DNA of 64,000 nt, taken from IMG/VR virus record IMGVR_UViG_3300034159_000041, positions 2,614 to 66,613 of that record; one strand, given 5' to 3'. The DNA comes from a virus. Positions 1 through 64,000 of the stretch are shown here, piece by piece; within the stretch, counting starts at the first letter, position 1; the number at the start of each line of letters is the position of its first letter. The notes beneath the pieces were generated by a model. That model was not told the origin of the DNA, ran no database searches, and saw only the letters and a list, made by a program, of their open reading frames with translations. The translations under genes were made by a program, and so were the position numbers.

Positions 1-147
1 GCCGCCAGAAGACGCGCCGCCAGCCGGGACGACGATCATTCCGACCGTCACCATCTGGTCGAACTCGATCACTGCACCCGGCTGGGCAACCTGCCGCACG
101 TAGGCGATCGTAGCGCCGCCCAGTGGCCCCATCAATGTGCTGCTCAC
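1..147 (-). CDS. Partial virion/tail protein (runs off window)
   Basis: GTG overlaps the TGA of 144..554; frame stays open to position 1 (MSSTLMGPLGGATIAYVRQ...). Confidence 0.5.
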   Translation of the reverse strand, partial: MSSTLMGPLGGATIAYVRQVAQPGAVIEFDQMVTVGMIVVPAGGASSGG

Positions 148-554
148 GCCGGCACCCCGTTGCGCACGAACTGCGCGACGCCGGCCTCAGCATCCCAGTA
201 CAGCCCCACCACGTCACCGGCCACCAGCGGGGCAGCGCTGCCGACCACGGCCCCGTTGAGGACGAGCCGCCCGTCGCTGAGGTAGTAGTAGTTGACCGCA
301 TCCGCCCGAATGATCGGCCCCGCCGCCCCATCTGAAATGCCAAACGCGACCACCCCCACCACCTCCAGCACCTGCCACACGAACCAGCGCGGCCCGCGCA
401 GGGTCTCGGGCGGGCTGGTGGTGACCAGCGCATCGTCGGCGAGCACCTGGCCATCGGCTGTTGTCACGGTGGACGAGTCACCCGCCACCACCAGATCGAG
501 CGCGCCGGAGGTCGTCGCGAACGCCACCGTGCTTGAGGGCGTCGTGCAACTCAT
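144..554 (-). CDS. Virion/tail protein with SPRY-like beta strands
   Basis: Coupled ORF; GDVVGLYWDAEAGVAQFVRNG resembles a SPRY C-terminal motif. Confidence 0.55.
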   Translation of the reverse strand: MSCTTPSSTVAFATTSGALDLVVAGDSSTVTTADGQVLADDALVTTSPPETLRGPRWFVWQVLEVVGVVAFGISDGAAGPIIRADAVNYYYLSDGRLVLNGAVVGSAAPLVAGDVVGLYWDAEAGVAQFVRNGVPA

Positions 555-1156
555 CAGGGCGTGAACATCTGGTAGGCGAGCGGGTAGACCTGGCCGGCCA
601 CGTAGACCTCTGGCGTGACCAGGCGCGACGCCCGCAGCAGGATTGCCGAGCCACCGGCATACTGCTTGGTCGAGTTGTTGGTAATCCCGACCCCGTAGAC
701 CGTTGCCGACACGCCGGCACTGATCGTGATAGTCGCCCGCGTCGTATTGGTCGCCGTCACCCGACTGGTCCCGACCGCCGCGTCAAACACGCACTCGGGC
801 CGCGTTGACGCGGTGTAGCCGGTAAACTCGGTGGCGTCGCCACCACTGGCCGCAAACGAGTCACCATCCCAGGCCGCGGTCGGCGTCGAGTCGCTGGAGA
901 ATACAACGAAATACCACGACAGGTCGGCGTTTGACACGACACCAGTTACAAGATCCATGCTCCGCTTCTTTCCTTCCAGCGTCGGCATGTTTTTTGAGTA
1001 TTGCCGCGACAGCCGCACATAGCCGCGCAGGTCCAGCGAGCCGTCCGGCAGCGTCAGCGAGGCCAGCGCCCGCGCCAGCATCTCGGGATCGCCTTGCTCG
1101 CGCGCCCGGATCAGCGTCGGATGGTCCCACTTCTCATGGGTGAATCGACCGTACAT
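554..1156 (-). CDS. Putative tail/virion protein
   Basis: Start MYGRF in a TAATG overlap with the upstream gene; T/S/A-rich beta C-terminus. Confidence 0.65.
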   Translation of the reverse strand: MYGRFTHEKWDHPTLIRAREQGDPEMLARALASLTLPDGSLDLRGYVRLSRQYSKNMPTLEGKKRSMDLVTGVVSNADLSWYFVVFSSDSTPTAAWDGDSFAASGGDATEFTGYTASTRPECVFDAAVGTSRVTATNTTRATITISAGVSATVYGVGITNNSTKQYAGGSAILLRASRLVTPEVYVAGQVYPLAYQMFTP

Positions 1157-2106
1157 TAAAGCACCTCCAGCATGGACCCCGGCAGCACGCCGGCCGAGGT
1201 GGTGAAATCGTCGGCCGCATCCCGAAGGCTGTCGGCGTTGAAGTCGAAGAAGTGAGACATGGAGCCCGGTGTGCGGATCACCCCGGACCAGGTGACGCCC
1301 GCATCCAGCGCCGTGAACCCGTAGCCGGCGAACGGCTCCGACGCATAGACCGTGACCATCCCCGCAGTGATCACCCCGCCCGGTCGCACCTTCCATCCAT
1401 ACCAGGGCGCGCCCCAGTCGCCGGCCGTGATCGGCACCGGATCGAACACCCGCCCGCGCGGGAGTCCAGCGCCAAGCGTGCCCTCAAAGATGACCGTTTG
1501 GCCCCACAATGCGCCGTCCGCAATCGGTTCCCCGCTGGCGTAGTCAGCGGCCCACAGCGCATAGATCGTTCCGGCGTTGTCGGGAGCGACAACGATTGCC
1601 CCCACGCCGAGCGGATGCGTCATCAGCGCCGGTTTGAGCAAGAACTGCACCCCCTGCTTCTGGTAGATCACCCGCAGCACCGCCCCATAGGTTACATGGT
1701 CCGCGACGGGAAACGCTCCGTCCCAGGTCGCCACCGCCCGCGCCACCACGGCCCCGATCCCGTTGGAGCAGTTCATCCCGACCACCGCCACGGTTGGGGT
1801 ATCGGCCGGTCCCCAGAAGACGGGGAGCCCAAACGTACAGGCCGGCACGCCCATCACGGGCGGGCCGATCACCAGCCGCTCCATGTTCCCATTGACTATC
1901 CGCGTGAAGCGCCGCCCGTCTAGCAGCGTTCCGTGCTGCACGAAGAACCCGGCATCGCGTTGCGCCTCAAAGGCGCGGTCCATCAGCCGTGAGTCCAGCG
2001 CAGACGCCCCGAACAACGACCGCACCGGGCTCGGATTACGCAGTACCGAACCCTCGGGACTCATGCGCCGTCGCAAATCCGTGCCTGGCGGTTTCAGGGC
2101 CATCAT
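1156..2106 (-). CDS. Hypothetical virion protein
   Basis: 316-aa ORF coupled on both sides in the late operon. Confidence 0.65.
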   Translation of the reverse strand: MMALKPPGTDLRRRMSPEGSVLRNPSPVRSLFGASALDSRLMDRAFEAQRDAGFFVQHGTLLDGRRFTRIVNGNMERLVIGPPVMGVPACTFGLPVFWGPADTPTVAVVGMNCSNGIGAVVARAVATWDGAFPVADHVTYGAVLRVIYQKQGVQFLLKPALMTHPLGVGAIVVAPDNAGTIYALWAADYASGEPIADGALWGQTVIFEGTLGAGLPRGRVFDPVPITAGDWGAPWYGWKVRPGGVITAGMVTVYASEPFAGYGFTALDAGVTWSGVIRTPGSMSHFFDFNADSLRDAADDFTTSAGVLPGSMLEVL

Positions 2107-2897
2107 GCCCCCGCGTAAGAAGCATTCAGCGGTTGCGCACTCGCGCTCATGTTATAGTTGACTGCGGCCAGAAGCGCCTTCAAATGCTCAGCAAGTGCCC
2201 CAGCATAGGCGTAAACGGTCTTTTCGAGCGCCGCGACAAGGAGCGCCTGAATCGCCCTTGCATCGGCCGCCATCTTCTCGGCTTTTTCAAGCAAGTTTTT
2301 ATTGTCGGCGTCCCAGAATTTATATGCTTCATCGCGCTCAGCAAGTTGCGCCTTAAACTCATCAAGCTTTTGCGTATAGTAAATTCGGAGGTCTTCGCGC
2401 TGATGGCTTGCTTGAAGCGCGCTTTGCGTCAACGCGGCTGTGTTAATGTCTTGTGCGTACTTCTGATTTATCTGCCTTATAGACGCTTGCTGTGCCGCAT
2501 AAGGAAGTCCCATACCGCCCGCTGCCGCTCCTGTTCCAGCATCCCACAGCGCGAGGTCCCGTGCTTGTAGAGCGGCGTCCTGCGAAAGCGCAAAAGCATC
2601 GGTGTAAGCTTGCGTATTTAACAGCGGTCCAGACGGCATTGATGGAGCAGTCAGGGCAACGTAAGGAGACGCTACCAACGTACAAGCGTAAGTCGCGACA
2701 TAGGCCGCTACTGCGTCATCAAAAACCGTCCTGATATCCTCAATCGCTGGACCAAGCTGCGCATGAACGCCTTTCGCCATCACGGCAAAAGCATCGAGCG
2801 TATGCCCGAGACTATTCACCATCGCATTTGCATCAAGGTGATAATCGCCCTCTATTTCGTTGAGGTCAGTCCAGCTTGATCCTTCTGTCCAGCCCAT
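2103..2897 (-). CDS. Helical virion/tail protein
   Basis: 264-aa Ala-rich ORF, lower GC, ATGA overlap with the next gene. Confidence 0.65.
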   Translation of the reverse strand: MGWTEGSSWTDLNEIEGDYHLDANAMVNSLGHTLDAFAVMAKGVHAQLGPAIEDIRTVFDDAVAAYVATYACTLVASPYVALTAPSMPSGPLLNTQAYTDAFALSQDAALQARDLALWDAGTGAAAGGMGLPYAAQQASIRQINQKYAQDINTAALTQSALQASHQREDLRIYYTQKLDEFKAQLAERDEAYKFWDADNKNLLEKAEKMAADARAIQALLVAALEKTVYAYAGALAEHLKALLAAVNYNMSASAQPLNASYAGA

Positions 2898-2898
2898 A

Positions 2899-3054
2899 TC
2901 AGACCCCCGCTTTCTCAGGAATAAAGCTATTGTCGTCTGGCTTTATCTCAGATAGTTCGGTAATAGGACGGCTGTCAGCAAAGTCATCTTCACAGAACAG
3001 ATAATAATCATCATCTGTTCCTATCATTTCCCAGTCGCTTTTTGTTAAAGTCAT
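2899..3054 (-). CDS. Small acidic hypothetical protein (51 aa)
   Basis: MTLTKSDWEM...KAGV* exactly fills the gap; too short for the ORF track. Confidence 0.5.
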   Translation of the reverse strand: MTLTKSDWEMIGTDDDYYLFCEDDFADSRPITELSEIKPDDNSFIPEKAGV

Positions 3055-3055
3055 T

Positions 3056-4273
3056 TCAGACCCCTGCTACCACGATGAACCGCTCGCCGTCGTGCTCCCA
3101 TAGCACAATCGACACCTGCTTGCCGGCCACGTCCCAGCGCTGGGACTCCGCCATCGGAGCCAACAGTTGCCCATCTGCGGTCCCGACCACCAGCCCATCT
3201 TCTGACGCGAACGCTGCGAACGGGAGCCCCTGCTTGAGCAGCGGCAGGCTATCGGCTGGGAGTTTCACGCCGCCGATCGCATAGGTTCGGTGATCGGCAT
3301 GGTCGGTGAGCGTCGCTTTCGTGAGGTCCGCCCCGTTGATCCAGACCATCCCCGCCTCGGTCGCCACCCACACCCCGCCCTCCACCCCGACCGCTCCCAG
3401 GATCGGCGCCGGGAGCTGTGTCAGCAATAGTTCAGGGTTATGTAGATGCGAAAACTCTGGATGGCAGATTGCCAGCAAGTCATCCTCCCACGACACGATG
3501 AACCCGCCGCGCGTCGTCAACCCACGGCCTGGCGGGAGCGGGGACAGCCCGATGGTGCGCGCTGGGATACCTGAATTTGGACTGGCTGTGATCTGCACCG
3601 GCAGCAACGCAGGGAGGTAGTCGCCGACCAAAAACGGGAACTTCCGATTAGCCTGGCTACAGTAGGCCCGCACCGACGCACCAGCCGGCACCTCAGCCAC
3701 CGTGACAGCGAGCCCCTTGGCCGCGGTCAGCGTCACTACTGCGGATTGCGCACACCCGGACTCAATCCCGTAGGCATCCACGAACGTCACCGAGACGAGG
3801 TAGTTGCCGGTCGGCAGCGCACCATCAATCAGCGTGACCGTGGGCGTCGGGGCTTGCGGCAGCGCGAGAACGGCAACCCCGGACCCGCTCACATAGCCCG
3901 AGCGCGTCCCGTCCGTCCAGCGCAGCAGCCCTTGGTGTGGGGCGAACGCTACCGGCTGGTCGGGCGATACCGTGACGAGGGGCATCGCGGTGCCCGTCGT
4001 GAGGTTGACGCGAAAGAGCGACGCCCCCGCATGGGCGTACAGATCGTCCAGGAACAGCGCCCCCGAGCGCATCCCGGCCAGCACCGCCAGTGTCTCCAGC
4101 CCCGGCCGCGTCTGTACCCGCCCGTCCGCCGACAGCAGGAGGTCCCGGACCTCGCGCACGTACTCCGGTGGAGCGTAACCGTCTTTCGTAGGGCGCGGCT
4201 GGAACGCGGCATGATCCGGTGGCCGGCGCGAGTCTTCCCCGTTCAAGCACGGCAACAGCGGGATCGCATTCAC
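3056..4273 (-). CDS. Putative tail stabilisation/nozzle-like beta protein
   Basis: GTG start overlaps upstream TGA; beta-rich 405 aa; late-operon position. Confidence 0.6.
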   Translation of the reverse strand: MNAIPLLPCLNGEDSRRPPDHAAFQPRPTKDGYAPPEYVREVRDLLLSADGRVQTRPGLETLAVLAGMRSGALFLDDLYAHAGASLFRVNLTTGTAMPLVTVSPDQPVAFAPHQGLLRWTDGTRSGYVSGSGVAVLALPQAPTPTVTLIDGALPTGNYLVSVTFVDAYGIESGCAQSAVVTLTAAKGLAVTVAEVPAGASVRAYCSQANRKFPFLVGDYLPALLPVQITASPNSGIPARTIGLSPLPPGRGLTTRGGFIVSWEDDLLAICHPEFSHLHNPELLLTQLPAPILGAVGVEGGVWVATEAGMVWINGADLTKATLTDHADHRTYAIGGVKLPADSLPLLKQGLPFAAFASEDGLVVGTADGQLLAPMAESQRWDVAGKQVSIVLWEHDGERFIVVAGV

Positions 4274-4596
4274 CGCCCAGGCGCCCCCGGCGCGTCGGCG
4301 ATGATCGCCTCGGCGATGGTGGCAATCCATTCGGGGACCTTGATGTCTTTTCGCCGCATCGTCGCAATCAGGGAACAGCACGCCCAGATCGTGCCGAGAA
4401 AGCCCCAAAACAGCGTATCTTCGGTGCTTTGGTCCATCTCAAGCCACAGCCTGAGGTTTTGCGTCGTGAACGTCACCACACCCACCACGAGCCACCACCA
4501 GGACATCGAGCGGACCAGCGGTCTCGCGTCCGGCGCGGCCGTCGCAATCTTTCTTGCCAAGCCGATGACTCCAGGAATTTGACTCACGAGACTCAA
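4270..4596 (-). CDS. Holin-like membrane protein (2 TM)
   Basis: AGGAG RBS and TTG start; two hydrophobic segments followed by basic RRK. Confidence 0.5.
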   Translation of the reverse strand: MSLVSQIPGVIGLARKIATAAPDARPLVRSMSWWWLVVGVVTFTTQNLRLWLEMDQSTEDTLFWGFLGTIWACCSLIATMRRKDIKVPEWIATIAEAIIADAPGAPGR

Positions 4597-5144
4597 GGCG
4601 TTGCTCCTGTTTTGAAGATCGAACCGACCCACGCAATCCCATATTTCGAGACCACCCAAGCCACCACCGCCGCCGCCGCGATGACCAACACCATCGTTGC
4701 GCGCGTCATTTTTGATAGATTCGTGGTCGCGGTTTCCGCTTTGGTGGCGGCTAAGTGCGCCTGATCCACCGCGCGACCCGCGACGGAGCTTCCGTGCATG
4801 ACGATCGTCATCATCTCTTGATGCTGCGCTTCGTTTTGAGCGCGCGTTGACTTCATTTCAGTCACAATCCCTTTCAGCGCCTCCGTATTTTGTTCCATAT
4901 AGGCGCGCGAGGCTTCGCGATGCTCCGCGAAAATACTGGCAATTTCGTCGGTATGATCCCGACTCATGGCAATGGCTACGCGGATATCAGCTAGGTCGCG
5001 CTCAAAGCCGTCTTTCCAGCCGCCGATTCTGCGGTTAAAGTCGCCTTGCTTGGCGTTGTGCTCAAACTGCATTGCCCACCGCCCTTCATTCGACCGCGCG
5101 CAGTCGTCATGAAACGGGCAGTCGGAAATGCTCGGCTCGCTCAA
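4593..5144 (-). CDS. Coiled-coil protein with C-terminal TM (lysis-associated candidate)
   Basis: MVLVIAAAAVVAWVV hydrophobic helix near the C-terminus. Confidence 0.5.
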   Translation of the reverse strand: MSEPSISDCPFHDDCARSNEGRWAMQFEHNAKQGDFNRRIGGWKDGFERDLADIRVAIAMSRDHTDEIASIFAEHREASRAYMEQNTEALKGIVTEMKSTRAQNEAQHQEMMTIVMHGSSVAGRAVDQAHLAATKAETATTNLSKMTRATMVLVIAAAAVVAWVVSKYGIAWVGSIFKTGATP

Positions 5145-5147
5145 GAC

Positions 5148-5432
5148 TCAGGCCACTACAGTTGAGTCTGGCACGGTGCAAACCAGAAACTCCTTGAATC
5201 CCGCGAAGGTGCATGTTCCATCTGCCAACTGAGCCAGGCGATCATGAAAGGCGACCTCACCATCAGTGATAGAAAACAGCGCTTTCATCGTCGGCAAATT
5301 ATCATTTGCAGCGGCATGACTCGCCGTTTTTCCTAACGCGGCTAAGGCGTCAATATGCTCTTGCGCTGCTTGAATATGCTTGAGCGCTTTCAATCCTAGC
5401 GCACTCTGCCCGACTTTCGTCATCGCGGCCAT
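5148..5432 (-). CDS. Hypothetical protein
   Basis: 94-aa ORF, tightly packed. Confidence 0.55.
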   Translation of the reverse strand: MAAMTKVGQSALGLKALKHIQAAQEHIDALAALGKTASHAAANDNLPTMKALFSITDGEVAFHDRLAQLADGTCTFAGFKEFLVCTVPDSTVVA

Positions 5433-5433
5433 G

Positions 5434-5853
5434 TCATTTCCCCTTTGTTAGCGTTTGCAGCGCATCGATTGCGTTGCGTGTTTCTGGGTCGAGTTTGGCA
5501 GCATCTAAGGTTGCCTGCGCTTCACGCATTTCACGTTGCCGCGCAGTAACAGGAAAGATATGCTGCACAAGATGCGCAAAATTTTGCCTCTCTGCTTCTG
5601 CTTCACGTTCAGCGTCGGAACCATTCGGTACTTGATACCAGATACCATCTTGCTCTAGTACCCATTCACTACCAAGTAGGCAGTGATCAGATGTCGGTAC
5701 ATGCGCAACATAGCCTGCACTCGCAAGTATCTCGACAGCCAGCGCATCCCCGCCAGTCGCACGCGCAATTAGGGCGGCGGTGTCCTGGTGGTTGCCAGCG
5801 TAGGGTATGAATGGGGGTGGCGGAAGCCTCGTAGATTCGTGTAGGTATAGCAT
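5434..5853 (-). CDS. Hypothetical protein, possible tail-fibre chaperone
   Basis: Directly downstream of the receptor-binding gene. Confidence 0.5.
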   Translation of the reverse strand: MLYLHESTRLPPPPFIPYAGNHQDTAALIARATGGDALAVEILASAGYVAHVPTSDHCLLGSEWVLEQDGIWYQVPNGSDAEREAEAERQNFAHLVQHIFPVTARQREMREAQATLDAAKLDPETRNAIDALQTLTKGK

Positions 5854-5862
5854 TAAAGCACC

Positions 5863-7557
5863 TTAGAGCACCTTCTTCGTGCTTACACCACTGACAACCC
5901 CATCAAACGGCGACGAGGGGACCATCCGGGTTGACGTTGTTGCTGTTGGCACCAGCGTGTTTGAGTAGGCTCCATTTGTTGCGACAGCAGCAGATGAGCT
6001 AGCTCCGCACCGCGCGATTAGCGTCCCAGCGGTTAATCCCTGTATCGTATACTTTATATTATATATATTATTGACGGCAGGCGCAGTTGTCATGGTGCTG
6101 GAGATAATAGTCGCGGAACCAGGCGTATGCGTTAATACGTCACCCACGATTGTCCAGTTAGCCGCTGGTTGCCAACCACCAGCAACGATTAGCTCTGGCC
6201 CTAGTGCTGGCTGACACGTTGCCAGTAGCTTAGCGACTATATGCAATTCAAGCGCAGTGAGCGCACGACTGACAACGATCTTGCCAAACATGACTTCGAG
6301 TGGTGGGTTTACTGTGTAAGCCCCAGCACCGATAGTCTGCCCAGTCAACACCTCAAGCCCATCCGCACGCATCCGCGCAACGGTGCAAGCAGAGCCAAGG
6401 TCTGGAAGAGTTGCTTGCAGCACGTTTGCTGCTGCTGGACTATTGAGGCACGGGATACCTGTTGTGGGTGTTTGCAAATAGGTTAGTCGATTTGCTACCG
6501 TAAGCTGAACAGCGTGCGCCCCAGTAACTTCGCGCATTGACATATTACTTACGCTGCCAAAAAATGCATTGCCGTAAAAGTATAAAGCCGTGCGTGTTGC
6601 GGATGGTATAATGTAAAGCGTATAGTTTCCATCACCACTGACAAGTTGATTTACCCCATAATACGCACCAACAATACCACAACTTCCAGATACATAATTT
6701 GATATAGTAAACTTAAACTCATACAGCATCCCTGGTGTATGGTTGTAACCATGATGTATGTAACTTATACCACCAGCACAAGAAACAATACCGCCAGATC
6801 GAGTCCAGTTCCCATCAAGGGTGAACGCGCCTAAATCTGCTGCAATAGGATTGGCCCCAAGCACAAGCCCTTTACTTAGATCCTGTAGTATTGCAACAGT
6901 TCCGCCGACGACCGCATTAGCCGTCATTTCGTAATTAGAGAACATGCCGCCGTGCTTAGGCAGCCAAGCCCCGCCAACAGCATTTCCGCCATTGGCTGCG
7001 TAGATTCCACGCATCGCTACCAGCCAATAGTCAGTTGGCAACTCTGCCGGGACCGGAAGGTAATGCCCGAGCAGCCGCCGAATGATGTCATCTTCATAAG
7101 GAGTTGTTGCGCGCGCAACAACGATCTCACCGATGAACGCATTGCCTGCGTAAGTCAGCCGGTACGCACCGTTAATTGTCACCCCAGTGCGCTTGATGAT
7201 TCCGCCTGGGGTGGCGGTGAAAACCGTGCAGGATGAGCCTAGATTGCCAAAGGTGGCAGAGAGGGACTGATCAATAGTGGTTGATACACTGAGATAGTTC
7301 CGCTTGGTCATTGCGAACTGCGCAAGCACTGGTCTACTTCCAGCAGTCGCTTGAACAGCATGAATGCCACGCCCAGACTGGTCTGACACATATCCGACTG
7401 GAGAACTTACCGCAGCCGCAGTAGTTCCGTTAGACAACTGAAACAACTTTCCTGCATCAGCCAGCCAGCAAGCCCCGCCAGTGCTCGCAAAGATACGCTG
7501 CTGTACCGCCGTAAGCAGTTCTTGCTTCGTCAGCCAGTTTCGCGTTCTCAGGCTCAC
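5863..7557 (-). CDS. Receptor-binding/tail protein with duplicated lectin (LamG/CBM-like) modules
   Basis: GTG in GTGA overlap; internal repeat (DQSGRGIHAVQ / DLSKG...GAHAVQ; LGSSCTV / LGSACTV); low GC. Confidence 0.65.
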   Translation of the reverse strand: MSLRTRNWLTKQELLTAVQQRIFASTGGACWLADAGKLFQLSNGTTAAAVSSPVGYVSDQSGRGIHAVQATAGSRPVLAQFAMTKRNYLSVSTTIDQSLSATFGNLGSSCTVFTATPGGIIKRTGVTINGAYRLTYAGNAFIGEIVVARATTPYEDDIIRRLLGHYLPVPAELPTDYWLVAMRGIYAANGGNAVGGAWLPKHGGMFSNYEMTANAVVGGTVAILQDLSKGLVLGANPIAADLGAFTLDGNWTRSGGIVSCAGGISYIHHGYNHTPGMLYEFKFTISNYVSGSCGIVGAYYGVNQLVSGDGNYTLYIIPSATRTALYFYGNAFFGSVSNMSMREVTGAHAVQLTVANRLTYLQTPTTGIPCLNSPAAANVLQATLPDLGSACTVARMRADGLEVLTGQTIGAGAYTVNPPLEVMFGKIVVSRALTALELHIVAKLLATCQPALGPELIVAGGWQPAANWTIVGDVLTHTPGSATIISSTMTTAPAVNNIYNIKYTIQGLTAGTLIARCGASSSAAVATNGAYSNTLVPTATTSTRMVPSSPFDGVVSGVSTKKVL

Positions 7558-8045
7558 GATGCAGGCACCAGTAGCGGAAGTGCTGATATCCAAAGCTGGC
7601 TAGATGGCCCTGGCACCGTTGATGCCTCAAGCAGATAAATCGCACCGAGTGCCGTTGAGAAGTTCTGGATGATTCCGTTCGGTGTTGCCACAGCAGTAGG
7701 CGTAGTTACCGTCACGCTGCCAGCGGTTGCGTTGTAATGAAATGCGACTTTCGCGCTACCAACGTAACCAGCCGCTGCCGCTACAAAGCTAATCTGACTA
7801 ACCGCTGCGGTGCAATCTACCCAATACTCTTTGCCATCCAACGGAACCGTGACAACACCCGCGACAATCGACAACTGCTGCTGCTTGATATCATACCCAG
7901 TGATGCGCAGCGCCATCCCGCCGCCCGTCGTCGCCTTTTTGCTGACGCCACCCTGGACAACCGGGAACAGATCAGTTGTTGCAATTGAGTCAGCAGCATC
8001 AAGACCCGCTGTCCAGTCATCAAACCCTTTTGGTGCCAGCGCCAT
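7554..8045 (-). CDS. Tail fibre N-terminal-like protein
   Basis: TDLFPVVQGGVSKKAT resembles a phage fibre anchor motif. Confidence 0.55.
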   Translation of the reverse strand: MALAPKGFDDWTAGLDAADSIATTDLFPVVQGGVSKKATTGGGMALRITGYDIKQQQLSIVAGVVTVPLDGKEYWVDCTAAVSQISFVAAAAGYVGSAKVAFHYNATAGSVTVTTPTAVATPNGIIQNFSTALGAIYLLEASTVPGPSSQLWISALPLLVPAS

Positions 8046-8046
8046 A

Positions 8047-8217
8047 TTATGCGTCCTGTGTCAGATAGAAGTCGCCAGCGTCATCAGTTAAAACGAACTC
8101 ACCGACATCATCGGTGATCGCCCCGTCATACGTCTGCCCGGTCCCGGTTCCAGCGGTGATCTCCAGCGGGGCGCTGAAAATGTCAAAGGGGGCGAAGGGG
8201 CGAAAGAGGTCGAACAT
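8047..8217 (-). CDS. Small virion protein (56 aa)
   Basis: MFDLFRPFAP...ITDDVGEFVLTDDAGDFYLTQDA*; TGATG overlap. Confidence 0.5.
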   Translation of the reverse strand: MFDLFRPFAPFDIFSAPLEITAGTGTGQTYDGAITDDVGEFVLTDDAGDFYLTQDA

Positions 8218-8786
8218 CAGGCGGCCCCCGTGACGCTGGCATCAACTGAATTGCGGACCATCTCACGGAATTGCTCATGCACCTCACGCGGGGCCATCAG
8301 CGGCGCCCACGGCAGCACGTTGATATCCCATTTGCCACGCTGTTGGACGTGGAGCGTATCTTGTACCTCCGCGTGCGAGAGCACCGTGTGCGCGGTCACC
8401 TTGATGCCGTAGTGAGCTGACAGCTTGGCCACCAGCCGCGCGCACGCTTGCCACTGGCGCAGCGTCAACGGCGCCTGGCCGGCATCAAAGGGTCGCTCGC
8501 ACGCGCCTTTCATGCACGCGACCGCCACCCCGATTGATTTGGTGTTGAGCCCGCGGGTATGCGCGGCATAGACCCCATCCCCCGTGCTGTCGTTGCTTGC
8601 AATGCTGTGCGCGCCGCGACGGATCGAGCCATCCTCTTGCACAACAAAATGATAGTGCTGGCAATCGTCATCGGTGGCCACGTACCCGCCAGCCGTCCAA
8701 TGCACGATGATCCTCGACGGGTGCGCGAGAGGAAGCCAGGCCGCGGGCAGCGTGGCGTCGGGCGAAACGATCTTCGGTGACAGCAT
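8217..8786 (-). CDS. Endolysin, N-acetylmuramoyl-L-alanine amidase (Amidase_2/PGRP fold)
   Basis: IIVHWTAG, YHFVV, AHTRGLNTKSIGV and LSHAEV motifs. Confidence 0.88.
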   Translation of the reverse strand: MLSPKIVSPDATLPAAWLPLAHPSRIIVHWTAGGYVATDDDCQHYHFVVQEDGSIRRGAHSIASNDSTGDGVYAAHTRGLNTKSIGVAVACMKGACERPFDAGQAPLTLRQWQACARLVAKLSAHYGIKVTAHTVLSHAEVQDTLHVQQRGKWDINVLPWAPLMAPREVHEQFREMVRNSVDASVTGAA

Positions 8787-8788
8787 GA

Positions 8789-9073
8789 TCAGTCGTGATC
8801 CACGGCCAGATACCCCGGTCGCCCGCCAATGACCTTAGCCCAGATCGCGCCGGTCGGGAACAAGGCCCGCGTTGCCCCGGCGCCAAGTTCAAGCATGTGC
8901 CCTGGCTCCGTTTCAGGTGGCGCGGTCGCATCGTCCGCCGTGCGAGCGAGGCGTATCGGGGGACGCGATTCGCCAGAATCCGGGTCGGTTGACGACACGA
9001 TGAAAGAGGTCTTCGCAACAGCGACCACCAGCACATAGGCGGCATGGGGAAGGAGGGTTACGGTCGCTGTCAT
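8789..9073 (-). CDS. Hypothetical virion protein
   Basis: 94-aa ORF in operon. Confidence 0.55.
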   Translation of the reverse strand: MTATVTLLPHAAYVLVVAVAKTSFIVSSTDPDSGESRPPIRLARTADDATAPPETEPGHMLELGAGATRALFPTGAIWAKVIGGRPGYLAVDHD

Positions 9074-9088
9074 GGGGGCACCTATGGA

Positions 9089-9796
9089 TCAAGGATAGAA
9101 CGCCTGAACGTGCTTGGGCGGGTCGTAGCGCGTGCTGCGGCGCACGTCCGCGTCAGGCCGTTGGCCAAAGTACCGCTCAAACTCCTTGAGCGCCGTCGCC
9201 GCACGGGTAGGGTCGGTCTCATCCATTCCAGGGATCTGAAACACCCGGTACAGCGCCCACTGGATCAGGTGCCGGTGATGGATGGGGTTGATCTCCGGGT
9301 CGCGCCCAACCGGCCCCAGCGGCAGCCGATAGCCCTCCAGGTGCAGCGTGCCGCCCGCGTCTGGCGTTGGGACCAGGCGCAGCGCGGTATCGGTCTGGAT
9401 GGCGAGCGTCGGCGTTCCGGTCGCGTCGCGCCAGTCTTGTTCAGGCGCTGGGGTGTAACAGGACGGCGGCCAGGGCGGCAGCCAGGGCAATCGCGACGGA
9501 CCATCCAGATATTCGACCGAGACCAGCGTGAGCGGCGTGCGCGTGCTCGTGCTCGCCCCATCCACCATGAACGCAAGGTGGGTCAACTCATAGAACGCGA
9601 GGGGGTAAACCGCGGTCCCGGCCGTCACCGCAACAGAACCAAGATCGTGAATCAGCCGCGCCCGCACTGCCGCCTCGTCCTCTGCTTCAGCAAAGAAGCG
9701 CGCCAAGGTGTCTGGAGAAACAACCGGGTCTTGCGAGTTGACGTCATCCGCCAGCACCCAGAAGTCCGCGACCAGATCGGCCAGGGTCACGATCAA
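9089..9796 (-). CDS. Head-tail adaptor-like protein
   Basis: TLADL...D start, LRLVPTP, PEINPIHHRHLIQWALY, FERYFG pattern of podovirus adaptors. Confidence 0.7.
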   Translation of the reverse strand: MIVTLADLVADFWVLADDVNSQDPVVSPDTLARFFAEAEDEAAVRARLIHDLGSVAVTAGTAVYPLAFYELTHLAFMVDGASTSTRTPLTLVSVEYLDGPSRLPWLPPWPPSCYTPAPEQDWRDATGTPTLAIQTDTALRLVPTPDAGGTLHLEGYRLPLGPVGRDPEINPIHHRHLIQWALYRVFQIPGMDETDPTRAATALKEFERYFGQRPDADVRRSTRYDPPKHVQAFYP

Positions 9797-10221
9797 GCAC
9801 TCGGGGTGATCAGCATCGTCAGGCTGGCCGTCCCGGTCCCGGTCGATCCCCCACCGACCGTGAGGGTCACCACGTCATTGACCGCAACGACATTCGCTGC
9901 ACTCGGGGTGCAACTGTCCACGTCGCCGGCCGCTGAGCTTGCATTGGTGATGGTCAGTACGCCACCCGTGACCGGGGTCGCCCCAATCGCCGCGGTAATG
10001 GTCGCATCAGCCGTTGCCAGGGCCGCGTTGAGCACCGAATTGATGGTCGCGATCGCACCAGCCACCGGAGACACCCAGCGAATGACGCCGTTGTCTGCCG
10101 CCTTGGTACTGACCGCCCCGAGCGAGACGACCATCGCGGTCTCGTCCTTGCGCGCAAAATCCGCGATGTCGGAAATGGTTGAAGACGGCTGGGTGCCGGT
10201 GTGCTGCGAGCGGTCAATCAT
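9793..10221 (-). CDS. Virion decoration-like beta protein
   Basis: T/A/V-rich 142 aa downstream of capsid genes. Confidence 0.55.
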   Translation of the reverse strand: MIDRSQHTGTQPSSTISDIADFARKDETAMVVSLGAVSTKAADNGVIRWVSPVAGAIATINSVLNAALATADATITAAIGATPVTGGVLTITNASSAAGDVDSCTPSAANVVAVNDVVTLTVGGGSTGTGTASLTMLITPSA

Positions 10222-10643
10222 TACATGCCTCCAAACATATCAATCATATCGCGCACCCGATCGCGCAACGTGTCGCGCGAGTCGGTCATCGCGAGCTTTT
10301 CGCCGAACCGATCGGCCGCGTACTTGACGAGTCCCGCCTTGTCCAGCCGCTCGATCTGCGCCAGCACGTCAAGGCGTTCTCGGGTCAGCCTAGCCTGCTT
10401 GTCGCGGGCCTCCTTGGCCGCTGTCAAGACATCGACGGTATCATCGGTTGCGGCCGGGAACACCCCATGCGCCTGCTCGAACAGGTCGCCGTGACGCAGC
10501 AACGACTTCGCCAATCGTTCAGGGACCGCGCGCACCTGACCGGATTCAAAGTCGATCCCGCTGCCATGCAGCGAGGACTTATCTTTCCAGTGAGGCGCGC
10601 GCCCGATGTAGCGCACGCGCACGCTCGGTTCAGTGGGGCGCAC
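10221..10643 (-). CDS. Hypothetical head-associated protein
   Basis: GTG just after upstream TAA; VRYIG motif. Confidence 0.6.
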   Translation of the reverse strand: MRPTEPSVRVRYIGRAPHWKDKSSLHGSGIDFESGQVRAVPERLAKSLLRHGDLFEQAHGVFPAATDDTVDVLTAAKEARDKQARLTRERLDVLAQIERLDKAGLVKYAADRFGEKLAMTDSRDTLRDRVRDMIDMFGGM

Positions 10644-10644
10644 G

Positions 10645-11133
10645 TTAGTTTGTCCCGCCCTGCTCGCCGTAAACCACAAAGTCCGTGATCGACGCGGCAT
10701 TCGTTGCCGCGCCGGCCGTGGTCAGGGTCAGCCAGGCGTCTTTCGGGAGCTTCACCGGCGCGGTCGTTGCGGTCTTGCGCACGATGGCGACGGACGCCAG
10801 CGACTGCCCCGCGGCGACGAAATAGTCATCGTCCTGCGGTACGGCCGTCGAATCCTCGCCGTCCGCGTAGGCAAACCCGATCTTGCCGGTCACGCTCCCG
10901 GTCCAGGCATCGGAGATGATGACCAGCAGATCAAACAGCGTGACCCCACCGGGGATGAGCCCGATCCGCACGGTATCGCCGACCGCGACCACGGCCGTGG
11001 AATCGGACTCAGCGACGGCGCCCGTGCTCAATGTGGTGAGTTTGTAATGGAACGCGGACAGGTTCCCGAATCCGAGAATGGTATCCCCGAACTTGCGCGT
11101 GCCAAATTGGTTCTTGGTAATGGTAGCAGCCAT
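10645..11133 (-). CDS. Capsid decoration/cement protein
   Basis: Follows MCP; AGGAG RBS; beta-rich. Confidence 0.65.
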   Translation of the reverse strand: MAATITKNQFGTRKFGDTILGFGNLSAFHYKLTTLSTGAVAESDSTAVVAVGDTVRIGLIPGGVTLFDLLVIISDAWTGSVTGKIGFAYADGEDSTAVPQDDDYFVAAGQSLASVAIVRKTATTAPVKLPKDAWLTLTTAGAATNAASITDFVVYGEQGGTN

Positions 11134-11144
11134 TTCGTGCTCCT

Positions 11145-12425
11145 TTAGTTACGGGCGCCAGTGATCGGCACGACGGAATCGATCGCGATGATGCCGTGGT
11201 CGGTCCAGTGCTCACCGGCCCCGGTGTTGATCTTCCAGCGGACTTTCCGCAGCGCGCGAACAGCGCCGATCATCAACTCCTTTTTGTCCTTAAAATCGTA
11301 TTCCTCGGTTCCCCAGAAGATCGGGCCGTTGTAATCCGGGTGCCGCGCCATGGCCTCGGCGACGCCCTGGCCGCCAAGGATCAGACTGCGCTCGACGGCA
11401 TAGGTCGTGCCGAAGGAAGCCGGGACCAACACAGACGACTCGGTTTCACTGGTCAGCGAGGCGCAATACTTGATCTCATCCCCCGCATAGAAGCGGATCG
11501 CCTTGGGGGTTTTCATTATCAAAAAACCATTCCAGAGCGCCACTTCTCCTAAGAACAGCGGGTGCTCCTTGGCCGTCCTGGCGCGGGACATGGCGGCGGC
11601 TTGATAGCTGCGGTAGGCTGAGTCGGCCGCGAACTTGTTGTAGACGCTCGGACCCATGAGCATCAGGCGCAGCGGCTCATCCTTGGCGGCCACGTCGCCC
11701 TCAATGACGACGGGCGGCGGCGGCAAACTCATGTTGTCCATGACGTTGCGGATCGCATCCATGACGCCGATGTCCATCACGGAGCCGGTCGTGGTCGTCA
11801 AGTCGCCGCCGTTGGCGGTCACCCCAATGATCGCATCGCCGTCCACCACGAAATGCCGATTCTTGGTCGGTGCCGTGACGGGGTTGACCATGATCGACGC
11901 GAAATCTGGATGGGAAGCCAGCGGAACGCCCCACTCCAACGTATTATGAAAACCGCGGGCGCCGGCCATGTGGACCAGCGTCGAGTCATCGACGTAGCGA
12001 TTCATGAGTTCCAGCGCGGCCGGGCGAGCGAACCGCACCAGATCGACCGGGGAGCGGATGCGCGACATGGCGTCCCCGGTATCAATCGGAAACCGCGCCT
12101 GGTTGACGCGCATCCGCTCTTTGATGATGTGCAGCGAACTGCCGCGGCCCTGGGCGATGTTGCTGCCCATGATCGGGTACGCGCCGATCGGCTGCAAGAA
12201 GTTGAACTCAACCTCGTCGCCGATGCCCTTGCCCAAGTCGATGGTCTGGACGATGGGCATACTGGCAGAGGTCTGCATCCGTTCGCCGCTGACCGCTTCG
12301 GACTCCTTCGGCATCTTGCCGCGCAGTTTGCTCATTTTGCCATCGCGGCGCATGTGCTGAATGAACAGGCCCGCGGCCTGCTCGATCAGATTGGCATCGG
12401 CCCCATAGCCTACGCTTGTAGTCAC
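11145..12425 (-). CDS. Major capsid protein (N4-gp56/DUF4043-like)
   Basis: DLGKGIGDEVEFN, HMAGARG, PTKNRH, HPLFLGE, DHGIIAID motifs; position after scaffold. Confidence 0.85.
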   Translation of the reverse strand: MTTSVGYGADANLIEQAAGLFIQHMRRDGKMSKLRGKMPKESEAVSGERMQTSASMPIVQTIDLGKGIGDEVEFNFLQPIGAYPIMGSNIAQGRGSSLHIIKERMRVNQARFPIDTGDAMSRIRSPVDLVRFARPAALELMNRYVDDSTLVHMAGARGFHNTLEWGVPLASHPDFASIMVNPVTAPTKNRHFVVDGDAIIGVTANGGDLTTTTGSVMDIGVMDAIRNVMDNMSLPPPPVVIEGDVAAKDEPLRLMLMGPSVYNKFAADSAYRSYQAAAMSRARTAKEHPLFLGEVALWNGFLIMKTPKAIRFYAGDEIKYCASLTSETESSVLVPASFGTTYAVERSLILGGQGVAEAMARHPDYNGPIFWGTEEYDFKDKKELMIGAVRALRKVRWKINTGAGEHWTDHGIIAIDSVVPITGARN

Positions 12426-12440
12426 TGGATTTTGCTCCTG

Positions 12441-13250
12441 TTAAAGTCTGCGGGTCATCCAGCGGTCAAGCTGGTCATCGGTTAGGGCATCGAGGGACCT
12501 GATTTGGTCCATGCCGGTTTTCGCCGAGATCGCGGCGAAGGGATCGGTTGCCGGGGCCTGACCGCCGGGGATGTCGGTCAAGCTGTAAACTGGGGGAGGC
12601 GGGGCGGCCGATGCGGTCGGGCGCTTGGATGCGGCGGCGGGAGGGGCGCCGAACTCGCTCATCACGCGCGCCTTCGCCGCTGCCAGCATGGCGTTGAAGT
12701 CGGTAGGGTCGGCGCCGGGTTCGTTGGCAACCACGCCAATGGCTGCGTTCATCGCGGCGAAAAGGACGGGCGATGACCCGAGCTTGTCGTTTCCAGGCTC
12801 GGCCCAAAAGCGTTGCTGGGCCGCTGACCACGACTGCGCGGCCTGCTGCTGCCTGACGTTGGCCTCATGATCCGCGATGGCCTTGGAAATCTCGATGGTG
12901 CGCTGCTCGGCATCCAGCGGGGCACGCGCCTCCTCGTACTCGCCAAAGGTCATCTCGCCCGCGTCAATGCGCTCCAGCAGGGCCGCGCGTTCGGTCGCAA
13001 TCGCTGCCAGCCGTTCGGTTGCGGCGTCGGGCTGGGGCGGGACGTAGGGCGCGGGCTCAGGCTCCGGGGTCGGTTGCGGCTCGGGCTCGGGGGCTGGCTC
13101 AGGCGGCGGGTCGGTCACCGGCTGGTCATCGCCTGGCGCATTCGGATCGGCCGCTTGAGCCGCCCGGTACTCGTCGGGAGATTGCCCGGCACTGGCCGCC
13201 GACAGCAGTTGCGACGGCGACAAGGGATCGGTGGGGGGGACGGTATCCAT
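12441..13250 (-). CDS. Scaffolding protein
   Basis: PE-rich N-terminus and helical core, between portal and MCP. Confidence 0.7.
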   Translation of the reverse strand: MDTVPPTDPLSPSQLLSAASAGQSPDEYRAAQAADPNAPGDDQPVTDPPPEPAPEPEPQPTPEPEPAPYVPPQPDAATERLAAIATERAALLERIDAGEMTFGEYEEARAPLDAEQRTIEISKAIADHEANVRQQQAAQSWSAAQQRFWAEPGNDKLGSSPVLFAAMNAAIGVVANEPGADPTDFNAMLAAAKARVMSEFGAPPAAASKRPTASAAPPPPVYSLTDIPGGQAPATDPFAAISAKTGMDQIRSLDALTDDQLDRWMTRRL

Positions 13251-13264
13251 GGGTTTCTCGCTTG

Positions 13265-15502
13265 TCAGGCCAGGTTATCGGAAGTCTCAGGCGTTTCGAT
13301 CCCGCGCATCGGCGAGTTTCCGTCGCTCGGGATCGGGGGAAACGCGGGGCTCGTGTTCTGCTGCACTTGGGGCGGTGGCAGTTGTGGAAGCTGCCCAGCA
13401 ACCACCGCGGCAGGCGTAACGGCTTGTTGCGGCTGCGGGTAGTTGGGATCGACGCCGGCCGGGTCCGGCTCTTGGTAGCCCGCGGACTGCATCACGATAT
13501 CGGCAATCGGGGCCACGGTCGGCATCTGAACGATCTGCGCGCCGGCCTGCATCGCGGAGTAGGCGGCCTGGACCCCGACCTGGACGGCGCGGGCCAGTAT
13601 CTCCTTGACCTCGGCTTCGTTCTTGACGGCTTTCAGTTCCAGTTCGCGCGCCTTGAGTTCGTTCGCAACCTCCTCGCGCACCTTCTTCTCGATCACCTTC
13701 GGATCGTCCGCTTCGCCGGCCGCACGTAGGGCTTCCACCAGGTCACGCTTGAAGGGGACATCCATTAGGCTCGCCAAGAACGGCATGGCGGCGGCCTGGT
13801 ATTGGCTTGGCAGCGACTTGATGGCCTCGCTCATCGCGCCCAACTGCTGCGCCCGGTAGCTGTTGGTGCTGGGCACGTCTTCCAGGGAGACCTTGAGACG
13901 CACGCGCTGTAGGTCATTGCTCAGGATCGGGAAACCTTCATCATCCAGTTCCGGCTTGTTGAGGGTGATCGTCCGGTCCTCGGTAATGGCGTCGCCCTCA
14001 ACGATGATCTCGGTTTCCGCATTGCCGATGTCCTCCACGATCATGGCCAACAGCAACTCACCGATCTGCGACCGGGCCGCGTTGCGGTTGTCCATGATGC
14101 GGGCGACGGACTGGTTGTCCTGGTCAACCTGGATGGACTCCTGTAGCCCCGACTTCGCCCCGCCAGACTGCGCCCGCAATCGCGCAGAGGTTGCCGGGGA
14201 CACGCGGGCGATGGATTCGCGGTTGTCCCTGAGCATCTGGTGTTGCTGGTCGGTGAGTTGGAAGTCGCGCATGACCTCAAACCGCGCGCCTGGTCTGGCC
14301 ATGTGCTCGGCGTTCAACTCGACCGCCGAGTCGCGCCGGGCCACCATTTTCAGCAGGTCGGGGGTCGCCATGTCCGTCGCGCCCTTGGTGAACTCCACCC
14401 GCACCACGGCCATGCCCCAGCGCAGTTTCGACGTACCGCTGTTCAACGAGTCCTGCGGGTAGATCATGCGCCGCACGTAGCCGTAGTGGATTCCGGTATC
14501 GTCCTCTATGAAGCCCCAGAACGGGATGTAGGGGAAAAACTGATGGGTATAGGGGGACGGGCCATCGTCCAGCCGATAGGGGCCAATCCAAAAGGCGCGA
14601 CGCACGCGCGGGGCCACGGCCTGCACCACCTTCGCCTTGCCGGTTCGCACCGCGAGCGCATGGACCTCGTTGTGCTGGTCCATCTCAATAGCGCGTCCGT
14701 CCTTGAGCTTGAGGACCGGAATGGAGACCCAGCGCCGATACCACATTTCAGCGACGCAGGTTTCCTTGGTCGTCGGGTTGAACCACCGATCTTCAGCTTG
14801 CGTCCATGACCGCGCCACGCCCCAGGCGTTTTGCAGCCCGGTACTCGCGCCACCATCGAACACCATTGATGATCCGTTCCACCAGGAGGGGCCATAGCGC
14901 CCAAGGGTGTCGAGAAGCTCCGCGTGCTGGGGGAATTGCAGCTTCAAGCGCTCCGGGCGAACCCACAGCTCGCGTTTGAGCCAGCGGGCATTGCTGAGCG
15001 TCGCGTCGCGCCGACAGCGCATGTCGAATCTGATTTCGTTGCGATGGACCGCGCTACAACGGTACGGGAAACAGAACGGATTGCTCTCACGCGCCACTTC
15101 GACCCAGCCTAGACCGCAGCCGATTTGTGGGCGGAAGGCGTCCGAGCAAGCGCGGTCGGCGCCTGAGTGGCGCTCGGCTTGGTTAAGCCGGTAATTCAAG
15201 GCGTCCGCTACGTCCTGGCCGCCGACCTGACCATCCGCCGTCACCCGCCAGTCAGTTCTTGTTGCAACCTCGTAGCCCTGAAGATCCTCAAGCGCCGGCC
15301 CGATCATGTCATCGATCGCAGGAGGAACGCCAAGGTCTTTCTGCATCTGCATCAGCTTCGAGTCAAGTTGATTGCCGTCCGCGTAGGCCATTTCTTTATC
15401 GGCGGTCGCGCGCCAAGCCGGTTGCTGGTCGATCTCGGCGGCGATGTCCTTCATCTCCTCCGTCGTGAGGGCCAGCGGGTCCAGGCGGGCGTCGTCGTTC
15501 AT
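13265..15502 (-). CDS. Portal protein (P22-like)
   Basis: YADGNQ, GLGWVEV, FPYIPFWG, YGYVRRMIYPQD; follows TerL. Confidence 0.88.
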   Translation of the reverse strand: MNDDARLDPLALTTEEMKDIAAEIDQQPAWRATADKEMAYADGNQLDSKLMQMQKDLGVPPAIDDMIGPALEDLQGYEVATRTDWRVTADGQVGGQDVADALNYRLNQAERHSGADRACSDAFRPQIGCGLGWVEVARESNPFCFPYRCSAVHRNEIRFDMRCRRDATLSNARWLKRELWVRPERLKLQFPQHAELLDTLGRYGPSWWNGSSMVFDGGASTGLQNAWGVARSWTQAEDRWFNPTTKETCVAEMWYRRWVSIPVLKLKDGRAIEMDQHNEVHALAVRTGKAKVVQAVAPRVRRAFWIGPYRLDDGPSPYTHQFFPYIPFWGFIEDDTGIHYGYVRRMIYPQDSLNSGTSKLRWGMAVVRVEFTKGATDMATPDLLKMVARRDSAVELNAEHMARPGARFEVMRDFQLTDQQHQMLRDNRESIARVSPATSARLRAQSGGAKSGLQESIQVDQDNQSVARIMDNRNAARSQIGELLLAMIVEDIGNAETEIIVEGDAITEDRTITLNKPELDDEGFPILSNDLQRVRLKVSLEDVPSTNSYRAQQLGAMSEAIKSLPSQYQAAAMPFLASLMDVPFKRDLVEALRAAGEADDPKVIEKKVREEVANELKARELELKAVKNEAEVKEILARAVQVGVQAAYSAMQAGAQIVQMPTVAPIADIVMQSAGYQEPDPAGVDPNYPQPQQAVTPAAVVAGQLPQLPPPQVQQNTSPAFPPIPSDGNSPMRGIETPETSDNLA

Positions 15503-15509
15503 GCCGCGG

Positions 15510-16967
15510 TCACAGGCGCCAGTCCGATGCGGGGAGTTCGGTATAGGTCGGGAGGGTGCCGACGATCTGATCAAAACTTACTGCAAGCGCGTCTCCGCTG
15601 TCCGGCGAGGCCAGCCCGCGCTTCTTCATGTCTTCCTTTTTCTCAAGCTGAATCCGCATCTTAGCATCGAATCCATACTCCGGGCCGATTAGGTCGTCTC
15701 TTAGTTCCGGGTCGTCCGGGAGCGATGCACCATCCATCAGCCAGTCGCGCATCAAGCCCCAAAGCTCAGCGCGGCGGTTGTAGTATTTGTCCTCGGCGAT
15801 GGCCTTCTCGCCGGCCTGGACCGCGACCACCTGGTGGTTGAGTTGCCGCAGCCGATCGACCACGCCCCAGCCCATGCCGGTAGCATCCACGAAAACGGCG
15901 GCCGGGTGATTGGCCTGGATGGACGCCGCGACATGGGCCGCGAATTGCATCGTGTCGGGGATGCTAAAGCGGGTAATCGAAACCACCGCGCGCCCACGAC
16001 GCAGCAGAATCACGGACTTGTCACCGCCGTGTCGGGCCACGTCGACACCCATCACCAGGGGGGCCAGCGCGAGCACGTCGGGGTCGATCGTGCGGGCCTG
16101 GGCAAGCTCGACGGCTTCCGACGAAATGAACTGATTCGACCCAGCGCGCGGGAAGACCCCACGAACGCGAACGCGCACAAAGTCGCTGTCCTCGCCGTAG
16201 TCCTTGATCCACTGCTCTATCTCGGCTTTGTTCGTGATCCGGCACGAGCGGCTATCGACCTGGCGGGTTTGCCAGCGGTTGCGGAATTTGCCGAAGCACT
16301 CGCGAAACTTGCCGGTGTTGCGTGTCGGATTGCCGAAGACAATCCACATCGCCCCGGCCGTCGTCATCGCCCCTTCGGAAACGTCCCAGATCACATCTGC
16401 GACCGCGGACGCCTCGTCGTAGATCACCAGCACGTCGTCGGCATGGAGCCCGGCGAAAGCCTCGCTGTTCTCCTTGGTCCATGGCGTCGCGTTGACCGAC
16501 CATGTTTCAGGTGACTCGACACAGGCAAAGCGGGTCGCCGTCCAGTCGAACCAGTGGCCGTTGATGGCGAGGGCCTTCCATATAGATAGCTCGCGCCAGG
16601 TCTTCGTTGAAAGCTGGCTCGCGGTGTTGGCCGTGGTCACGCCTGCGAGGTTCGGGCGGGTAGACATGGCCCAGTGGATAATCCACGCAACGAGTGCGCT
16701 TTTGCCGATCCCGTGACCGGAGGCCGTCGCCGACCGATAGGCGGTCTCGCACCCGGACTTGACCCACGCGCCCAGGGCGCGCAGTTCATCGCGCTGCCAG
16801 TCCTCGGGTCCGTCCGGGAAGCGCTCCAGACGCGTGCCCTTCGCGCCCCATGGAAAGGCGTAGAGCACGTAGCCCAGCGGATCATCATAAAAGGATGCGA
16901 TGTCCTCGCGCAGCATCGCCTCGGCTTTCACATCTGACCGGGCGAAGGCGTGAGCGCGACGGGCCAT
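15510..16967 (-). CDS. terL: Terminase large subunit
   Basis: Walker A SGHGIGKS, Walker B VIYDEAS, GNPTR, nuclease GVDVAR, SPDSGDAL. Confidence 0.95.
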   Translation of the reverse strand: MARRAHAFARSDVKAEAMLREDIASFYDDPLGYVLYAFPWGAKGTRLERFPDGPEDWQRDELRALGAWVKSGCETAYRSATASGHGIGKSALVAWIIHWAMSTRPNLAGVTTANTASQLSTKTWRELSIWKALAINGHWFDWTATRFACVESPETWSVNATPWTKENSEAFAGLHADDVLVIYDEASAVADVIWDVSEGAMTTAGAMWIVFGNPTRNTGKFRECFGKFRNRWQTRQVDSRSCRITNKAEIEQWIKDYGEDSDFVRVRVRGVFPRAGSNQFISSEAVELAQARTIDPDVLALAPLVMGVDVARHGGDKSVILLRRGRAVVSITRFSIPDTMQFAAHVAASIQANHPAAVFVDATGMGWGVVDRLRQLNHQVVAVQAGEKAIAEDKYYNRRAELWGLMRDWLMDGASLPDDPELRDDLIGPEYGFDAKMRIQLEKKEDMKKRGLASPDSGDALAVSFDQIVGTLPTYTELPASDWRL

Positions 16968-17377
16968 TAGTCACCATCCTTCCCTATTCTTGCACGCGCC
17001 GCCAGGATCGACTCAGCCAGGCCACCAAGCAGCGGGGCGTCAGCGTCACCGGAGAGGATTTGGCGGTCCCCGTAGCGCTTGGGGGCGAGCTTAGACGCGC
17101 GCCATTGCCTGGCCCAGATTTGCATCTTCACAAGCTGCCAGTCTTCCACTGTTGCGTCATCAGCCATATCAACGGTCTCATCGACCATCGCATCCTGCTG
17201 CAAGTCCCGCGCGTGCGCGATAGCATTCCTGAAGTCTTCATTCTTCGCCATCTCCAGGTACACAACGCTAACTGACGGCATGTCATCCGGAGCGCAAACC
17301 TTTCTGATGGACAGCCCGGAGATAAGCCCGTCGGATATCCGATCGACTATTCCGTCATCTGTTGGCTTTGGTCTCAT
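16967..17377 (-). CDS. terS: Terminase small subunit (Sf6-like)
   Basis: G.S.RKVC...MPS..VY...FR....AR and ARQWRASKLAPKRYGD motifs. Confidence 0.85.
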   Translation of the reverse strand: MRPKPTDDGIVDRISDGLISGLSIRKVCAPDDMPSVSVVYLEMAKNEDFRNAIAHARDLQQDAMVDETVDMADDATVEDWQLVKMQIWARQWRASKLAPKRYGDRQILSGDADAPLLGGLAESILAARARIGKDGD

Positions 17378-17382
17378 CTTTG

Positions 17383-17952
17383 TTAGATGCCAGCAAAAGA
17401 ACCAAAAATTTCAGGCTTCTCTACCGCCAAAGACCTTAATCTGCACTTTGTTTCTTCATCTACGATCCCTCTGGCTATCATCTGCTTGAGTCTTCTTGTG
17501 TTCCTAAGCAGTGAGCTACTTTTAAGCTTTTCACAAAGCGCTCGACCGTTTTCTCTTCTTGTTTCGTCGCTACAGAAAGGCTCATCGCCGCCGTCCGCCA
17601 GGTTCAGCAACTTTGCCCCTTCTCCGCGGTACTGAGCGATAACTTGACGCTCCGTGGTCTTCCAGTCCCATGAGACGCACAGCACCTCAACGCACGGCTT
17701 TAACCCTTCCAGCGCGAGCTTTCCCATCCAGTCATACAGCGGTGACTTGCGGGTTCTTGAGTCTCGACCGTGCGACTCCAGGCGTTTTTCTGCGTTGTTC
17801 GCCTTCCCGACGTACCTGATTTCTCCGGTAACTGGATGCTTCAGCGCATAGATTTCTGAGAATCCGCTGGGGCGACCTTCGGCCAGCCGCTCGCAAATCT
17901 CCGCGCACACTTCGGGAGTCTTCTTGCTCGGCCGTCCGGGTTTACCTGCCAT
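17383..17952 (-). CDS. GIY-YIG homing endonuclease with TerS-like N-terminal 26 aa
   Basis: EIYAL.HP...IRYVGKA...RL..H, E in ERQVI, LLNLADGGD. Confidence 0.8.
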   Translation of the reverse strand: MAGKPGRPSKKTPEVCAEICERLAEGRPSGFSEIYALKHPVTGEIRYVGKANNAEKRLESHGRDSRTRKSPLYDWMGKLALEGLKPCVEVLCVSWDWKTTERQVIAQYRGEGAKLLNLADGGDEPFCSDETRRENGRALCEKLKSSSLLRNTRRLKQMIARGIVDEETKCRLRSLAVEKPEIFGSFAGI

Positions 17953-18138
17953 CGCGTCATCTCAAGAATCCGATGTTAAACGCGATTATATCAGGTTTTT
18001 CGATATGTCAATAGGTGGTGTCGATAATTTTGGGATTTCGATCGGATCAAACGATGCTTGGCGGCTTGACGTTTCCGGCAACGCTGCTATGATTAACGGT
18101 AACAGCAGCACAACGACCAAGCCGAACCGGAGAGAGCC

Positions 18139-18369
18139 ATGAGTAAAAGAACCGAATTCCCGAAGTACGTCAACGAAGCCATCTACAAAAACGATGATTC
18201 GGAAGGTTTCAGCCAGTATGCGTATCTGATGCCCGTTGAAGGCGCCGAAGGATGCTATATCGGCGACTGCTGGGAGTGCGACGCTTACGGAAACATCAAC
18301 CCCGAGTTCTCGAATAGCCCCGTACCACATTACGCATCAGACATTGGGACACTCGTCACCGCTGTTTAG
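18139..18369 (+). CDS. Hypothetical protein
   Basis: GGAGAG RBS; first gene of a plus-strand island. Confidence 0.6.
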   Translation: MSKRTEFPKYVNEAIYKNDDSEGFSQYAYLMPVEGAEGCYIGDCWECDAYGNINPEFSNSPVPHYASDIGTLVTAV

Positions 18370-18447
18370 AACTCAGACACCCCACGGACGGGGCGCCTGA
18401 CCATCCAGCCCCCTCCCGCGGGGGCAGCACCCAACCCGGAGACCATC

Positions 18448-18714
18448 ATGAACGCCGTAGCCAAAGAAATATCACGAGAAGTCTATCGCGGGCTGTTCGA
18501 CCCGCTGCGTAAGCAAGGGCAAAAGACCCGGACGATCACCCGCTACGTGGTTGACATGGGGGGGATCAATTCGCGCGAGTACGATTCGATCGATGAGGCA
18601 GAGGAATCTGCCCGCGCGGTGAACGAGAACTGCAAGGCGACCGGATACGCAGATGCGGGGGACTGGTTCCGTGCGATGACGCAAGACCCCATGGCGGGGG
18701 TCGATGATGTCTGA
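18448..18714 (+). CDS. Hypothetical protein
   Basis: GGAG RBS. Confidence 0.6.
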   Translation: MNAVAKEISREVYRGLFDPLRKQGQKTRTITRYVVDMGGINSREYDSIDEAEESARAVNENCKATGYADAGDWFRAMTQDPMAGVDDV

Positions 18715-18946
18715 GGACGACGACCTCATCGCCCGCCATCACTCAGGCGCCGCGCTCACCCCCGATGAGTGGACGCGCGCCACTGCGATCATTACCGCAA
18801 CCGAGCGTGCAAACGCGCAGGCCAAGCGTTTCGCCAAATTCAAGGAGAATCAGAAAGCCTTGGGGCGTATCAGGCGCGATTACTTCGCGACCGTGGATGA
18901 GCACGAGACCTTAACCGCGACACTGCGCGATCTGCGCACCAAGTGA
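18707..18946 (+). CDS. Hypothetical protein
   Basis: Overlaps previous gene; helical. Confidence 0.55.
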   Translation: MSEDDDLIARHHSGAALTPDEWTRATAIITATERANAQAKRFAKFKENQKALGRIRRDYFATVDEHETLTATLRDLRTK

Positions 18947-18954
18947 GATAGAAA

Positions 18955-19176
18955 ATGAAATACACTTTCGAGTCACGCACCGAAGCCCATACGGTATCTG
19001 GTAGCCGCATCCTGATCCCCGATCAAGTTGACGCCGATCAGCGGTATTTCGCCGACTTCGACGCAAGCTTTCCCGCTCGCCGCATTGACGGGACGCGCTG
19101 CCGGGCGCGCCTGGTCCCCGACGCCTATGACCTCTACGGGTCTGGTACGGGGGATACGGTGGTGAGGATCGTCTAA
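18955..19176 (+). CDS. Hypothetical protein
   Basis: Packed ORF, TAATG overlap with next. Confidence 0.5.
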   Translation: MKYTFESRTEAHTVSGSRILIPDQVDADQRYFADFDASFPARRIDGTRCRARLVPDAYDLYGSGTGDTVVRIV

Positions 19177-19406
19177 TGGAAACCTTCGCCGCCGGACTTC
19201 CCGCACCGGAGATCGCAACGATGACTAAGCGATATGAAGTTAGGAAAGTCGCACAGGTCGATAAGTGGCCATGGCATGTTTACGACACCGAAACCGGAGA
19301 GTATTTGCCGATCGGATACCCGACACCGGAGCCGGCTCAGGAAAAGGCGGACTGCTTTAATAGGGGACATGAGCGGTTTGTGGCTCGTTTGAGCGAAAGC
19401 CAATGA
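19176..19406 (+). CDS. Hypothetical protein
   Basis: Coupled ORF (start may be 19221). Confidence 0.5.
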   Translation: METFAAGLPAPEIATMTKRYEVRKVAQVDKWPWHVYDTETGEYLPIGYPTPEPAQEKADCFNRGHERFVARLSESQ

Positions 19407-19864
19407 AAACATTCTCCGGATGGACTGAATCCCGCCTCTGTCTATCGGCCTACCTGGTCCCCGGCGACCGCGTAGACGGGGCGATCCTTGACTACGTGCG
19501 CGACACGGTGCCACCGATCCGCTCGGGTGACTGGCTCGCGCTGGGCGAGCCGTTCAGCCGCGACAGCATGGGTCGCCCGACGTACCTCGCATTTTACGAA
19601 AACTTCTACCGCGGCCCGCTCGCGGTGGAACAAATGACATGGAAACTCGTCCCAGACAAAATGTTTTTGGCAGCGACCGACGCGGCCGAACAACTGCGCG
19701 CCGCATACGACAGCGGGGACCAGGATCGGCTGCGTGAAGCCGATCGCGAATACATCAGGCTCACAGACGAGATGTGGTGGCGCGACTGGTCCGAGGATCA
19801 GCGCAAGGAGTGGTCGGAAATGTGCCGTAGACTGGACCCGCTGGCCGTGGGGGACATGCCATGA
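19403..19864 (+). CDS. Hypothetical protein
   Basis: ATGA overlap; YL.PGD.VD...PP...GEP.S...PTY..F pattern. Confidence 0.6.
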   Translation: MKTFSGWTESRLCLSAYLVPGDRVDGAILDYVRDTVPPIRSGDWLALGEPFSRDSMGRPTYLAFYENFYRGPLAVEQMTWKLVPDKMFLAATDAAEQLRAAYDSGDQDRLREADREYIRLTDEMWWRDWSEDQRKEWSEMCRRLDPLAVGDMP

Positions 19865-19874
19865 CAGGCGCCGC

Positions 19875-20381
19875 CTATCCAACGAGCGTCATGTGCGCTT
19901 TGCAATAATCTCGCGTGCGCTCGATCCCGGCTGCCGCCATCGCGTCGGACATCCACGTCGGCGGCTTGCCGCCACGGTATTCACCACGGCCTTCGGGATC
20001 GCGCCACACGCGCCGCTTGCCTCCCGTTGCCGCTGCCCCCTCGGCGGCCTTGCGCGGCTTGCGGGCGCGCTTGGGCGCGCTCTGCGGTTGCGCCGCTGGC
20101 AGCAGCCCAGCCAGCGCGGTGACGACCTCGCGCAACGGGAGAACGCGGGCGTCGGCCCCTTCCTGGACCGCTGCAACGAACTGCGCCATGTCGCGCGATT
20201 GCGCCTCAGCGAGTTGCGCGCGAAGATTCGACGCCCGGTTTTCGGCCTCTTTGATGCCGATGAGCAGGGCTTTCGTGGTCGGGGGAACAGCGGCTTCATC
20301 CTCGTCGTCGGCTTCGCCAAATATCTGGTCGTAAGGGGGGGCGGCTGCGCCTGGCACAGCGTATTGCGCGTAATGGTCCAT
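19875..20381 (-). CDS. H-NS-like nucleoid protein
   Basis: Coiled coil, basic linker and WRDPEGRGEYRGGKPPTWM resembling the H-NS DNA-binding motif. Confidence 0.65.
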   Translation of the reverse strand: MDHYAQYAVPGAAAPPYDQIFGEADDEDEAAVPPTTKALLIGIKEAENRASNLRAQLAEAQSRDMAQFVAAVQEGADARVLPLREVVTALAGLLPAAQPQSAPKRARKPRKAAEGAAATGGKRRVWRDPEGRGEYRGGKPPTWMSDAMAAAGIERTRDYCKAHMTLVG

Positions 20382-20434
20382 TGCATCTATCTCATGTGTG
20401 GTGGTGGAGCGATTAGTATTGCGCCACGAGCGCC

Positions 20435-21013
20435 TTACCGCAACCCTTGCAGTTTCTTTCGCATCATCCTTCCAATCACCACCGTCTCTATCACTGACCA
20501 GCCATACGCGTCCTCGTCGGCGTCGTCCTCGTCTGGCGTCTCGGAGTCCGCGCTGCGCAGCACCGCAACCTGGTCCTCCAGGTCGCTGATCTGCAACTGC
20601 GCCTGGCACAGGTCACGCGCCAGGCGGGAGCAATCCGCCCTGGCCGCGTCGCGCTCCTCGGCGAGCCGCGCGCTGGGCTCGTAGCGGGCCTTCCTTGCGG
20701 TATCGCGCTCAGCTTTCGCAAGAGAAAAAAGTCGCTCCAACCTGACCACTTCGCCGCTGAGGTGGTCGCGCTCCCGAGTCAATTTATCGCACTGCGCGGA
20801 CAGCAGATCGCGAGCGGTGTCGGCCGCGTCTCTTTCTTTTGTGAGCACTTTCGTTGCTTGGCGAGCCGCCTGCACCACCTCGTCTTCGTCCATCCGCACC
20901 AATCCAGAGGAAATGAGCGCGCGGACCAGGCGCCCGATGACCTCGGGGTCGGGCCGGTCGCCCTCGCCCCAGCAGTCGCCGATTAAACTGACCAGCGCGG
21001 CCGTGTCTTTCAT
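20435..21013 (-). CDS. Coiled-coil hypothetical protein
   Basis: Repeated ERD heptads; ATGA coupling. Confidence 0.6.
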   Translation of the reverse strand: MKDTAALVSLIGDCWGEGDRPDPEVIGRLVRALISSGLVRMDEDEVVQAARQATKVLTKERDAADTARDLLSAQCDKLTRERDHLSGEVVRLERLFSLAKAERDTARKARYEPSARLAEERDAARADCSRLARDLCQAQLQISDLEDQVAVLRSADSETPDEDDADEDAYGWSVIETVVIGRMMRKKLQGLR

Positions 21014-21177
21014 CGCGTCCGCCGCCCGTCGTCGCGACTGCCCCAGCGTGCCGCGTCGAGCAATTCGAGCCGTCTGCGGTGTCGACTTTTCGCCGTGTGA
21101 CGGGCAACCAGCCACGCGAGGGCCACCACGACCATGCTTCCGACCAACAGGAACAAAGCGAAGTGTGAGAACTCCAT
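21010..21177 (-). CDS. Small membrane protein
   Basis: MEFSHFALFLLVGSMVVVALAWLV then basic tail. Confidence 0.5.
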   Translation of the reverse strand: MEFSHFALFLLVGSMVVVALAWLVARHTAKSRHRRRLELLDAARWGSRDDGRRTR

Positions 21178-21184
21178 CGCGATC

Positions 21185-21637
21185 CTACCCTTGGAGAAGT
21201 TGTTGAAGAACCTTAATTGCGCTGAGATCGCGCACCTGTGCCGACGTGAAGACCAGGACCCGCCAGCCAACGGCCGTCGCCAAATTTGCCTTTTCACAGT
21301 CGCGACGCATCCCGGCCGCGGTTTGGTGTCCGCCCATCCGGCCCCCTAACCCAAGCCCCTGGACCTCGACCCCAATACGGACCTGCGGCCACGCGAAGTC
21401 CAGACGAAATTTCCTGTCCGGGTGGAAACAGAACTCACGCACCGGCACCGGCAACCCTTCTGCCCGGATATGCAGCGCGAGGGTTTCCTCGGCGCGGCTC
21501 TTGGGCTGAGGGGCCTTGACCGTGGGCTTGGGCTTGGGGTCCGCGCCGGGGGCCTGGAAGCGCCGGCTGGCTTCCAGCGCCTTGGGGTCTGCGGCCGGCT
21601 TGCGCTGGAACGCGGCTGGTCGGCGTTGGTAAGTCAT
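21185..21637 (-). CDS. PD-(D/E)XK nuclease (DUF559/Vsr-like)
   Basis: EFCFHPDRKFRLDFAWP, VEVQG, DCEKANLA..GWRVL. Confidence 0.85.
   Translation of the reverse strand: MTYQRRPAAFQRKPAADPKALEASRRFQAPGADPKPKPTVKAPQPKSRAEETLALHIRAEGLPVPVREFCFHPDRKFRLDFAWPQVRIGVEVQGLGLGGRMGGHQTAAGMRRDCEKANLATAVGWRVLVFTSAQVRDLSAIKVLQQLLQG
21533..21581. repeat. 49-bp direct repeat, copy 1 (copy 2 at 24733-24781)
   Basis: 4 mismatches; both copies encode ALEASRRFQAPGADPK. Confidence 0.9.
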
Positions 21638-21640
21638 CAA

Positions 21641-21871
21641 TCAGCCGCCATTGCCTGCTTCCCCGTCGTCCAGCCCCAACGCATCCAGCAGCACGACGAT
21701 TTCCGCCATCTGCACCGGCGGCCACTCGTGGGGCAGGTAGGCGTTTTGCATCCGTCTGAGCCGCCGCACGATGGCGAGCAATGAGTCATCGTCCTCCTGA
21801 TCCGGGGCCTGACCAGGGAGCGGGAAGCCGAAGTCGTTACGGGAATCGGTGGCGGCGGTGGTATTTGGCAT
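21641..21871 (-). CDS. Hypothetical protein
   Basis: AGGA RBS, 76 aa. Confidence 0.5.
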   Translation of the reverse strand: MPNTTAATDSRNDFGFPLPGQAPDQEDDDSLLAIVRRLRRMQNAYLPHEWPPVQMAEIVVLLDALGLDDGEAGNGG

Positions 21872-21899
21872 TGGTCAAAGTCCTGCTGGTTAAATGCTG

Positions 21900-22100
21900 T
21901 TAGGCGGCTTCTGGTTTGCTCCAGGTCTTGGCGCGACACGTATCACACCATCCCACGGCTTGCACGAGATGGGGCTTGCTCTTGTCGGTCGCCCCTGACG
22001 CTTGAATCAGCCTCATGACTGCTCCACACCATTCACAGTGCCATTGCCTAGCCTTCGATTCAAAACCGATTGGTGCCACGGGCGTTTTACTGGTTTGCAT
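21900..22100 (-). CDS. Zn-ribbon protein
   Basis: CEWC and CDTC pairs. Confidence 0.5.
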   Translation of the reverse strand: MQTSKTPVAPIGFESKARQWHCEWCGAVMRLIQASGATDKSKPHLVQAVGWCDTCRAKTWSKPEAA

Positions 22101-22108
22101 TGTTGAGC

Positions 22109-22477
22109 CTACAATGGATTGCCGTTTAGGCCATGCTGCTGTAGACACGCCACGGCTACGGCTGCTATTTGAAGAACCTCGGCCAGCGCACTATCGCGGC
22201 CTTCCGCGTTCATGATCCATCCGGATTTCGCTTCATCAAGTTCCTTCTCCAGCACCAGCAGATACCCGGCGATGGATTGCTGTTTCGTGCTGAGCGGCCC
22301 CCATTTTTCATCCTGGTGCGCGCGCTCTGCCACAATCGCGGTAAGCACCTGATCGAATTTCCATGCCTCTTCGATCAATACTTTACAGTTTCCAAACGCA
22401 ACCTCGTCCAGCAGGACCGCGAGGCGCAGTCCCAATTGGTGCAAGGGGTGGCCGATCGGGGGCGTGGTGTCGCTCAT
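22109..22477 (-). CDS. MazG-like nucleotide pyrophosphohydrolase fold protein
   Basis: ERAHQDEKWG, EKELDEA, EVLQIAAVAVA. Confidence 0.7.
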   Translation of the reverse strand: MSDTTPPIGHPLHQLGLRLAVLLDEVAFGNCKVLIEEAWKFDQVLTAIVAERAHQDEKWGPLSTKQQSIAGYLLVLEKELDEAKSGWIMNAEGRDSALAEVLQIAAVAVACLQQHGLNGNPL

Positions 22478-22863
22478 TGCGGAGTCTGCGGCGGCTGCTG
22501 CGCCTGATACAGCCGCTCAGCCAGCAGGAACCCGAACATGGGCCATGCTTGATCGATAGCATCCTGACGGGCCATCTTACGGCCAAGCTCGGCATTGTGA
22601 TTATCCTTATGCACCAATGAGGTGTTGGCGCCGACCAGCACGATGCCGTTGCGCAGGACAATGGTGCAAATCGTCACGCGATTCAGTTTTGACTCATATG
22701 CGAAAATATCCTCTTGGCGATCGCGGTGTTCTGCGGTGATTCCCTGTCCTGCGGTGAAGTAATACTCACCTTGGATCGCCGCCTCAATGTCGGCCAGCGT
22801 CACCCGCGGCGCCACGTCAGCGCCCGCGGCCTGGATGTCGTTCTCGATGTCTTGGTCGGTCAT
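22474..22863 (-). CDS. Phage Gp49_66 family protein
   Basis: APRVT..DIEA, TICTIVLRNG, AELGRKMARQDA...W...GFLL. Confidence 0.85.
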   Translation of the reverse strand: MTDQDIENDIQAAGADVAPRVTLADIEAAIQGEYYFTAGQGITAEHRDRQEDIFAYESKLNRVTICTIVLRNGIVLVGANTSLVHKDNHNAELGRKMARQDAIDQAWPMFGFLLAERLYQAQQPPQTPQ

Positions 22864-22867
22864 GCTT

Positions 22868-23200
22868 TCACTCTCTCTCTCGGTTGTGGTGGAACTGTTT
22901 ACCAAGCGAATCCTGGTGTTCAACCGGCCGAACCTCGCTCTCCCAACGGCGGAGAAATGACGCTTCGCTGTCGTCATCGGATACCAGCCAGTCGATGCGC
23001 TGGACCATCTCGGACCCGCGCTTGAGCCAATGGACGGTTTCTCTGAACTTGGCGATGGTTTCGGCGCAGTAGCCGCGGCCGATAGGGTCGCCCCGCTCAT
23101 TTAGTTCGTCGCTGTCGTTGGTAGCAACAAGAAACATTTCGATCTGGTTTGCAATGTCGTCCAGCTTGTGCTGGTGGTAATCGAAGTATCCGCCGCTAAT
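22868..23200 (-). CDS. Conserved phage hypothetical protein (ATT start proposed)
   Basis: GGAGGT then ATT AGC GGC GGA TAC TTC GAT TAC (SGGYFDY); RIDWLVSDDD motif. Confidence 0.6.
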   Translation of the reverse strand: MSGGYFDYHQHKLDDIANQIEMFLVATNDSDELNERGDPIGRGYCAETIAKFRETVHWLKRGSEMVQRIDWLVSDDDSEASFLRRWESEVRPVEHQDSLGKQFHHNRERE

Positions 23201-23272
23201 TTTACACCTCCGACTTTGTTGGTTCGGATATTGATCTGTTGCGGTTGAAGGGCGGCAGGTTCGCGCCAGCCC

Positions 23273-23458
23273 TCAAGGTCTGGCGCCCAGGCCGGCAAGC
23301 TCGTCGGCCGCGAACTCCTGCTCCAAGCGGGACGCCTCGCGGATATCTTCGATCCGCCGCCGCACGATCCCGGAGCGCAGGGCCTCGGGGTGACAACCGC
23401 CGCGGCTCTCAGGAGGCGCTGGGAGGCTTGTCGGCGCGGCGGGCGCTTGGCGGCTCAC
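23273..23458 (-). CDS. Hypothetical protein
   Basis: GTGA overlap; RRRIEDIRE motif. Confidence 0.45.
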   Translation of the reverse strand: MSRQAPAAPTSLPAPPESRGGCHPEALRSGIVRRRIEDIREASRLEQEFAADELAGLGARP

Positions 23459-24324
23459 AGTCCGCACCCCCCAGCGCAGTAGACCGCATCCTCCAGGTCC
23501 AGGGTGTCCTGCCCTTCGCCCAGCGGCACGGCGTCAAGCGGGCGCAACGAGCGATGCAGATAGGCCGCCCCCCGCATCCCCGTCGTGGCCCGGATGGCGG
23601 TGTCGAACTCGACCACCTGGGTCCACTCATCGGGGCGGTTGCGTTTCATCTCGCCCCATTCGCGATCCGAGCGATTGGGGCACCCCAGACACGCGCTTTT
23701 GCCAAGCGCGTGATGCGGATAGTGCCGCTCCCACCAGGCTTGACAGTCCGACCGTGACATTTTCAGTGGGGCGATGAGCGGGAACACGTTATCGACCCAC
23801 CGATCCCGGCTCGGGGCGGCCCGGCGCGCCTCGTCGGTACTGATGCCGATCCAGACTTCACAGGATGCCTCGGGGATGCGCTGGCGCGACTGATAGCCCA
23901 GCAGTTCGCGTTGCTTGGCGCGCAGCGGGGCGAGCTTGTATTCGGCGGTGCATTGCCGGCGAATGCGGCCCTCGACCGGTCCGCCCGTGTCAACGAACAG
24001 GGGCATCGTGGCATAGCGCCCGGTGCGCCCAACCAAATCGGCGACCTTGACGTTCTCGCCGGAGTCGGCCGTGCGGGCAATCATCATGTCCTCGCGGATG
24101 TTGCCGGCGGTGACCCGGTGAAACGGGATGCCGGCTTTCTCGCACTTGCGCTCGCACCACGCGACATGATTCATCGTGCGCTCGCCGTCCCATCCGGTAT
24201 CGGCAAACAGCACATGGTCCGGGCGCTCCAACTCGTCGTGGATCGCCAGCAGGAGCATGACGCTCGACTGGACCCCGCCGCCTAAAGACAAAAATTTCAT
24301 TGTGTGGCTCATTGTGTGGCTCAT
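23455..24324 (-). CDS. PAPS-reductase-like (adenine nucleotide alpha-hydrolase) protein
   Basis: PP-loop LSLGGGVQSS, FADTGWD, RQCTAEYK, IGISTDE, KSACLGCP, terminal CAGGCGL. Confidence 0.85.
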   Translation of the reverse strand: MSHTMSHTMKFLSLGGGVQSSVMLLLAIHDELERPDHVLFADTGWDGERTMNHVAWCERKCEKAGIPFHRVTAGNIREDMMIARTADSGENVKVADLVGRTGRYATMPLFVDTGGPVEGRIRRQCTAEYKLAPLRAKQRELLGYQSRQRIPEASCEVWIGISTDEARRAAPSRDRWVDNVFPLIAPLKMSRSDCQAWWERHYPHHALGKSACLGCPNRSDREWGEMKRNRPDEWTQVVEFDTAIRATTGMRGAAYLHRSLRPLDAVPLGEGQDTLDLEDAVYCAGGCGL

Positions 24325-24548
24325 GGTGCGAACCGCTCGCGCAGGGCGTCGAGTTGCTCTTGCGTCAGCGGGATGCCCCAGCCCCGCGCCCCAAGCACGT
24401 ACCCCTTGGCACGCAACTGCTCCGGCGTCAGGCAGGAGCGGCCGTAGTGCGGATGCGCCGCGGTGTGCGACCCAACGCGGTGCGCGTCGAACCCGGACAG
24501 CGCCGTAAATTTCTCTTTGCAGGCTGGGCAGCCCCACGGTTCGGTCAT
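24321..24548 (-). CDS. FDXHR-type zinc-binding phage protein
   Basis: CPAC...FDAHR...C. Confidence 0.75.
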   Translation of the reverse strand: MTEPWGCPACKEKFTALSGFDAHRVGSHTAAHPHYGRSCLTPEQLRAKGYVLGARGWGIPLTQEQLDALRERFAP

Positions 24549-24678
24549 GATGCGCCTCTGTGAGCTTTTGCATGTGCCTTTTCAGGCTACCACGCGCCAG
24601 GTTGGTAGGCTACCCGCCATACCGCCCTCTCAGCGCGGCTACGACGAACGCCAGGGACTATCACGGCGGGTCGGCGCC

Positions 24679-24840
24679 TCATGGCGTGCCCTCATCGGCG
24701 CGACGTGGGGGCCTTGGAGTCTTGGGACTTGCCTTGGGGTCCGCACCGGGAGCCTGGAAGCGCCTGCTGGCTTCCAGTGCCCGCGGGTCGGGTGCAGGCT
24801 GGATCTTCGGGCGCCGCTTCCAGGGGGGTAGGCGCTTCAT
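24679..24840 (-). CDS. Short basic protein/remnant paralogous to the nuclease N-terminus
   Basis: ATGA overlap; contains the repeated ALEASRRFQAPGADPK. Confidence 0.45.
   Translation of the reverse strand: MKRLPPWKRRPKIQPAPDPRALEASRRFQAPGADPKASPKTPRPPRRADEGTP
24733..24781. repeat. 49-bp direct repeat, copy 2
   Basis: Matches 21533-21581. Confidence 0.9.
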
Positions 24841-25088
24841 GGCGCCGGGTCCTCTGCCGCGACCCCCCAAATCTCCCAACGTCGCGGAGCAACCTCTGTG
24901 ACCCCGCGGCAGCGACGTAACATGCGCCCGGCGACGCCCGAGCCGACGTGCATCGTCTGCCCCTGGGTATTACTGCGCCGACTGTCTGGCCACATCTCCT
25001 CGGCCACCGTGCCCGCAGAGACGACGCGCTGCCCGCGGCGATACAGCCGCCGCAGCACGTCAGTGAGGCGCTGCTGCGGGTCGCTCAC
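24837..25088 (-). CDS. Hypothetical (winged-helix-like) protein
   Basis: Coupled ORF of 83 aa. Confidence 0.5.
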   Translation of the reverse strand: MSDPQQRLTDVLRRLYRRGQRVVSAGTVAEEMWPDSRRSNTQGQTMHVGSGVAGRMLRRCRGVTEVAPRRWEIWGVAAEDPAP

Positions 25089-25333
25089 GGCGCCCCCTCG
25101 GCATCCAGGTCGGCCGACAGTTCGGCTGGATCGGGGGGCGGCACAGGACGCTGTAGGAGGCCACCTGGAGCCGTGGCGCGCGGCGGGGTGTCTCGCTCAG
25201 GGGTTGGGCACGCAATGGCGTCTACGGGGCTGCCAGGGGCGCGCAGCGCGCGGCAGCGGATGGCGCGCAGCATGGCCGCGACATCGCGCGAGTTCAGGGG
25301 CGCCCAATCGGGGGTTGGCGGGAGGCGGGTCAA
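25085..25333 (-). CDS. Hypothetical protein
   Basis: TTGA and GTGA overlaps with neighbours. Confidence 0.4.
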   Translation of the reverse strand: MTRLPPTPDWAPLNSRDVAAMLRAIRCRALRAPGSPVDAIACPTPERDTPPRATAPGGLLQRPVPPPDPAELSADLDAEGAP

Positions 25334-25623
25334 GCTTGCTCGCCCTCGTCCTCGTCCTGGGGCACGTCGGGAATCCGGTCCCACTGCCACCCACGTACAG
25401 CCCATCTCAACATCCACAGCGAGCCGTCGTCGCACAGGACTTTGGTATCGGTCGTGCCGTCGCCATCGGGCGCAATGGCAATGGGCTTGCGGGCTGCTGG
25501 TGGCCGATTGCTTGCGCTGGTGATCCCTTCCATCGTCACGTCGACCTTGCCTTTCATCGCGCACTCCTGATCGCGCGCTCTGATCGCTTCGGGAGACCAG
25601 TAATCATCCTCAGCAATGCTCAT
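25330..25623 (-). CDS. Hypothetical protein
   Basis: LCDDGSLW...W..IPDVPQ motif; ATGA coupling. Confidence 0.6.
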   Translation of the reverse strand: MSIAEDDYWSPEAIRARDQECAMKGKVDVTMEGITSASNRPPAARKPIAIAPDGDGTTDTKVLCDDGSLWMLRWAVRGWQWDRIPDVPQDEDEGEQA

Positions 25624-25802
25624 GCTTTGCGCCTCTCGTTGGTTGCAATCATCCGCTCGACCGCCCCCGGCTGCGGGTTCGGCGGCGGCGCCGGGTTCAG
25701 AAACAGGGCCGGGTTTTTTCCGTTGGCCTCGCACCAGGCGCGGATGGTGGCCGGGGTCCATTCCCGTGGGCCGCTTCGTTCAAAGTTCCGTGGCTCGCTC
25801 AT
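25620..25802 (-). CDS. Hypothetical protein
   Basis: ATGA coupling on both sides. Confidence 0.5.
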   Translation of the reverse strand: MSEPRNFERSGPREWTPATIRAWCEANGKNPALFLNPAPPPNPQPGAVERMIATNERRKA

Positions 25803-26047
25803 GGCTGGACTTCCTGCTGGCTCGCGTAGATCGAACCGGCCTGGCCTGGTGCGTTTGATCCGGTGCAATCGAAATCATGATCGCTGGCCTTGGGGCAGCG
25901 CTTATTCCCGCAGATCGGACAGAGGCGCATCCTGCAATCCTCACCCCATGCCAGCACATCGCCTTTCGCCAGGGCGTCATCCTGGCGCGCGCTGGCGCAT
26001 TTGTGGCAGTCGCAAGGCGCGGGGGTCGGCTCGGGGGTGGGGGTCAT
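25799..26047 (-). CDS. Cys-rich zinc-binding phage protein
   Basis: CDCHKC, CPICGNKRCPKA..H...CTGSN. Confidence 0.7.
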   Translation of the reverse strand: MTPTPEPTPAPCDCHKCASARQDDALAKGDVLAWGEDCRMRLCPICGNKRCPKASDHDFDCTGSNAPGQAGSIYASQQEVQP

Positions 26048-26649
26048 GCGGCGGCCTCCTGCGGGGTCGGGTTGGTCGCTGGCACCTCAATGGCGAGGTG
26101 ACGGCAGGAGGCCACGAAGCGCGCCTCCATCGCGGGGGTCCAGGTGGTGTTGCTGACATTGCGCGGGGAGCGGGTCACGCTCGCGGCGGTTGGGTCTTTG
26201 CCGGACAACTGGTCGTGCAGGGCGGCCAGGTGACGCAGACCGACCGCCTTGCGATCCCCCCAGGTACTGCGCTCCAGGAGCCCCGCCTTGTCGCGCTCGG
26301 CCCGCTCGGCATACGCGCGCTGCTCGGGGGTGCTGCCGCCCTCGCACGCTGAGCGGAACTCGGCGATGCTCGGGGGCCAGGCCATCGTCGTGCGACAGCG
26401 GTCAATCCCGGTCTTGATCTGCTCCCCGGTCAGCCCCGCGATCCCCTCCGCCCACTCGCCCGCCAGTACCCGGTACTGGATGCCGTCAATCGACTCGGCC
26501 CACTTCGCCCCCCAGATCGCGTGAAACTTGAGCAAGAGCGCTGCGACCCACTTACTCGGCACCGTTGCGACAGGCTCGCTCGAACTCCTCGTAGAGCTTG
26601 CTCCCAACCCGTGCAGTGCGGTCGCCGCGTGATTCGTGATGTGATCCAT
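26044..26649 (-). CDS. Lambda P-like replication protein/helicase loader
   Basis: EWAEG..GLT.EQI..G..RC...WPPSIAEFR; follows the initiator. Confidence 0.7.
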   Translation of the reverse strand: MDHITNHAATALHGLGASSTRSSSEPVATVPSKWVAALLLKFHAIWGAKWAESIDGIQYRVLAGEWAEGIAGLTGEQIKTGIDRCRTTMAWPPSIAEFRSACEGGSTPEQRAYAERAERDKAGLLERSTWGDRKAVGLRHLAALHDQLSGKDPTAASVTRSPRNVSNTTWTPAMEARFVASCRHLAIEVPATNPTPQEAAA

Positions 26650-27697
26650 TGCCGTTGCCTCCGGGGGCGGGTTGATTGAGTGGGAACAGACCAGCCCATC
26701 CCGAGCGGACGGACTTCTCAACGATGGCGACCTGATCCTGCGGCGGCTGTCCTGACAGGACTTTGGCGTTGAGTCGCATCGTGTCAGGGGTCCAATCCCT
26801 GGGCTTGACGCTGCCGCGGTGCCGGTCGAACAGGCTCCAGGCGTCCGGGTCCACGTCGGCGGGCAGCACGAAGGGGTCTTGCTGTCGCTTCCCGCGACGT
26901 GGGCGCGCATCGGCAGGCGGGTCCGCAACGGGGGGCTTAGGGGGTTCTCCCCCTTCTGCATGGCTGTGGATCTGGATGGCAGGCGTTAAGCAGGCATCCA
27001 AGCAGGCATCAGACGCCTGGTTAAGCAGGCGTTCAAGCAGGCGTTTTTTCCAGCCATCAGGGCGCAAGTCTTTAGTATTCGGACCTTTACTTGAATTACA
27101 CTTACTGCATAGTGGCTGAATGTTGTCTATTCCATCACTACCACCTAGGAATATGGGTAATATGTGATCTTTGACCAGAAAAATGCCTCCCAGGCGTTCA
27201 ACGCCCGGCGTTCCGCACATCACGCAGCGCGCCCCGCAGATATCGACCAGCGTCACCCACTCGACCGCCGTGTGCGTGCCCTTCTTGCGCGCCTCGCTCA
27301 ACCGCTGGGAGCGCGTCGGGCGCAGGTCTTTCTCCTGCGCTTCGCCGCCCCACTTGCCGGCCGCGCCCTTGATGCCACGGTCGATCTTTGCGGTTTGCGC
27401 CGTCTCTGCCCATTCCATCTCGCGTTCCGCGCGAAAGTGCCTGAACAGCAGGCCATGCTCAGGGTCATCAAACGGCTTGAAATACTCGTGCAGGACGGTC
27501 TTGATCGCCGCCTGCTCACTCGCACTCATCGCGTGACAGATTCGATAAACCTTTTCCATGTCCCCCGGCAACGGCCGCCCGTGCTGATAGACGAACTCCA
27601 GCAGCCGCATGTACGCACCGAGTTGCATCAGGTCCAGATGTGACGTGTCAGCGATCCAGTCGGACCAGAAAAACCTGACGTAAGGGGTCTTTTTCAT
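26552..27697 (-). CDS. DUF1376/YdaU replication initiator with internal HNH domain
   Basis: SDWIADTSHL...GAYMRLL N-terminus; CVMC...KDHILP..GG...NIQPLCSKCNSSKG; GWAGLF C-terminus. Confidence 0.82.
   Translation of the reverse strand: MKKTPYVRFFWSDWIADTSHLDLMQLGAYMRLLEFVYQHGRPLPGDMEKVYRICHAMSASEQAAIKTVLHEYFKPFDDPEHGLLFRHFRAEREMEWAETAQTAKIDRGIKGAAGKWGGEAQEKDLRPTRSQRLSEARKKGTHTAVEWVTLVDICGARCVMCGTPGVERLGGIFLVKDHILPIFLGGSDGIDNIQPLCSKCNSSKGPNTKDLRPDGWKKRLLERLLNQASDACLDACLTPAIQIHSHAEGGEPPKPPVADPPADARPRRGKRQQDPFVLPADVDPDAWSLFDRHRGSVKPRDWTPDTMRLNAKVLSGQPPQDQVAIVEKSVRSGWAGLFPLNQPAPGGNGNGSHHESRGDRTARVGSKLYEEFERACRNGAE
26978..27049. repeat. Intragenic origin-like repeats AAGCAGGC x4
   Basis: Copies at 26988, 27000, 27023 and 27035 inside the initiator gene, as in lambdoid ori. 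Confidence 0.6.
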
Positions 27698-27999
27698 GTT
27701 CTGCCACCGTCGTGAACATGGCAGTACATCCCGCTATCGTATTTTTCCTTCCATGTTCCAACCGATTGGTCTGGGGGATTGCATAAACGCTTGCATCGAC
27801 GCCCTTTTGCCGTCAACTCCGCGCACCTGACGCGCCCCTCCTGCTCCACATAAACCGCGTGGTCTGCTTCAGACAAACCAAGCAGGCTCGCTTCAAACTG
27901 TTGCGGATTCGCCAGATACTGCGTCAACGCTTCAAGCGGTTCGACAAATGATTGAGCCCCGCCAGGAACTGCGACCTCGATCACTAAATAGGCGCTCAT
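27694..27999 (-). CDS. Zinc-binding hypothetical protein
   Basis: C...TAKGRRCK...YCHVH motif; ATGA overlap with initiator. Confidence 0.6.
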   Translation of the reverse strand: MSAYLVIEVAVPGGAQSFVEPLEALTQYLANPQQFEASLLGLSEADHAVYVEQEGRVRCAELTAKGRRCKRLCNPPDQSVGTWKEKYDSGMYCHVHDGGRT

Positions 28000-28230
28000 G
28001 TCGGCGCCCCCGTGCAAAACCTGAAAAGATGCGGTAAACTTGCTGTCAGCATTGATCGATACCTTGAATATCGGTTGGTGATACCCGGCCCGGTGCTCCA
28101 ACACCTGGCCGGTTTTTTTATGTCTGCGATTCCCGTCTGCGCCGTTTTGGTGCGTACCTCTTTGGGTCTTGCTTTGCGCGACTGGATGATTTAGTGTACT
28201 TTGTGCGTTATACAAATACAAGGTGAAGTC

Positions 28231-28452
28231 ATGCCAAAGCCCGCTAAAATCCTCCTGACCGTCCGTGTGGAATCCACCTTGAAAGAACGCCTTATGTCCC
28301 GTGCCGACACCGAAAACCGCACGCTGTCGAACCTCGTGGACACCGCCTTGCGGACGTACTTGGGTGAGGGTGCGATCCAGCCACGAGCCCCCCGCCGCCC
28401 GCGCGCCCCGGCAGCCAGTAGCGAGTCGCAGGCGCTGGTCGGGCTCGGCTAG
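28231..28452 (+). CDS. Ribbon-helix-helix DNA-binding protein
   Basis: LTVRVESTLKERL..RA...NRTLSNLV..AL; AAGGTG RBS. Confidence 0.65.
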   Translation: MPKPAKILLTVRVESTLKERLMSRADTENRTLSNLVDTALRTYLGEGAIQPRAPRRPRAPAASSESQALVGLG

Positions 28453-28513
28453 GGGCATGGCAGCGCCCCCGTGCGCGCCCGTGCCGCGATGGGTGCCGGC
28501 GCGGGGGCTGGCG

Positions 28514-28738
28514 TCAGCCATTGGCGCCATCCTCGAAGAAATTGAAAACAGCAACGCACGGCTCGCACTGATCGAAAGTCCCGAACCCATGCCGGCAAAA
28601 TCCATATCCCGGTTCTAATCTTTCTCCGCAGGTAGGGCAAAGGCCATCTTCTGCCTTTTTCACGGGTTCGTCGGTCCGCTTTCCAGCAATGTGACCGATG
28701 GCGCTGATCGAATCCTGACTAATGCTTATCGGCATCAT
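28514..28738 (-). CDS. Zn-ribbon protein
   Basis: CPTC and CEPC; GAGGG RBS. Confidence 0.5.
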   Translation of the reverse strand: MMPISISQDSISAIGHIAGKRTDEPVKKAEDGLCPTCGERLEPGYGFCRHGFGTFDQCEPCVAVFNFFEDGANG

Positions 28739-28755
28739 CCTGCCCTCATAATTGG

Positions 28756-28792
28756 AAAAACGCCCGGCGCGGGAGTTTCCCCCCGGCCGGGG
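28756..28792 (-). terminator. Putative intrinsic terminator downstream of iscB
   Basis: CCCGG...CCGGG stem followed by CGTTTTT. Confidence 0.45.
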
Positions 28793-28883
28793 AATACCAC
28801 CGAGAGGAAAGGATGTCAGGCGATCCCAGCCCGCAGTTGCGTAGCCTTGCGGAGCACGATGGCGAAAACTCAGCGGGGCCATC

Positions 28884-30209
28884 TCAATTCGTCGTCGCCG
28901 TTGAGATTCGAGCGGCCTGTCCGTAGGCATAGCCGTCGCCTCGCTGAACCAGCGTGAAGCGACTCCACGGGGCCGAGATATTGGCCCCCTCCCTGGTCTT
29001 GATGTCGAGTTTCCCGGTCGCGCGAATACCGGTCAGGCGCCCGGTATGCGCCCCTGCATACTTGCCGCGCGGCTGGTCGAGCGTCACCAGGTCGCCGGTT
29101 TGGAAACCCTGGACGCGCTTGACCCGGCCAGCCCCGCCGCGGGGAAAGCCGAAGCGGTCGGACGTGACCACTTGGCGCTGCCCGCGCCCGGTCGCCGTGA
29201 TGGTCAACGCGCTGGCCTGCGGATCGAGATTAACGTGTGCGCCGTCTTCACCGACGCAGGCGGCGTCGATCCAATGGTCTTTCGGATAGTCCTGGTTGGT
29301 ACGGTTGAACTTGGTGCGCCCGCCCGACCAGAACGACACCGGGAGACCGACCTCCTTCAAGGCGTCGCCAATGGCGTAGCGGGTCGCGTTGACCGCCGCG
29401 GCATCCTTGAGCGGGGCCTTGAGCCGCGCCTTGACCTTCGCCAGCACCGCGGGCCGGTCAGCCAGGAACACCTCAACCGACTGCGCGCCCTTGCGCTGGT
29501 TGCACGGCACGCAAGCCGCGACCAGGTTGCTCGGGCGATTCGATCCGCCGCGGGCGCGCGGAACGACGTGCTCGATCTCCAGCGGCACCCCCTTGGCAGC
29601 GCAGTAGGCGCACTGGTGGCCGTCGCGGGTCAGCACGTACTGCCGGACCTCGACCCCGGCCAGCGTACCCTGTTGGTAGCCGACGCCTTCGATGCTGGGG
29701 TCCTGCATGAGTTGCATGTCGAAGCGCACCAACTCGACCGCCGCCGACGTGATGGGGGCGCGCGACAGCAGGCGGTCGTACCAGGTGCGCACGTTATCGA
29801 CGCGCGAGCGCAAGGACGGCGGCAACCAACCCGCGGGACGGGTGCGGTTGTCAAAGCGCGGTGCCCGATAGCGGGTCTTGCGCCCGCGCCGCCCGCAGCG
29901 AATCACTCGCCGGTCGGTGAGGCGCTGGCGCACGGCCTCGCCGCGATGCTCCAAGTTGGCCGCCCACAGCGCCACGCGGCCCTGCTGCGGGAACTCCCCG
30001 ACCAAGGCCAGGCCGGTCGTCTTGCTGCCCGGATCGACGTTGAATGCGACTGGCTGCACGTCGCCGTCGTCGCGGTCAAGCAAGATGATCGTGAACGGTT
30101 GCGTGCGGTAGACCGCCGCCCGCCCGGCTTGCAGCAAACGCCGAGCGCGGGCGGGCCGGCACGGCATCAGCGGTTTCTTGGTGGAACTGAGGACAAACAC
30201 TGTATTCAT
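28884..30209 (-). CDS. iscB: IscB RNA-guided endonuclease (PLMP, RuvC, bridge helix, HNH)
   Basis: PLMP, ARARRLL, VDPGSKTTG, RRGRKTRYR..RFDNR, ELVRFD, CAYC..EHVVP..NL..CVPCN, HWIDA. Confidence 0.95.
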   Translation of the reverse strand: MNTVFVLSSTKKPLMPCRPARARRLLQAGRAAVYRTQPFTIILLDRDDGDVQPVAFNVDPGSKTTGLALVGEFPQQGRVALWAANLEHRGEAVRQRLTDRRVIRCGRRGRKTRYRAPRFDNRTRPAGWLPPSLRSRVDNVRTWYDRLLSRAPITSAAVELVRFDMQLMQDPSIEGVGYQQGTLAGVEVRQYVLTRDGHQCAYCAAKGVPLEIEHVVPRARGGSNRPSNLVAACVPCNQRKGAQSVEVFLADRPAVLAKVKARLKAPLKDAAAVNATRYAIGDALKEVGLPVSFWSGGRTKFNRTNQDYPKDHWIDAACVGEDGAHVNLDPQASALTITATGRGQRQVVTSDRFGFPRGGAGRVKRVQGFQTGDLVTLDQPRGKYAGAHTGRLTGIRATGKLDIKTREGANISAPWSRFTLVQRGDGYAYGQAARISTATTN

Positions 30210-30214
30210 CGGTT

Positions 30215-30472
30215 GCTCTTGTTGGTTTACACCACGCCCGAAGGCGTAACGGTCTCCTCGCCCAGATATCCGACGGTTTTCAGTAAACGCACTGCCGTAG
30301 GTCGCGCCCGTGCTGTTTAACGTCTACCCGCAGCGCATGAAACTGGAGAAGCATTTCATGGTGCCTATCTATTCGTCGGTATCGACTGCCCCGAAGGGCG
30401 GGCTGGTTGAATCTCATGATCCCGCTTCCCCGTCACGACGACGGGGGAGCGGCATCAAGGCGACGACTCAAC
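30215..30472 (-). ncRNA. omegaRNA (HEARO-like) scaffold of IscB
   Basis: Minus strand: GTTGAGTC/GATTCAAC stem, ACCAGCC, ATAGGCACC.TGAAATGCTTCTCCAGTTTCA, TTAAACAG, CAGTG, AAAACC, GGCGAGGAGA; position just 5' of iscB. Confidence 0.85.
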
Positions 30473-30783
30473 TACGCCGCTGGCGTATTGGCTGAAACAG
30501 CGTCAGCCAGCGCCTGGGTCTGTGATCCAAGGCGCTCGGAGAGGTCGGCGAGGGCATCGGGGTCGGAGCTTGCGATGGCGTCGTCAAGCTGTTGCTTCAG
30601 GCCCTGCAGCAGCGTGATCGCAGAGCCGGTCACGGTGGCGTTGGCTTCGACTTGTTCGGTGAGGGCGGTCAATTGGTCGGACATTTGGGTCAGTCTCTGG
30701 TTGATGGATGAAAGGACCTGATCAATCGCCGTGAGGCTTTCGAGCAGGCGGTTAGGAAGCAAGAAGAAGTCGAGCAGGCTCAA
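30472..30783 (-). CDS. Coiled-coil phage hypothetical protein
   Basis: SAITLLQGL...LADAVSANTPAA; TTGA overlap. Confidence 0.65.
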   Translation of the reverse strand: MSLLDFFLLPNRLLESLTAIDQVLSSINQRLTQMSDQLTALTEQVEANATVTGSAITLLQGLKQQLDDAIASSDPDALADLSERLGSQTQALADAVSANTPAA

Positions 30784-30977
30784 GCAGGGGGCTCCGTGGT
30801 GAGCGCATCGGCCCATTCGCGCAACAGGGCCACCGCGCCATGTAGTTCGGCCGCGTGCTGGGGCCAGGGATCGGCGGTGATCCGCGCCATGTCTTCGGCC
30901 ACAGAGGACAGGCTGTCGGCGTGAATGCGTAGCCTGACGGCGATGCTGAAGGGGTTGGTGCGGTCGCGTGGGCTCAT
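30780..30977 (-). CDS. Hypothetical protein
   Basis: GGAG RBS, ATGA overlap. Confidence 0.55.
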   Translation of the reverse strand: MSPRDRTNPFSIAVRLRIHADSLSSVAEDMARITADPWPQHAAELHGAVALLREWADALTTEPPA

Positions 30978-31204
30978 GCGGCCGTCTCCCTGGCTGGGTA
31001 GCGCGGAAGTAGCGTCCACTGCACGGGGGGGCGTTCTAGCTCCTCTTCGGTGGCGTCAGTCCACGTGCCGTCACGCCAGTAGCAGCACACCATCATGTCC
31101 GGGATTGCGGGAAGGTCATCATCGAAGAAGCCCAGGACCGGCACGCCCGACGGTGGCAAGTCGCCAGTCTCTACTCGGTGCCACTCGGCCACGGGGTTGG
31201 TCAT
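30974..31204 (-). CDS. DUF551-like protein
   Basis: WHRV...LP...VL...W..LP pattern. Confidence 0.55.
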   Translation of the reverse strand: MTNPVAEWHRVETGDLPPSGVPVLGFFDDDLPAIPDMMVCCYWRDGTWTDATEEELERPPVQWTLLPRYPARETAA

Positions 31205-31452
31205 GCGGCCACCTCCTTGCTTGGGGCGGCAAGCGACGCCGCGGTAATCCGCTCGGGGCAGGGCTCAGACGCCGGCAAATTGGCGCGACGCAACGAGCCG
31301 GCCCACCGGGCGTGCAGCGGGTCGTCCTCGCCATCTTGGAAGCGTGCGCATCCACTGCGCTCCGCCCCGCAGGTCTGGCCCAGGCACCGCAGCGCGCCGA
31401 CTGGCAGGCTTGTCCTGGGGGCGAACAGCAGCGCGCCGGGTGGGGCATTCAT
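31201..31452 (-). CDS. Cys-rich small protein, paralog B
   Basis: RCLGQTC...GCARF...EPCPERITAA. Confidence 0.6.
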   Translation of the reverse strand: MNAPPGALLFAPRTSLPVGALRCLGQTCGAERSGCARFQDGEDDPLHARWAGSLRRANLPASEPCPERITAASLAAPSKEVAA

Positions 31453-31658
31453 GCGGCGCGCTCCTTGTCGTTGGCGGCCAACTGCGCCGCGGTGATCCGC
31501 TTCGGGCAGGGCTCGGCGGCCGGCAGGGAGGCCGGGCGGAGAGTGCTGGCCCACGGGGTTTTTTTGGGATTGATGTCGCGATCCGAGAAGCGCAGACAGC
31601 CGGTACGCTCTTTGCATGTCATGCCCAAGCACCGAGCAATGTTGGCTGGCAGGATCAT
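31449..31658 (-). CDS. Cys-rich small protein, paralog A
   Basis: RCLGMTC...GCLRF...EPCPKRITAA. Confidence 0.6.
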   Translation of the reverse strand: MILPANIARCLGMTCKERTGCLRFSDRDINPKKTPWASTLRPASLPAAEPCPKRITAAQLAANDKERAA

Positions 31659-31900
31659 CGACGCTCCCAGCGACACGCCGCGCACGATGGCGCAGCAACG
31701 GGCGGTCGCCGCCGCTGGCTCGCTTGCAGATTCGCAAGGACGTCGTGCGTGATCTGCTTGACCAGCCCGCAGCAGCGCGTTTTGACTTCGTAAATTGTGT
31801 CGCATTGGCGCCGCTCGGCCGCGACGACGGCGAGGATCACCACGTTGGCGACCGTCTCGCCGACCTTGAAACGGTCCCAGGCGCGCGTGGTTATGGACAT
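31655..31900 (-). CDS. Zinc-binding hypothetical protein
   Basis: CCG...CAAC. Confidence 0.5.
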   Translation of the reverse strand: MSITTRAWDRFKVGETVANVVILAVVAAERRQCDTIYEVKTRCCGLVKQITHDVLANLQASQRRRPPVAAPSCAACRWERR

Positions 31901-31937
31901 GCGCCCCCCTGTCCAAATGGCGCAGCGTGACGCTTGG

Positions 31938-32102
31938 TTATGCGCCCGGTGGCGGTTTGCGACGCATTGCGCAAACCACCGCCCGCTCGACCCATTCGGT
32001 CACCGTGACTTGCGCGATTTGCGCGGCCAACAGGAGTTCCAGTTTGAGTTCTGGCGTAATGCGGATGTCGAGTTTTGCGGTTCTGAGCGGTTTTTGTGTC
32101 AT
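31938..32102 (-). CDS. Ribbon-helix-helix regulator
   Basis: TAKLDIRITPELK..L..AA....VTEWV. Confidence 0.65.
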   Translation of the reverse strand: MTQKPLRTAKLDIRITPELKLELLLAAQIAQVTVTEWVERAVVCAMRRKPPPGA

Positions 32103-32253
32103 GACGGTCTTGCTTTTCCCCTTGGAAATAAATAAGCTTCGTGTCATGACAGGGAAACCACACAGTCGATCCAGCAATCACGCGCTTCATCGGTGCGATC
32201 AACCAACGGTTGCGATCGCGATTCAATTGGCGCAGTCGCATGATTGCGCTTTC

Positions 32254-32460
32254 TTAACAGAAACGGAAAAAGCGCAGCCGCTGGGGAGCGGGCGCACGCG
32301 GCAACGACAAGGCAAGGACCGCAAGAATAAACGCATGATCGGCGACAGGCGGTGGCACGCCCATATCGCAACTCACGCGCTGGTAGATAAAGTGGCGCTC
32401 GATCAGCGCCAGCACGGCGTCGGGATCGACCGCGGCGCCGGTCTGCGCATGGGCGTTCAT
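32254..32460 (-). CDS. Hypothetical protein
   Basis: ATGA overlap with cro. Confidence 0.4.
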   Translation of the reverse strand: MNAHAQTGAAVDPDAVLALIERHFIYQRVSCDMGVPPPVADHAFILAVLALSLPRAPAPQRLRFFRFC

Positions 32461-32741
32461 GAGGCGGCGCACCCGCAGACGGGGGCCGGCGTGGTGCGGT
32501 GCGCTTCACGGTGGCGCTCCGCGGGTGGATCGTCGGGTGCGTTTCCAAAAATATCCGGGCGCAGTTCATGCACGGAGACCGCCCCGTTGGTCGCCGCCTG
32601 GATCGCCAGGCAGCGCGTTGGCGAAAACGCGCGCCTGTTCGTGACCATTTGATACAAATAGTGTTTAGAAATACTTAAGGCCCGCGCCAGCGCGAGACGG
32701 CCGCCATGCGGAAGGGCATCGTAGTAGGTGCGAATATCCAT
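32457..32741 (-). CDS. cro: Cro/YdaS-family regulator
   Basis: LARALSIS..YLYQ...I..ATNGAVSVHELRPD; divergent from repressor. Confidence 0.85.
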   Translation of the reverse strand: MDIRTYYDALPHGGRLALARALSISKHYLYQMVTNRRAFSPTRCLAIQAATNGAVSVHELRPDIFGNAPDDPPAERHREAHRTTPAPVCGCAAS

Positions 32742-32748
32742 GCAGCAA

Positions 32749-32808
32749 AATATAGCCTTAGCTACACATCTTTGCAATAGCCCAGGCTTCTCTGCCGGCT
32801 GTTATGGT
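32749..32808. promoter_or_regulatory. Divergent PR/PRM-like promoters with TAGC-N4-GCTA operators
   Basis: Minus: TTGCAA-17-TATATT; plus: TGnTATGGT; operators at 32753-32764 and imperfect 32778-32789. Confidence 0.65.
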
Positions 32809-32814
32809 GCCGGC

Positions 32815-33390
32815 ATGACAAGAAAAGACCGCTTGCAACAGTTGATTGACTCCCGCGCCGAGGGCAACCAGGCCGCGTTTGCCGGCATGGTCCACCGCAC
32901 CCCGCCAGTCATCTGGCAATACCTGAGCGGACATCGCGAGATGGGCGAGAAGTTCGCACGGCATATCGAAAGATGCTTGCGGCTGCCCACTGGTTGGATG
33001 GATCAGGCCAACGACACCCCGGCGAGCGCGGCCAACGACCCCGCGGCAGACGCCCCGTCCCACCCCCTCTCGCCCGCGGCGCTCATTGACGATCTGTTGG
33101 TGGTCACCGGCACGGTGAGCGCGGATGCCCGCGATGACCTGCTGCTGTTGCTCACCCGCTACATCAAAACAGACGATCAGGACCGCAAAGAGAAAATCGC
33201 GCGGATGCTCAACGATCTTTCGCCCGCCGTCCCTCACCGCCGCCCCGGCGCCAGCATCAGCAAGGCCAGTTCCTGCCCGCCGCACAGACGGCGTTGGGAT
33301 GAGGTGTATGCGCGCGAGACGGCGGCGGCCCACGACGCCGAGCAGGCCATCCTTAAAGCGAGGCAAGCGCGCGACCTGGACCGGGATTAG
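32815..33390 (+). CDS. cI: CI-like repressor (HTH, no S24 peptidase)
   Basis: RLQQLI...NQAAFA...QYLSG.R.MGEKFAR.IE..L.LP.GWMD. Confidence 0.8.
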   Translation: MTRKDRLQQLIDSRAEGNQAAFAGMVHRTPPVIWQYLSGHREMGEKFARHIERCLRLPTGWMDQANDTPASAANDPAADAPSHPLSPAALIDDLLVVTGTVSADARDDLLLLLTRYIKTDDQDRKEKIARMLNDLSPAVPHRRPGASISKASSCPPHRRRWDEVYARETAAAHDAEQAILKARQARDLDRD

Positions 33391-33413
33391 CGTCCTCGCT
33401 TGGTGCCCGCCGC

Positions 33414-33434
33414 CCCGCTGACGCGGGTTTTTTT
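33414..33434 (+). terminator. Intrinsic terminator after cI
   Basis: CCCGC-TGAC-GCGGG-TTTTTTT. Confidence 0.75.
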
Positions 33435-33448
33435 GTGCCCGTAAAATG

Positions 33449-33490
33449 TAGCAGACGCTATTGACATGACGGTGTAGCAATTGCTACTCT
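33449..33490 (+). promoter_or_regulatory. PL-like promoter with two operators
   Basis: TTGACA-18-TACTCT; TAGCagacGCTA 33449-33460 and TAGCaattGCTA 33475-33486. Confidence 0.75.
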
Positions 33491-33536
33491 TTCTCCCATC
33501 GGCCAGCCGCCCCGGCCGGCCCCACGGGAGACCCGC

Positions 33537-33803
33537 ATGATGTACCACCCAAACCTCGTGCTCGACGCCGACGACGCCGAGGACTTTGCCGCCGAGGAAC
33601 TGCGCTCAGAACTCGACGATCAGCCCTTTCGTGATGCTGTTTTGAGGGTGATTGACGGGCTCGACTGGAGCCAGCAGATCGACTTCTACGGTCTGATCCG
33701 CACCAGCATGGGACGGCTGGCCCACCGCGCCGCCCTGGGCGCCAAGGCCCAAGCGCAGGCCGATCGGGCGGCCGACCAGGCGTGCTATCGCCGGGCCGCC
33801 TGA
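33537..33803 (+). CDS. Hypothetical early protein
   Basis: GGGAG RBS. Confidence 0.6.
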   Translation: MMYHPNLVLDADDAEDFAAEELRSELDDQPFRDAVLRVIDGLDWSQQIDFYGLIRTSMGRLAHRAALGAKAQAQADRAADQACYRRAA

Positions 33804-33804
33804 G

Positions 33805-34257
33805 ATGACCAAATGGACCAACGAAGAGGACGCCCTACTGCGCGCGTTGCCCCAGCCAATCACGCGCATTGCCGCCCGCGAGGCCCTGCGCGCTGCAGGC
33901 TTTCAAGGGCGTAGCGACAACGCACTCAGCGACCACCTTCACCGCCTGGGCCTGCAGCGCCCCGAGCGCCCCGGCCCTTGGAGCGAGGCCGAAGACGCCG
34001 CCCTGCGGGCGCTGGTAGCGCAGGGCCGATCTGGGAAAGACCTGGTTGACGCCCTGGCCGGCGTCGGTGTGATGCGCACCGCCAAGGCGATCAGTACGCG
34101 CGTTGAGCGCTTGGCCGCGGCGGCGCCGGTCACGGTCGCTCCCCTCACCCCCGCTGTCCGTGCCGCCCAGGTGGCGCGCGATTTCGCGCTGATCAACAGC
34201 GTGGTGGCGCGGGTCTTCGTCTCCGCCGACCTGCCCCTTGAGTCCCACCATGTTTGA
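33805..34257 (+). CDS. Tandem Myb/SANT-like HTH protein
   Basis: KWTNEEDALL and PWSEAEDAAL repeats. Confidence 0.6.
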   Translation: MTKWTNEEDALLRALPQPITRIAAREALRAAGFQGRSDNALSDHLHRLGLQRPERPGPWSEAEDAALRALVAQGRSGKDLVDALAGVGVMRTAKAISTRVERLAAAAPVTVAPLTPAVRAAQVARDFALINSVVARVFVSADLPLESHHV

Positions 34258-34447
34258 CGCCCGCGCCATCATCCAAGCCGCCCGCGCAGAGGGCGTAACC
34301 CTGGCCATGGGCGCGCCCGGAAAAATCAAGGTCCTCGGGGAGTGGGCGGCCGTTGCCCGCTGGGTGCCCTACGTCATGGACCACAAGCCCGGCTTGCTGT
34401 GGCAGCTTGCCAACCTGGATGAACACCCGCGCCCGTCACTGCGCTAA
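34250..34447 (+). CDS. Small protein, TubC-N-like
   Basis: GVTL...GKIKV...HKPGLL pattern. Confidence 0.45.
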   Translation: MFDARAIIQAARAEGVTLAMGAPGKIKVLGEWAAVARWVPYVMDHKPGLLWQLANLDEHPRPSLR

Positions 34448-34461
34448 CCGGAGCCCCCGAC

Positions 34462-34761
34462 ATGCAGACCCTGACGATCGCTGACGACATCCACCTGGTG
34501 AGCGTCGTGCAGCGCAAGTTTATGAAAGTTTACAAGGTCCCTGACTGCGAGGACGTCCCAATGACAGAAGCCGAAATGATTGCCTGGATCGACCACGCCG
34601 ACCTCGAAGCGCTGCTGTCGCGCTGGCGGTTCGAGCCAACCGGAAGCCCTTGGTTCGTCGGCGCCGTCGCAGAACACTACAGCGCAACAATGAAACAGCG
34701 CCAGGCCGAAGTCGGGCCAGCCGCCTGGACGGACGCAAGCAAAAATGTGGGATGGGGCTGA
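34462..34761 (+). CDS. Hypothetical protein
   Basis: GGAG RBS; LLSRWRF.P.GSPWF.G motif. Confidence 0.6.
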   Translation: MQTLTIADDIHLVSVVQRKFMKVYKVPDCEDVPMTEAEMIAWIDHADLEALLSRWRFEPTGSPWFVGAVAEHYSATMKQRQAEVGPAAWTDASKNVGWG

Positions 34762-35045
34762 TGAGAATCAAACTGTACGGCAAGACCTTCGCGGTCACGA
34801 TGCAGACATCAAACTATAGCAACGGGCGCATCGCCATCGTGTTTTACAACGCTGAGACGGGCGAGCCGGTGGTCAAGGCGACGACCAATCTCGTCGGAGA
34901 GGAGATCGCGTACAACGAGATCGCGGTCGCCAATGTTGATGGTCTGTACGACGAGTTAGTGCGCCTGAAGGTCATTACGGGAAACCGCCGAGTGGTGCGC
35001 CCGGCCGGATCGCATGTCGATTTCACCATCGCGACGCTTTCATAA
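34761..35045 (+). CDS. DUF4313-like protein
   Basis: Y.NGRIAI...GEP...ATTNL. Confidence 0.6.
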   Translation: MRIKLYGKTFAVTMQTSNYSNGRIAIVFYNAETGEPVVKATTNLVGEEIAYNEIAVANVDGLYDELVRLKVITGNRRVVRPAGSHVDFTIATLS

Positions 35046-35088
35046 GAAATCTGGAAAGAAACCCTGCTTTGCGACTGAGTAAACCAAT

Positions 35089-35568
35089 ATGAATGACCCG
35101 CTCCCTACCCCTGTGGCCAACCCGGCGAACCAGGTGCCCGCACCGACCGCCTACCTTGCCGGAACCGTGGACTTCGAGAAACTTCGCCAGAAACTGTCCA
35201 GCCTTCAGCGCCTCGTTTTCGTCTGGCCTGATGGGGCTTGGGAGGAGTGTAACAACGCAGGAAGCCAGCGTCGGGACGTGTTTGACGCGACCCCGATGTA
35301 CTTTCCGGCATCCCTCGTCGCCGTCGGTGAGGGATGCATCACCGCCCTGATTGACGAGGCGACGATCCCGCCAGCCAAGCCGACCCCCGTTTACCTGGGC
35401 GACTCGGTGCGGGCGCGGTTCGAGGGCAAGACGCTTGTCTTGACTACCGACAACGAAGTCACCGTTAACGATGATGTCACCGGACCCAACAACGCCATCT
35501 ATCTGGAGCCCGAGACGCTTGACGCCCTGCTGCGGTTTATCCGCAAGGCGAACCACGGAGAAGTCTGA
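35089..35568 (+). CDS. Hypothetical protein
   Basis: YLGDSV...IYLEPE.L.AL motif. Confidence 0.6.
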   Translation: MNDPLPTPVANPANQVPAPTAYLAGTVDFEKLRQKLSSLQRLVFVWPDGAWEECNNAGSQRRDVFDATPMYFPASLVAVGEGCITALIDEATIPPAKPTPVYLGDSVRARFEGKTLVLTTDNEVTVNDDVTGPNNAIYLEPETLDALLRFIRKANHGEV

Positions 35569-35783
35569 TGAACATCACCGACGTGACTCCAGGACAGCGC
35601 GTGCTCTATATCCCGCATCATGCTGGGGGAAAGCGCAAGCATCCCGATTGCGAAGCGGGCGCCGTGTCGAGCGCAAACAACCACGTCATTTTCGTGCGGT
35701 TCGACGCCCAAGTGCAGCGCTTCGGGTGGGACGGCACCACTAGCCAGGCGTGCGACCCCGAGTCACTGGAGCCCCTTGCATGA
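35568..35783 (+). CDS. SH3-like hypothetical protein
   Basis: GQRVLYIP...G.VSS....FVRF. Confidence 0.6.
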   Translation: MNITDVTPGQRVLYIPHHAGGKRKHPDCEAGAVSSANNHVIFVRFDAQVQRFGWDGTTSQACDPESLEPLA

Positions 35784-36199
35784 ACGACCTGACCCCTATC
35801 CCCGACGCCAACCCGGATGAACCGTTCGCCCCTGGCAGTCTTAACCAGATGGAGCAATTCGCTCGCTCCGTGGTGCGAGCACAGGTCGAGCGCGACCATG
35901 AAGCGGCCGAGCAGCGGGCGCGCGAAGCCCAGGCCCAGGCCATCCGCGAACGCGAAGAAGCCGCCAAGCGCCAGCAGGAAGCCATCGCCGCCGAACGCCA
36001 GCGGGTGGCGGACGAAGCCCGCGCCCAGGCCGCAGACGACGCCGCGCGGGCACAGGATCGCGAGAACCGGGCGCAGAAGCATCGGGCCATCGTGCAGGCG
36101 CTGCTGGGCCTGGAGATCGGGCTGAGCGAGGCGCAGGCCAAGGATATCGTCAAAGCCCTCGCGTCCGGTGCGCTCCCGGCCGTGACGATTGGATACTGA
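35780..36199 (+). CDS. Coiled-coil phage protein
   Basis: E/A/R-rich; ends LPAVTIGY. Confidence 0.65.
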   Translation: MNDLTPIPDANPDEPFAPGSLNQMEQFARSVVRAQVERDHEAAEQRAREAQAQAIREREEAAKRQQEAIAAERQRVADEARAQAADDAARAQDRENRAQKHRAIVQALLGLEIGLSEAQAKDIVKALASGALPAVTIGY

Positions 36200-36200
36200 C

Positions 36201-36884
36201 ATGGGAATCACCATCCACCGCGATCTGCTTCAGGGTTCCGACGAGTGGCACGCCGCTCGGTGCGGGCTGCTGACGGCCAGCGAGATGCACCTGATCGTCA
36301 CGCCGACCATGAAGCCGGCAGCCAACGACCGCGAGCGCACGCACCTGTACGAACTGCTGGCCCAGCGCATCACCCGCTACGTCGAGCCGACCTACTACGG
36401 CTACGCGATGATGCGGGGCCACGAGGACGAGATGGAATCCGCATCGATCTACGCGCAGCATTACGGCGCGGTCGATCGTGACGTGGGATTCATCACCAAT
36501 GACCGCTGGGGCTTCACGCTCGGGTACTCACCCGATGGGCTGGTCGGGGATGATGGGCTGATCGAGTGCAAGTCGAAGTGCCAGAAGCTTCAGATCAAGA
36601 CCATCCTGGCGAACGAATGCCCAGACGAGCACATGGTTCAGGTCCAGGCGGGGCTGATGGTGTCCGAGCGGGAATGGTGCGATTTCGTCTCGTACTGCGG
36701 GGGGATGCCGATGCTGACGGTACGGGTCTATCCGGACCCCGTGTTGCAGGCCGCGATTGCTGCGGCGGCTGGAGCCTTTGAGCAGCGGCTAAGCGAAAAA
36801 TTGAGCGAGTATCGGGCGCTGCTGGAATCATCCGACGCGCGCCTGGTGCCGACAGAACGACGAATTGAACAAGAGATGTATTAA
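36201..36884 (+). CDS. YqaJ/lambda-type exonuclease
   Basis: QGSDEW..AR.G.LTAS, YSPDGLV, IECK, QVQAGL..CDFVSY. Confidence 0.92.
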   Translation: MGITIHRDLLQGSDEWHAARCGLLTASEMHLIVTPTMKPAANDRERTHLYELLAQRITRYVEPTYYGYAMMRGHEDEMESASIYAQHYGAVDRDVGFITNDRWGFTLGYSPDGLVGDDGLIECKSKCQKLQIKTILANECPDEHMVQVQAGLMVSEREWCDFVSYCGGMPMLTVRVYPDPVLQAAIAAAAGAFEQRLSEKLSEYRALLESSDARLVPTERRIEQEMY

Positions 36885-36885
36885 A

Positions 36886-37677
36886 ATGAATGATATGTCA
36901 TCAGTCATCGTGCCGCGCTCAGACCAGACCAATAGTGATGATCTGTTGTCAGGACCGCGAACGATCACGATTACCGGCGTCGATATCCGCCCCGGCACTG
37001 AACAGCCCGTGTCGGTGCATTACCAAGGCGACAACGACCGCCCGTGGAAACCCTGCAAGTCGCAATGTCGCGTGATGGTCGCCCTCTGGGGTCCGGACGC
37101 CAACGTCTACACCGGGCGGCAATTGACCCTCTACTGCGACCCGAAAGTGAAATGGGGCGGGGTCGAAGTCGGCGGCATCCGCATCAGCCACGCCTCGCAC
37201 ATGGAGGCCGACCGGACCCTGAGCTTGACCGTGACCAAGGGTCAGCGCAAGCCGTTCGTGGTGCGCCGGATGGAAACGGTCTCGCTGGGCTCCGTGCTGA
37301 CGTTGATTGCGGGCGCGACGACGCTCGATGCACTGACGGCAGCGGCATCGCAGGCGGCGGCACTCGCGCCCGACGACAAGGCCAAAGCGCGGGCCGCGTA
37401 TGCCAAGCGTAAGGCGGCCCTGGAATCGCCGCCCGCGACCACGGAGCCGACCCCGGAGCCTGACCACGAGCAGCAGCCCCAACAAACAGAAGGGTTTGAC
37501 GCGGAAACCTCGCGCCTGATCGACCTACGCGACGCCCTGGGCTGGGATTCCGCGACGCTCAGCGAGTACCTCACCGATCACCACGGCAGCGCCGACGCGC
37601 ACCGCGACCCGGCCAAACTGCCGGCGATCGTGGCGGAGCTTGACCGGCTCTATGAGCAGACGGCAACGAAGAATTAG
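36886..37677 (+). CDS. Putative ssDNA-binding/annealing partner of the exonuclease
   Basis: PRSDQ.NSDDL, KPCKS, WG.D, VGGIRIS; adjacent to YqaJ. Confidence 0.65.
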   Translation: MNDMSSVIVPRSDQTNSDDLLSGPRTITITGVDIRPGTEQPVSVHYQGDNDRPWKPCKSQCRVMVALWGPDANVYTGRQLTLYCDPKVKWGGVEVGGIRISHASHMEADRTLSLTVTKGQRKPFVVRRMETVSLGSVLTLIAGATTLDALTAAASQAAALAPDDKAKARAAYAKRKAALESPPATTEPTPEPDHEQQPQQTEGFDAETSRLIDLRDALGWDSATLSEYLTDHHGSADAHRDPAKLPAIVAELDRLYEQTATKN

Positions 37678-37722
37678 CCTCAGCATCCCGGCCTAAGCGC
37701 CGGGTTTTCATAGGAAAAGATT

Positions 37723-37974
37723 ATGACTCTGCATATCGAATCAGGACATCCAACGCAAGGCGATGTCGCGCAAATTGGCGGCAATCTCGTCAGGTTCGTT
37801 ACGGAAGATGGGCGCTGCATGTTTGAGGTCACCATCGGCAGCGACGGGACATCAATCGACGTTCGTGGCGCCGGAAGAACCAAGGTTGACGGCGAGCTCT
37901 ATTCCGAGGCGATCCAGGTCAGGCCAATCGCCAGTAATGCGATCACGGTCCATGTGTGTCGCCATACCGACTAA
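37723..37974 (+). CDS. Hypothetical protein
   Basis: AGGA RBS. Confidence 0.55.
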   Translation: MTLHIESGHPTQGDVAQIGGNLVRFVTEDGRCMFEVTIGSDGTSIDVRGAGRTKVDGELYSEAIQVRPIASNAITVHVCRHTD

Positions 37975-37996
37975 ACGCCGTATTTCTATAGGAAAA

Positions 37997-38260
37997 ATGA
38001 TGACAGCAAACGCCAATCGCGTGTCAAAATCCCGGTGCCCAACCTGCAATGAGGTCCTCGACGCCGCCACCCGCAGTGATGGCGGCGACGCGATGCCGAG
38101 CGCCGGTGATTATTCGGTCTGCTTCTATTGCGGCAGTTTCCTGACATTCTTGCCGGACATGCAACTGCGCCTGCTTTCTGTTGAGGAAGTCGCCGCACTG
38201 GATGATGAAACCCGCATCGCCATGGTGCGGGCGCGTGAAGTGACCACGAGGACAAGATGA
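37997..38260 (+). CDS. Zn-ribbon protein
   Basis: CPTC, CFYC. Confidence 0.65.
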   Translation: MMTANANRVSKSRCPTCNEVLDAATRSDGGDAMPSAGDYSVCFYCGSFLTFLPDMQLRLLSVEEVAALDDETRIAMVRAREVTTRTR

Positions 38261-38571
38261 AAACCCTGATCAACCTGCGCCTCACCCCGCGCGGTGAGGA
38301 CGACCACCCACGCAACACCACGCCCGTTGAAGCCGACCCGATCGGCCACGGGCTGGCCCTGCACCCGTCGATCAACGTCGATGGGGCTTGGCAGGTGTCG
38401 GACATGACGACGGGGATGAGCGTCGGGCTGCCGGAGATGACGCGAAAAGACGCGCGCCTGTCGGCCCGGATGCGCCTGGTGCGCGCCTGTCGCGACGGGC
38501 TGGGGGCTACCGTTGATGAGGTGCTGGAGCGGGCGCGGGCGAAACAGGCAGAGCGCGGAGTCGCGCAATGA
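38257..38571 (+). CDS. Hypothetical protein
   Basis: ATGA coupling. Confidence 0.6.
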   Translation: MKTLINLRLTPRGEDDHPRNTTPVEADPIGHGLALHPSINVDGAWQVSDMTTGMSVGLPEMTRKDARLSARMRLVRACRDGLGATVDEVLERARAKQAERGVAQ

Positions 38572-38909
38572 ACAGTATTGTCGATGAAAAAACAGTTTAC
38601 GTCGCCTACTCCAATACAGACTGCACAGAGGGCCGCGGGAGCGATATCCCAGTTGCCGTATGTGAGTTGGAGGAGACCGCGAAACGGCTGGCTCACAAGC
38701 GGTACATTCAAGGCTCAGACGGCCCGGTGCGACCCGCAGTGTTGCGTAGAATCGGTGCTGAGTGGTACGCCCCAGAGGCGTGCTACCGGGTCATCAGTCC
38801 AACCAAGGAAGACCGCGCCGTGCAGAAAATGATTGACGCCAAACGCGCGGCTTTGGATAAAGCAAAAGCGGCGGGACTCAGTGACGAAGATATTGCGGCG
38901 TTGCTATGA
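38568..38909 (+). CDS. Hypothetical protein
   Basis: NTD.TEGRG motif; ends GLSDEDIAALL. Confidence 0.65.
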   Translation: MNSIVDEKTVYVAYSNTDCTEGRGSDIPVAVCELEETAKRLAHKRYIQGSDGPVRPAVLRRIGAEWYAPEACYRVISPTKEDRAVQKMIDAKRAALDKAKAAGLSDEDIAALL

Positions 38910-39112
38910 GCGGCCAACAGTGGACCGGCAACACCACCGACCGCTCGGGCGTGGCGATCTTCAGCGAGGGCGACGTGACCGTTGAGGTCCCGCTGTTGGA
39001 TGTGAGGTTTTTCAATGACCTGACCCGGCTGATAACTGAGGCACGCCGGATCAGCGCCACGGCGGAGCGCGAGCGGGTCTATTCAGCAATCGAGCGGGCG
39101 CTAAAACCATGA
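38906..39112 (+). CDS. Hypothetical protein
   Basis: ATGA coupling. Confidence 0.55.
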   Translation: MSGQQWTGNTTDRSGVAIFSEGDVTVEVPLLDVRFFNDLTRLITEARRISATAERERVYSAIERALKP

Positions 39113-39447
39113 CGAAAGATGAAATCAAAGCCATCGCGCTGGCCCACGGGTTCACGCTGCGCACTCAGCCGGATGGGACGCAGGACCTCAATCCCTACGT
39201 CTATGCGTTTGCCGAGGCGCTGCTGATGAGCAAATGGCAACCCATCGCGACGGCACCGAAAGACCAGCCAACGGCAATCATCGTCGCCGAGAAGAACGGC
39301 GGCGGAATGGCCTGGGCGTCAAGTGCGTACTGGATCGAGCGCGGCTACTGGTCAGACGGCGTTGAGCGGCTGCGCGACCCCACCCACTGGATGCCGATGC
39401 CAACACCCCCGACGCACGGGCTGGCGGTGAGCGCGGGGCTTGAGTGA
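39109..39447 (+). CDS. DUF551-family protein
   Basis: WQPIATAPKD, PTHWMPMP. Confidence 0.75.
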   Translation: MTKDEIKAIALAHGFTLRTQPDGTQDLNPYVYAFAEALLMSKWQPIATAPKDQPTAIIVAEKNGGGMAWASSAYWIERGYWSDGVERLRDPTHWMPMPTPPTHGLAVSAGLE

Positions 39448-39641
39448 TGTGGACCCAACAAGGTTTCGCCGTGATCAGCGAAGTCCGCGCCGAGGGCGCC
39501 GATGGGTGGATGCCGTTCGTCCATGCCTTCGTGCCGTCGCTGCTGCTGGCGGACGATGCTGAGACGGACGTGCGCGCGCTTCCGGAGAGCCACCGGGTCG
39601 GGCTGCGCGTGGTGCCGGCGACGCTGAGCGTTGAGTGCTGA
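39444..39641 (+). CDS. Hypothetical protein
   Basis: Coupled ORF. Confidence 0.45.
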   Translation: MMWTQQGFAVISEVRAEGADGWMPFVHAFVPSLLLADDAETDVRALPESHRVGLRVVPATLSVEC

Positions 39642-39705
39642 GCGCGGTGAACACGCAACCGCCACACCGCGATCCGTGAATCATGGCCGTTGAAAGGAGT
39701 ATCCA

Positions 39706-39924
39706 ATGGATATTACGAAGAGCCCAGACTCCGACCCGCTGAGCGGTGCGCCGCAGCAGCCGGACGCGACCCGAGAACTGCGCGTGATCCTGCGCCTGCC
39801 TGGCCTCACGGTCAGACAGATCAGGGACGCCGCGCTGGCGCTGCCGGTGCGCCGGTCGCAGCATCAATGGATCATGGATGCGATTGCTGAGAAGTTGTCA
39901 CGTGACACGGGGGCGTCGCTGTGA
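39706..39924 (+). CDS. Ribbon-helix-helix-like protein
   Basis: AAGGAG RBS; ILRLP...WIMDAIAEKL. Confidence 0.6.
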   Translation: MDITKSPDSDPLSGAPQQPDATRELRVILRLPGLTVRQIRDAALALPVRRSQHQWIMDAIAEKLSRDTGASL

Positions 39925-40550
39925 TGACCAGCGACCGTGAGGCGTGCCGCGCTCTTAATCCAATGGTGAGTGTTCTTTTTGCCAGCGCAGACAGTGTTTA
40001 TAAGACGCTTCCAGGCGTTGACGTTTGGGACGCTGAGCGCGACGCTTTGACCTGGCCTGGTGGGACGCCAGTGGTCGCGCATCCCCCGTGCCGAGCCTGG
40101 GCCAGCCTGCGCTTTCACGCGCGCCCGCGGCCCGGAGAACGCGAGTACGCCCCGTGGGCCGTGGGCCGCGTGCGTGAGTTCGGTGGGGTGCTGGAGCACC
40201 CGCACAAGTCCAGGCTCTGGCCAGAGCATGATTTACCGACCGGGATCAAGGCCGACGCGTGGGGCGGATGGACGTTGACCGTTGATCAGCATTGGTTCGG
40301 CCACCGCGCACGAAAGCGCACGCGCCTCTACATTTGCGGATGCGCCCCGCACGCGGTACCAGCGATGCCGTTACGCATCGGTGAACCAACCCACACCGTC
40401 GGGCTCTGGAGCGGACGTGACAAAACGCGGTGCCGTCCATCGATCGGCAAGCGCGAGTTTGAGGCGACGCCACCCGCGTTCGCCCGCTGGCTGGTTGAAC
40501 TGGCGCGACGCTGCGCCGGAGTGGGGGCGCCGCAGAAAGTTGCGAACTGA
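39921..40550 (+). CDS. Phage DNA cytosine methyltransferase-like protein
   Basis: VAHPPC catalytic-type motif, VLEHP, Q.WFGH..RK.T.L. Confidence 0.7.
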   Translation: MMTSDREACRALNPMVSVLFASADSVYKTLPGVDVWDAERDALTWPGGTPVVAHPPCRAWASLRFHARPRPGEREYAPWAVGRVREFGGVLEHPHKSRLWPEHDLPTGIKADAWGGWTLTVDQHWFGHRARKRTRLYICGCAPHAVPAMPLRIGEPTHTVGLWSGRDKTRCRPSIGKREFEATPPAFARWLVELARRCAGVGAPQKVAN

Positions 40551-40632
40551 CATAAGGCGCATTATCGGCAATCGCTCGCGGACAAGAACGCGCCAGCCGC
40601 TTGCGTGGGAATCCGGACGGAGACGAAAACAG

Positions 40633-40824
40633 ATGAATCGAGAAGAAATCACACAGAGCATCGATAAGCCAGCCGGCATGAGCGCAGAGGATGAACTTGC
40701 ATGGGCGCTGGCTGGCCTGCTTCGGTGGCCGCTGCCAGGCGGGCGTGACATCGCCGCGCTGTTGCCTGGATGGCTGATCGATCATGCCCGCGATGCGCTC
40801 ACGCGTTACCGTGACTGCGCCTAG
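40633..40824 (+). CDS. Hypothetical protein
   Basis: GGAG upstream; 63 aa. Confidence 0.45.
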   Translation: MNREEITQSIDKPAGMSAEDELAWALAGLLRWPLPGGRDIAALLPGWLIDHARDALTRYRDCA

Positions 40825-40879
40825 CGAACAGGGCCAAAGCGGGCGCCTCGTCCTGAAGAAAAACACCCGGAGAACACCG

Positions 40880-41068
40880 ATGTGGATCGTTGAACTCTAC
40901 GACGGCAACCAGTGGCTCGCGCCCTGGCAAGGCGACCCCGGCCGGACCTGTGTGCGCGACAATGCCAAGCGCTACCCCACGGAACATGCCGCGATCTGCG
41001 CCTTGGCCCGTGCCAAGCGGGTGTTTCCGCGGCGCGACTATACTCAGGCGCGGGTCGTGCCGGAATGA
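40880..41068 (+). CDS. Hypothetical protein
   Basis: GGAG RBS; WLAPWQGDPGRT. Confidence 0.6.
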   Translation: MWIVELYDGNQWLAPWQGDPGRTCVRDNAKRYPTEHAAICALARAKRVFPRRDYTQARVVPE

Positions 41069-41316
41069 CCGACACCCATCCAGTGCAGACTCCTGGCCGT
41101 CGCGGGGAGAGGGCGCGCGCTCCAACAGCGGTCACGCTGGCCGCCTATGAGGTCTACTGCGCCCTCTACGGCCCGCAGGAAGCCATGATTACCGGAGACT
41201 GCCGCGGCGGGTTCTCGACCGCAGAATTGATCGCGTTCCTGTATGCGCGCGCGTTTCCTCGCGAGCAGTGGCGCGCGAAAGTTGACGAGGCATTTGCTGG
41301 GATGGAACGACTTTGA
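41065..41316 (+). CDS. Hypothetical protein
   Basis: AYEVY...G.Q...RGGF...ELI motif. Confidence 0.65.
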   Translation: MTDTHPVQTPGRRGERARAPTAVTLAAYEVYCALYGPQEAMITGDCRGGFSTAELIAFLYARAFPREQWRAKVDEAFAGMERL

Positions 41317-41699
41317 CAGAAGAATTTTTAACCCTCGTCCTCGATCAACTGCGCGCCATCCGCGCGGACCTGGCGGAGATCACGCCCCGGCTGGAGCGCA
41401 TCGACGGGCAACTCGCCGCGATCGCGCAGACCCTCGCGCTGGATAAATCGGGGGCACGACGCGCGCCGATGACATGGGATGAATTGCCAGCGATAACGCG
41501 AAGTGTGCTAATGAAAAATGGAATTAGCACGCTTGCCGAACTCGCCGAACGATCGCCAGTGGATTTGCTCAAGCTGCCGTATTTTGGCAAAAAGAGCTTA
41601 AAGGCTGTAGAGAAAATGTTACACGAACACGGGCTTACGCTGTTGACAAAGCGCAACACCTATCCAGGTTTGGTGGAAAAAAATGCAACTGACAACTGA
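41313..41699 (+). CDS. Coiled coil plus RNA polymerase alpha-CTD-like domain
   Basis: L...GI.TL.EL......LLKLP.FGKKSL..V...L matches the alpha-CTD pattern. Confidence 0.75.
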   Translation: MTEEFLTLVLDQLRAIRADLAEITPRLERIDGQLAAIAQTLALDKSGARRAPMTWDELPAITRSVLMKNGISTLAELAERSPVDLLKLPYFGKKSLKAVEKMLHEHGLTLLTKRNTYPGLVEKNATDN

Positions 41700-41922
41700 A
41701 GACATGAAGATGCTCGCCGCACTGGAGCGGCGCATGGATTGCGGAGAGCAACCATACGTCGTCACCGACGGCGGGCGCATGGCGTTTCCTGCGTCGCTCC
41801 TCGATGAGTGCGGGATCGTGTCCGGGCAAACGGTGTCGCACCAAATGACCATCACCCTGATGGAGATGAACCTTGCGAACCTGCAAGCGCAAATTGCCAT
41901 CGAGAGCGCCAGGAACGCTTGA
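41683..41922 (+). CDS. Hypothetical protein
   Basis: 79-aa ORF with GGTGGA RBS. Confidence 0.55.
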   Translation: MQLTTEDMKMLAALERRMDCGEQPYVVTDGGRMAFPASLLDECGIVSGQTVSHQMTITLMEMNLANLQAQIAIESARNA

Positions 41923-42085
41923 TCGCCTAGCGAGGGGTAGCAGGACCTCCGCCGCCCCCGTCGTGCGGCGGTCCCCCGAGCCACCCGGATGCGAAGCGTC
42001 GCAAGCTTGCGAGACCCTCGACCCTGGGCGCCCGGTGACATCATTCATGCGCCGGGGTTGTCCTGGCACACCCAAGGAGACCCTG

Positions 42086-42388
42086 ATGAATTTCGCTGTC
42101 ATTTCCCGCCACGCCCCAACCGCTGGCCAGCACGCTCTGGCCGAAGCCCAAGGCCATACCCTGACCCACGTCGGGGACGCCGATGCGTTCAGCGTGAACG
42201 CCGGCTTCGTCCACGACAAAGGCCCGTTTGAGGGCGTGGTGGTGGTCCACCCGGCCGCCGCGCTGCGCCTGGCCCCGCAGTTCGCGATCGGCGTGTTCGA
42301 GAACGCCAACCGCGCCCCGGTGGGCGCCCCGCCGCAGTTTGAGGCGGTGTCGTTGCAGGTCTTCGATCTGCGCGCCGACCTGGCGTGA
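42086..42388 (+). CDS. Hypothetical protein
   Basis: AAGGAG RBS; ISRH...VVHPAAALR...FENANR. Confidence 0.65.
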   Translation: MNFAVISRHAPTAGQHALAEAQGHTLTHVGDADAFSVNAGFVHDKGPFEGVVVVHPAAALRLAPQFAIGVFENANRAPVGAPPQFEAVSLQVFDLRADLA

Positions 42389-42425
42389 GCGACTGGCCAG
42401 GGACGGCTGCTTGGTCGCGCCTAAC

Positions 42426-45400
42426 CTAACCCCCGAACGCCGCGGCGGCCTCCTGGCGCAGTTCCGGAGACAGCGCCTTCAGGAACCGCTCGCTGTTGGT
42501 TAACTTCAACGCGCGGATGCGCGCCCGCAACTGCGCCGGTTTCCACTCAATCGGCGTGTCCGGGTTGGTGCGGTTCCAGTCGGCGATGTCGCGCTGTGCC
42601 TTGGCGACCCCGGCCTGATCCCGCTTAACCGCGGCCTGCGCCATGTTGCCCATGTAGGTCTGCTCCATCTTCTTGCGCAGGCTGTCGCGCTCCAAGATGC
42701 TGTATTTCTGCTCATTGAACTGCGCGACGCGGGTCGGGTTGAACCCCAAGAACTTGAACGCCGCCTCGGTGCGCGACACCGGGATCAGCGGGGTGCCGAA
42801 GCGATCCACCGCATCCCCGCTCACCATGGCCGTGGTGCCGTCAACAAAGCCCTTGAGCGCCCGCGGCAAGAGGGCATAGCCGGCCCGGTCCCACTGCCCG
42901 CGCGCCGCCTGCTCGACGGCGGTCCCCACATCCTTGACCACGCCCGCAGTTGGCCCCCACAACTCCGAGACCTCGCGCGTGCTGCCCAGGCTGGAGGGCT
43001 TGAGGATCCCGGTCGCGGGGATCAGGTTGCCCATGCCGACGCGACTGGCGATGTCAAACGGCAGTCCGGCCCGGCTGATCCCGTTCACCACCACCGGGCC
43101 GATGGCCTCGCCCAGCAGTTTCTCGGCCCAGGTGTTGAGTTCCTGGCGGGTCTGCCAGTTCTTCCCCCACCACTGCATGATGGTGTCAATCAGGTCCTCG
43201 GCGTCTTCTTCCCCAGGCAGGCCCCCGAGACCGGCCCCGACCACCAGGGCGGCAAGCATCAGCGCCCGCTGCTTGGTCGGGACGCGCGAGAGCAATTCCA
43301 TGTACTGCACGGAGAACATGCGAAACGTGAAAAGAGGAGCGCCGATCCCGCGCGCCCACGGCGGCCGGTTTTCCTTGCGCATCACAAACTGCGTGCTGTT
43401 GACGCCATCCTCGGCGTACTTGAATGCGGCCTCACCTTTCAGCCCGTTGCCTTCTGCCTGGCGGTAGGCCGCGACGAACGTCACCTGTCGGTTCACTTGC
43501 TCGGCCAAACTGAAGAACGACCCCCACACCGTCATGGCAAACTGCGCGTTCGGGCTCGACATGATCCGGCCGCCCCCCAGGGTGCCGCCGCGGGCGGTGG
43601 CCATCAGGTTGTAGACCCCCTGCGGTGCGATCAGCCCCTCAAGTTCAGCGCGGGCGTAGGCGTCCCCGAGCGCGGTCCCGGTGGCCGGTGGACCCTTGAA
43701 CACCTGCGCATAGGCGTCCTTGAGTAGCTGCGTCACGTTGCCCGGCTGCTGGGTCATCCAGGGGGCGGTGACCATCGGGACTTGCGAAAGGTTGGTCACG
43801 GCCGATGCCACGGACGCGCCGAGATACCACGCAAACAGGAACTGGCGCAAGCCGGCGAACTCTTCGTTCGGGTCGGCGAGGTAATCCCGTAAGTTGATCG
43901 CGTAGGTCCGCAAGTCGCCGTTTTCCTGCTTGATCGCGTCGATGGCGTACCCCACGTCGCCCGCGTTCAAGTTGTTGCTGGAGAGCCGGGCGTTGCTGAC
44001 GATGTAGGAGGCCAGCACGCGCTGCGCCTCGGTCGAGTACCCGGCGATGCCTTCGCGGTGCAGCAGACTTTTCAGCGCGCTGGACTCGGCCGCCGCCAAC
44101 CGGATGTACTCTTGCATCAGGTCGGCGAGGTTCTTGCCGTCGTCGGTGCTGGTGTCCATGTGGTCGGCGAACAAGCTCAGGGTGTCCATGTTCAAGCCGC
44201 GGAAGAGTTTGTAGCCTTCCTCGGACGTGATCCCATGCACCACCTCCTGCCCGGCCCCCTTGGCCTCACTCATGGCCTTGTAGGCGGCCATCTGTTCGGC
44301 CTCGCTCGCGTACTTGGCGAAGTAGATCACCGCGCGCTCGTTGGTGTCGGGGTCGGTCTGCCAGACGGTCACCGCCCACTTGCCGAAGCGCTTCAGCGGG
44401 AAGTAGCCCTCGGCCTTGAGCTTTTCTACCTTCTCGGCAATGCCATCGATAGACGCCTGAGTGGAGTCGATCTTGTTGCGCAGCGTCGTGGCCTGCTCGA
44501 ACCCAAGTTCCGCCGCCTCCAGGTTCTTACGCGATTGGTGCAGGCCAGACTGCGCGTCGTCCTGCGCCTCCTGCGCCCGCTGGAGCGCCGCGTAGGCGGA
44601 TGGGTAGTCAGCCTTGCCGGCCGCATCCAGCGCCTGCTGTGCGGCGCGGGTCGCCTTCTTGGCGGCATCCAGCGCCTGTTCGTCGGCGTCGCGCTCCGCG
44701 GTCATCGTCTTGACCATGTTCTGCGCGGTCACGACCGCCTCGGCCACGTCTTCCCGGATCGCGGAGAGCACTTGCTCGGCATTGCCGGCCGCCGCGGTGA
44801 CGTGCTCATCCATGATCTGCCGCGCCAGCCGCCCGGAGAGGGCGTGGCGCTCACGCTTGGGTAGGTCCGCGTGCAGCACCTCCAGCAGCGAGCGCATGGC
44901 CCCGACCTGGAAGGTCTGCGCCGACGTATCGAGCGACTGGTGCGTGGCCTTGAGCGCCTGGTTATAGCTTTCGATCTGCCGGTCGGAGCGACCGCGCGCC
45001 TTGAGTTCTGCGACGCTCCAGCGGTGCTTGTTGAGGGTGCCTTCGTTCAGGTCGGTCTGCACCCCGTGCAACTCGCGCGGGCTCATGGCGGAGCGCACCT
45101 GTTTTGCCGACGCCCACGCCGCGCCCATGCCCTTCTCCATCTGGGTGAACCAGTGCGGGGCCAGCGATTCGGCCTGCATGGCAAAGGTGGAGTTGTCATC
45201 AGACTGCCGGGTCAGCCCGTCGTAGACCGGCTTGAACTGCGGTTCGCGAATAGAGAGGTTGCGCGGTGTGCCCACGGACTTATCCCACGCGCGGACCTTG
45301 GCGGAGGTCTGGCGGCCGGGGATGCCCGCGCCGTAGGGCATGAACCGATCGAGCACGTCGGCGATGCGCGACGCCAGGGTGCGGGTTGCCCCCGGAGCCA

Positions 45401-48400
45401 CCCCCGCCCCGCCGATGGCGAAGCGGATGTCGGGGTCGGCGGATTCGTCCAACCGTCCGGAATCTCCGGATGGTTCGGCCTGCCCGCGGCCGGTGGCGAG
45501 GCGGGCGTTGGCGTCGCGCGTGCCCGTCCCCATCCCAAAGCGCCCCCGCAACTGCGCCCGTACCCGGTCATCCCCGGTGCGGTTGTATTGAGCCACCCCG
45601 GCGACGATCTCGCGCAGGTCGGCATTGTTGAGGTGGATCACGAGCCCGAGCTTGCGCAAGAAAGCGCGGATCGCGTTGTAGACCCGCAGCAGGAATGGCT
45701 GGTCCTTGCCGTGGTTGACCTCGGCCAGATGGGCCAGGAACTCGTCAGCGGCCTCGCGGCGCTGGGCGAGGCTTTCCATGGACAAACCGCGCGCATCCGC
45801 GTAAAGCTGGACATCAGCGTTGCGGTCCTTGATCAACTCATCTAAGAATGGGTTCAGGGTTGGCCCGAAAACAGACCGCGCGCCGGAATGCCACCCCTCA
45901 TGCGCAAGGACCGTGACCATCGCGTCGCGCACGTCCGCCACATTGTCAGCGACCACCCAAAGCACGCCCTTGGTCGGGTTGCCCTCTGCGTCTTTCGGCC
46001 CAGCCAGGAACACGGCTTTCCCGCGGGCGGTCGGATCAACACTGCGCGCCCGCGCCAGCCCCTCCAGCGTCGCGGCCGGTAGATCCCCCTCCGTCTGCAC
46101 CACCCGCAGCGTCGCGGCCCCAGACAGCCCGCGGAGCTTGCCAAACAGCGGTTGCAACTTCGCATCAAGGAAAGCCCGCGTGAGCCGGGGGAGCGCGGCC
46201 GATCGCGGGCGGGTTTGGGTTGCGCGGCCGAGCGTGCCGCCGATGGACCAGCGGGGTTCAGGGGCATCACCTCTCTGTGCCGCGTCACTGCGCGCCCGCT
46301 GAGCCTTAGCCGTCGCACCCAGCCCCTCCAGCACCTGTTCACCAATCCCGGTCGGCCGGTTCATCCGTTCCCACAGGCTCAGCGCCTGCCAGTCGTCCGC
46401 CGCCGCCCGCCGCACCGTGGCCCCGTGCGCCTTCAACTGCGCCAGGTCCTCGATGTTGATCCACCGCGGGGCCTGGGGCGGTTTGTTTTCCCACTCCACC
46501 ACCCACACCCCGGCCGGTAGCGCATCGGCCGCCGCCACGTTCGCTCCAGACGGCGCCACAAACGGATGCTCGGTGTACTTGCGCTCGCCGTTGGCGTCGC
46601 GTAGATCCAGGTACGACACCCGCCGCGCCCGCTCGCCATCGAGCACATGCACGAAATACCCGTCATCGGCCCATTGGTGCCCCTCGACCACTACCTCCTT
46701 GGTCTGCGGTCCTCGACTCTGTATAGGCTTCGTCGTTACACTTGCCCCCCCGGTGCCGGCGCCGGCCATTCCCCCGTGATCTGGTGTCTCGGGGTTTAGT
46801 TGAAGAACGTAGGCCAGCGTATCGACCGGCGCCCCATGACGCAGCCAGGCCGGCGCCGGCACCGGGTTGCGCGCCATGTCGGCTTCGATCTCATCCAAGC
46901 GGGTTTGCTTGCGCTCCAGGTCCTTGGCGCGGGCGAACGGTTGATCGGCCAGTTCCTCCAGCTTGGGACGGTCGGCTCGCAGGGTCGCGGCCTCGGCGCG
47001 GACTTGCCGCCCCGTGCCCCGTAGCCCGCGCAAGGTGTCGGCGACGGCGCCATAGACCCCGTAATGCACGACCGAATCAGTGAGCGACACCAGTTGCAGA
47101 TAGACGTTTTCTTTGCCGACATGGCGCCCTTCCAACGGGAACCCAAAGACCTCGCCGACCGGATGCCAGCCGCTTTTTACCGGCATCCGCTGATACAGCG
47201 TCTGGAACGCCTCGCCGAACGCATCCCGCGTGGTGAAGTGATCATTCAACAACCGCGCATCAAACGGCTTCGTCGTCGGCTCTTTCGGTCGCTCGCGCCC
47301 CTCGGCCTCGGCCGCTTTCACCGCCGCCTGCACCCGCTTCGCCAGTTCGCGATCGGGCTGCTTGTTGCCCCAGCCATCGGCTCGCACCGCCGCCCGCTCA
47401 GCCGCGGTCAGGTTCAGGTCCAGCCCATCGACATAGACCGCGACCTCTTCGCGGTAGGCATCCTGCTGCCGCTCCCCGGCCGCCGCCTCGGCTTGCTCGA
47501 ACAGGTCGGCATCCGCGTCATAGCGCTTGGCCTGCGCCTCTTTCTCCGGCACCAGGCGCTCATTGCGGGCCAACTTCTCACGCGCCTCCACCACCCCCTG
47601 CGCGTGGGTGCGCTCGCGCCGCTGGAGCTTCTGCACATCCACCGTCAACTTCTGCCGCTGCAACAGCCGCGGATCGCCCACCGCCTCGCTCAGCGTCTCG
47701 GCATAGCCGCCGCCCTCATCGTCGCTGACCGCATCGCCCTCAATGACCCTGGTGTCTGCATCCGCGTGCAGGAACGCCTTGATGAACCGATCCTTCACCG
47801 CGAGCACCTGCCAGCGCTTGCCGTCGATGCGCTCGGTGATGTAGCGATACTCCAGCACCGTGTTCCAGGTGTTGCCCTGACGCCAGCCGCGCCCGTTGCG
47901 CTGTTCCAACTCGCCCGGCATCCATGGGGCGTCCAAGTGGTGCATGGCACGCAGCCGTTGCTGCATGTTCACGCCGGTGCCCAGGGTCTCGGTCTGCCCG
48001 ATCACGATGCGCACCGTCCCGGCGTTGACCGCATCGGCCACCGCCTTTTTCTGCTCGGGCGTCACCCCGCCCGCGACGATTGCGATCTCGTGCGCCGGCA
48101 CGCCCTCGGCCAGCAGCTTGGTACGCAGTTCTTTGGCGAGGTTATGTCCCGGAACCTTCACCTTAGCGACCGTGCGCGTGTCGGAATAGCCCTTGTCCAT
48201 GAACACCACCTGAGCGGCCTGGGGCTCGCCGCGGTAGTGATGCAGGAGGTTACGGACCGCGCGGTTCACCTTGCTCTCGGGATGCTCCGGCAGGCTCAGG
48301 TCCTCCATGCGCGCATCCATCCCCGCCCGCGCCGCCGCGCCCTCAATCATGATCGGCGAGTGCGGATCGCCGGTCTTCATCCAGTCCAGCCGCTGTTTGC

Positions 48401-51400
48401 CACCCGCTGACCGCCACTCGGCCGCGAGTTGCTGGAGCCGCGCGAGGATCGCCGCTTGCTCCGGGCTCATCTCCGCCACGTCCATGACCACCCGCTTGTA
48501 CGGTCGCCCGACCGGGTTCTCCTGCCGCCCGTTCTGCAAGGCGTCGATCTCGTCGGCCGTCAGGTCGGCATCGGCCAGCGTCTTACCGCTCGCCGTCTTG
48601 CGCGGCGTGAACTCCGGCATCTCGTCGGCGAACACCACATCCATGTACGGACTCATCATCCGCCGCAGCTCGGCCACGTTGATGAACCCGGCCAGCTTGG
48701 TGACCGGCTGATAATCCCCGGCCGCCGTAAACTCCACATCCGACACGCCGCTCGCAAAGGTATTGAACCAGCTATCCCACTGGTCAATGCCGTCGCGCGC
48801 CATGTCCTGCTGCATGACATAGCGCTGCATGTGGAAGATTTCGGCCAGGGTGTTGGTGATCGGCGTGCCGGTGAACAAATGCACCCCACGCCCGGCGTGC
48901 TGCCCCTTGATGTAGTCGGTGAGGAACTTCAGGGCCACCGAGCGATTGCTGATCTGCTTTTGCAGCCCGCGCATTTTCATGCGCGTCGCCATCGGGGGCT
49001 TTTTGAAAAGATGGGCCTCATCGACAATCAGCATGTCAACGCCCAAGTCCTCAAACGCAATCGCATCCTCCCGGCTCGACTGCTGCGCCTGCTTCTCGAT
49101 CTGCGCCTTGATGCGCAGCCGCGCCTGCGCCAGTTCCTTGGCTGTCGGGTTGCGTAGCTTCTTGATGGCGTCCTCATCGTCCAGCATGTCCTTATGCACC
49201 GCCCGCCCGAATCCCGCCTGGTTTGCGTCGCCCTCGTCCATCGCCTCCCAGAAAGCCGACTCCAGGGCCGCGATATCCTCGGCCGCCAAGGCGCTCAGCG
49301 TCTCCTTTTTCAGCGTCAGCCGGTCCAGCAGGCTATGCGGCATCACCACCGCATCCCAGTCGTCGTTGCGGATTTGCGCCATGGTTTCCTTCACGCGCGA
49401 GGAATCCAGGTTGTTGACGTACAACACCTTAGCCCCTGGATACATCTCCTGAATCTCCGCCGCAACGCTGGCACTGTTGGCGTTGTGGGCCAGGATCAAC
49501 GGCTTTTGCGCCAACCCGAACCGCCGCGACTCGACTGAGATACCGCCAATGGTGTAGGTCTTGCCCGTCCCGACCTCATGGGCATACAACCCCGACCCTT
49601 GCACCAACCCCCGCCAGATCGCGTTGCTTTGGTGTGACCGCAGGTCAAACTCGTTATCCCCGCGCTGGAGCGCCATCCCATCAAACGCCAGGAAGGACCC
49701 GTCGAACTGCGGATCGGCAATCGCGTTCATCACCTCGTTGTAGTCGCGCTCCAGGGCCACCTTGCGCTCGGGTGACTTCCACACCCATTCCTCGAACGCC
49801 TCGCGGATCGCCCCGGCCCGTTCGTTGGCCGCGGCACTGAACGCCTCGCGGGTGTAGGTGTTGCCCTCTGAATCCTTCGCGGTAAACTTCATGGTCCCGT
49901 TGTTGAAAGCCGCTTCCAGCAACTGCCGCAAGCGCACCGTCCCGCTATCGCGCTCGCGCAACACGGGCTTGCCCTCGCCATCCAGCAGAGGAACGTCTTT
50001 TCCGGTTGCCGCGTCCTTGGTTGTGACTTCCTCAAACGCCTTGACCTCGCTCCACCGCAACGCCGTTGGCGTGTCCTGATGGGCATCGCTGGGCTTCACC
50101 ACCCACCGATTGATCCGCCACTCCAGTTCCAGGTTTTCCGCAACGTCGGCATTCCCAATGATCACCTCAGCCACGAAGTCGCGGTAATGCTTGGCGCCCA
50201 CCCACTGCGCCCCCAGCTTGGCCTCGATGTTGAAGTACGGCACATCCTTGGGGATCACCTTCTCCAGATGTTCGATGTTGCGGGCCATCTCCTCGCCCTG
50301 CTCCGCCGCCGCTTGTGCCTCGCGTAGCTTGCGCCGCACGTTGCCGCCCAGGTAGACATCAGAGGGTTCATAGCCGCCGCCCGGCAGCCGATAGACCGCG
50401 CCCGCCGTCACCAGGTCCTGTTCGGCCTGCTCCACCGGCACCCCGGCCGCCGTGGCAATCCGCGCCATGTCGATGTGCAGCCCCTGGTTGCGTTCCACCA
50501 CATAGGCATCGCGCACCGTGGGCCTGTCGATCTTCGCCGACGTGCGCACCACCGAGCGGTGCAGGATCGGCATCGGCTCGATGACGCCATCGCGCACCCG
50601 CTCCAGGGCCATCAGCGACGGGTAGAAGGGGTCCTCGGCCTTGTCGAGTAGGCGGATACCCTCGGACTCCCGCACCGGACCGTGCGCGTCGCGGAACGCC
50701 TCGTACTGCTCGCGCAGGGTCTTGCGCAACGCCTCGGTGTCGGGCGCCCCGTCGCGCTCTGCGTCGATCAGCCGTCCGTAGGCCTTGCGCAACCCCACCA
50801 GCCCGCGCAGTTGCGCGTCGCGCTTGGCGGTCTTCTTGGCGTCCTTCACCTGCCACGGCACCACGTCGTGCAGGTTCACCAGCCGCTCGCCCTGCGTCTG
50901 GTAGAGGTCACCATCCGCACCGATCACCACGGCGCGCGAGCGCTCCGTGGTGTTGTTGGTGATGTAGCGGATGTGTTTCGCGTTGTTCGCCGGGGTATAG
51001 GTCCCCGTCGTCATCTCATCGGCCATCGCCGCCAGACGCTCAGGGAAGTCGTCCCCGCGCTCAACGATCACCCCGGCCCGTCCGTAGGTCGTGCCGCTGC
51101 CCCATCCCAGTTCACCCAGGATGTTGTCGCGGTTGAGCAGGTAATACCGATTGATCGCCGCCTTCTGCCCGTCCGCCCCGAGGTCCAGGTCCTCGGTCTG
51201 CGTCCACGCTGATGATTGCGGGTCAGTGTTTTCCGTCTCGCGCTTTTTCAGGATGATCAGGTCGGTCACCACCGCGGTACCGGCATATTCCTTGAACGCC
51301 CCAGACGGCAGCCGATAGGCCGCCACCAGATCGGCCTTGCGCGCCAGCGCCTGGCGCACCGCGTTGCCCTTGCCGTCCAGGCTGTAGCGGCTGGTGATGC

Positions 51401-54400
51401 CAACGACCAAGCCGCCGGCCCGCACCTGATCCAGCGCTTTCAGGAAAAAGTAGTCATGCAGCGAGGGCGACAGTTTGTTGTAGCGTCGATCAGCCGGCCC
51501 GGTGCTGGCGAACGGCCAGTTGCCGATCACCAGATCGTAGAACCCGTCCGGGGTCTGCGACTCCTGATAGGGCTTGTTGCTGATCGTCGCGTTTGGGTAG
51601 AGGTGCTTGAGAATGCCCGACGAGAGTTCGTCAAGCTCAATGCCGGTCAGTTGGCTGGCGTCCTGGACTGCCTTCGGCATCATCGCAAAGAAGTTGCCGA
51701 CCCCCGCCGCAGGTTCGAGCACCCGTCCGCCCTGGAAGCCCAATCGCTGCACCGCCGCCCAGATCGCTTGTACGGTCGGCGGGTCGGTGTAGTGGGCATT
51801 GATGATACTGGCCTGCGCCGCCTTCCATTCGGACTCGCCCAGGTGCCCGCGCAGCCAATCATCCTCGTTGCGCCAGCCCTCGCGCTCGACGGTGCGCTCC
51901 CAGGTCCCCTGGAACAGTTCCTGCCCGAAACTCCCCCACCCGGTATAGCCGGCCAGGATGTCGCGCTCGTCCGCCGTCGCGTTCCGCCCGGCCTCTTCGA
52001 GTTCCCGATAGACTTCGATCGCCCGCCGATTCTTGTTGAACCGGACCTTCGGCGTTCCGCCGTAGATGCGTTCGGGTTCATCCGCGTGGAAGTTCTCCGC
52101 GCGGGCCGCCAGGTCTAGGGTCGTGCTTGGTTCGTCTGGGGTGACCGGCTCGACAGTGCCGCCTGCGCCCGTCTGATCTTCTGCGCCTGCACCCGCACCG
52201 ACAGCGGCACCCGCGCCCGTGCCGCCATCTCCAGCAGCGGCGTTAGGTCCCCGTCCGGGTCGCTTGGATCCTCGGGGCCTTCCGGGTCCACGATCAACCA
52301 GTCCTTGTTCGCTTCCTCCCGACTGTCCGGCCAGCCCATCCCCGCTTTCTGGTTCGCCTCGCTCGCCGCGAACCGGCGGCTCTCGATCAGGTGCGCGAAC
52401 TCCGCCAAAATCCCCGCCTGTTCCAATCGTGCCACCATCCGCGGGCGAATCTGCCGCCACAGGGCGATCATCTCCCGTTCCTTCTGGCCCCCGATCGGCC
52501 AATCCGTCTCGGCGATCCGGGCGCTCTCCTGCTTGATCTGGCGTATCAGTTGGCGGTCCATTGGTCGGTTCCGGTTGTGGTTCTGCTGTCAGTGTAGCCG
52601 GTTGCTGCGTGAATATCCGTGCCAACTCCGCTTTTACCGTCTGCGGATCATCCATCCCGTCAATACTAATCCCCGCATCCTCCATCATGTCCCGCGCGCC
52701 GTTGTACCACGAGCGCAGATAGGGGCGCAGTTTTGGCAACGGCTCGCCCAGGTCCTCGGCAATGCGCTTGGCGAACGCGGCAAACGAACGCGCCCCCGCT
52801 TCCAAATGGAACGCGGCCAATTCCGCGCCGATGGCGAGAATCTCCGGGTCGATGCCGGCGTTGAGTTGTGACAGCTTGGCCTTGAGTCGCTTGCGCAGTT
52901 CTGCGGCGCGGTCGGCCGTGACCAGGGTGTTGCTGGCACCGTAGGCGGGGGCTGGCTGGGGTTGCTCGGGGGGCTGCGCTGGGGCGGCCTCGGCCGGCGT
53001 CTTGGCGGCCGGCGTCTTGGCGGTCGGCGGTTCAGGCGTGGCCGGGGTCGCGGCTGCCGCAGGCTCGGGAGCGGCCGGCGTGGCACCATCGGGGCCAGCG
53101 TCAGGTTGCGCGCTCACCTTCTTGGCAACCTGCCACGTTGCGCCGACCTGACGTTGTGCAGCAACGATCCGCGCCAAGGCAACCGACGTGCCGGAGCCGG
53201 TCGCGCTCACGAAATGCAGTTCCGCATCACCGTAGCCGCGCGCCGTCACCGACTCCAGCACATACGGCTTATCCGGGGATAGGTAATCCATCTGCCCGGA
53301 CGCAAAGTCCGAGAAGGTCACCGTATCCCCTGGTGCCGCGCCCATCACCGAAGCGACCTTCTGCTGCGCCGCGCGTTGCTTGTTGGGTAGTTTTGGCTTT
53401 TGCGCCTTGGCACCCGCCGCGGCGCCCTCGGGGGCTGGGGTCGGAGCGGAGTTCGCAAAGTCAATCAGGTCTTGCGGAATCTCGCCGTACTTTGCGCCGA
53501 TGTAGGTAGAACTGACCAACTGGCCCTGATGGAATCGATCAAACCCATGTTCTGCAATCCACTTTAAGTGCTGCTGTCCTTCCGATATCTGCGGCTGATA
53601 CTCGGTCGTCAGCGCCTCGTTTGACTCTCCTGCGTCTCGGCGCTCCCGGCCCTGACGGCGCAGATCAGCCAAACGCGCACGAACCTTTGTTTCCAGGTCG
53701 TTCAGTTCAATCTCTCGCGCAGAAGGCGGGACCGGCTTGCGTCGCTCGGCTTCGTCTCTGGCTTTCTGTTCTTCGCGCGCCTTTTTCTGGTCTTCCCTGC
53801 GCTGATCGGCCTCTTGCTGTTGGCGCTCGACCAACTTCGCGTGCGACTGCGACGCCCGAGCATCACGCAAGGCGGAGTATCCCGACGCAAGCTCATGACG
53901 AAGTTGAGCGATCTGTGGTTGTACGCGGGCGGCTGCGGCGCGACGCTCGTCAATGGCCCCTACCGTCTGGAAATGCCCCTGATCGTCGGTGATGAATCTC
54001 CCATCTTCCGCGTCGTATCCGGTCACATTGGCGACGCCTTCCAGAAGACGAGCGGCCTCCTTGATATGACGATTGCGCAAGTCGTTCAGTGGTGCGGTAT
54101 CTGGCAATCTCCCAGCAGCGACGTCGGAAGAGAACGCTTTTAGCCAGTCGTCATACGATCTTGCTGCAACCGTCAAGGATTCCTTGTCAGTTGGGGCGGG
54201 CGTTGTCGGCTCCGGCGTCAATTCCTTGACGGTCGGCGTCGGCTGGGTGACAACCGGCGTCTCGACAGTAGTTGCCCCTGCCGCATCACGCGCCGCCTTG
54301 CCTTCCTTCCAGCCTTGGCGCCGCGGAACTAAAGAGGCCGCTGGCTCAGGCTTACCGGCCAGGCCGTCAGCGTAGCCGGCGTCGCGGGCGGCTTGGGCTT

Positions 54401-57400
54401 TGGGGGAGAGCGCGGGCGTCGGCTTTGTGCCGGTCGTTGGCGGCTCCGGCGCGGTAACCTCATCGCTCAGATCGACAACAGCAAACTTTGACGGTCGAAT
54501 TGAGTTGGTCGCCTTCGCGTTGAGGTGGCTGTCGCGCTCGGAGTCGTCAGCGACCTTCTGGGCGTGGTCACGATCCTGCAAGACCGCATCCTTTCCCGTG
54601 ATCCCATCCTTTAGGAACCGTCCGGTTCTCAGGTTTCTGACCTTGAACCCGGTTGGCATGGGGGCCGGTGTGCCGCCGCCCTTCGCCGCTGGTGTCTCTC
54701 CTTGGTCCGCTGCCGGCGCAATCCGCTGGTCCTGCACCTGCCACCCAATGACGCCCGTCTCTTGGTCAACATAGCGCGACACCACGCCAAGATTCACCAG
54801 GTGACGCATCATGCGCTGCTTGTCCGCAGTGTCTTCCGGATGCGGCAACGCGCGCTCAAGCGGGTTCCGCGGGTCAAAGAATCGCGTGTTCCACTCGCGC
54901 GCCTGGTCAACCAGTCGCCGCTGCTTCTCATTCAAGGCCACCGGCCGCGCTTTCTGTTCGGCGTCCTTATCCAGCCGCGCGGACGCTTCCCGGTCCTCAA
55001 GAACCTTGATCCACGGCCCTGGTCTGGCGCGAACAGATCGCTCTAGGTCGTCAACCGACTCAGTTCTGAACTCGGCCAATCGCCCAGCCAACTCCCGAGC
55101 CGTGAGCGACTTTGCGCCAACCTGATACCGTCTGCCGTTTTCTTCCTTCGTTGGTTCCTTGCCTTGGTCCGCTGCCGGCGTGTCAGGCGCTCCCGGCGCT
55201 GCTCCGGTGTCTCGGGGGGGCTTAACCTCGGGGGTCGGCGTGGGGCTCGGGGGCGGGCTGCTGGGGGCATTGGGGTCCTCAGTGGGGGTCGGCTGAGTCG
55301 GAGCCGGCTCGTTGATGTTCGTCCACCAGTCATCCAACCGCTTGCGCACCGCAGGGTCTGCAATCGGGGAACCTGGCGGAACCTTCGGGTCATAGCCTTT
55401 ACCCGTCTGCTTCGTCCCCGCACCTGGTAGCACCGCGCCGACGTTGGAGCCATAGAGCGCACCGGCCGCTCGTGCTTCGTCCTGGCCTTGCAGGGTGAGG
55501 GGTCCGGGCGCCGTGGTCAGGCCGGCGTTGGGGTCCATGCCTCCCAGCCCGGACGGACCACCTTGCGGACCACTGGGACCGGGTGTCCGTCCAGCGCCTT
55601 CAGTTGGATATCCAAGATCGTCAACCCCGGACCCTGGTCGAAGGGCACCGGGTTGGACGGCCGCCCCATCAGCGCCGCGAACCGCAGCGACTCCGACGTT
55701 TGTTCCGCTCGCCGCCCCAGGTGCCGGACCAGCCGGAGGTACAGGACGCGCGCCCCCGCCCACCGCTTGGCCTGCTGGCGGGCCTGCTTGTCCCGCGCCC
55801 GCTGCTTGTTGGACTGCGTTCTGGCTGACATTGGGTGGTCCTGCAGTTTGTGCTGCGCGGGTTAGGGGGCCGGTCTTCGGTCGGTTGGCAAGCGCCGCCG
55901 CGGTCGCCGCTGCAACCCGCTGCAGGTCCTGCGGGTCGGTCTCTGCTGCGGTTGCATCGACCGCGGCTTGCTTAGCCTGCGCGTCGGTCAGCGTCGGGTT
56001 GGCGACCGCGGCACGCGCCGCCACTTCACGATAGGCGGCGTCCTGGTCGATAGCGACCGGGAGGTTTGCGGCCACCGATGCGCTGGCGTAGGCGCGGAAG
56101 ATGCGCGCGAGTTCCGGGTCTTCCTGCTGGACGGATCGCGCAACGGTATCCACCACCGCCTGCCGCTCTTGCGGGGTTCCTGCCGCGGGGTCGGTCAGTA
56201 GCCGGTTGGCCTCGCTGCGCCGGTACGCGCCGAACGCATGAGCGCCGCCAGCACCAAACGCCGTCATCACCAGCGTCGGGACCACGACGCGCTTGGCATC
56301 GTCCCATGTTGGCATCGCCCCGGCACCGTACAGCGACTCGACGCCCTGCTCGCCGGCCTGTTGGCCCATCTCCGTTGCGATTTCAGCCGGCGCCACCTGA
56401 AACGCGATGTCTTTTGCCGCCCGCAGAATGGCTCCTTGGTTGGTCGCCGCGCGCTGCACCACGTCGGCGCTCGCATCCGCACCGGCCATGCCCAGACGTT
56501 TGGCGATGGCGCTGGTCACCCCGAGCTTCAGGCTTGGGGGAATGAGCGCGCCAGCCTTGGCCAGCAACAGCGTACTGACCACTTCTCCAGCGCCTTCGAT
56601 GCTGGCGTTGATCAAGCCGGCATGCATCCCGGCCTCGTGGGCATCCTCGGGAGAGAGTCCGGCCTTGATGTTGGCGTCCGTGACCTTGCGATAGGTTTCC
56701 TCGCCCTGCTGCCCGGACATCCCAAGAATCCCCAGCACCCCGCCGATGGCCGCGCCGCCGATCGCGCCGACCGCTGCACCTGGACCCGTCCAGGCGGTCA
56801 GGCCGGCGCCAATCGCCGCCCCCGTCGCCGCGGGTCCGAGCGACGGCACCAGGCTTTCCCCGGCTTCGGCGAGACTACCCCACGGATGCTCTTGCGCTTG
56901 GCTGGTCAAGGACTCTTTCATCCAGTCCGGGGCCGCCTCGGCACGCGCCGTCTTCTCGGCGTCCAGCCGCGCCAACTCGTCGGCCGTGGCGGGCGGGGCC
57001 AGTCCCAGGGCGCGGCCGAAGAACTGCCCTGACTCTTGAACCGTTTCCGGAAGGTTGCGGACACCTCTGGCAACGCTGCGCCCCAGTTCCTTGACACCAC
57101 CAACAAAGCCCTCGTTGGCGTGCAGTTCGTTGAGTCGCGCCAGATGCTGCGGAGCGGTTTCGTTGGGAAGGATACCGGGTTGCGTCAGGTCGGGTTTCTG
57201 CGCGAGCGGCGGCAGCGGGGGCGGAACCGGAGGCGACCCGACGACGTTGAGTTGTTCGACCGGCTCCAGCGAGGCCAGGGCCGCGTCGCGCCAGGAAGGG
57301 GCCTTGCTCGAGGCGGGCTGCTCCAGCGACGCGAGGGCCGCGTCACGCCACGATGGGGGGGGCGGCAAGGGCTTGAGGACCGGCGCACCAAGGCCCAGCG

Positions 57401-57455
57401 GGGGCGTTGCCGGAAGAGGGGCAAGCAGCGGGTCAAGGTCAAATGCGCCGGGCAT
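42426..57455 (-). CDS. Giant virion-associated polyvalent protein: DarB-like N6-adenine MTase, SF2 helicase, HExxH and PLxRFG regions
   Basis: VLEPAAGVGNF (~51700), GNWPF (~51515), HEVGTGKT (~49570), DEAH (~49015), QRNGRGWRQGN, HEGWH (45888-45902), PLKRFG (~44390). Confidence 0.88.
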   Translation of the reverse strand: MPGAFDLDPLLAPLPATPPLGLGAPVLKPLPPPPSWRDAALASLEQPASSKAPSWRDAALASLEPVEQLNVVGSPPVPPPLPPLAQKPDLTQPGILPNETAPQHLARLNELHANEGFVGGVKELGRSVARGVRNLPETVQESGQFFGRALGLAPPATADELARLDAEKTARAEAAPDWMKESLTSQAQEHPWGSLAEAGESLVPSLGPAATGAAIGAGLTAWTGPGAAVGAIGGAAIGGVLGILGMSGQQGEETYRKVTDANIKAGLSPEDAHEAGMHAGLINASIEGAGEVVSTLLLAKAGALIPPSLKLGVTSAIAKRLGMAGADASADVVQRAATNQGAILRAAKDIAFQVAPAEIATEMGQQAGEQGVESLYGAGAMPTWDDAKRVVVPTLVMTAFGAGGAHAFGAYRRSEANRLLTDPAAGTPQERQAVVDTVARSVQQEDPELARIFRAYASASVAANLPVAIDQDAAYREVAARAAVANPTLTDAQAKQAAVDATAAETDPQDLQRVAAATAAALANRPKTGPLTRAAQTAGPPNVSQNAVQQAAGAGQAGPPAGQAVGGGARPVPPAGPAPGAASGTNVGVAAVRGADGAAVQPGALRPGSGVDDLGYPTEGAGRTPGPSGPQGGPSGLGGMDPNAGLTTAPGPLTLQGQDEARAAGALYGSNVGAVLPGAGTKQTGKGYDPKVPPGSPIADPAVRKRLDDWWTNINEPAPTQPTPTEDPNAPSSPPPSPTPTPEVKPPRDTGAAPGAPDTPAADQGKEPTKEENGRRYQVGAKSLTARELAGRLAEFRTESVDDLERSVRARPGPWIKVLEDREASARLDKDAEQKARPVALNEKQRRLVDQAREWNTRFFDPRNPLERALPHPEDTADKQRMMRHLVNLGVVSRYVDQETGVIGWQVQDQRIAPAADQGETPAAKGGGTPAPMPTGFKVRNLRTGRFLKDGITGKDAVLQDRDHAQKVADDSERDSHLNAKATNSIRPSKFAVVDLSDEVTAPEPPTTGTKPTPALSPKAQAARDAGYADGLAGKPEPAASLVPRRQGWKEGKAARDAAGATTVETPVVTQPTPTVKELTPEPTTPAPTDKESLTVAARSYDDWLKAFSSDVAAGRLPDTAPLNDLRNRHIKEAARLLEGVANVTGYDAEDGRFITDDQGHFQTVGAIDERRAAAARVQPQIAQLRHELASGYSALRDARASQSHAKLVERQQQEADQRREDQKKAREEQKARDEAERRKPVPPSAREIELNDLETKVRARLADLRRQGRERRDAGESNEALTTEYQPQISEGQQHLKWIAEHGFDRFHQGQLVSSTYIGAKYGEIPQDLIDFANSAPTPAPEGAAAGAKAQKPKLPNKQRAAQQKVASVMGAAPGDTVTFSDFASGQMDYLSPDKPYVLESVTARGYGDAELHFVSATGSGTSVALARIVAAQRQVGATWQVAKKVSAQPDAGPDGATPAAPEPAAAATPATPEPPTAKTPAAKTPAEAAPAQPPEQPQPAPAYGASNTLVTADRAAELRKRLKAKLSQLNAGIDPEILAIGAELAAFHLEAGARSFAAFAKRIAEDLGEPLPKLRPYLRSWYNGARDMMEDAGISIDGMDDPQTVKAELARIFTQQPATLTAEPQPEPTNGPPTDTPDQAGERPDRRDGLADRGPEGTGDDRPVAADSPADGGTIGTGGDFGGVRAPDREPPVRGERGEPESGDGLAGQSGGSEQGLVDRGPGRPRGSKRPGRGPNAAAGDGGTGAGAAVGAGAGAEDQTGAGGTVEPVTPDEPSTTLDLAARAENFHADEPERIYGGTPKVRFNKNRRAIEVYRELEEAGRNATADERDILAGYTGWGSFGQELFQGTWERTVEREGWRNEDDWLRGHLGESEWKAAQASIINAHYTDPPTVQAIWAAVQRLGFQGGRVLEPAAGVGNFFAMMPKAVQDASQLTGIELDELSSGILKHLYPNATISNKPYQESQTPDGFYDLVIGNWPFASTGPADRRYNKLSPSLHDYFFLKALDQVRAGGLVVGITSRYSLDGKGNAVRQALARKADLVAAYRLPSGAFKEYAGTAVVTDLIILKKRETENTDPQSSAWTQTEDLDLGADGQKAAINRYYLLNRDNILGELGWGSGTTYGRAGVIVERGDDFPERLAAMADEMTTGTYTPANNAKHIRYITNNTTERSRAVVIGADGDLYQTQGERLVNLHDVVPWQVKDAKKTAKRDAQLRGLVGLRKAYGRLIDAERDGAPDTEALRKTLREQYEAFRDAHGPVRESEGIRLLDKAEDPFYPSLMALERVRDGVIEPMPILHRSVVRTSAKIDRPTVRDAYVVERNQGLHIDMARIATAAGVPVEQAEQDLVTAGAVYRLPGGGYEPSDVYLGGNVRRKLREAQAAAEQGEEMARNIEHLEKVIPKDVPYFNIEAKLGAQWVGAKHYRDFVAEVIIGNADVAENLELEWRINRWVVKPSDAHQDTPTALRWSEVKAFEEVTTKDAATGKDVPLLDGEGKPVLRERDSGTVRLRQLLEAAFNNGTMKFTAKDSEGNTYTREAFSAAANERAGAIREAFEEWVWKSPERKVALERDYNEVMNAIADPQFDGSFLAFDGMALQRGDNEFDLRSHQSNAIWRGLVQGSGLYAHEVGTGKTYTIGGISVESRRFGLAQKPLILAHNANSASVAAEIQEMYPGAKVLYVNNLDSSRVKETMAQIRNDDWDAVVMPHSLLDRLTLKKETLSALAAEDIAALESAFWEAMDEGDANQAGFGRAVHKDMLDDEDAIKKLRNPTAKELAQARLRIKAQIEKQAQQSSREDAIAFEDLGVDMLIVDEAHLFKKPPMATRMKMRGLQKQISNRSVALKFLTDYIKGQHAGRGVHLFTGTPITNTLAEIFHMQRYVMQQDMARDGIDQWDSWFNTFASGVSDVEFTAAGDYQPVTKLAGFINVAELRRMMSPYMDVVFADEMPEFTPRKTASGKTLADADLTADEIDALQNGRQENPVGRPYKRVVMDVAEMSPEQAAILARLQQLAAEWRSAGGKQRLDWMKTGDPHSPIMIEGAAARAGMDARMEDLSLPEHPESKVNRAVRNLLHHYRGEPQAAQVVFMDKGYSDTRTVAKVKVPGHNLAKELRTKLLAEGVPAHEIAIVAGGVTPEQKKAVADAVNAGTVRIVIGQTETLGTGVNMQQRLRAMHHLDAPWMPGELEQRNGRGWRQGNTWNTVLEYRYITERIDGKRWQVLAVKDRFIKAFLHADADTRVIEGDAVSDDEGGGYAETLSEAVGDPRLLQRQKLTVDVQKLQRRERTHAQGVVEAREKLARNERLVPEKEAQAKRYDADADLFEQAEAAAGERQQDAYREEVAVYVDGLDLNLTAAERAAVRADGWGNKQPDRELAKRVQAAVKAAEAEGRERPKEPTTKPFDARLLNDHFTTRDAFGEAFQTLYQRMPVKSGWHPVGEVFGFPLEGRHVGKENVYLQLVSLTDSVVHYGVYGAVADTLRGLRGTGRQVRAEAATLRADRPKLEELADQPFARAKDLERKQTRLDEIEADMARNPVPAPAWLRHGAPVDTLAYVLQLNPETPDHGGMAGAGTGGASVTTKPIQSRGPQTKEVVVEGHQWADDGYFVHVLDGERARRVSYLDLRDANGERKYTEHPFVAPSGANVAAADALPAGVWVVEWENKPPQAPRWINIEDLAQLKAHGATVRRAAADDWQALSLWERMNRPTGIGEQVLEGLGATAKAQRARSDAAQRGDAPEPRWSIGGTLGRATQTRPRSAALPRLTRAFLDAKLQPLFGKLRGLSGAATLRVVQTEGDLPAATLEGLARARSVDPTARGKAVFLAGPKDAEGNPTKGVLWVVADNVADVRDAMVTVLAHEGWHSGARSVFGPTLNPFLDELIKDRNADVQLYADARGLSMESLAQRREAADEFLAHLAEVNHGKDQPFLLRVYNAIRAFLRKLGLVIHLNNADLREIVAGVAQYNRTGDDRVRAQLRGRFGMGTGTRDANARLATGRGQAEPSGDSGRLDESADPDIRFAIGGAGVAPGATRTLASRIADVLDRFMPYGAGIPGRQTSAKVRAWDKSVGTPRNLSIREPQFKPVYDGLTRQSDDNSTFAMQAESLAPHWFTQMEKGMGAAWASAKQVRSAMSPRELHGVQTDLNEGTLNKHRWSVAELKARGRSDRQIESYNQALKATHQSLDTSAQTFQVGAMRSLLEVLHADLPKRERHALSGRLARQIMDEHVTAAAGNAEQVLSAIREDVAEAVVTAQNMVKTMTAERDADEQALDAAKKATRAAQQALDAAGKADYPSAYAALQRAQEAQDDAQSGLHQSRKNLEAAELGFEQATTLRNKIDSTQASIDGIAEKVEKLKAEGYFPLKRFGKWAVTVWQTDPDTNERAVIYFAKYASEAEQMAAYKAMSEAKGAGQEVVHGITSEEGYKLFRGLNMDTLSLFADHMDTSTDDGKNLADLMQEYIRLAAAESSALKSLLHREGIAGYSTEAQRVLASYIVSNARLSSNNLNAGDVGYAIDAIKQENGDLRTYAINLRDYLADPNEEFAGLRQFLFAWYLGASVASAVTNLSQVPMVTAPWMTQQPGNVTQLLKDAYAQVFKGPPATGTALGDAYARAELEGLIAPQGVYNLMATARGGTLGGGRIMSSPNAQFAMTVWGSFFSLAEQVNRQVTFVAAYRQAEGNGLKGEAAFKYAEDGVNSTQFVMRKENRPPWARGIGAPLFTFRMFSVQYMELLSRVPTKQRALMLAALVVGAGLGGLPGEEDAEDLIDTIMQWWGKNWQTRQELNTWAEKLLGEAIGPVVVNGISRAGLPFDIASRVGMGNLIPATGILKPSSLGSTREVSELWGPTAGVVKDVGTAVEQAARGQWDRAGYALLPRALKGFVDGTTAMVSGDAVDRFGTPLIPVSRTEAAFKFLGFNPTRVAQFNEQKYSILERDSLRKKMEQTYMGNMAQAAVKRDQAGVAKAQRDIADWNRTNPDTPIEWKPAQLRARIRALKLTNSERFLKALSPELRQEAAAAFGG
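52115..52561 (-). CDS. Nested +1-frame gene inside the giant protein (148 aa)
   Basis: Globular helical composition while the host frame becomes G/D/R/P-rich low complexity. Confidence 0.6.
   Translation of the reverse strand: MDRQLIRQIKQESARIAETDWPIGGQKEREMIALWRQIRPRMVARLEQAGILAEFAHLIESRRFAASEANQKAGMGWPDSREEANKDWLIVDPEGPEDPSDPDGDLTPLLEMAARARVPLSVRVQAQKIRRAQAALSSRSPQTNQARP
55043..55270 (-). CDS. Candidate nested +1-frame basic protein (75 aa)
   Basis: GAGGA RBS 5 nt before ATG. Confidence 0.35.
   Translation of the reverse strand: MPPAARPRAPRRPPRLSPPETPEQRRERLTRRQRTKARNQRRKKTADGIRLAQSRSRLGSWLGDWPSSELSRLTT
55517..55831 (-). CDS. Candidate nested +1-frame protein (104 aa)
   Basis: AGGA RBS 7 nt before ATG; host frame G/A/P-rich. 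Confidence 0.45.
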   Translation of the reverse strand: MSARTQSNKQRARDKQARQQAKRWAGARVLYLRLVRHLGRRAEQTSESLRFAALMGRPSNPVPFDQGPGLTILDIQLKALDGHPVPVVRKVVRPGWEAWTPTPA

Positions 57456-57528
57456 GGGAAGGGCCTCAGTTTTTGGACTTTGGGCTACGCCAAAATGGGT
57501 AAAAATCCCGTGCGTCGAGGCGTAGCCT

Positions 57529-57655
57529 CGCGCGCGTCTTCTGATATCACTCTAATACAATGTAATGAAGCGCGCGCGTTGATCACTCGCTGTCCCGTGC
57601 GACTTCACGCGCTATCCCGTGCCGCACTCACTCGCTATCCCGTGAGTTATCCACA
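57529..57655. promoter_or_regulatory. Putative TrfA origin: AT-rich stretch, three 17-bp iterons and DnaA box
   Basis: TCAC(T/G)CGCT(A/G)TCCCGTG at 57583, 57605, 57628; TTATCCACA at 57647-57655. Confidence 0.75.
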
Positions 57656-58509
57656 GCCTTGGTCAGCGTGACGAGGTGCTTGTCGACGCTCCACGCAGAC
57701 AGGAAACCGACCGCCTCAAGCTCCGCGAGGGCTTTCTTCAGCGTGGTCTTGGCGTTAACTCCGGTCAGGCCGGCCAGACTGATCAGGGTCTCCGATTGGT
57801 GTGGACCGGGGTCGCGATGCGAGGACAGGTAGGCGTGCAGGCTGCGGGCGGTGGGGCTCTTGAGGGCGCGGCGCTGAGTCAGATCAAGCGAAGACCAGGC
57901 GGATCGGAACAGAACGACAAAGCGCTCGTTGACGCTCAGGGTGTAGCGCTTCGTTACCTTGTCCCTGGCGCTGTCATTGATGAGATGGCCGTTGTATTCG
58001 TGGCCGTGGTCGTTGATGGTCACGGAACCGTCGACCAAGCGCTTGATGACCGAGCGTAGCCAGTCGTGGTCGCTCTTGCCCGTGTGACGCCCCAAGGCCA
58101 GCAGCATGTCATTGGCAGCAAAGCCCACCGAGCCCGACTGCCCGCGCATCCGATGCCAAATCTCCAGCAACACATCCAGATCGCTTTGGTCGAACTGCTC
58201 ACCGCGAAACGTCACCGTGACGCCCGTGACGCTGAACAGCGTCTCGTCCCAAAGCAGGCGCCGCTTGACGCGCCCCAGGGCCGGGAACAAAGCCGAGCGG
58301 AACGCCGATGAGGGCGCAGCGCGCAAGGCATGGTTCCAAAACGGTATCTGCAGCAGATTGACGGGAGGGGGCGGTGGGGGCGGCGCGGGCTGTTCGACAG
58401 GCGGCTTTTCGACTGGCCGCTTTTTGGGTCGTGCAATGGCGCGCTCGCCCACGCCAGCCATTTTGCGCCCGAGCGGGTTTAGGGTAGGATTATCTTCAGC
58501 CGACATCAT
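57628..58509 (-). CDS. trfA: TrfA-family plasmid replication initiator
   Basis: PFW....RAAP....RSALF, F.GEQFDQSDLDV, LLALGR.TGK....WL...IKRL. Confidence 0.8.
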   Translation of the reverse strand: MMSAEDNPTLNPLGRKMAGVGERAIARPKKRPVEKPPVEQPAPPPPPPPVNLLQIPFWNHALRAAPSSAFRSALFPALGRVKRRLLWDETLFSVTGVTVTFRGEQFDQSDLDVLLEIWHRMRGQSGSVGFAANDMLLALGRHTGKSDHDWLRSVIKRLVDGSVTINDHGHEYNGHLINDSARDKVTKRYTLSVNERFVVLFRSAWSSLDLTQRRALKSPTARSLHAYLSSHRDPGPHQSETLISLAGLTGVNAKTTLKKALAELEAVGFLSAWSVDKHLVTLTKAVDNSRDSE

Positions 58510-58533
58510 GCAACTCCCGTGATGAAAGGTTAG

Positions 58534-58563
58534 GACCGGCCGGGGCTCTATCCCCGGCCGGTC
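58534..58563. promoter_or_regulatory. Perfect 12-bp hairpin upstream of trfA
   Basis: GACCGGCCGGGG-6-CCCCGGCCGGTC. Confidence 0.6.
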
Positions 58564-58591
58564 TGCCAATTCTAAGCGATTCCCGCCCATC

Positions 58592-61342
58592 CTAGCCCTG
58601 CAACATCGCCCGCTCGGCCTGCTTGGCTTTCGCCAGGTCCTGCTGAACCAGCGTATCGGCGTGCGCCGCCAGTTCTTCCTCGGTCAGTTTCGGGTTCTCC
58701 AGTTGCAGTTGCGCGATGATCGCTGCGCGTGGGCGGATGTACTGCTTGGCGATCTGGGCATACGTCTGGATCAGGTCAGGTCCGGGGACATCCGCACCCA
58801 TCGCCTTGGCCTTGTTCATGACGCGCGTCAGGGCTTCACTGGCCCACGCCTGACCATCGGCACTCAGCCCAGGGTCTTGCGTGGTAGGGTTCGCCTTGCC
58901 CGCCGCCCGCAACTCACGGGGCACCGACGCCTGGTACGAATCCCAGCGGCGCGTTGCGTCTTTCTGCGCAGCCCCGCCTGCCGTGATCGTCGCCTCGTCC
59001 AGCTTCGCCTGTAACTTCGCCGCCTCGGTGCCCGCCGCCCTGCCCCGCTCCTCGGCCGCAAACCCCATCTGCGCGGAGGGCGCCGGACCTTGCGCCATGG
59101 CCCGCTGCACGCCCGCAGGAGCCGCGCCACGTTGGTTCGGCGGCAGGGCATAGAACGCCCGCGCCCCGGCCAGGTCTGCCTCCTCGCGGCCCGTTTGGGC
59201 TTTCAACGCCTGATACTCGCCCGCTCCCATGTTGGACACGTCGAGCCCGTTGTAGAAGTCCTGCGCCCCCGCCGCTCCCTGGCCATACTTCGCGATGTCC
59301 TCATCGAGCCCCTTGGGCGTGGCCCCGCGCGCACTGTCGGAGAAGATCGCCCGCCCGTACTCGTCGCGCTGCGCTTGCGGGACGTCATAGCCATAGATCC
59401 CCTTGCCCCCTTCGTAGTCGGTGCGCTTGGTGACGCGAGGCGGGAGGACTTCCGGGGCGGTGCTGGGGCCGCGCGTCAGGTCCGCAATGCGCTGGTCCTG
59501 GGGCGAGAGCGGTGGCCGGGCGCGCGTCTGGTCGATCACAGAGAGGAATCGCGGGTCTTGCACCGGGGGAGCGGCTGGGGCGGCTGCTTGTGCCGCGCCA
59601 ACGGGGCTCAGGGCCACCGACACGGGAGCAACGCTACGCTCGCGCACCGCCTTCACAGCCTCGCTCAGCGGGGCATTCATGATGCGCTGGTCGGTCCCTG
59701 GGGCGTTGGTGCGCCCGACGACAGCGGGGTCGGTGACCAAGCCGCGCTGCTGTGCGAACGCCTGCGCCGCCTGGGGTGTCGGGGCTCCGGGGGCGGAGAA
59801 TGCTTGCTGTGGTTTTTGTGGTCGCGGAGTTCCCCACGTCAAATCACCGTAGGCGTTGCCACGGTCGGCGGCCTGGTCGGCGCGTGCCTGGCCTGGGTTG
59901 AACAGCGGGACCAGCGGGGCGGGCTGCGACAGCGCCTGTGCCACGTCGGCACGTACAGCAGGCTCTGCTGCGTCCATCCGCAACTGCCGCATGTACTCCC
60001 CATCGGCGCGCGGGGCTGCTGACGGGGCCGTCCCATACATTCCTGCAACCGTTGGTGGACCGACGTTAGGACGGCCCCGCGGGTCTACGCTCACCCCGGT
60101 GTCCGTCACCATGCTGAACTGCTCCGGCATCGCGGTGTTGCTGAATGGCTGGAGTTGGGCTACTTCACGGTTACGCATCTGGGGGGCGACGGCTGCCGGC
60201 AGTGCGCGCGGCATGTTCAGTGCAATCTGCGCCCCCTCCCGCGTGTTCGGCACCGGGAGACTGCGCATTTCTGCGTCCCCAACCTGCGGAACGGTTGCCC
60301 CCGTCTGCCCATAGACCGCGCGTTGCCGCTGCTCTTGGGTGGCTGCTGCAAGTTCTTCAGGAGTCAGCATCCCACCGCGCGCAAACCCCGGCTTCACCTT
60401 CCCGCCCACCGGCACCGGCGTCGGCCCCGGCTCTTTGCCGGTGGTCGCGCGCACCGCCTCATCCAGAATTGGCGGCCCGCCCATCGCCTGCGCGGTTTCC
60501 CCCGGTAGCACGTACTCAGCCGGCCCTCCAGGTGGTGAGTCGAGCATCGCCGGCACCTGATCCTTGCCGGGTCGGCTGGCCACCGGGACCGGGCCGCCGC
60601 GCTTCATGTTCACGGGCACGGGATGCACGGGCTGCACCGCCCCTCCGCCCCAGTAACCGGGAAGCCGTGGGGTGAGGTCCAGGCCGGTTCCGAAAGACGT
60701 CGCGCCAACCAGTGCGCCGGGAGCACCTGGAGCACCCGGTACCGCCCGAAACGCATCGGTCGCAGCGCTCAGGCCGGTGTTGATGGTGCCAAGCTGCGCA
60801 CCGTCAATCTTCCCGGCCCTGAAATCAGCGAGCGCCTGCCCGCGCTTGTTGATCCCAAGGTCGAACGTCGCATCGCTGCGCTGTTGTCCGGTCAGCGGGT
60901 TGGCCTGCGGTGCGGCCGGTTGCATCGGCTGGCCCACCTGCGGGGCCTGGGGTTGCTGCGCCAGCGTCTGCAGCCCACCGAGCCGCCCCATCAGGTCGGC
61001 TCTCTCGGCGCCCCGGTCCTGCTGCTGGAAGAAGCTCCGCGTCACGCCCCGGTTCTCGTCACGCACGAACTGGTCGGTGTCTCTCTTGGCATGGGCCAGC
61101 GCCTGCGCTTCAGCCGACTGGAAGGGGCCGTTCTGCCAGTCCCTCGCCTCGGGCATCACCAAGCCGCCGCGAGCATAGCCGGCCACCTGTGCGAAAGCGG
61201 CTGCTGGAGTCGCCCGCTTCGATAGGTTTCGCCGATCAATCGCCTGGCCGCCATCGGCGTTACCTTGCGGTGGGGCGAAGGCGGACGCGCCAGAACGCGG
61301 GGCGAGCTTCCTGGTGTGGGCTTTGACTTTGACGGTTTTCAT
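58592..61342 (-). CDS. Probable DNA-ejection/internal virion protein (916 aa)
   Basis: A/P/Q/G-rich; GKDQVPAML...EYVLP motif; repeated xxxGG motifs; same orientation as the giant gene. Confidence 0.7.
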   Translation of the reverse strand: MKTVKVKAHTRKLAPRSGASAFAPPQGNADGGQAIDRRNLSKRATPAAAFAQVAGYARGGLVMPEARDWQNGPFQSAEAQALAHAKRDTDQFVRDENRGVTRSFFQQQDRGAERADLMGRLGGLQTLAQQPQAPQVGQPMQPAAPQANPLTGQQRSDATFDLGINKRGQALADFRAGKIDGAQLGTINTGLSAATDAFRAVPGAPGAPGALVGATSFGTGLDLTPRLPGYWGGGAVQPVHPVPVNMKRGGPVPVASRPGKDQVPAMLDSPPGGPAEYVLPGETAQAMGGPPILDEAVRATTGKEPGPTPVPVGGKVKPGFARGGMLTPEELAAATQEQRQRAVYGQTGATVPQVGDAEMRSLPVPNTREGAQIALNMPRALPAAVAPQMRNREVAQLQPFSNTAMPEQFSMVTDTGVSVDPRGRPNVGPPTVAGMYGTAPSAAPRADGEYMRQLRMDAAEPAVRADVAQALSQPAPLVPLFNPGQARADQAADRGNAYGDLTWGTPRPQKPQQAFSAPGAPTPQAAQAFAQQRGLVTDPAVVGRTNAPGTDQRIMNAPLSEAVKAVRERSVAPVSVALSPVGAAQAAAPAAPPVQDPRFLSVIDQTRARPPLSPQDQRIADLTRGPSTAPEVLPPRVTKRTDYEGGKGIYGYDVPQAQRDEYGRAIFSDSARGATPKGLDEDIAKYGQGAAGAQDFYNGLDVSNMGAGEYQALKAQTGREEADLAGARAFYALPPNQRGAAPAGVQRAMAQGPAPSAQMGFAAEERGRAAGTEAAKLQAKLDEATITAGGAAQKDATRRWDSYQASVPRELRAAGKANPTTQDPGLSADGQAWASEALTRVMNKAKAMGADVPGPDLIQTYAQIAKQYIRPRAAIIAQLQLENPKLTEEELAAHADTLVQQDLAKAKQAERAMLQG

Positions 61343-61356
61343 CCGATTCTCCGCGA

Positions 61357-61390
61357 GAAACCCCGCCGTTCAGGGCGGGGAGGATGTCAA
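61357..61390 (+). mobile_element. Solo IS200/IS605-type right-end hairpin
   Basis: GAAACCCCGCCGTTCAGGGCGGGGAGGATGTCAA resembles tnpB-element 3' ends. Confidence 0.65.
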
Positions 61391-61608
61391 GTGGGTGACA
61401 ACGAACTTTGTGGTTCAACGAGTTGCACCAGCGTGCCCGTGCAGTTGCTGTTGTGGAAGGCCCGCCAATCGCCCGCGTCGCGCGACTCGGGAATGGTCCC
61501 CCACCCAAGCCCGTTTGTTAGCGCAAAGCCCTGCCATTTGCAGCGGTTCATCAGGGTGCAGCAAAACACGCCGGGGTTGCTGAACGGAACGGGGTCTGTG
61601 CTGCTCAC
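61387..61608 (-). CDS. Hypothetical protein
   Basis: GTGA overlap with a 59-aa upstream ORF; stop codon lies in the IS end. Confidence 0.4.
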   Translation of the reverse strand: MSSTDPVPFSNPGVFCCTLMNRCKWQGFALTNGLGWGTIPESRDAGDWRAFHNSNCTGTLVQLVEPQSSLSPT

Positions 61609-61913
61609 TTTGCTTCGTCCGCTTGGGTTGAGTTCGCCGCCCGCCTCGCCACCGACAAAAACATCCTGGCGATGGCGCGCTGCTTTAGGGTGCGCTGGAC
61701 CTGGGGGGGAGCGAGGTCCGGGGGCGACACCATGGGGGTGATCGGCGGGAATCTGCTGGGGCGCGGGGCTGGGGCAGTCGGCATTTTGGTGGCCTAAGTC
61801 TTTCAGGTTAAAAGCAGTTTACTCCATCTTGGCGGGGCTCGCTGAGCGCGCGGGGATCGCAGGGGGGCGGCCTTTTCTTCGGAGCGAAAGCGAAAAACGC
61901 GCGGATGCGCTCC

Positions 61914-62078
61914 GTTTTCAGTTTTGCAGTTTTCAGTTTTAGCGCTTGTTTTCGCTTTACGAATCAGTGTGTTGCGAAGGCATTAGGATACAAAAAAGGG
62001 GCATCAAGGATACAGAAAAGGGGTCGCATGGATACAAAAAAGGGGCATTGAGGATACAAAAAAGGGGTACTTGGATAC
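61914..62078 (+). repeat. Rep_3 origin: GTTTT(G)CA repeats plus four 22-bp iterons
   Basis: GGATACA(A/G)AAAAGGGG at 61986, 62008, 62030, 62052; partial at 62073. Confidence 0.9.
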
Positions 62079-62116
62079 GCTGTACAAATATGTATCTAAA
62101 TGCTATGGTTGACCGT

Positions 62117-63052
62117 ATGAAAACCACAGACAGTCCGCTCGTTACGCAGGCGAACCAAATCGTCGAGGCGTCTTACAAGCTGACGCTGGCCGAAAAGCGC
62201 CTGGTCCTGCTGGTCCTAACCAAGATCGACAGCCATCCAGACAAGCCGGCCGCCCTGCCCGAGACGCTGATCGAGGTCTGCGCCTGCGATGTGGTCGAGC
62301 ACATCAAGCTTCCGCAGAAGAAAGCCTATGAAATGCTCAAGGAGGCGTCCGAGCGACTTGCTGAACGATGGGTCATTATTGACCGTCCTGATCCAAGAAA
62401 TCCAAAACTAAAGCAAACAAGAACCAGATGGGTATATACGGTCAATTATATTCCTGACGATGGTAAATTGCAGTTGCGCCTGTCTGTTGACATCCTCCCC
62501 TATCTCACACACCTAGCTGGTGAGTTTGTCCGCTATCGCATCAATCAAGTTTCCGCCATGTCGTCGGTTTACGCCATCCGACTTTACGAGTTGCTGGTGC
62601 AATGGCTAAAAGAGGGCGAAAGAGAGGTAGAGATTGAATGGCTAATTGAGAAGTTTGAAATACCTGAAAGTTATAGAAAGATGTCGAACCTAAAGAAAAG
62701 GGTTATTGATCCTGCAATCGATCAGGTCAATACTCACAGCAACCTCAACGTCACCTACACCCAGCGCAAACGCGGTCGATCCGTGGTGTCATTTATCTTC
62801 GAATTCGGGATAAAGAAGCAGGCGACCAAGCCGGTCTCTCAGCCGACTACCAAGGCTACTCCAGCCCCACGCCGTCAATATAATAAGGCGATGCAGCAGG
62901 AGCAACCAGCCCCGCAGCCACCAGCGTTTGTACCAGACCCCGCGCCAGCCAAGCGCACCCCAGAGCAGAACGCAAAGGGGCTCGCTGGCATAGGCGATGC
63001 GTTGAAGGCGATCAAGACAGCCGCCGAGAAGCGGCAGACTGGTTCTACATGA
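62117..63052 (+). CDS. Rep_3 (RepB/RepE-like) plasmid replication initiator
   Basis: QANQIVEASYKLTLAEKRL, PYL, SVYAIRLYELL.QW, LKKRVIDPA. Confidence 0.92.
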   Translation: MKTTDSPLVTQANQIVEASYKLTLAEKRLVLLVLTKIDSHPDKPAALPETLIEVCACDVVEHIKLPQKKAYEMLKEASERLAERWVIIDRPDPRNPKLKQTRTRWVYTVNYIPDDGKLQLRLSVDILPYLTHLAGEFVRYRINQVSAMSSVYAIRLYELLVQWLKEGEREVEIEWLIEKFEIPESYRKMSNLKKRVIDPAIDQVNTHSNLNVTYTQRKRGRSVVSFIFEFGIKKQATKPVSQPTTKATPAPRRQYNKAMQQEQPAPQPPAFVPDPAPAKRTPEQNAKGLAGIGDALKAIKTAAEKRQTGST

Positions 63053-63261
63053 TGAAAACAACATGCCCGAAATGCAAAAGAACGAATCTCGTTTTCCAAA
63101 TATTCGCTCCAACTGATATTAAAGCAATTTGCCGTCATGTAAGGCAATGCGGCTTTAGGAGCAGCCTGATTATCGATGGAGTCAAGATGACTGATCAAGA
63201 AAAAATGGACAGTGTAAACGCGGAGTACCAGCGCAAGTGTAACGCCACGGAGCCATCATGA
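63049..63261 (+). CDS. Small zinc-binding protein
   Basis: CPKC...C....CG; ATGA coupling. Confidence 0.55.
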   Translation: MMKTTCPKCKRTNLVFQIFAPTDIKAICRHVRQCGFRSSLIIDGVKMTDQEKMDSVNAEYQRKCNATEPS

Positions 63262-63536
63262 CCGACCAACCCACATTCAGATGCACCGTCCGCGACGGTA
63301 AATTCGTTGAGCCCTGTTCCCTGTTGTCCAGCGCTTGCGAATACGGAAATCCGCGCGGGAAACAGAAGGGCGTGTTTGCTTGGGAGTTGCACACCCCGAA
63401 AGGACCAACGCGAACCATGTTCGGCGTCAAGTCCGGTGAGCATATCTTCAAAGGAGTGATGTTCAACTTCTGCCCGTTCTGCGGCGAACGCATTGACGCG
63501 CCGTTTGCTCAAGACCAAAGCGATACCGACGAATAG
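63258..63536 (+). CDS. Zinc-binding phage protein
   Basis: FNFCPFCGERI. Confidence 0.65.
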   Translation: MTDQPTFRCTVRDGKFVEPCSLLSSACEYGNPRGKQKGVFAWELHTPKGPTRTMFGVKSGEHIFKGVMFNFCPFCGERIDAPFAQDQSDTDE

Positions 63537-63550
63537 GAAGCAAGCCCATC

Positions 63551-63859
63551 ATGAGTAACAAACAGATGCGTACTACTGGCACTCACCCACTGGCCCCTAT
63601 GGTCTTGGCGCTTGCCGAAAAAGGACAGATGATCGACGTAACCACCGTGGCCGCTGCCCTCGCTGGGGCAACCCACTTCATCGGAGCAAACGCGGACAAG
63701 GGGCAGAAAGCATACCGCGTGGTAGCCGCCGATGTGCTTGGGTGCATGGCGGATTGCGGCGCGCTTGTTCAGAGCGGACCATGGTCAAATCCCAAGCGTC
63801 CAGAAGACGGTGGGCCTGCATTTACCGTTCCTTCATCGCCAACAACGAGGGCCGCATGA
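63551..63859 (+). CDS. Hypothetical protein
   Basis: AGGA upstream; 102 aa. Confidence 0.5.
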   Translation: MSNKQMRTTGTHPLAPMVLALAEKGQMIDVTTVAAALAGATHFIGANADKGQKAYRVVAADVLGCMADCGALVQSGPWSNPKRPEDGGPAFTVPSSPTTRAA

Positions 63860-64000
63860 TGCCCCAGGCAAGCGACCGGATGGACGCTCGGAAACCGCAA
63901 TGATACAAATCACCCTATCCGTCGATGCGCGCGCCGATCTGCTGGACTACCTGGAAGCGCACAAACAGCAAATCCGGCTGGGAGGGGATGGGTTCGAGCA

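Follow-up and report, generated by a model that had tools for sequence, protein, structure and literature searches.

The element and its genomic setting

The window analysed here, a stretch of 64,000 nt from the virus record IMGVR_UViG_3300034159_000041, carries on its minus strand an insertion of about 1.67 kb (from 30472 to 28801–28804), which is composed of an omegaRNA gene and an iscB gene (Table 1). The host replicon is a complete tailed phage of 66.6 kb originating from peat: the record (66,613 bp) possesses direct terminal repeats, has a completeness estimate of 100%, and encodes portal, major head, and head-closure proteins. The element is present in this record as one copy.

Table 1. 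Features of the IscB element and its flanks in the window
Feature	Position	Strand	Remarks
Upstream phage ORF	30472..30816	−	at most 114 aa, coiled-coil-like; its stop codon adjoins the element
Predicted guide	30473..30492	−	directly 5′ of the scaffold boundary
omegaRNA scaffold, HEARO type	30210..30472	−	Rfam match and RNAalifold; P1 pairs 30472–30465 with 30413–30406
iscB	28884..30209	−	441 aa, intact ORF
Hairpin TCTCAA-13 nt-TTGAGA	28882..28906	−	overlaps the iscB stop codon
3′ untranslated end of the element	28801..28883	−	homologous to the 3′ ends of relatives as far as ...GACATCC (28811)
Candidate TAM	28796..28803	−	TCGGT (28803–28799) or GTGGT (28800–28796), inferred from relatives' NNGGA
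GC-rich hairpin + T5, terminator-like	28756..28792	−	fold −32.5 kcal/mol, z −1.9

The element is co-oriented with the upstream phage gene and is inserted between the stop codon of this gene and the terminator-like hairpin, which was missed by a simple scan and stands before the next gene (ATG at 28738). Divergent repressor-type genes are located at 32.4–33.4 kb; downstream of them, on the same strand, lie the genes for a primosomal/O-like replication protein and then for a P-like helicase loader. This arrangement supports the assignment of the locus to an early/replication operon, in agreement with the early lytic context suggested by the original prediction. Scanning of the region 28400–31200 for sigma-70 promoters gave 0 sites, with 0.5 expected, a difference too small to be informative.

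The ORF 28201–28452 on the plus strand was considered as an Arc-type RHH accessory gene and rejected: it is located about 350 nt past the element, behind another gene, and its Pfam match to RHH_5 is weak (E 0.008, below the cut-off). Such accessory genes occur in some IS605 elements, according to a report that does not mention IscB (10.64898/2026.09.24.754181).

The IscB protein

The product of iscB is matched by the Pfam family RRXRR (PF14239) at residues 4–181 (9e-67) and by HNH_5/HNH (PF14279 and PF01844, about 1e-11), and its N-terminal PLMP/RuvC-I segment contains KKPLMPC. As originally predicted, the nuclease is intact: the RuvC residues D59, E159, H312, and D315, the HNH residues H214 and N228, and the zinc cysteines C200, C203, C233, and C236 are invariant in 21/21 aligned relatives, with E159, H312, and D315 aligning to the KDH..D motif of a solved IscB. 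Solved chains were also matched by sequence (TbaIscB, 8.8e-40; OgeuIscB 7xht, 9.9e-30), these alignments ending at residue 320. For the AlphaFold model (pLDDT 76.5), the best Foldseek matches are IscB–omegaRNA complexes (8csz_D, E 3.2e-25), with TM values of 0.46–0.54 for the whole chain; the model contains a predicted beta-rich C-terminal domain at residues 335–431.

Over 231 nt, a variant iscB contig recovered from two sequencing runs differs from the window at 25 positions. Third codon positions account for 16 of these, and only five of the 22 codons touched have an amino-acid change. Judging from these substitutions, the natural variation of iscB is mostly synonymous, which indicates coding constraint.

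The omegaRNA, its 5′ boundary, and the predicted guide

The omegaRNA, one in the window and comprising the 262 nt before iscB, was recognised by the Rfam model HEARO (RF02033) at 30246–30450(−) over the full model length with 76.7 bits (E 7.8e-15), which is below the curated gathering cut-off of 83 bits; among 14 relatives, 12 gave HEARO matches of 36–108 bits, and only three of them reach 83 bits. The predicted P1 stem, formed by GTTGAGTC (30472–30465) and GATTCAAC (30413–30406), is part of the minimum-energy fold and is retained in all 14 aligned omegaRNAs, two of which show a compensatory change from U-A to C-G. In total, RNAalifold revealed 56 consensus pairs in these 14 sequences, 44 of them with compensatory changes.

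The 5′ edge of the element is exact. The scaffold begins at 30472, with the G in the stop codon (TAG) of the upstream ORF, as the original prediction stated, and in the comparison of 14 relatives conservation starts precisely at this base. The GTTGAGTC-type motif was located in 15 clade members; in all of them it marks the start of conservation, and the flanks upstream of it are unrelated. Near-identical element pairs with different flanks (for example, L028/L106 with 97% identity and L004/L006 with 89%) end 259–265 nt before the start codon, the distance in the window being 263 nt. Should the GT|GG target class (PMC4810608) apply, the two bases at the start of the scaffold could stem from the target. 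A 5′ subterminal hairpin, CCCCGTC...GACGGGG, is present, and its loop deviates from that of the relatives, which have the motif CATCC(N)TG.

The guide was expected 5′ of the scaffold, and the predicted guide directly adjoins the conserved boundary. It corresponds to the final 20 nt of the upstream ORF, including the TA of its stop codon (the last 16 nt being 30473–30488). Because the element lies directly against the end of an early gene, its predicted guide equals the DNA at the landing site. The window contains one exact match to this guide and three other matches, each with three mismatches. The guide is self-complementary, with a hairpin of 6 bp (TACGCC-AGC-GGCGTA), which could reduce targeting.

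The 3′ end and the candidate TAM

The absence of tnpA, noted originally from the window, extends to the whole 66,613 bp record, in which no match to the Y1 transposase (PF01797) was found at E ≤ 1. The associated claim that no IS-type end hairpin follows iscB is partly wrong. The element has a homologous 3′ end: about 80 nt after the stop codon are shared with the relatives, the segment from about 28855 to 28811 aligns with their 3′ ends, and a hairpin overlaps the stop codon itself. What is degenerate is the 3′ subterminal hairpin, of which 3/8 pairs are left in the window, while in the 17-sequence alignment (including the window) 82% of the cells are paired and 6/8 pairs covary. TnpA-dependent movement has probably been lost, since this transposase-type hairpin is broken and tnpA is absent.

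The element ends at 28804 or 28801, which leaves a margin of about 3 nt for its 3′ boundary, and both candidate ends are followed by NNGG. In the relatives, G occupies positions +3 and +4 in 17/17 unique flanks, and the GG of the window is aligned beneath (MAFFT); the fifth TAM position is T for both candidates, being A in 12/17 unique flanks of the relatives and T in none. Mobilisation of the IS607 type (serine recombinase, GG core) was considered for the flanking GG and rejected, because the 5′ flanks have no conserved terminal G.

Nine bases in the loop of the stop-codon hairpin (28891–28899, GGCGACGAC) are complementary to omegaRNA nucleotides 6–14 (30467–30459). A covarying pairing of 8–11 nt between omegaRNA nucleotides 6–16 and the iscB stop-codon site may couple the availability of the guide RNA to full-length mRNA, a regulatory layer that could be new.

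Relatives, empty sites, and polymorphism

No DNA near-identical to the region 26500–33500 was found in GenBank phages, and the exact 26 nt pattern of guide plus flank gave 0 matches in IMG/VR. The upstream 114-aa gene has one homologue in IMG/VR (48% identity, located beside lysis-type genes and not syntenic) and none in GenBank phages, and for the downstream zinc-ribbon gene 0 relatives were found. The replication protein has relatives in 111 candidate stretches; among the best 80 of these loci there is no close phage relative, the best match having 46% identity over partial length. The search for an empty site in relatives, suggested with the original prediction, thus revealed neither an IscB-less relative nor an empty site of the peat phage in the collections searched. 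Neither the phage record nor the collections searched contain a second copy, and the nearest IscB has 72% amino-acid identity.

Among the matches listed, the locus is present in five sequencing runs of peat-metagenome DNA and in 0 RNA runs. Contigs of four runs were compared with the window at 27000–32000. None of them skips the element, which says nothing on the absence of an empty allele since contigs lose rare variants. One low-depth contig connects 30472, precisely the 5′ edge of the element, with 31268 on the other strand. Another joint, of 29027 to 30381 (one contig, side 34), coincides with no boundary and was set aside.

Phage-borne IscB elements were detected at 22 IMG/VR loci and in 20 of 50,697 GenBank phage records. 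IscB of phages is usually annotated merely as "HNH endonuclease".

An IscB element of Ralstonia phages

An IscB element of 1,732 bp occurs with 99% identity at three sites in the Ralstonia phages Heva, Adzire, and Claudette, which indicates its recent movement. The carriers are Heva, the group of Adzire, Elie, Simangalove, and Sarlave, and the pair of Claudette and Alix; at two sites the element is located downstream of a co-oriented gene, and in Heva at the head of a RecE/RecT operon. HEARO begins at its first base, and its IscB, annotated as "HNH endonuclease", has 48–49% identity to that of the window. The sister phages Bakoly and Cimandef have scarless empty sites, where 40/40 identical upstream bases are followed by ATGA. 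Element-free alleles with the recognition site, as known for homing endonuclease genes, exist for this element.

Like the element of the window, it is phage-borne, consists of the omegaRNA and iscB only, is co-oriented with its neighbours, and has a guide equal to the phage flank. It differs in its TAM (ATGA), in that both end hairpins (GGCCTGAAGGCC) are intact, and in that the insertion is polymorphic among sister phages. A literature search found no paper treating both Ralstonia phages and IscB. As occupied and empty alleles coexist in these phages with the guide match and TAM intact, "non-restorative" OMEGA homing is directly testable there.

Discussion

The anatomy of the element, its exact 5′ edge, the intact nuclease, the structurally conserved omegaRNA, and the absence of tnpA are observed directly, and the insertion is almost certainly a non-autonomous insertion sequence of the ISC type (IS200/IS605 superfamily), the cargo of which is limited to the omegaRNA gene and iscB. 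Elements of this kind are already known, and the locus adds one further IscB element to them; its value is in the context, since phage-borne IscB elements recur. The flank-derived guide and the lack of tnpA, which were originally taken as special, are the norm for the family, and so is the co-orientation: most IscB loci have no tnpA, their guide is flanking DNA by construction, and the elements show a preference for the orientation of the ORF upstream (Meers et al., 10.1101/2023.03.14.532601).

Following the mechanism of the family, read-through from the phage operon would produce an RNA whose 5′ 16–20 nt, copied from the end of the upstream gene, serve as the guide, and the IscB–omegaRNA complex would cut the guide sequence adjoined by a TAM (of the NNGG type in this clade). 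The two would come together only in a genome without the insertion; at the occupied site the scaffold (GTTGA...) stands in place of the TAM, which would make this site immune. We consider it a good working explanation, and probably the right one, that this is a stranded ISC-type element, for which the remaining selfish route would be TnpA-independent copying into element-free phage genomes at co-infection, or hitch-hiking. Homing into co-infecting phages has been published as a theoretical class, "transposon non-restorative homing" (PMC13565253, Table 1). Any IscB–omegaRNA element is expected to cleave the element-free allele, and to this extent the homing reading originally proposed agrees with our analysis; the role of a weapon, which was proposed along with it, is shown by nothing in the data. 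As the searches gave neither a second copy nor an empty site nor a close relative of the phage, homing at this locus is something that we infer, and it is somewhat doubtful that it operates for the window's copy. The decayed transposase hairpin is a hint that elements of this sort can persist after the loss of the machinery for their transposition.

Several other histories of the element can be weighed against this one. With transposase-driven mobility lost, it might have become a pure RNA-guided gene drive of the phage, possibly with the pairing between omegaRNA and stop codon as an additional layer: the complex, made early in infection, would cut element-free relatives at the end of the 114-aa gene, at co-infection or upon an encounter with a resident prophage, after which the element would be copied in by recombination or the competitor eliminated. 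We regard this scenario as possible though rather unlikely, and a slightly lower probability is given to a relic, i.e., a neutral passenger whose RNP is unmade or has no cleavable natural target, its insertion between stop codon and terminator being harmless. A relic would fit the broken 3′ hairpin (3/8 pairs), the 5′ hairpin loop that departs from the relatives' motif, the atypical fifth TAM position, the guide hairpin, the missing tnpA, and the single copy, with its nearest IscB only 72% identical. Against it stand the full-length ORF with all catalytic and zinc residues, the retained structure of the omegaRNA, and the mostly synonymous variation of iscB.

It appears improbable that the element is still an active insertion sequence, mobilised by a Y1 TnpA which the host or another element supplies in trans. 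Such mobilisation has been proposed for ISC elements, which as a rule are non-autonomous (PMC4810608; 10.1101/2023.03.14.532601), the Ralstonia-phage element has reached three sites, and the joint of 30472 to 31268 falls exactly at the 5′ edge; but the 3′ hairpin has decayed, searches of the phage record and the collections brought up no other copy, and the sequence after 31268, ACGCC, misfits the NNGG flank of the clade. Least credible, and very unlikely in our opinion, is a domesticated weapon or regulator of the phage, cutting host or competitor DNA or binding DNA away from its own empty allele. The position in the early operon and the precedent of TnpB domesticated into RNA-guided regulators (10.1101/2023.11.30.569447) would suit it, but the guide and the flank are identical, just as in undomesticated elements, the nuclease residues are intact, and the window has one omegaRNA and no second target.

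Comparison with known systems

The stranded element that we favour is closest to the ISC2 transposons with IscB (Kapitonov et al. 2016, PMC4810608) and the OMEGA IscB–omegaRNA systems. ISC elements are described as non-autonomous, with subterminal hairpins and no target duplication (PMC4810608). Shared with ISC2 are the single iscB of about 430–440 aa with HNH inside RuvC, the structured RNA of about 260 nt upstream, the lack of tnpA and of terminal inverted repeats, and the probable insertion beside a short specific motif; the window's element differs in its decayed 3′ subterminal hairpin and in its replicon, which is a phage. Its clade has the flank NNGGA after ...CTTC, outside the classes GT|GG, GT|RA, and N|ATGA named in the accessible part of PMC4810608, although it may equal the GT|GG class seen with an offset of 2 nt.

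The IscB of ISGst5 from Geobacillus stearothermophilus (10.1101/2023.03.14.532601) likewise has a flank-derived guide, an upstream omegaRNA, a TAM at the other end (a candidate one in the window), and an orientation bias to the upstream gene, and it has been proposed to cut sites that lack the element, so that the element is restored or copied there; donor joints are cleaved by TnpB/IscB, according to the same work. ISGst5 has a cognate TnpA, many copies, and demonstrated activity, while the window's element is a single copy with no TnpA, known from its sequence. Free-standing homing endonuclease genes of phages (SegF, SegB; PMC13565253) are similar in that a nuclease gene lies between conserved phage genes and would cut the allele without it during co-infection; in our case, recognition would rely on an RNA guide and a TAM rather than on protein, and self would be distinguished from non-self by the presence or absence of the insertion rather than by substitutions. 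The gene drive of IS605 TnpB in plasmids (PMC11870625) is a parallel for TnpA-independent spread of an OMEGA insertion sequence among copies of a multicopy replicon, demonstrated experimentally there for TnpB and plasmids, the present case concerning IscB and a phage.

Structure of the IscB Element and Its RNA

The phage almost certainly carries a real and intact IscB-omegaRNA element. Its iscB ORF matches the Pfam RRXRR family over residues 4-181 (9e-67) as well as HNH families, and the closest sequences of solved structure are IscB chains (TbaIscB, 8.8e-40; OgeuIscB 7xht, 9.9e-30), IsrB being a weaker match. The AlphaFold model built from 21 sequences (mean pLDDT 76.5) has IscB-omegaRNA-DNA complexes as its top Foldseek matches (8csz_D, E 3.2e-25; 9liq_A; 9k30_A). 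The RuvC and HNH residues are intact, as the original prediction held: none of the 21 relatives aligned departs from D59, E159, H214, N228, H312 and D315 or from the four zinc cysteines. A variant contig found in two peat-metagenome runs (X1 and X3) differs from the window at 25 positions of 29709-29939, 16 of which are third codon positions, and the 22 codons touched give 5 amino-acid changes; this pattern of substitutions indicates that the protein is under purifying selection.

The omegaRNA occupies the 262 nt that separate iscB from the stop codon of the ORF upstream. Both omegaRNA and HEARO are known from their original descriptions. A full-length match to the Rfam HEARO model at 30246-30450 (E 7.8e-15), the only one in the 64 kb window, agrees with the predicted RNA, although its 76.7 bits lie under the curated 83; this score is typical of the clade, since HEARO was found in 12 of 14 relatives searched at 36 to 108 bits. 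In the minimum-energy fold, GUUGAGUC (30472-30465) pairs with GAUUCAAC (30413-30406), which is exactly the first stem proposed at the outset. It is retained in 14 of 14 omegaRNAs, with U-A changed to C-G in two, and RNAalifold on these 14 aligned RNAs predicted 56 pairs, with compensatory changes in 44.

A separate observation concerns omegaRNA nt 6-16, which stay unpaired in the consensus fold and match, as a perfect complement of 8-11 nt, a site lying no further than ~30 nt from the stop codon of iscB. The complementarity occurs in 18 of 21 clade members (the loci L004, L025, L026 and L105 among them) and in four covarying versions: GTCGCCGCC(GT), GTCGTCGCC, ATTGCCACC and (G)TCCCCGG(C). The window's pair is formed by 30459-30467 and 28891-28899 (minus strand), roughly 1.6 kb apart. 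A hairpin loop of 13 nt contains the complementary site in the window as well as in the relatives L004 and L038, though not in every member. The pairing might connect the guide RNA with the mRNA at the RNA level, or it could reflect a feature of the transposon's single-stranded DNA; in the portions of the IscB literature consulted, no description of it was found. In three relatives (L002, L007 and L008), a 20-35 nt segment with the first scaffold bases is repeated once, tens of bases further upstream of iscB, suggestive of either a scaffold start that was duplicated or a mini-array.

Edges of the Element, Guide and Candidate TAM

The first stem begins at the upstream stop codon, as had been claimed, base 30472 being the G of its TAG. 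Conservation among relatives begins at GTTGAGTC (GTCGAGTC in two) in all 15 clade members where this motif was locatable, while the sequences upstream of it are mutually unrelated and the last flank base is freely variable. Near-identical elements in different flanks (L028/L106, 97% identity; L004/L006, 89%) lose their likeness 259-265 nt before the start codon; in the window the 5′ edge stands 263 nt from it. Since the relatives' flanks place the 5′ edge, the guide is predicted as the 16-20 nt ending at 30473, directly 5′ of the scaffold, and its position thereby bears out the original prediction. The guide of OgeuIscB is ~16 nt long. The predicted guide occurs once in the window and forms a 6 bp hairpin (TACGCC-AGC-GGCGTA).

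The claim that no IS-type end hairpin follows iscB held only in part. A hairpin overlaps the iscB stop codon, and the region from ~28855 to 28811 can be aligned to relatives' 3′ untranslated ends, which close with a subterminal hairpin, N5-8 CATCC(A)TG N5-8, and then CTTC. In an alignment of 17 sequences (16 relatives and the window), 82% of cells in this hairpin are paired versus 66% in shuffles, and 6 of 8 pairs covary, the covariation score being reached by 0 of 500 shuffles. The window's copy is decayed: the left arm and CATCC loop are kept and the right arm is lost, with 3 of 8 pairs left.

After CTTC the relatives' flank reads NNGGA, a candidate TAM (target-adjacent motif), with G at +3 and +4 in all 17 unique flanks and A at +5 in 12. 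As two candidate ends fit the window, the element's 3′ edge is located to about 3 nt. A 'GT|GG' target class is described for other ISC families (PMC4810608); under it, the target could have contributed the scaffold's first two bases, which would likewise keep the TAG. With a GC-rich hairpin and T5 next in line and the zinc-ribbon gene after them, the element looks to have landed downstream of a stop codon and ahead of the terminator that belongs to it.

Positions of the element, its edges and neighbouring features in the window
Feature	Position	Strand	Remark
5,009-aa ORF	42426-57455	minus	single ORF, strong coding signal
Repressor-type gene	32728-33390	plus	divergent pair
Repressor-type gene	32457-32777	minus	divergent pair
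Tandem paralogous genes	31201-31452, 31449-31700	minus	~83 aa, stop/start codons overlapping
Upstream ORF	30472-30816		
iscB ORF	28884-30209	minus	441 aa
Stop-codon hairpin	28906-28882		TCTCAA-13 nt-TTGAGA
Candidate 3′ end 1	28804/28803	minus	...TTTCCTC|TCGGT; better fit to end motif
Candidate 3′ end 2	28801/28800	minus	...CTCTCG|GTGGT; preferred by MAFFT, native TAG kept
GC-rich hairpin + T5	28792-28756		just past element's 3′ edge
Zinc-ribbon gene	start 28738		74 aa; next gene past GC-rich hairpin
Possible ribbon-helix-helix ORF	28201-28452	opposite to operon	Pfam RHH_5 E 0.008, below cut-off
RT-12 RNA match	28023-28121		weak, E 0.38
DUF1376 ORF	26552-27697	minus	N-terminal DUF1376/primosomal domain, internal HNH endonuclease domain, O-like C-terminus in one ORF
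PAPS-reductase-like gene	23455-24573	minus	same operon; phrog_424 1.6e-47

Phage Setting and Relatives

The source IMG/VR record (66,613 bp) has direct terminal repeats and is estimated as 100% complete, and among the phage genes are those for a portal, a major head and a head-closure protein. Following the repressor-type genes, the minus-strand operon contains small ORFs, the upstream ORF (114 aa), the IscB element and then the zinc-ribbon gene, and further on the DUF1376 primosomal/O-like protein and a P-like helicase loader, so that "early operon" was a fair description. No Y1 transposase (PF01797) was found in the whole record at E<=1, in agreement with the predicted lack of tnpA, and control genomes gave matches in this search; the element itself is present in one copy. 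Elsewhere in the window, the tandem genes have a 110 nt repeat in common (72% identity) and match neither Pfam nor PHROG, the operon strand shows a poor coding signal at 27700-28500, and the first 1,500 residues of the 5,009-aa ORF have no PHROG match at 1e-5.

The element's family is large and ordinary. IscB relatives are encoded at 22 loci in IMG/VR (best 64% identical), in 372 candidate stretches of metagenome contigs (best 72%, L025) and in 197 stretches of species-representative genomes (best 66%), with multiple copies per genome in Vreelandella, Marinobacter, Ktedonobacter and cyanobacteria. Since no IscB more than 72% identical was found in these three collections, the element has no known sibling; nor was a close relative of the phage found in GenBank phages and IMG/VR, searched via locus DNA and neighbour genes.

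The phage is present in four peat-metagenome runs. Difference-free contigs bridge the 5′ junction in runs X1, X3 and X4, contigs in X1 and X3 bridge the 3′ junction, and X1 may be the source sample. One X1 contig (depth 2.9, shorter side 32 nt) has 30472 fused to 31268 of the other strand, and its breakpoint coincides exactly with the 5′ edge of the element. A second insertion, an inversion or a related genome may account for this joint; the ACGCC after 31268 is at odds with the NNGG flank.

By tblastn, IscB homologues occur in 20 of 50,697 GenBank phage records (12 from Ralstonia phages), annotated as 'HNH endonuclease' or hypothetical. A 1,732 bp Ralstonia-phage element occupies three sites in copies 99% identical: the head of the RecE/RecT operon in Heva, a position after the 'immunity to superinfection' gene in Adzire, Elie, Simangalove and Sarlave, and one after ssb in Claudette and Alix. 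Its HEARO (111-120 bits) starts at the element's first base. In the sister phages Bakoly and Cimandef the element is absent, and 40 of 40 bases upstream of the junction are identical and followed by ATGA, which corresponds to the N|ATGA class of PMC4810608. In the Cimandef empty site two ATGA copies are separated by an additional 25 bp, absent from the occupied site of Heva, which may reflect a repair scar or a choice between two adjacent TAMs. The literature search found no paper naming both 'Ralstonia phage' and 'IscB'. Judged from these genomes, a guide match and a TAM exist for a related phage-borne IscB in IscB-less sister phages, and the window's arrangement is therefore the usual one; the empty sites speak to this arrangement and not to activity.

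Discussion

What was observed is the element's anatomy, an intact set of catalytic residues, an RNA structure that is conserved, the absence of tnpA and a decayed 3′ hairpin. To this the mechanism known from the family (10.1101/2023.03.14.532601) would add that read-through transcription supplies the guide, that a guide match with a TAM behind it is cut by the RNP, and that the occupied allele is spared because GTTGA stands there in place of the TAM. Transposase-type mobility is probably lost, which would leave the element to copy itself into empty alleles independently of TnpA or to hitch-hike. We regard real homing by this copy as a tentative reading, rather doubtful in itself.

The main rival takes the same element for a stranded and functionless relic, which we consider unlikely. 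An active IS, lacking tnpA of its own and mobilised in trans, is distinctly improbable, and a domesticated weapon or regulator is hardly to be expected.

ISC elements are non-autonomous relatives of IS200/IS605 (PMC4810608). The tnpA gene is missing from most IscB loci, the elements are biased to the upstream ORF's orientation, and donor joints are cut by IscB/TnpB (10.1101/2023.03.14.532601). In addition, 'transposon non-restorative homing', with co-infecting phages or plasmids as recipients, is a theoretical class (PMC13565253), TnpB drive is described in plasmids (PMC13565253, PMC11870625), and one phage-borne tnpB is identical to host copies (10.64898/2026.02.14.705889). The element is an ordinary member of this known kind, and its main value is that of another phage-borne IscB case, with a decayed transposon end.

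Follow-up and report, generated by a model that had tools for sequence, protein, structure and literature searches.

The giant DarB-like gene of this phage probably contains a second, genuine protein-coding gene embedded in its +1 frame, with both frames of the shared DNA being used. This reading is the best explanation of the data from the window, by which we mean the whole 64,000-nt stretch of DNA analyzed. The phage genome is complete at 66.6 kb, and its giant gene of ~15 kb carries the nested gene, here called N, inside it. N lies wholly within the giant ORF at an offset of 4894 nt, which equals 1 modulo 3 and therefore places N in the +1 frame (Table 1). The nested frame measures 157 aa from stop to stop, and residues 1 to ~100 of N form a conserved helical core. 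The ORF starts with ATG and agrees with the original prediction in coordinates, length, and translation. The host frame across N had been described as a G/D/R/P-rich linker, and this description was borne out: Gly, Pro, Asp, and Arg together account for 57% of the segment compared to 28% of the remaining protein.

Table 1. Positions in the window of N and of the features of the giant gene that surround it.
Feature	Position	Strand	Details
Nested gene N	52115..52561	(-)	148 aa + stop, ATG start; +1 frame of giant ORF
Giant ORF, DarB-like polyvalent virion protein	42426..57455	(-)	5009 aa
Domain X	52581..52958	(-)	Giant frame, host aa 1500-1625; BLASTP to P0162, E 6e-9
Host-frame linker	52116..52565	(-)	Host aa 1631-1780, G/P/D/R-rich; read in -1 frame relative to N
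Weak Shine-Dalgarno-like GGAA	52569..52572	(-)	7 nt 5' of nested ATG
TGA closing nested frame upstream	52589..52591	(-)	10 codons before nested ATG
Methyltransferase module start	51336..52097	(-)	Giant frame; tblastn segment matches

The enclosing giant gene and its relatives

In the giant protein, the N-terminal part and domain X are followed by the linker, an N6-methyltransferase, a SNF2-type helicase, and a PLxRFG domain. Pfam returned Helicase_C (E 6.1e-8) together with three weak matches, ResIII (0.0014), SNF2-rel (0.0045), and Eco57I (0.2), while the NCBIfam model NF032893 for PLxRFG scored 398 bits relative to a cut-off of 100. A tblastn search with a segment of the giant gene gave 137 phage records, many of them named DarB-like antirestriction proteins. 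The match to P1 darB showed 29% identity (E 1e-18), and tblastn also gave ~126 phage records, many DarB-like. Judging from the relation of its methyltransferase and helicase to P1 DarB, the enclosing gene is a DarB-like polyvalent virion protein. A 4515-aa homologue of phage JC1 is present in virions according to published mass spectrometry (PMC9144972). Virion presence and anti-restriction activity of the giant protein in the window are predicted from such relatives.

Comparison of 13 related phages disclosed a +1 ORF between domain X and the methyltransferase in 12, with the same frame relation in 12 of 12; in the 13th, Sinorhizobium phage PBC5, the N domain is in frame with the upstream part. 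Stops in this frame of homologous giant genes had been named beforehand as evidence against a nested gene, and 12 of the 13 proved open in +1. Also as anticipated, standard annotation misses N, which is absent from the GenBank/RefSeq feature tables of all 13 relatives. Full-text literature searches and the passages covered of PMC9144972 and PMC5512222 mention neither an embedded gene nor frameshifting for DarB-like genes. The +1 ORF of DC1/Heva aligned to N with an hhalign probability of 25%, and no homology to N was detected by hhalign for the +1 ORFs of BKO1-TP3 and Skulduggery (probability <1%).

PBC5 gp22 (phrog_938, termed either 'endolysin' or 'DarB-like') has domain X and then the N domain, as in the window. 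It ends '...X...MNLQNW...'. Unlike in the window, the N domain there closes a 2180-aa protein at its C-terminal end, in frame, and the frame of the methyltransferase forms an overlapping ORF of its own. Relative to Atu_ph08, PBC5 has a 1-nt deletion and a 12-nt insertion between X and N. Among the 60 of 73 matching records listed, PBC5 alone has X-N in one piece, and 15 records from nine phages show the two split into separate pieces. The PBC5 record dates from 2001 and may contain a sequencing error.

Coding signature and selection in the two frames

The length of N, taken by itself, is within chance. Between positions 48000 and 58000 there are nine alternative-frame ORFs of at least 80 aa on the minus strand, and when synonymous codons of the host protein were resampled 5000 times, the nested frame remained open in 28% of cases. 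Composition and conservation of N, on the other hand, exceed chance. GC content at codon positions 1/2/3 over N is 0.69/0.48/0.85 in the nested frame, close to 0.70/0.49/0.79 for the whole giant gene, while the same DNA read in the giant frame gives 0.84/0.69/0.49. Between ~52625 and 52235 codon-usage log-odds prefer the nested frame; on either side they prefer the giant frame, with its normal signature back from about 52235. The codon signal switches to +1 at the same spot in USP_25, in 8 of 8 further phages, and in VvAW1 (50% GC), and the switch is weaker in BKO1-TP3 and Skulduggery.

The pattern of divergence agrees with the codon signature. Over 77 aligned codons from six phages, divergence at nested codon positions 1/2/3 was 0.358/0.315/0.466, and amino-acid identity was 54% in the nested frame compared to 36% in the giant frame. 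A control from the methyltransferase region behaved similarly, with divergence of 0.283/0.258/0.501 and an amino-acid identity of 60% for the coding frame compared to 37% for the -1 frame. Insertions and deletions in N are multiples of a codon. The third-position-biased divergence, like that of the coding-region control, and the codon signature uphold the claim that selection acts on the nested frame. Amino-acid conservation of the linker is no higher than in an untranslated-frame control, and by these alignments purifying selection is found for the nested frame only. The original prediction had called N overprinted. The overlap of nested and host frames stands, but the direction is reversed, given that N has a normal coding signature and it is the linker that looks overprinted. 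On this evidence the enclosing gene, not the embedded N, appears to be the newer reading, a disordered linker overprinted on a folded domain.

These results bear on a reading in which no separate gene exists: N would be either a shadow ORF that GC-rich composition produced by chance, or a domain of the giant frame that two sequencing errors have moved out of register. Its ordinary length agrees with such a reading, as does a second +1 codon signal at 55517-55831 (P0173), apparently an artefact of this kind. We treated that second signal as compositional because it has no PHROG match and no conservation in the compared loci. Neither chance nor error accounts for the codon signature, protein conservation, codon-multiple indels, confident fold, and 174-cluster family of N, or for the recurrence of both frame changes in 12 phages sequenced independently in different laboratories and from different hosts. 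As far as computation goes, the conservation tests refute this reading, whose probability we put close to nil.

Across N, the giant frame is open in the window and likewise in every one of the 12 embedded-form relatives. When synonymous codons of N were resampled, it remained open in 0.2-34% of trials. Control windows were taken from ordinary coding sequence of these giant genes and read in the corresponding -1 frame. Those found open numbered 0/1926 in SopranoGao, 0/3157 in VvAW1, 2/2078 in Atu_ph08, 10/1960 in POI1126, and 111/4523 (0.0245) in the window phage; the control fractions in the highest-GC relatives were 0.49 (Itty13) and 0.42 (DC1). An open giant frame in Itty13 or DC1 is not improbable taken alone. 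The product of the per-phage open fractions is ~1e-18, the phages not being independent of one another. The giant frame is kept open far beyond chance expectation.

A reading of the region as three genes (upstream part, N, and methyltransferase-helicase), in which the giant frame would be open by happenstance in GC-rich DNA, draws on the frequent openness of the -1 frame of coding DNA in Itty13 and DC1 and on a linker conserved no better than its control frame. It is at odds with the upstream part, which has no stop of its own in the window or in any of the 12 embedded-form relatives, and with the openness of the frame in SopranoGao, VvAW1, Atu_ph08, and POI1126, where the controls make this very improbable. 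We therefore regard it as highly improbable.

N belongs to a protein family of its own. Seven called homologues of 120-168 aa share 55-70% identity with N, and 36 columns are invariant among eight homologues. A profile search placed 174 clusters in the family at E<=1e-3, mostly of 57-200 aa; among the 150 of these listed, 146 are <=200 aa and 4 are longer, none exceeding 484 aa. The family has two subgroups, a window type and an 'MNLNNW' type, and an hhalign comparison shows them to be homologous (probability 93.7%, E 1.9e-7). SopranoGao N and Mwe-JY07 N match phrog_938 (E 5.4e-21 and 2.4e-23, respectively), and window N is linked to this phrog_938-matching subgroup through the hhalign comparison, not by a direct PHROG match. 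Searches with window N (P0001) against Pfam and PHROGs (both E<=1) and NCBIfam gave no match, and Pfam gave nothing consistent on 61 members of the window-type subgroup. A profile search of viral, metagenome, and genome contigs with the N alignment returned no related loci.

The AF2 model of N is helical (pLDDT 88.1, pTM 0.71). Foldseek against the PDB found no match to the fold at E<=1e-3, the best BFVD structure match (E 0.089) was a 1093-residue fragment of a viral protein, and VIA-align wide reached a best Z of 4.7 with no fold assigned. The nested frame encodes a conserved, folded, all-helical domain of ~100 aa under purifying selection. The modelled fold appears to match nothing known, and for this reason the function of N can be suggested from context only.

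Translation start of N and its candidate partner

The ribosome-binding site was originally rated weak, and we agree: the duplex of GGAA with the anti-SD sequence has -3.5 kcal/mol, compared to a background mean of -4.6 in the window. Agrobacterium phage Atu_ph08 has GGAG at this position. An SD-like core lies 6-9 nt before the ATG in nine of ten phages, with five of the ten at or beyond the 10th background percentile, and an ATG stands at the aligned N-terminus in all homologues. Because the SD-like motif and conserved ATG are present in most relatives, independent initiation of N is likely from the alignments. A promoter and terminator scan around N found none. Starting translation within an ORF that is itself being translated may be inefficient.

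Alternatively, programmed +1 frameshifting before N could yield a ~1770-aa product ending in X-N while other rounds of translation read through to 5009 aa, and N would never be free. The existence of X-N as a single polypeptide (the P0162 cluster, P0148, PBC5 gp22, and the phrog_938 layout) is compatible with this, as are the constant +1 relation in 12 of 12 embedded-form relatives and the weak SD of the window. Given the nested-frame TGA at 52591, a shift into N would be possible only past this stop. In SopranoGao and Pavtok a nested-frame stop lies just two codons 5' of the ATG, and the shift would have to fall within those two codons. Inspection by eye of the junctions of ten phages revealed no shared slippery or stalling motif. 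Frameshifting would also have no need of a conserved ATG or of SD-like motifs at initiation spacing, and free-standing proteins of 57-200 aa are called for 146 of the 150 N-family clusters listed.

The gpG/gpGT pair of phage lambda illustrates such a mechanism, with a programmed -1 frameshift at a slippery heptamer and products that share their N-terminal part and differ in frame downstream. By comparison, a shift here would go in the +1 direction, the junctions inspected showed no slippery motif, and an ATG and SD-like motif belong to N itself. We consider frameshifting unlikely as the source of N.

The original prediction proposed N as a partner of the methyltransferase-helicase (chaperone, inhibitor, or antitoxin). 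No link to the methyltransferase was found; the partner evidence points to domain X instead, because other elements encode X and the N domain as an in-frame fusion. The P0162 cluster (19 stand-alone proteins of 222 aa), P0148, and PBC5 gp22 all carry the two in a single frame, and phrog_938 has X at profile positions 1994-2069 and N at 2084-2173, of 2185. X is conserved directly upstream of N in relatives. DC1 X is 47% identical to P0162 (E 1e-30), and the X of P0162 matches phrog_10089 (DarB-like, E 4.7e-24). Pfam returned nothing for domain X. A plasmid search gave a single match, domain X within an LPD38-annotated protein, and a contig search with P0162 gave none among viral contigs and one among metagenome contigs.

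Complex prediction for X with N scored 0.46, compared to 0.01 for the best of three controls; it was rated 'weak support' and is not counted as evidence. Of 80 solved complexes, 58 reach the mark for such predictions, as do 2 of 110 mismatched pairs, a guide that is only rough here since custom alignments were used. Among those reaching it, scores <=0.60 comprise just 7 of the 80 solved complexes and both passing mismatches. Contact agreement between runs was at least 84%, with a partner pLDDT of at least 82. AF2 modelled the fused 222-aa protein with pLDDT 94-98 in the N half and 55-76 in the X half; with a pTM of 0.47 and low confidence in X, this model is uninformative on X-N packing.

The giant frame crosses the bases of N only as a disordered, freely varying G/P/D/R-rich linker without stops. 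Keeping the linker stop-free leaves the N-terminal part and X joined to the methyltransferase-helicase-PLxRFG part. N itself would be a small protein in its own right, initiated internally at its own ATG on the mRNA of the giant gene. It could dock on X and so provide in trans a half that other elements join to X in cis. Docked N might then help the packaged giant protein to fold or assemble, or might regulate it. As for its origin, a two-gene layout, [...X-N] stop followed by [MTase...], may have become fused via the alternative frame of N.

We tentatively extend this to a 'frame-bypass fusion', which we hold to be possible rather than probable. Two very large genes would have been joined through the alternative frame of N, and N would survive embedded, re-associating in trans with X, once its cis partner, as an obligatory subunit on which the ejected anti-restriction protein would depend for its folding, its packaging, or the control of its activity. 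The overprinted linker would then be a route by which two very large proteins became one. If so, an unannotated N subunit would be expected in phages of Burkholderia, Ralstonia, Pseudomonas, Klebsiella, Erwinia, Agrobacterium, Ochrobactrum, Vibrio, and Microcystis.

Comparison with known systems

Embedded phage genes are already known; N lies within the largest gene of a phage group that is widespread and counts candidates for phage therapy and biocontrol among its members. N represents a sizeable new small-protein family with an unmatched fold, and it bears on the assembly, packaging, and control of DarB-like giant proteins, which are poorly understood. Proteomics against annotated proteins only, apparently the case for JC1, is blind to an N product.

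A close parallel is Rz1 within Rz, a small +1-frame gene on the same strand with its own internal start, whose product cooperates with that of the enclosing gene. Like Rz1 (o-spanin) in Rz (i-spanin), N is a whole small gene in +1 on the same strand inside a phage gene. Rz1 is a secreted lysis lipoprotein, whereas N has no such features and lies inside a 15-kb virion-protein gene; moreover, the normal coding signature at N belongs to the embedded frame, and the unconstrained frame there is the enclosing one. Rz1 embedded in Rz is described for these lambda-like and Bcep22-like phages in PMC9144972.

In P1, the 146-aa accessory gene ulx adjoins darB, to which the methyltransferase-helicase part of the enclosing gene is related. 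In contrast to N, ulx is an ordinary gene downstream of darB, and P1 DarB lacks domain X and carries no embedded ORF at its start. P1 Ulx was rejected as a relative of N (hhalign probability 0.3%, E 0.18).

The original prediction also loosely likened N to TnpV. Sub-threshold TnpV (PF14198) matches occur in four of eight 'MNLNNW'-type homologues, the best with E 1.8e-4 over ~60 residues and short of the gathering cut-off of 27 bits, but the likeness does not extend to window N, which has no Pfam hit at E<=1. PF14198 had no match in the whole phage at E<=10 and none among the 61 window-type subgroup members. An ESM Atlas cluster in which 11% of the members are labelled TnpV appeared at rank 20 (score 0.79). 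Like N, TnpV is a helical protein of comparable size that mobile elements carry, and its own function is unassigned; it is transposon-encoded, whereas N is embedded in a phage virion gene.

The giant gene and its nested ORF

The virus record behind the window is complete (66,613 bp, direct terminal repeats), and the nested gene N lies within a single open frame of 5009 aa. This giant ORF contains helicase motifs (Helicase_C, E 6.1e-8; weaker matches to ResIII, SNF2, and Eco57I-methylase) and, at its C-terminus, a PLxRFG domain (NF032893, 398 bits; cut-off 100). A 900-aa segment of it matched 137 phage records, and P1 darB shares 29% identity with its methyltransferase part (E 1e-18). Judged by sequence, the giant ORF is a relative of the 'DarB-like antirestriction' giant proteins from Bcep22-like and allied phages; one report places the 4515-aa JC1 homologue in virions by mass spectrometry (PMC9144972). 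In Pseudomonas phage Itty13 (68% GC), RefSeq puts three CDSs opposite the strand with the DarB-like match, and that strand is open across the entire 7451-base locus; the giant gene was likely annotated there on the wrong strand.

The 148-aa +1-frame ORF of the original prediction was confirmed, with an ATG start and, as described, GGAA as its weak ribosome-binding motif. Its length is not beyond chance, since nine alternative-frame, same-strand ORFs of at least 80 aa occur within 48000-58000 and the nested frame stayed open in 28% of trials with the host protein fixed and codons resampled. Codon composition is decisive for N being more than a chance ORF. Across N, GC1/2/3 in the nested frame is 0.69/0.48/0.85, compared with 0.70/0.49/0.79 for the entire giant gene, while the giant frame gives 0.84/0.69/0.49 over the same bases. 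A codon-usage log-odds scan preferred the nested frame between ~52625 and ~52235 and, to both sides of that stretch, the giant frame. The giant-frame linker across N is indeed rich in Gly, Pro, Asp, and Arg (57% versus 28% in the rest of the protein).

A second place favoring the +1 frame, a G/P/A-rich stretch at host residues ~520-620, holds a 104-aa ATG ORF (P0173) with no PHROG match and no conserved counterpart among the related loci compared; this signal is probably a compositional artefact. Two antisense ORFs overlap the N region, and long antisense ORFs span the entire giant gene in number, as expected given 65% GC.

Coordinates of N, its enclosing gene, and related features
Feature	Sequence	Positions	Strand
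Nested ORF N, 148 aa, +1 frame of giant ORF	window	52115-52561	minus
Giant ORF, 5009 aa	window	42426-57455	minus
Second +1-favored place, with P0173	window	55517-55831	minus
Antisense ORF, 105 aa	window	52219-52536	plus
Antisense ORF, 188 aa	window	52305-52871	plus
+1 ORF after domain X	Bacteroides phage BKO1-TP3 (L016)	2982-3242	
+1 ORF after domain X	Pseudomonas phage Skulduggery (L017)	2766-3152	
Giant-gene locus	Pseudomonas phage Itty13 (L004, NC_070969.1)	1-7451	
Giant-gene region	Sinorhizobium phage PBC5 (L015, NC_003324.1)	7864-17647	
X-N gene copy with the transposase ORF that follows it	metagenome contig L014	449-2028	
IS-like transposase ORF	metagenome contig L014	1327-2028	

Conservation and selection on the two frames

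A tblastn search of GenBank phages with the nested protein found two Pseudomonas phages, where the match lies within a 4899-aa giant CDS and is again offset by +1. The region was compared in 13 phages (USP_25, SopranoGao, Itty13, POI1126, Pavtok, Atu_ph08, DC1, Heva, Mwe-JY07, VvAW1, PBC5, BKO1-TP3, and Skulduggery). Homologous giant genes had been proposed as a check, and 12 of the 13 have an open giant frame plus a +1 ORF with a coding-type signal (weak in BKO1-TP3) at the same place, after the conserved helical domain X and before the methyltransferase. The exception is PBC5, where the N domain and the part upstream of it are read in one frame. The small gene is missing from all 13 annotation tables, in keeping with the expectation that standard annotation would miss it.

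Homology to the window N is shown for the USP_25 ORF (local tblastn, E 2e-10) and for eight proteins of the other, 'MNLNNW'-type subgroup (hhalign probability 93.7%, E 1.9e-7). Homology is uncertain for the DC1 and Heva ORFs (hhalign probability 25%); those of BKO1-TP3 and Skulduggery show no detectable likeness to N proteins (hhalign below 1%) and are either a very divergent N or a different small gene in the same slot.

Over 77 gap-free codons from six phages, nucleotide divergence at nested positions 1/2/3 is 0.358/0.315/0.466; across the overlap, the nested-frame translations average 54% amino-acid identity and the giant-frame translations 36%. As a control, the methyltransferase region in these phages gave 0.283/0.258/0.501, with 60% identity in the true frame and 37% in the untranslated -1 frame. 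Read in the nested frame, the overlap thus behaves as ordinary coding sequence does, upholding the earlier suggestion that selection acts on that frame; no amino-acid constraint is seen in the linker. When N was resampled synonymously, the giant frame stayed open in 0.2-34% of trials per phage (3.7% for the window). In equal-length control windows from ordinary coding sequence of the same giant genes, the same relative frame was open in 111/4523 (window phage), 2/2078 (Atu_ph08), 10/1960 (POI1126), 0/1926 (SopranoGao), and 0/3157 (VvAW1, 50% GC), the fraction reaching 0.49 in phages of highest GC. Since the linker frame is protected from stops and the upstream part lacks its own stop codon in all of these phages, both frames are maintained, making this a true dual-coding stretch.

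We consider it highly probable that N is a real, conserved, and unannotated gene. Genes embedded in the +1 frame are a known kind in phages, Rz1 within Rz being the classic case; N shares that arrangement and differs in its location, its protein family, and in the enclosing frame being the unconstrained one. No earlier description of N was found in the main texts of the literature searched.

Probable internal initiation

The nested ATG is the aligned N-terminus in all N homologues. An SD-like core lies 6-9 nt 5' of it in nine of ten phages (AAGGAGG in DC1; GGAGG in Heva and Mwe-JY07; GAGG in SopranoGao and Pavtok), at or past the 10th background percentile in five of the ten. SopranoGao and Pavtok also have a nested-frame stop two codons 5' of the ATG, and a scan around N in the window found no promoter-like or terminator-like site. 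Together, these observations favor internal initiation on the mRNA of the giant gene. The main rival is a +1 frameshift yielding a product that ends in X-N; no slippery motif was seen by eye at the junction.

The N family and domain X

Seven gene-called homologues of N (120-168 aa, 55-70% identity) align with 36 invariant columns and indels in codon multiples. Their profile, searched against 1.84 billion cluster representatives, matched 174 proteins at E<=1e-3, 77 of them at E<=1e-10; among the 150 matches listed, 146 are at most 200 aa, the longest is 484 aa, and none has the N domain in frame in a giant protein. In the AlphaFold2 model (61-sequence alignment; pLDDT 88.1, pTM 0.71), residues 3-88 form five core helices; the other elements are an acidic stretch and, in the window subgroup, two extra helices. 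Most homologues are acidic: of the 11 other phages listed, ten have a pI of 4.4-5.6 and USP_25 one of 6.3. The pI of the window protein is 8.2. No family library searched named the window protein, and no convincing match was found among solved or predicted viral structures. The suggested loose likeness to TnpV survives in part: four of the eight proteins in the other subgroup match it in Pfam, all below the membership threshold, and neither the window protein nor its 61-member subgroup does, so N is 'distantly TnpV-like' at most. P1 Ulx, considered as a relative, was rejected as unrelated. Two further proteins carry the N domain, P0149 (275 aa) at its N-terminus and P0101 (484 aa, apparently low in GC) at its C-terminus, both without a recognizable domain X, which makes N a mobile module with several architectures.

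X and N are joined in a single polypeptide in three cases: a cluster of 222-aa proteins with 19 members, seen on many contigs (longest 67.9 kb), whose N-terminal half is 47% identical to DC1 domain X (E 1e-30); P0148, a 431-aa protein; and PBC5 gp22 with the phrog_938 profile (X at 1994-2069 and N at 2084-2173 of 2185). By the gene-fusion argument, the partner of N is most likely X rather than the methyltransferase, and the proposed partnership with the methyltransferase-helicase was not borne out. We infer that N may be the trans-supplied half of an X-N module, aiding folding, assembly, or control of the packaged giant protein; predicted structures gave weak or uninformative results on contact between X and N. 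The full explanation, with independent initiation and a role alongside X, seems to us fairly probable.

On the low-GC contig L014 (4472 bases), an X-N copy 90% identical to the 222-aa protein P0162 is broken in frame after ~150 codons and followed by the transposase ORF; it lies outside any giant gene, so the module also lives elsewhere. PBC5 is the sole phage with the one-piece form among the matches listed (60 of 73 records), and, compared with Atu_ph08, it shows a 1-nt deletion and a 12-nt insertion between X and N; its form may be derived or may reflect a sequencing error in an old record. The PBC5 methyltransferase-helicase frame is open from the start of the tabulated region, and annotated gp21 begins only at 10075, so that the annotation misses ~1.6 kb in which the methyltransferase N-terminus lies; the 2180-aa gp22 carries X-N in frame at its end.
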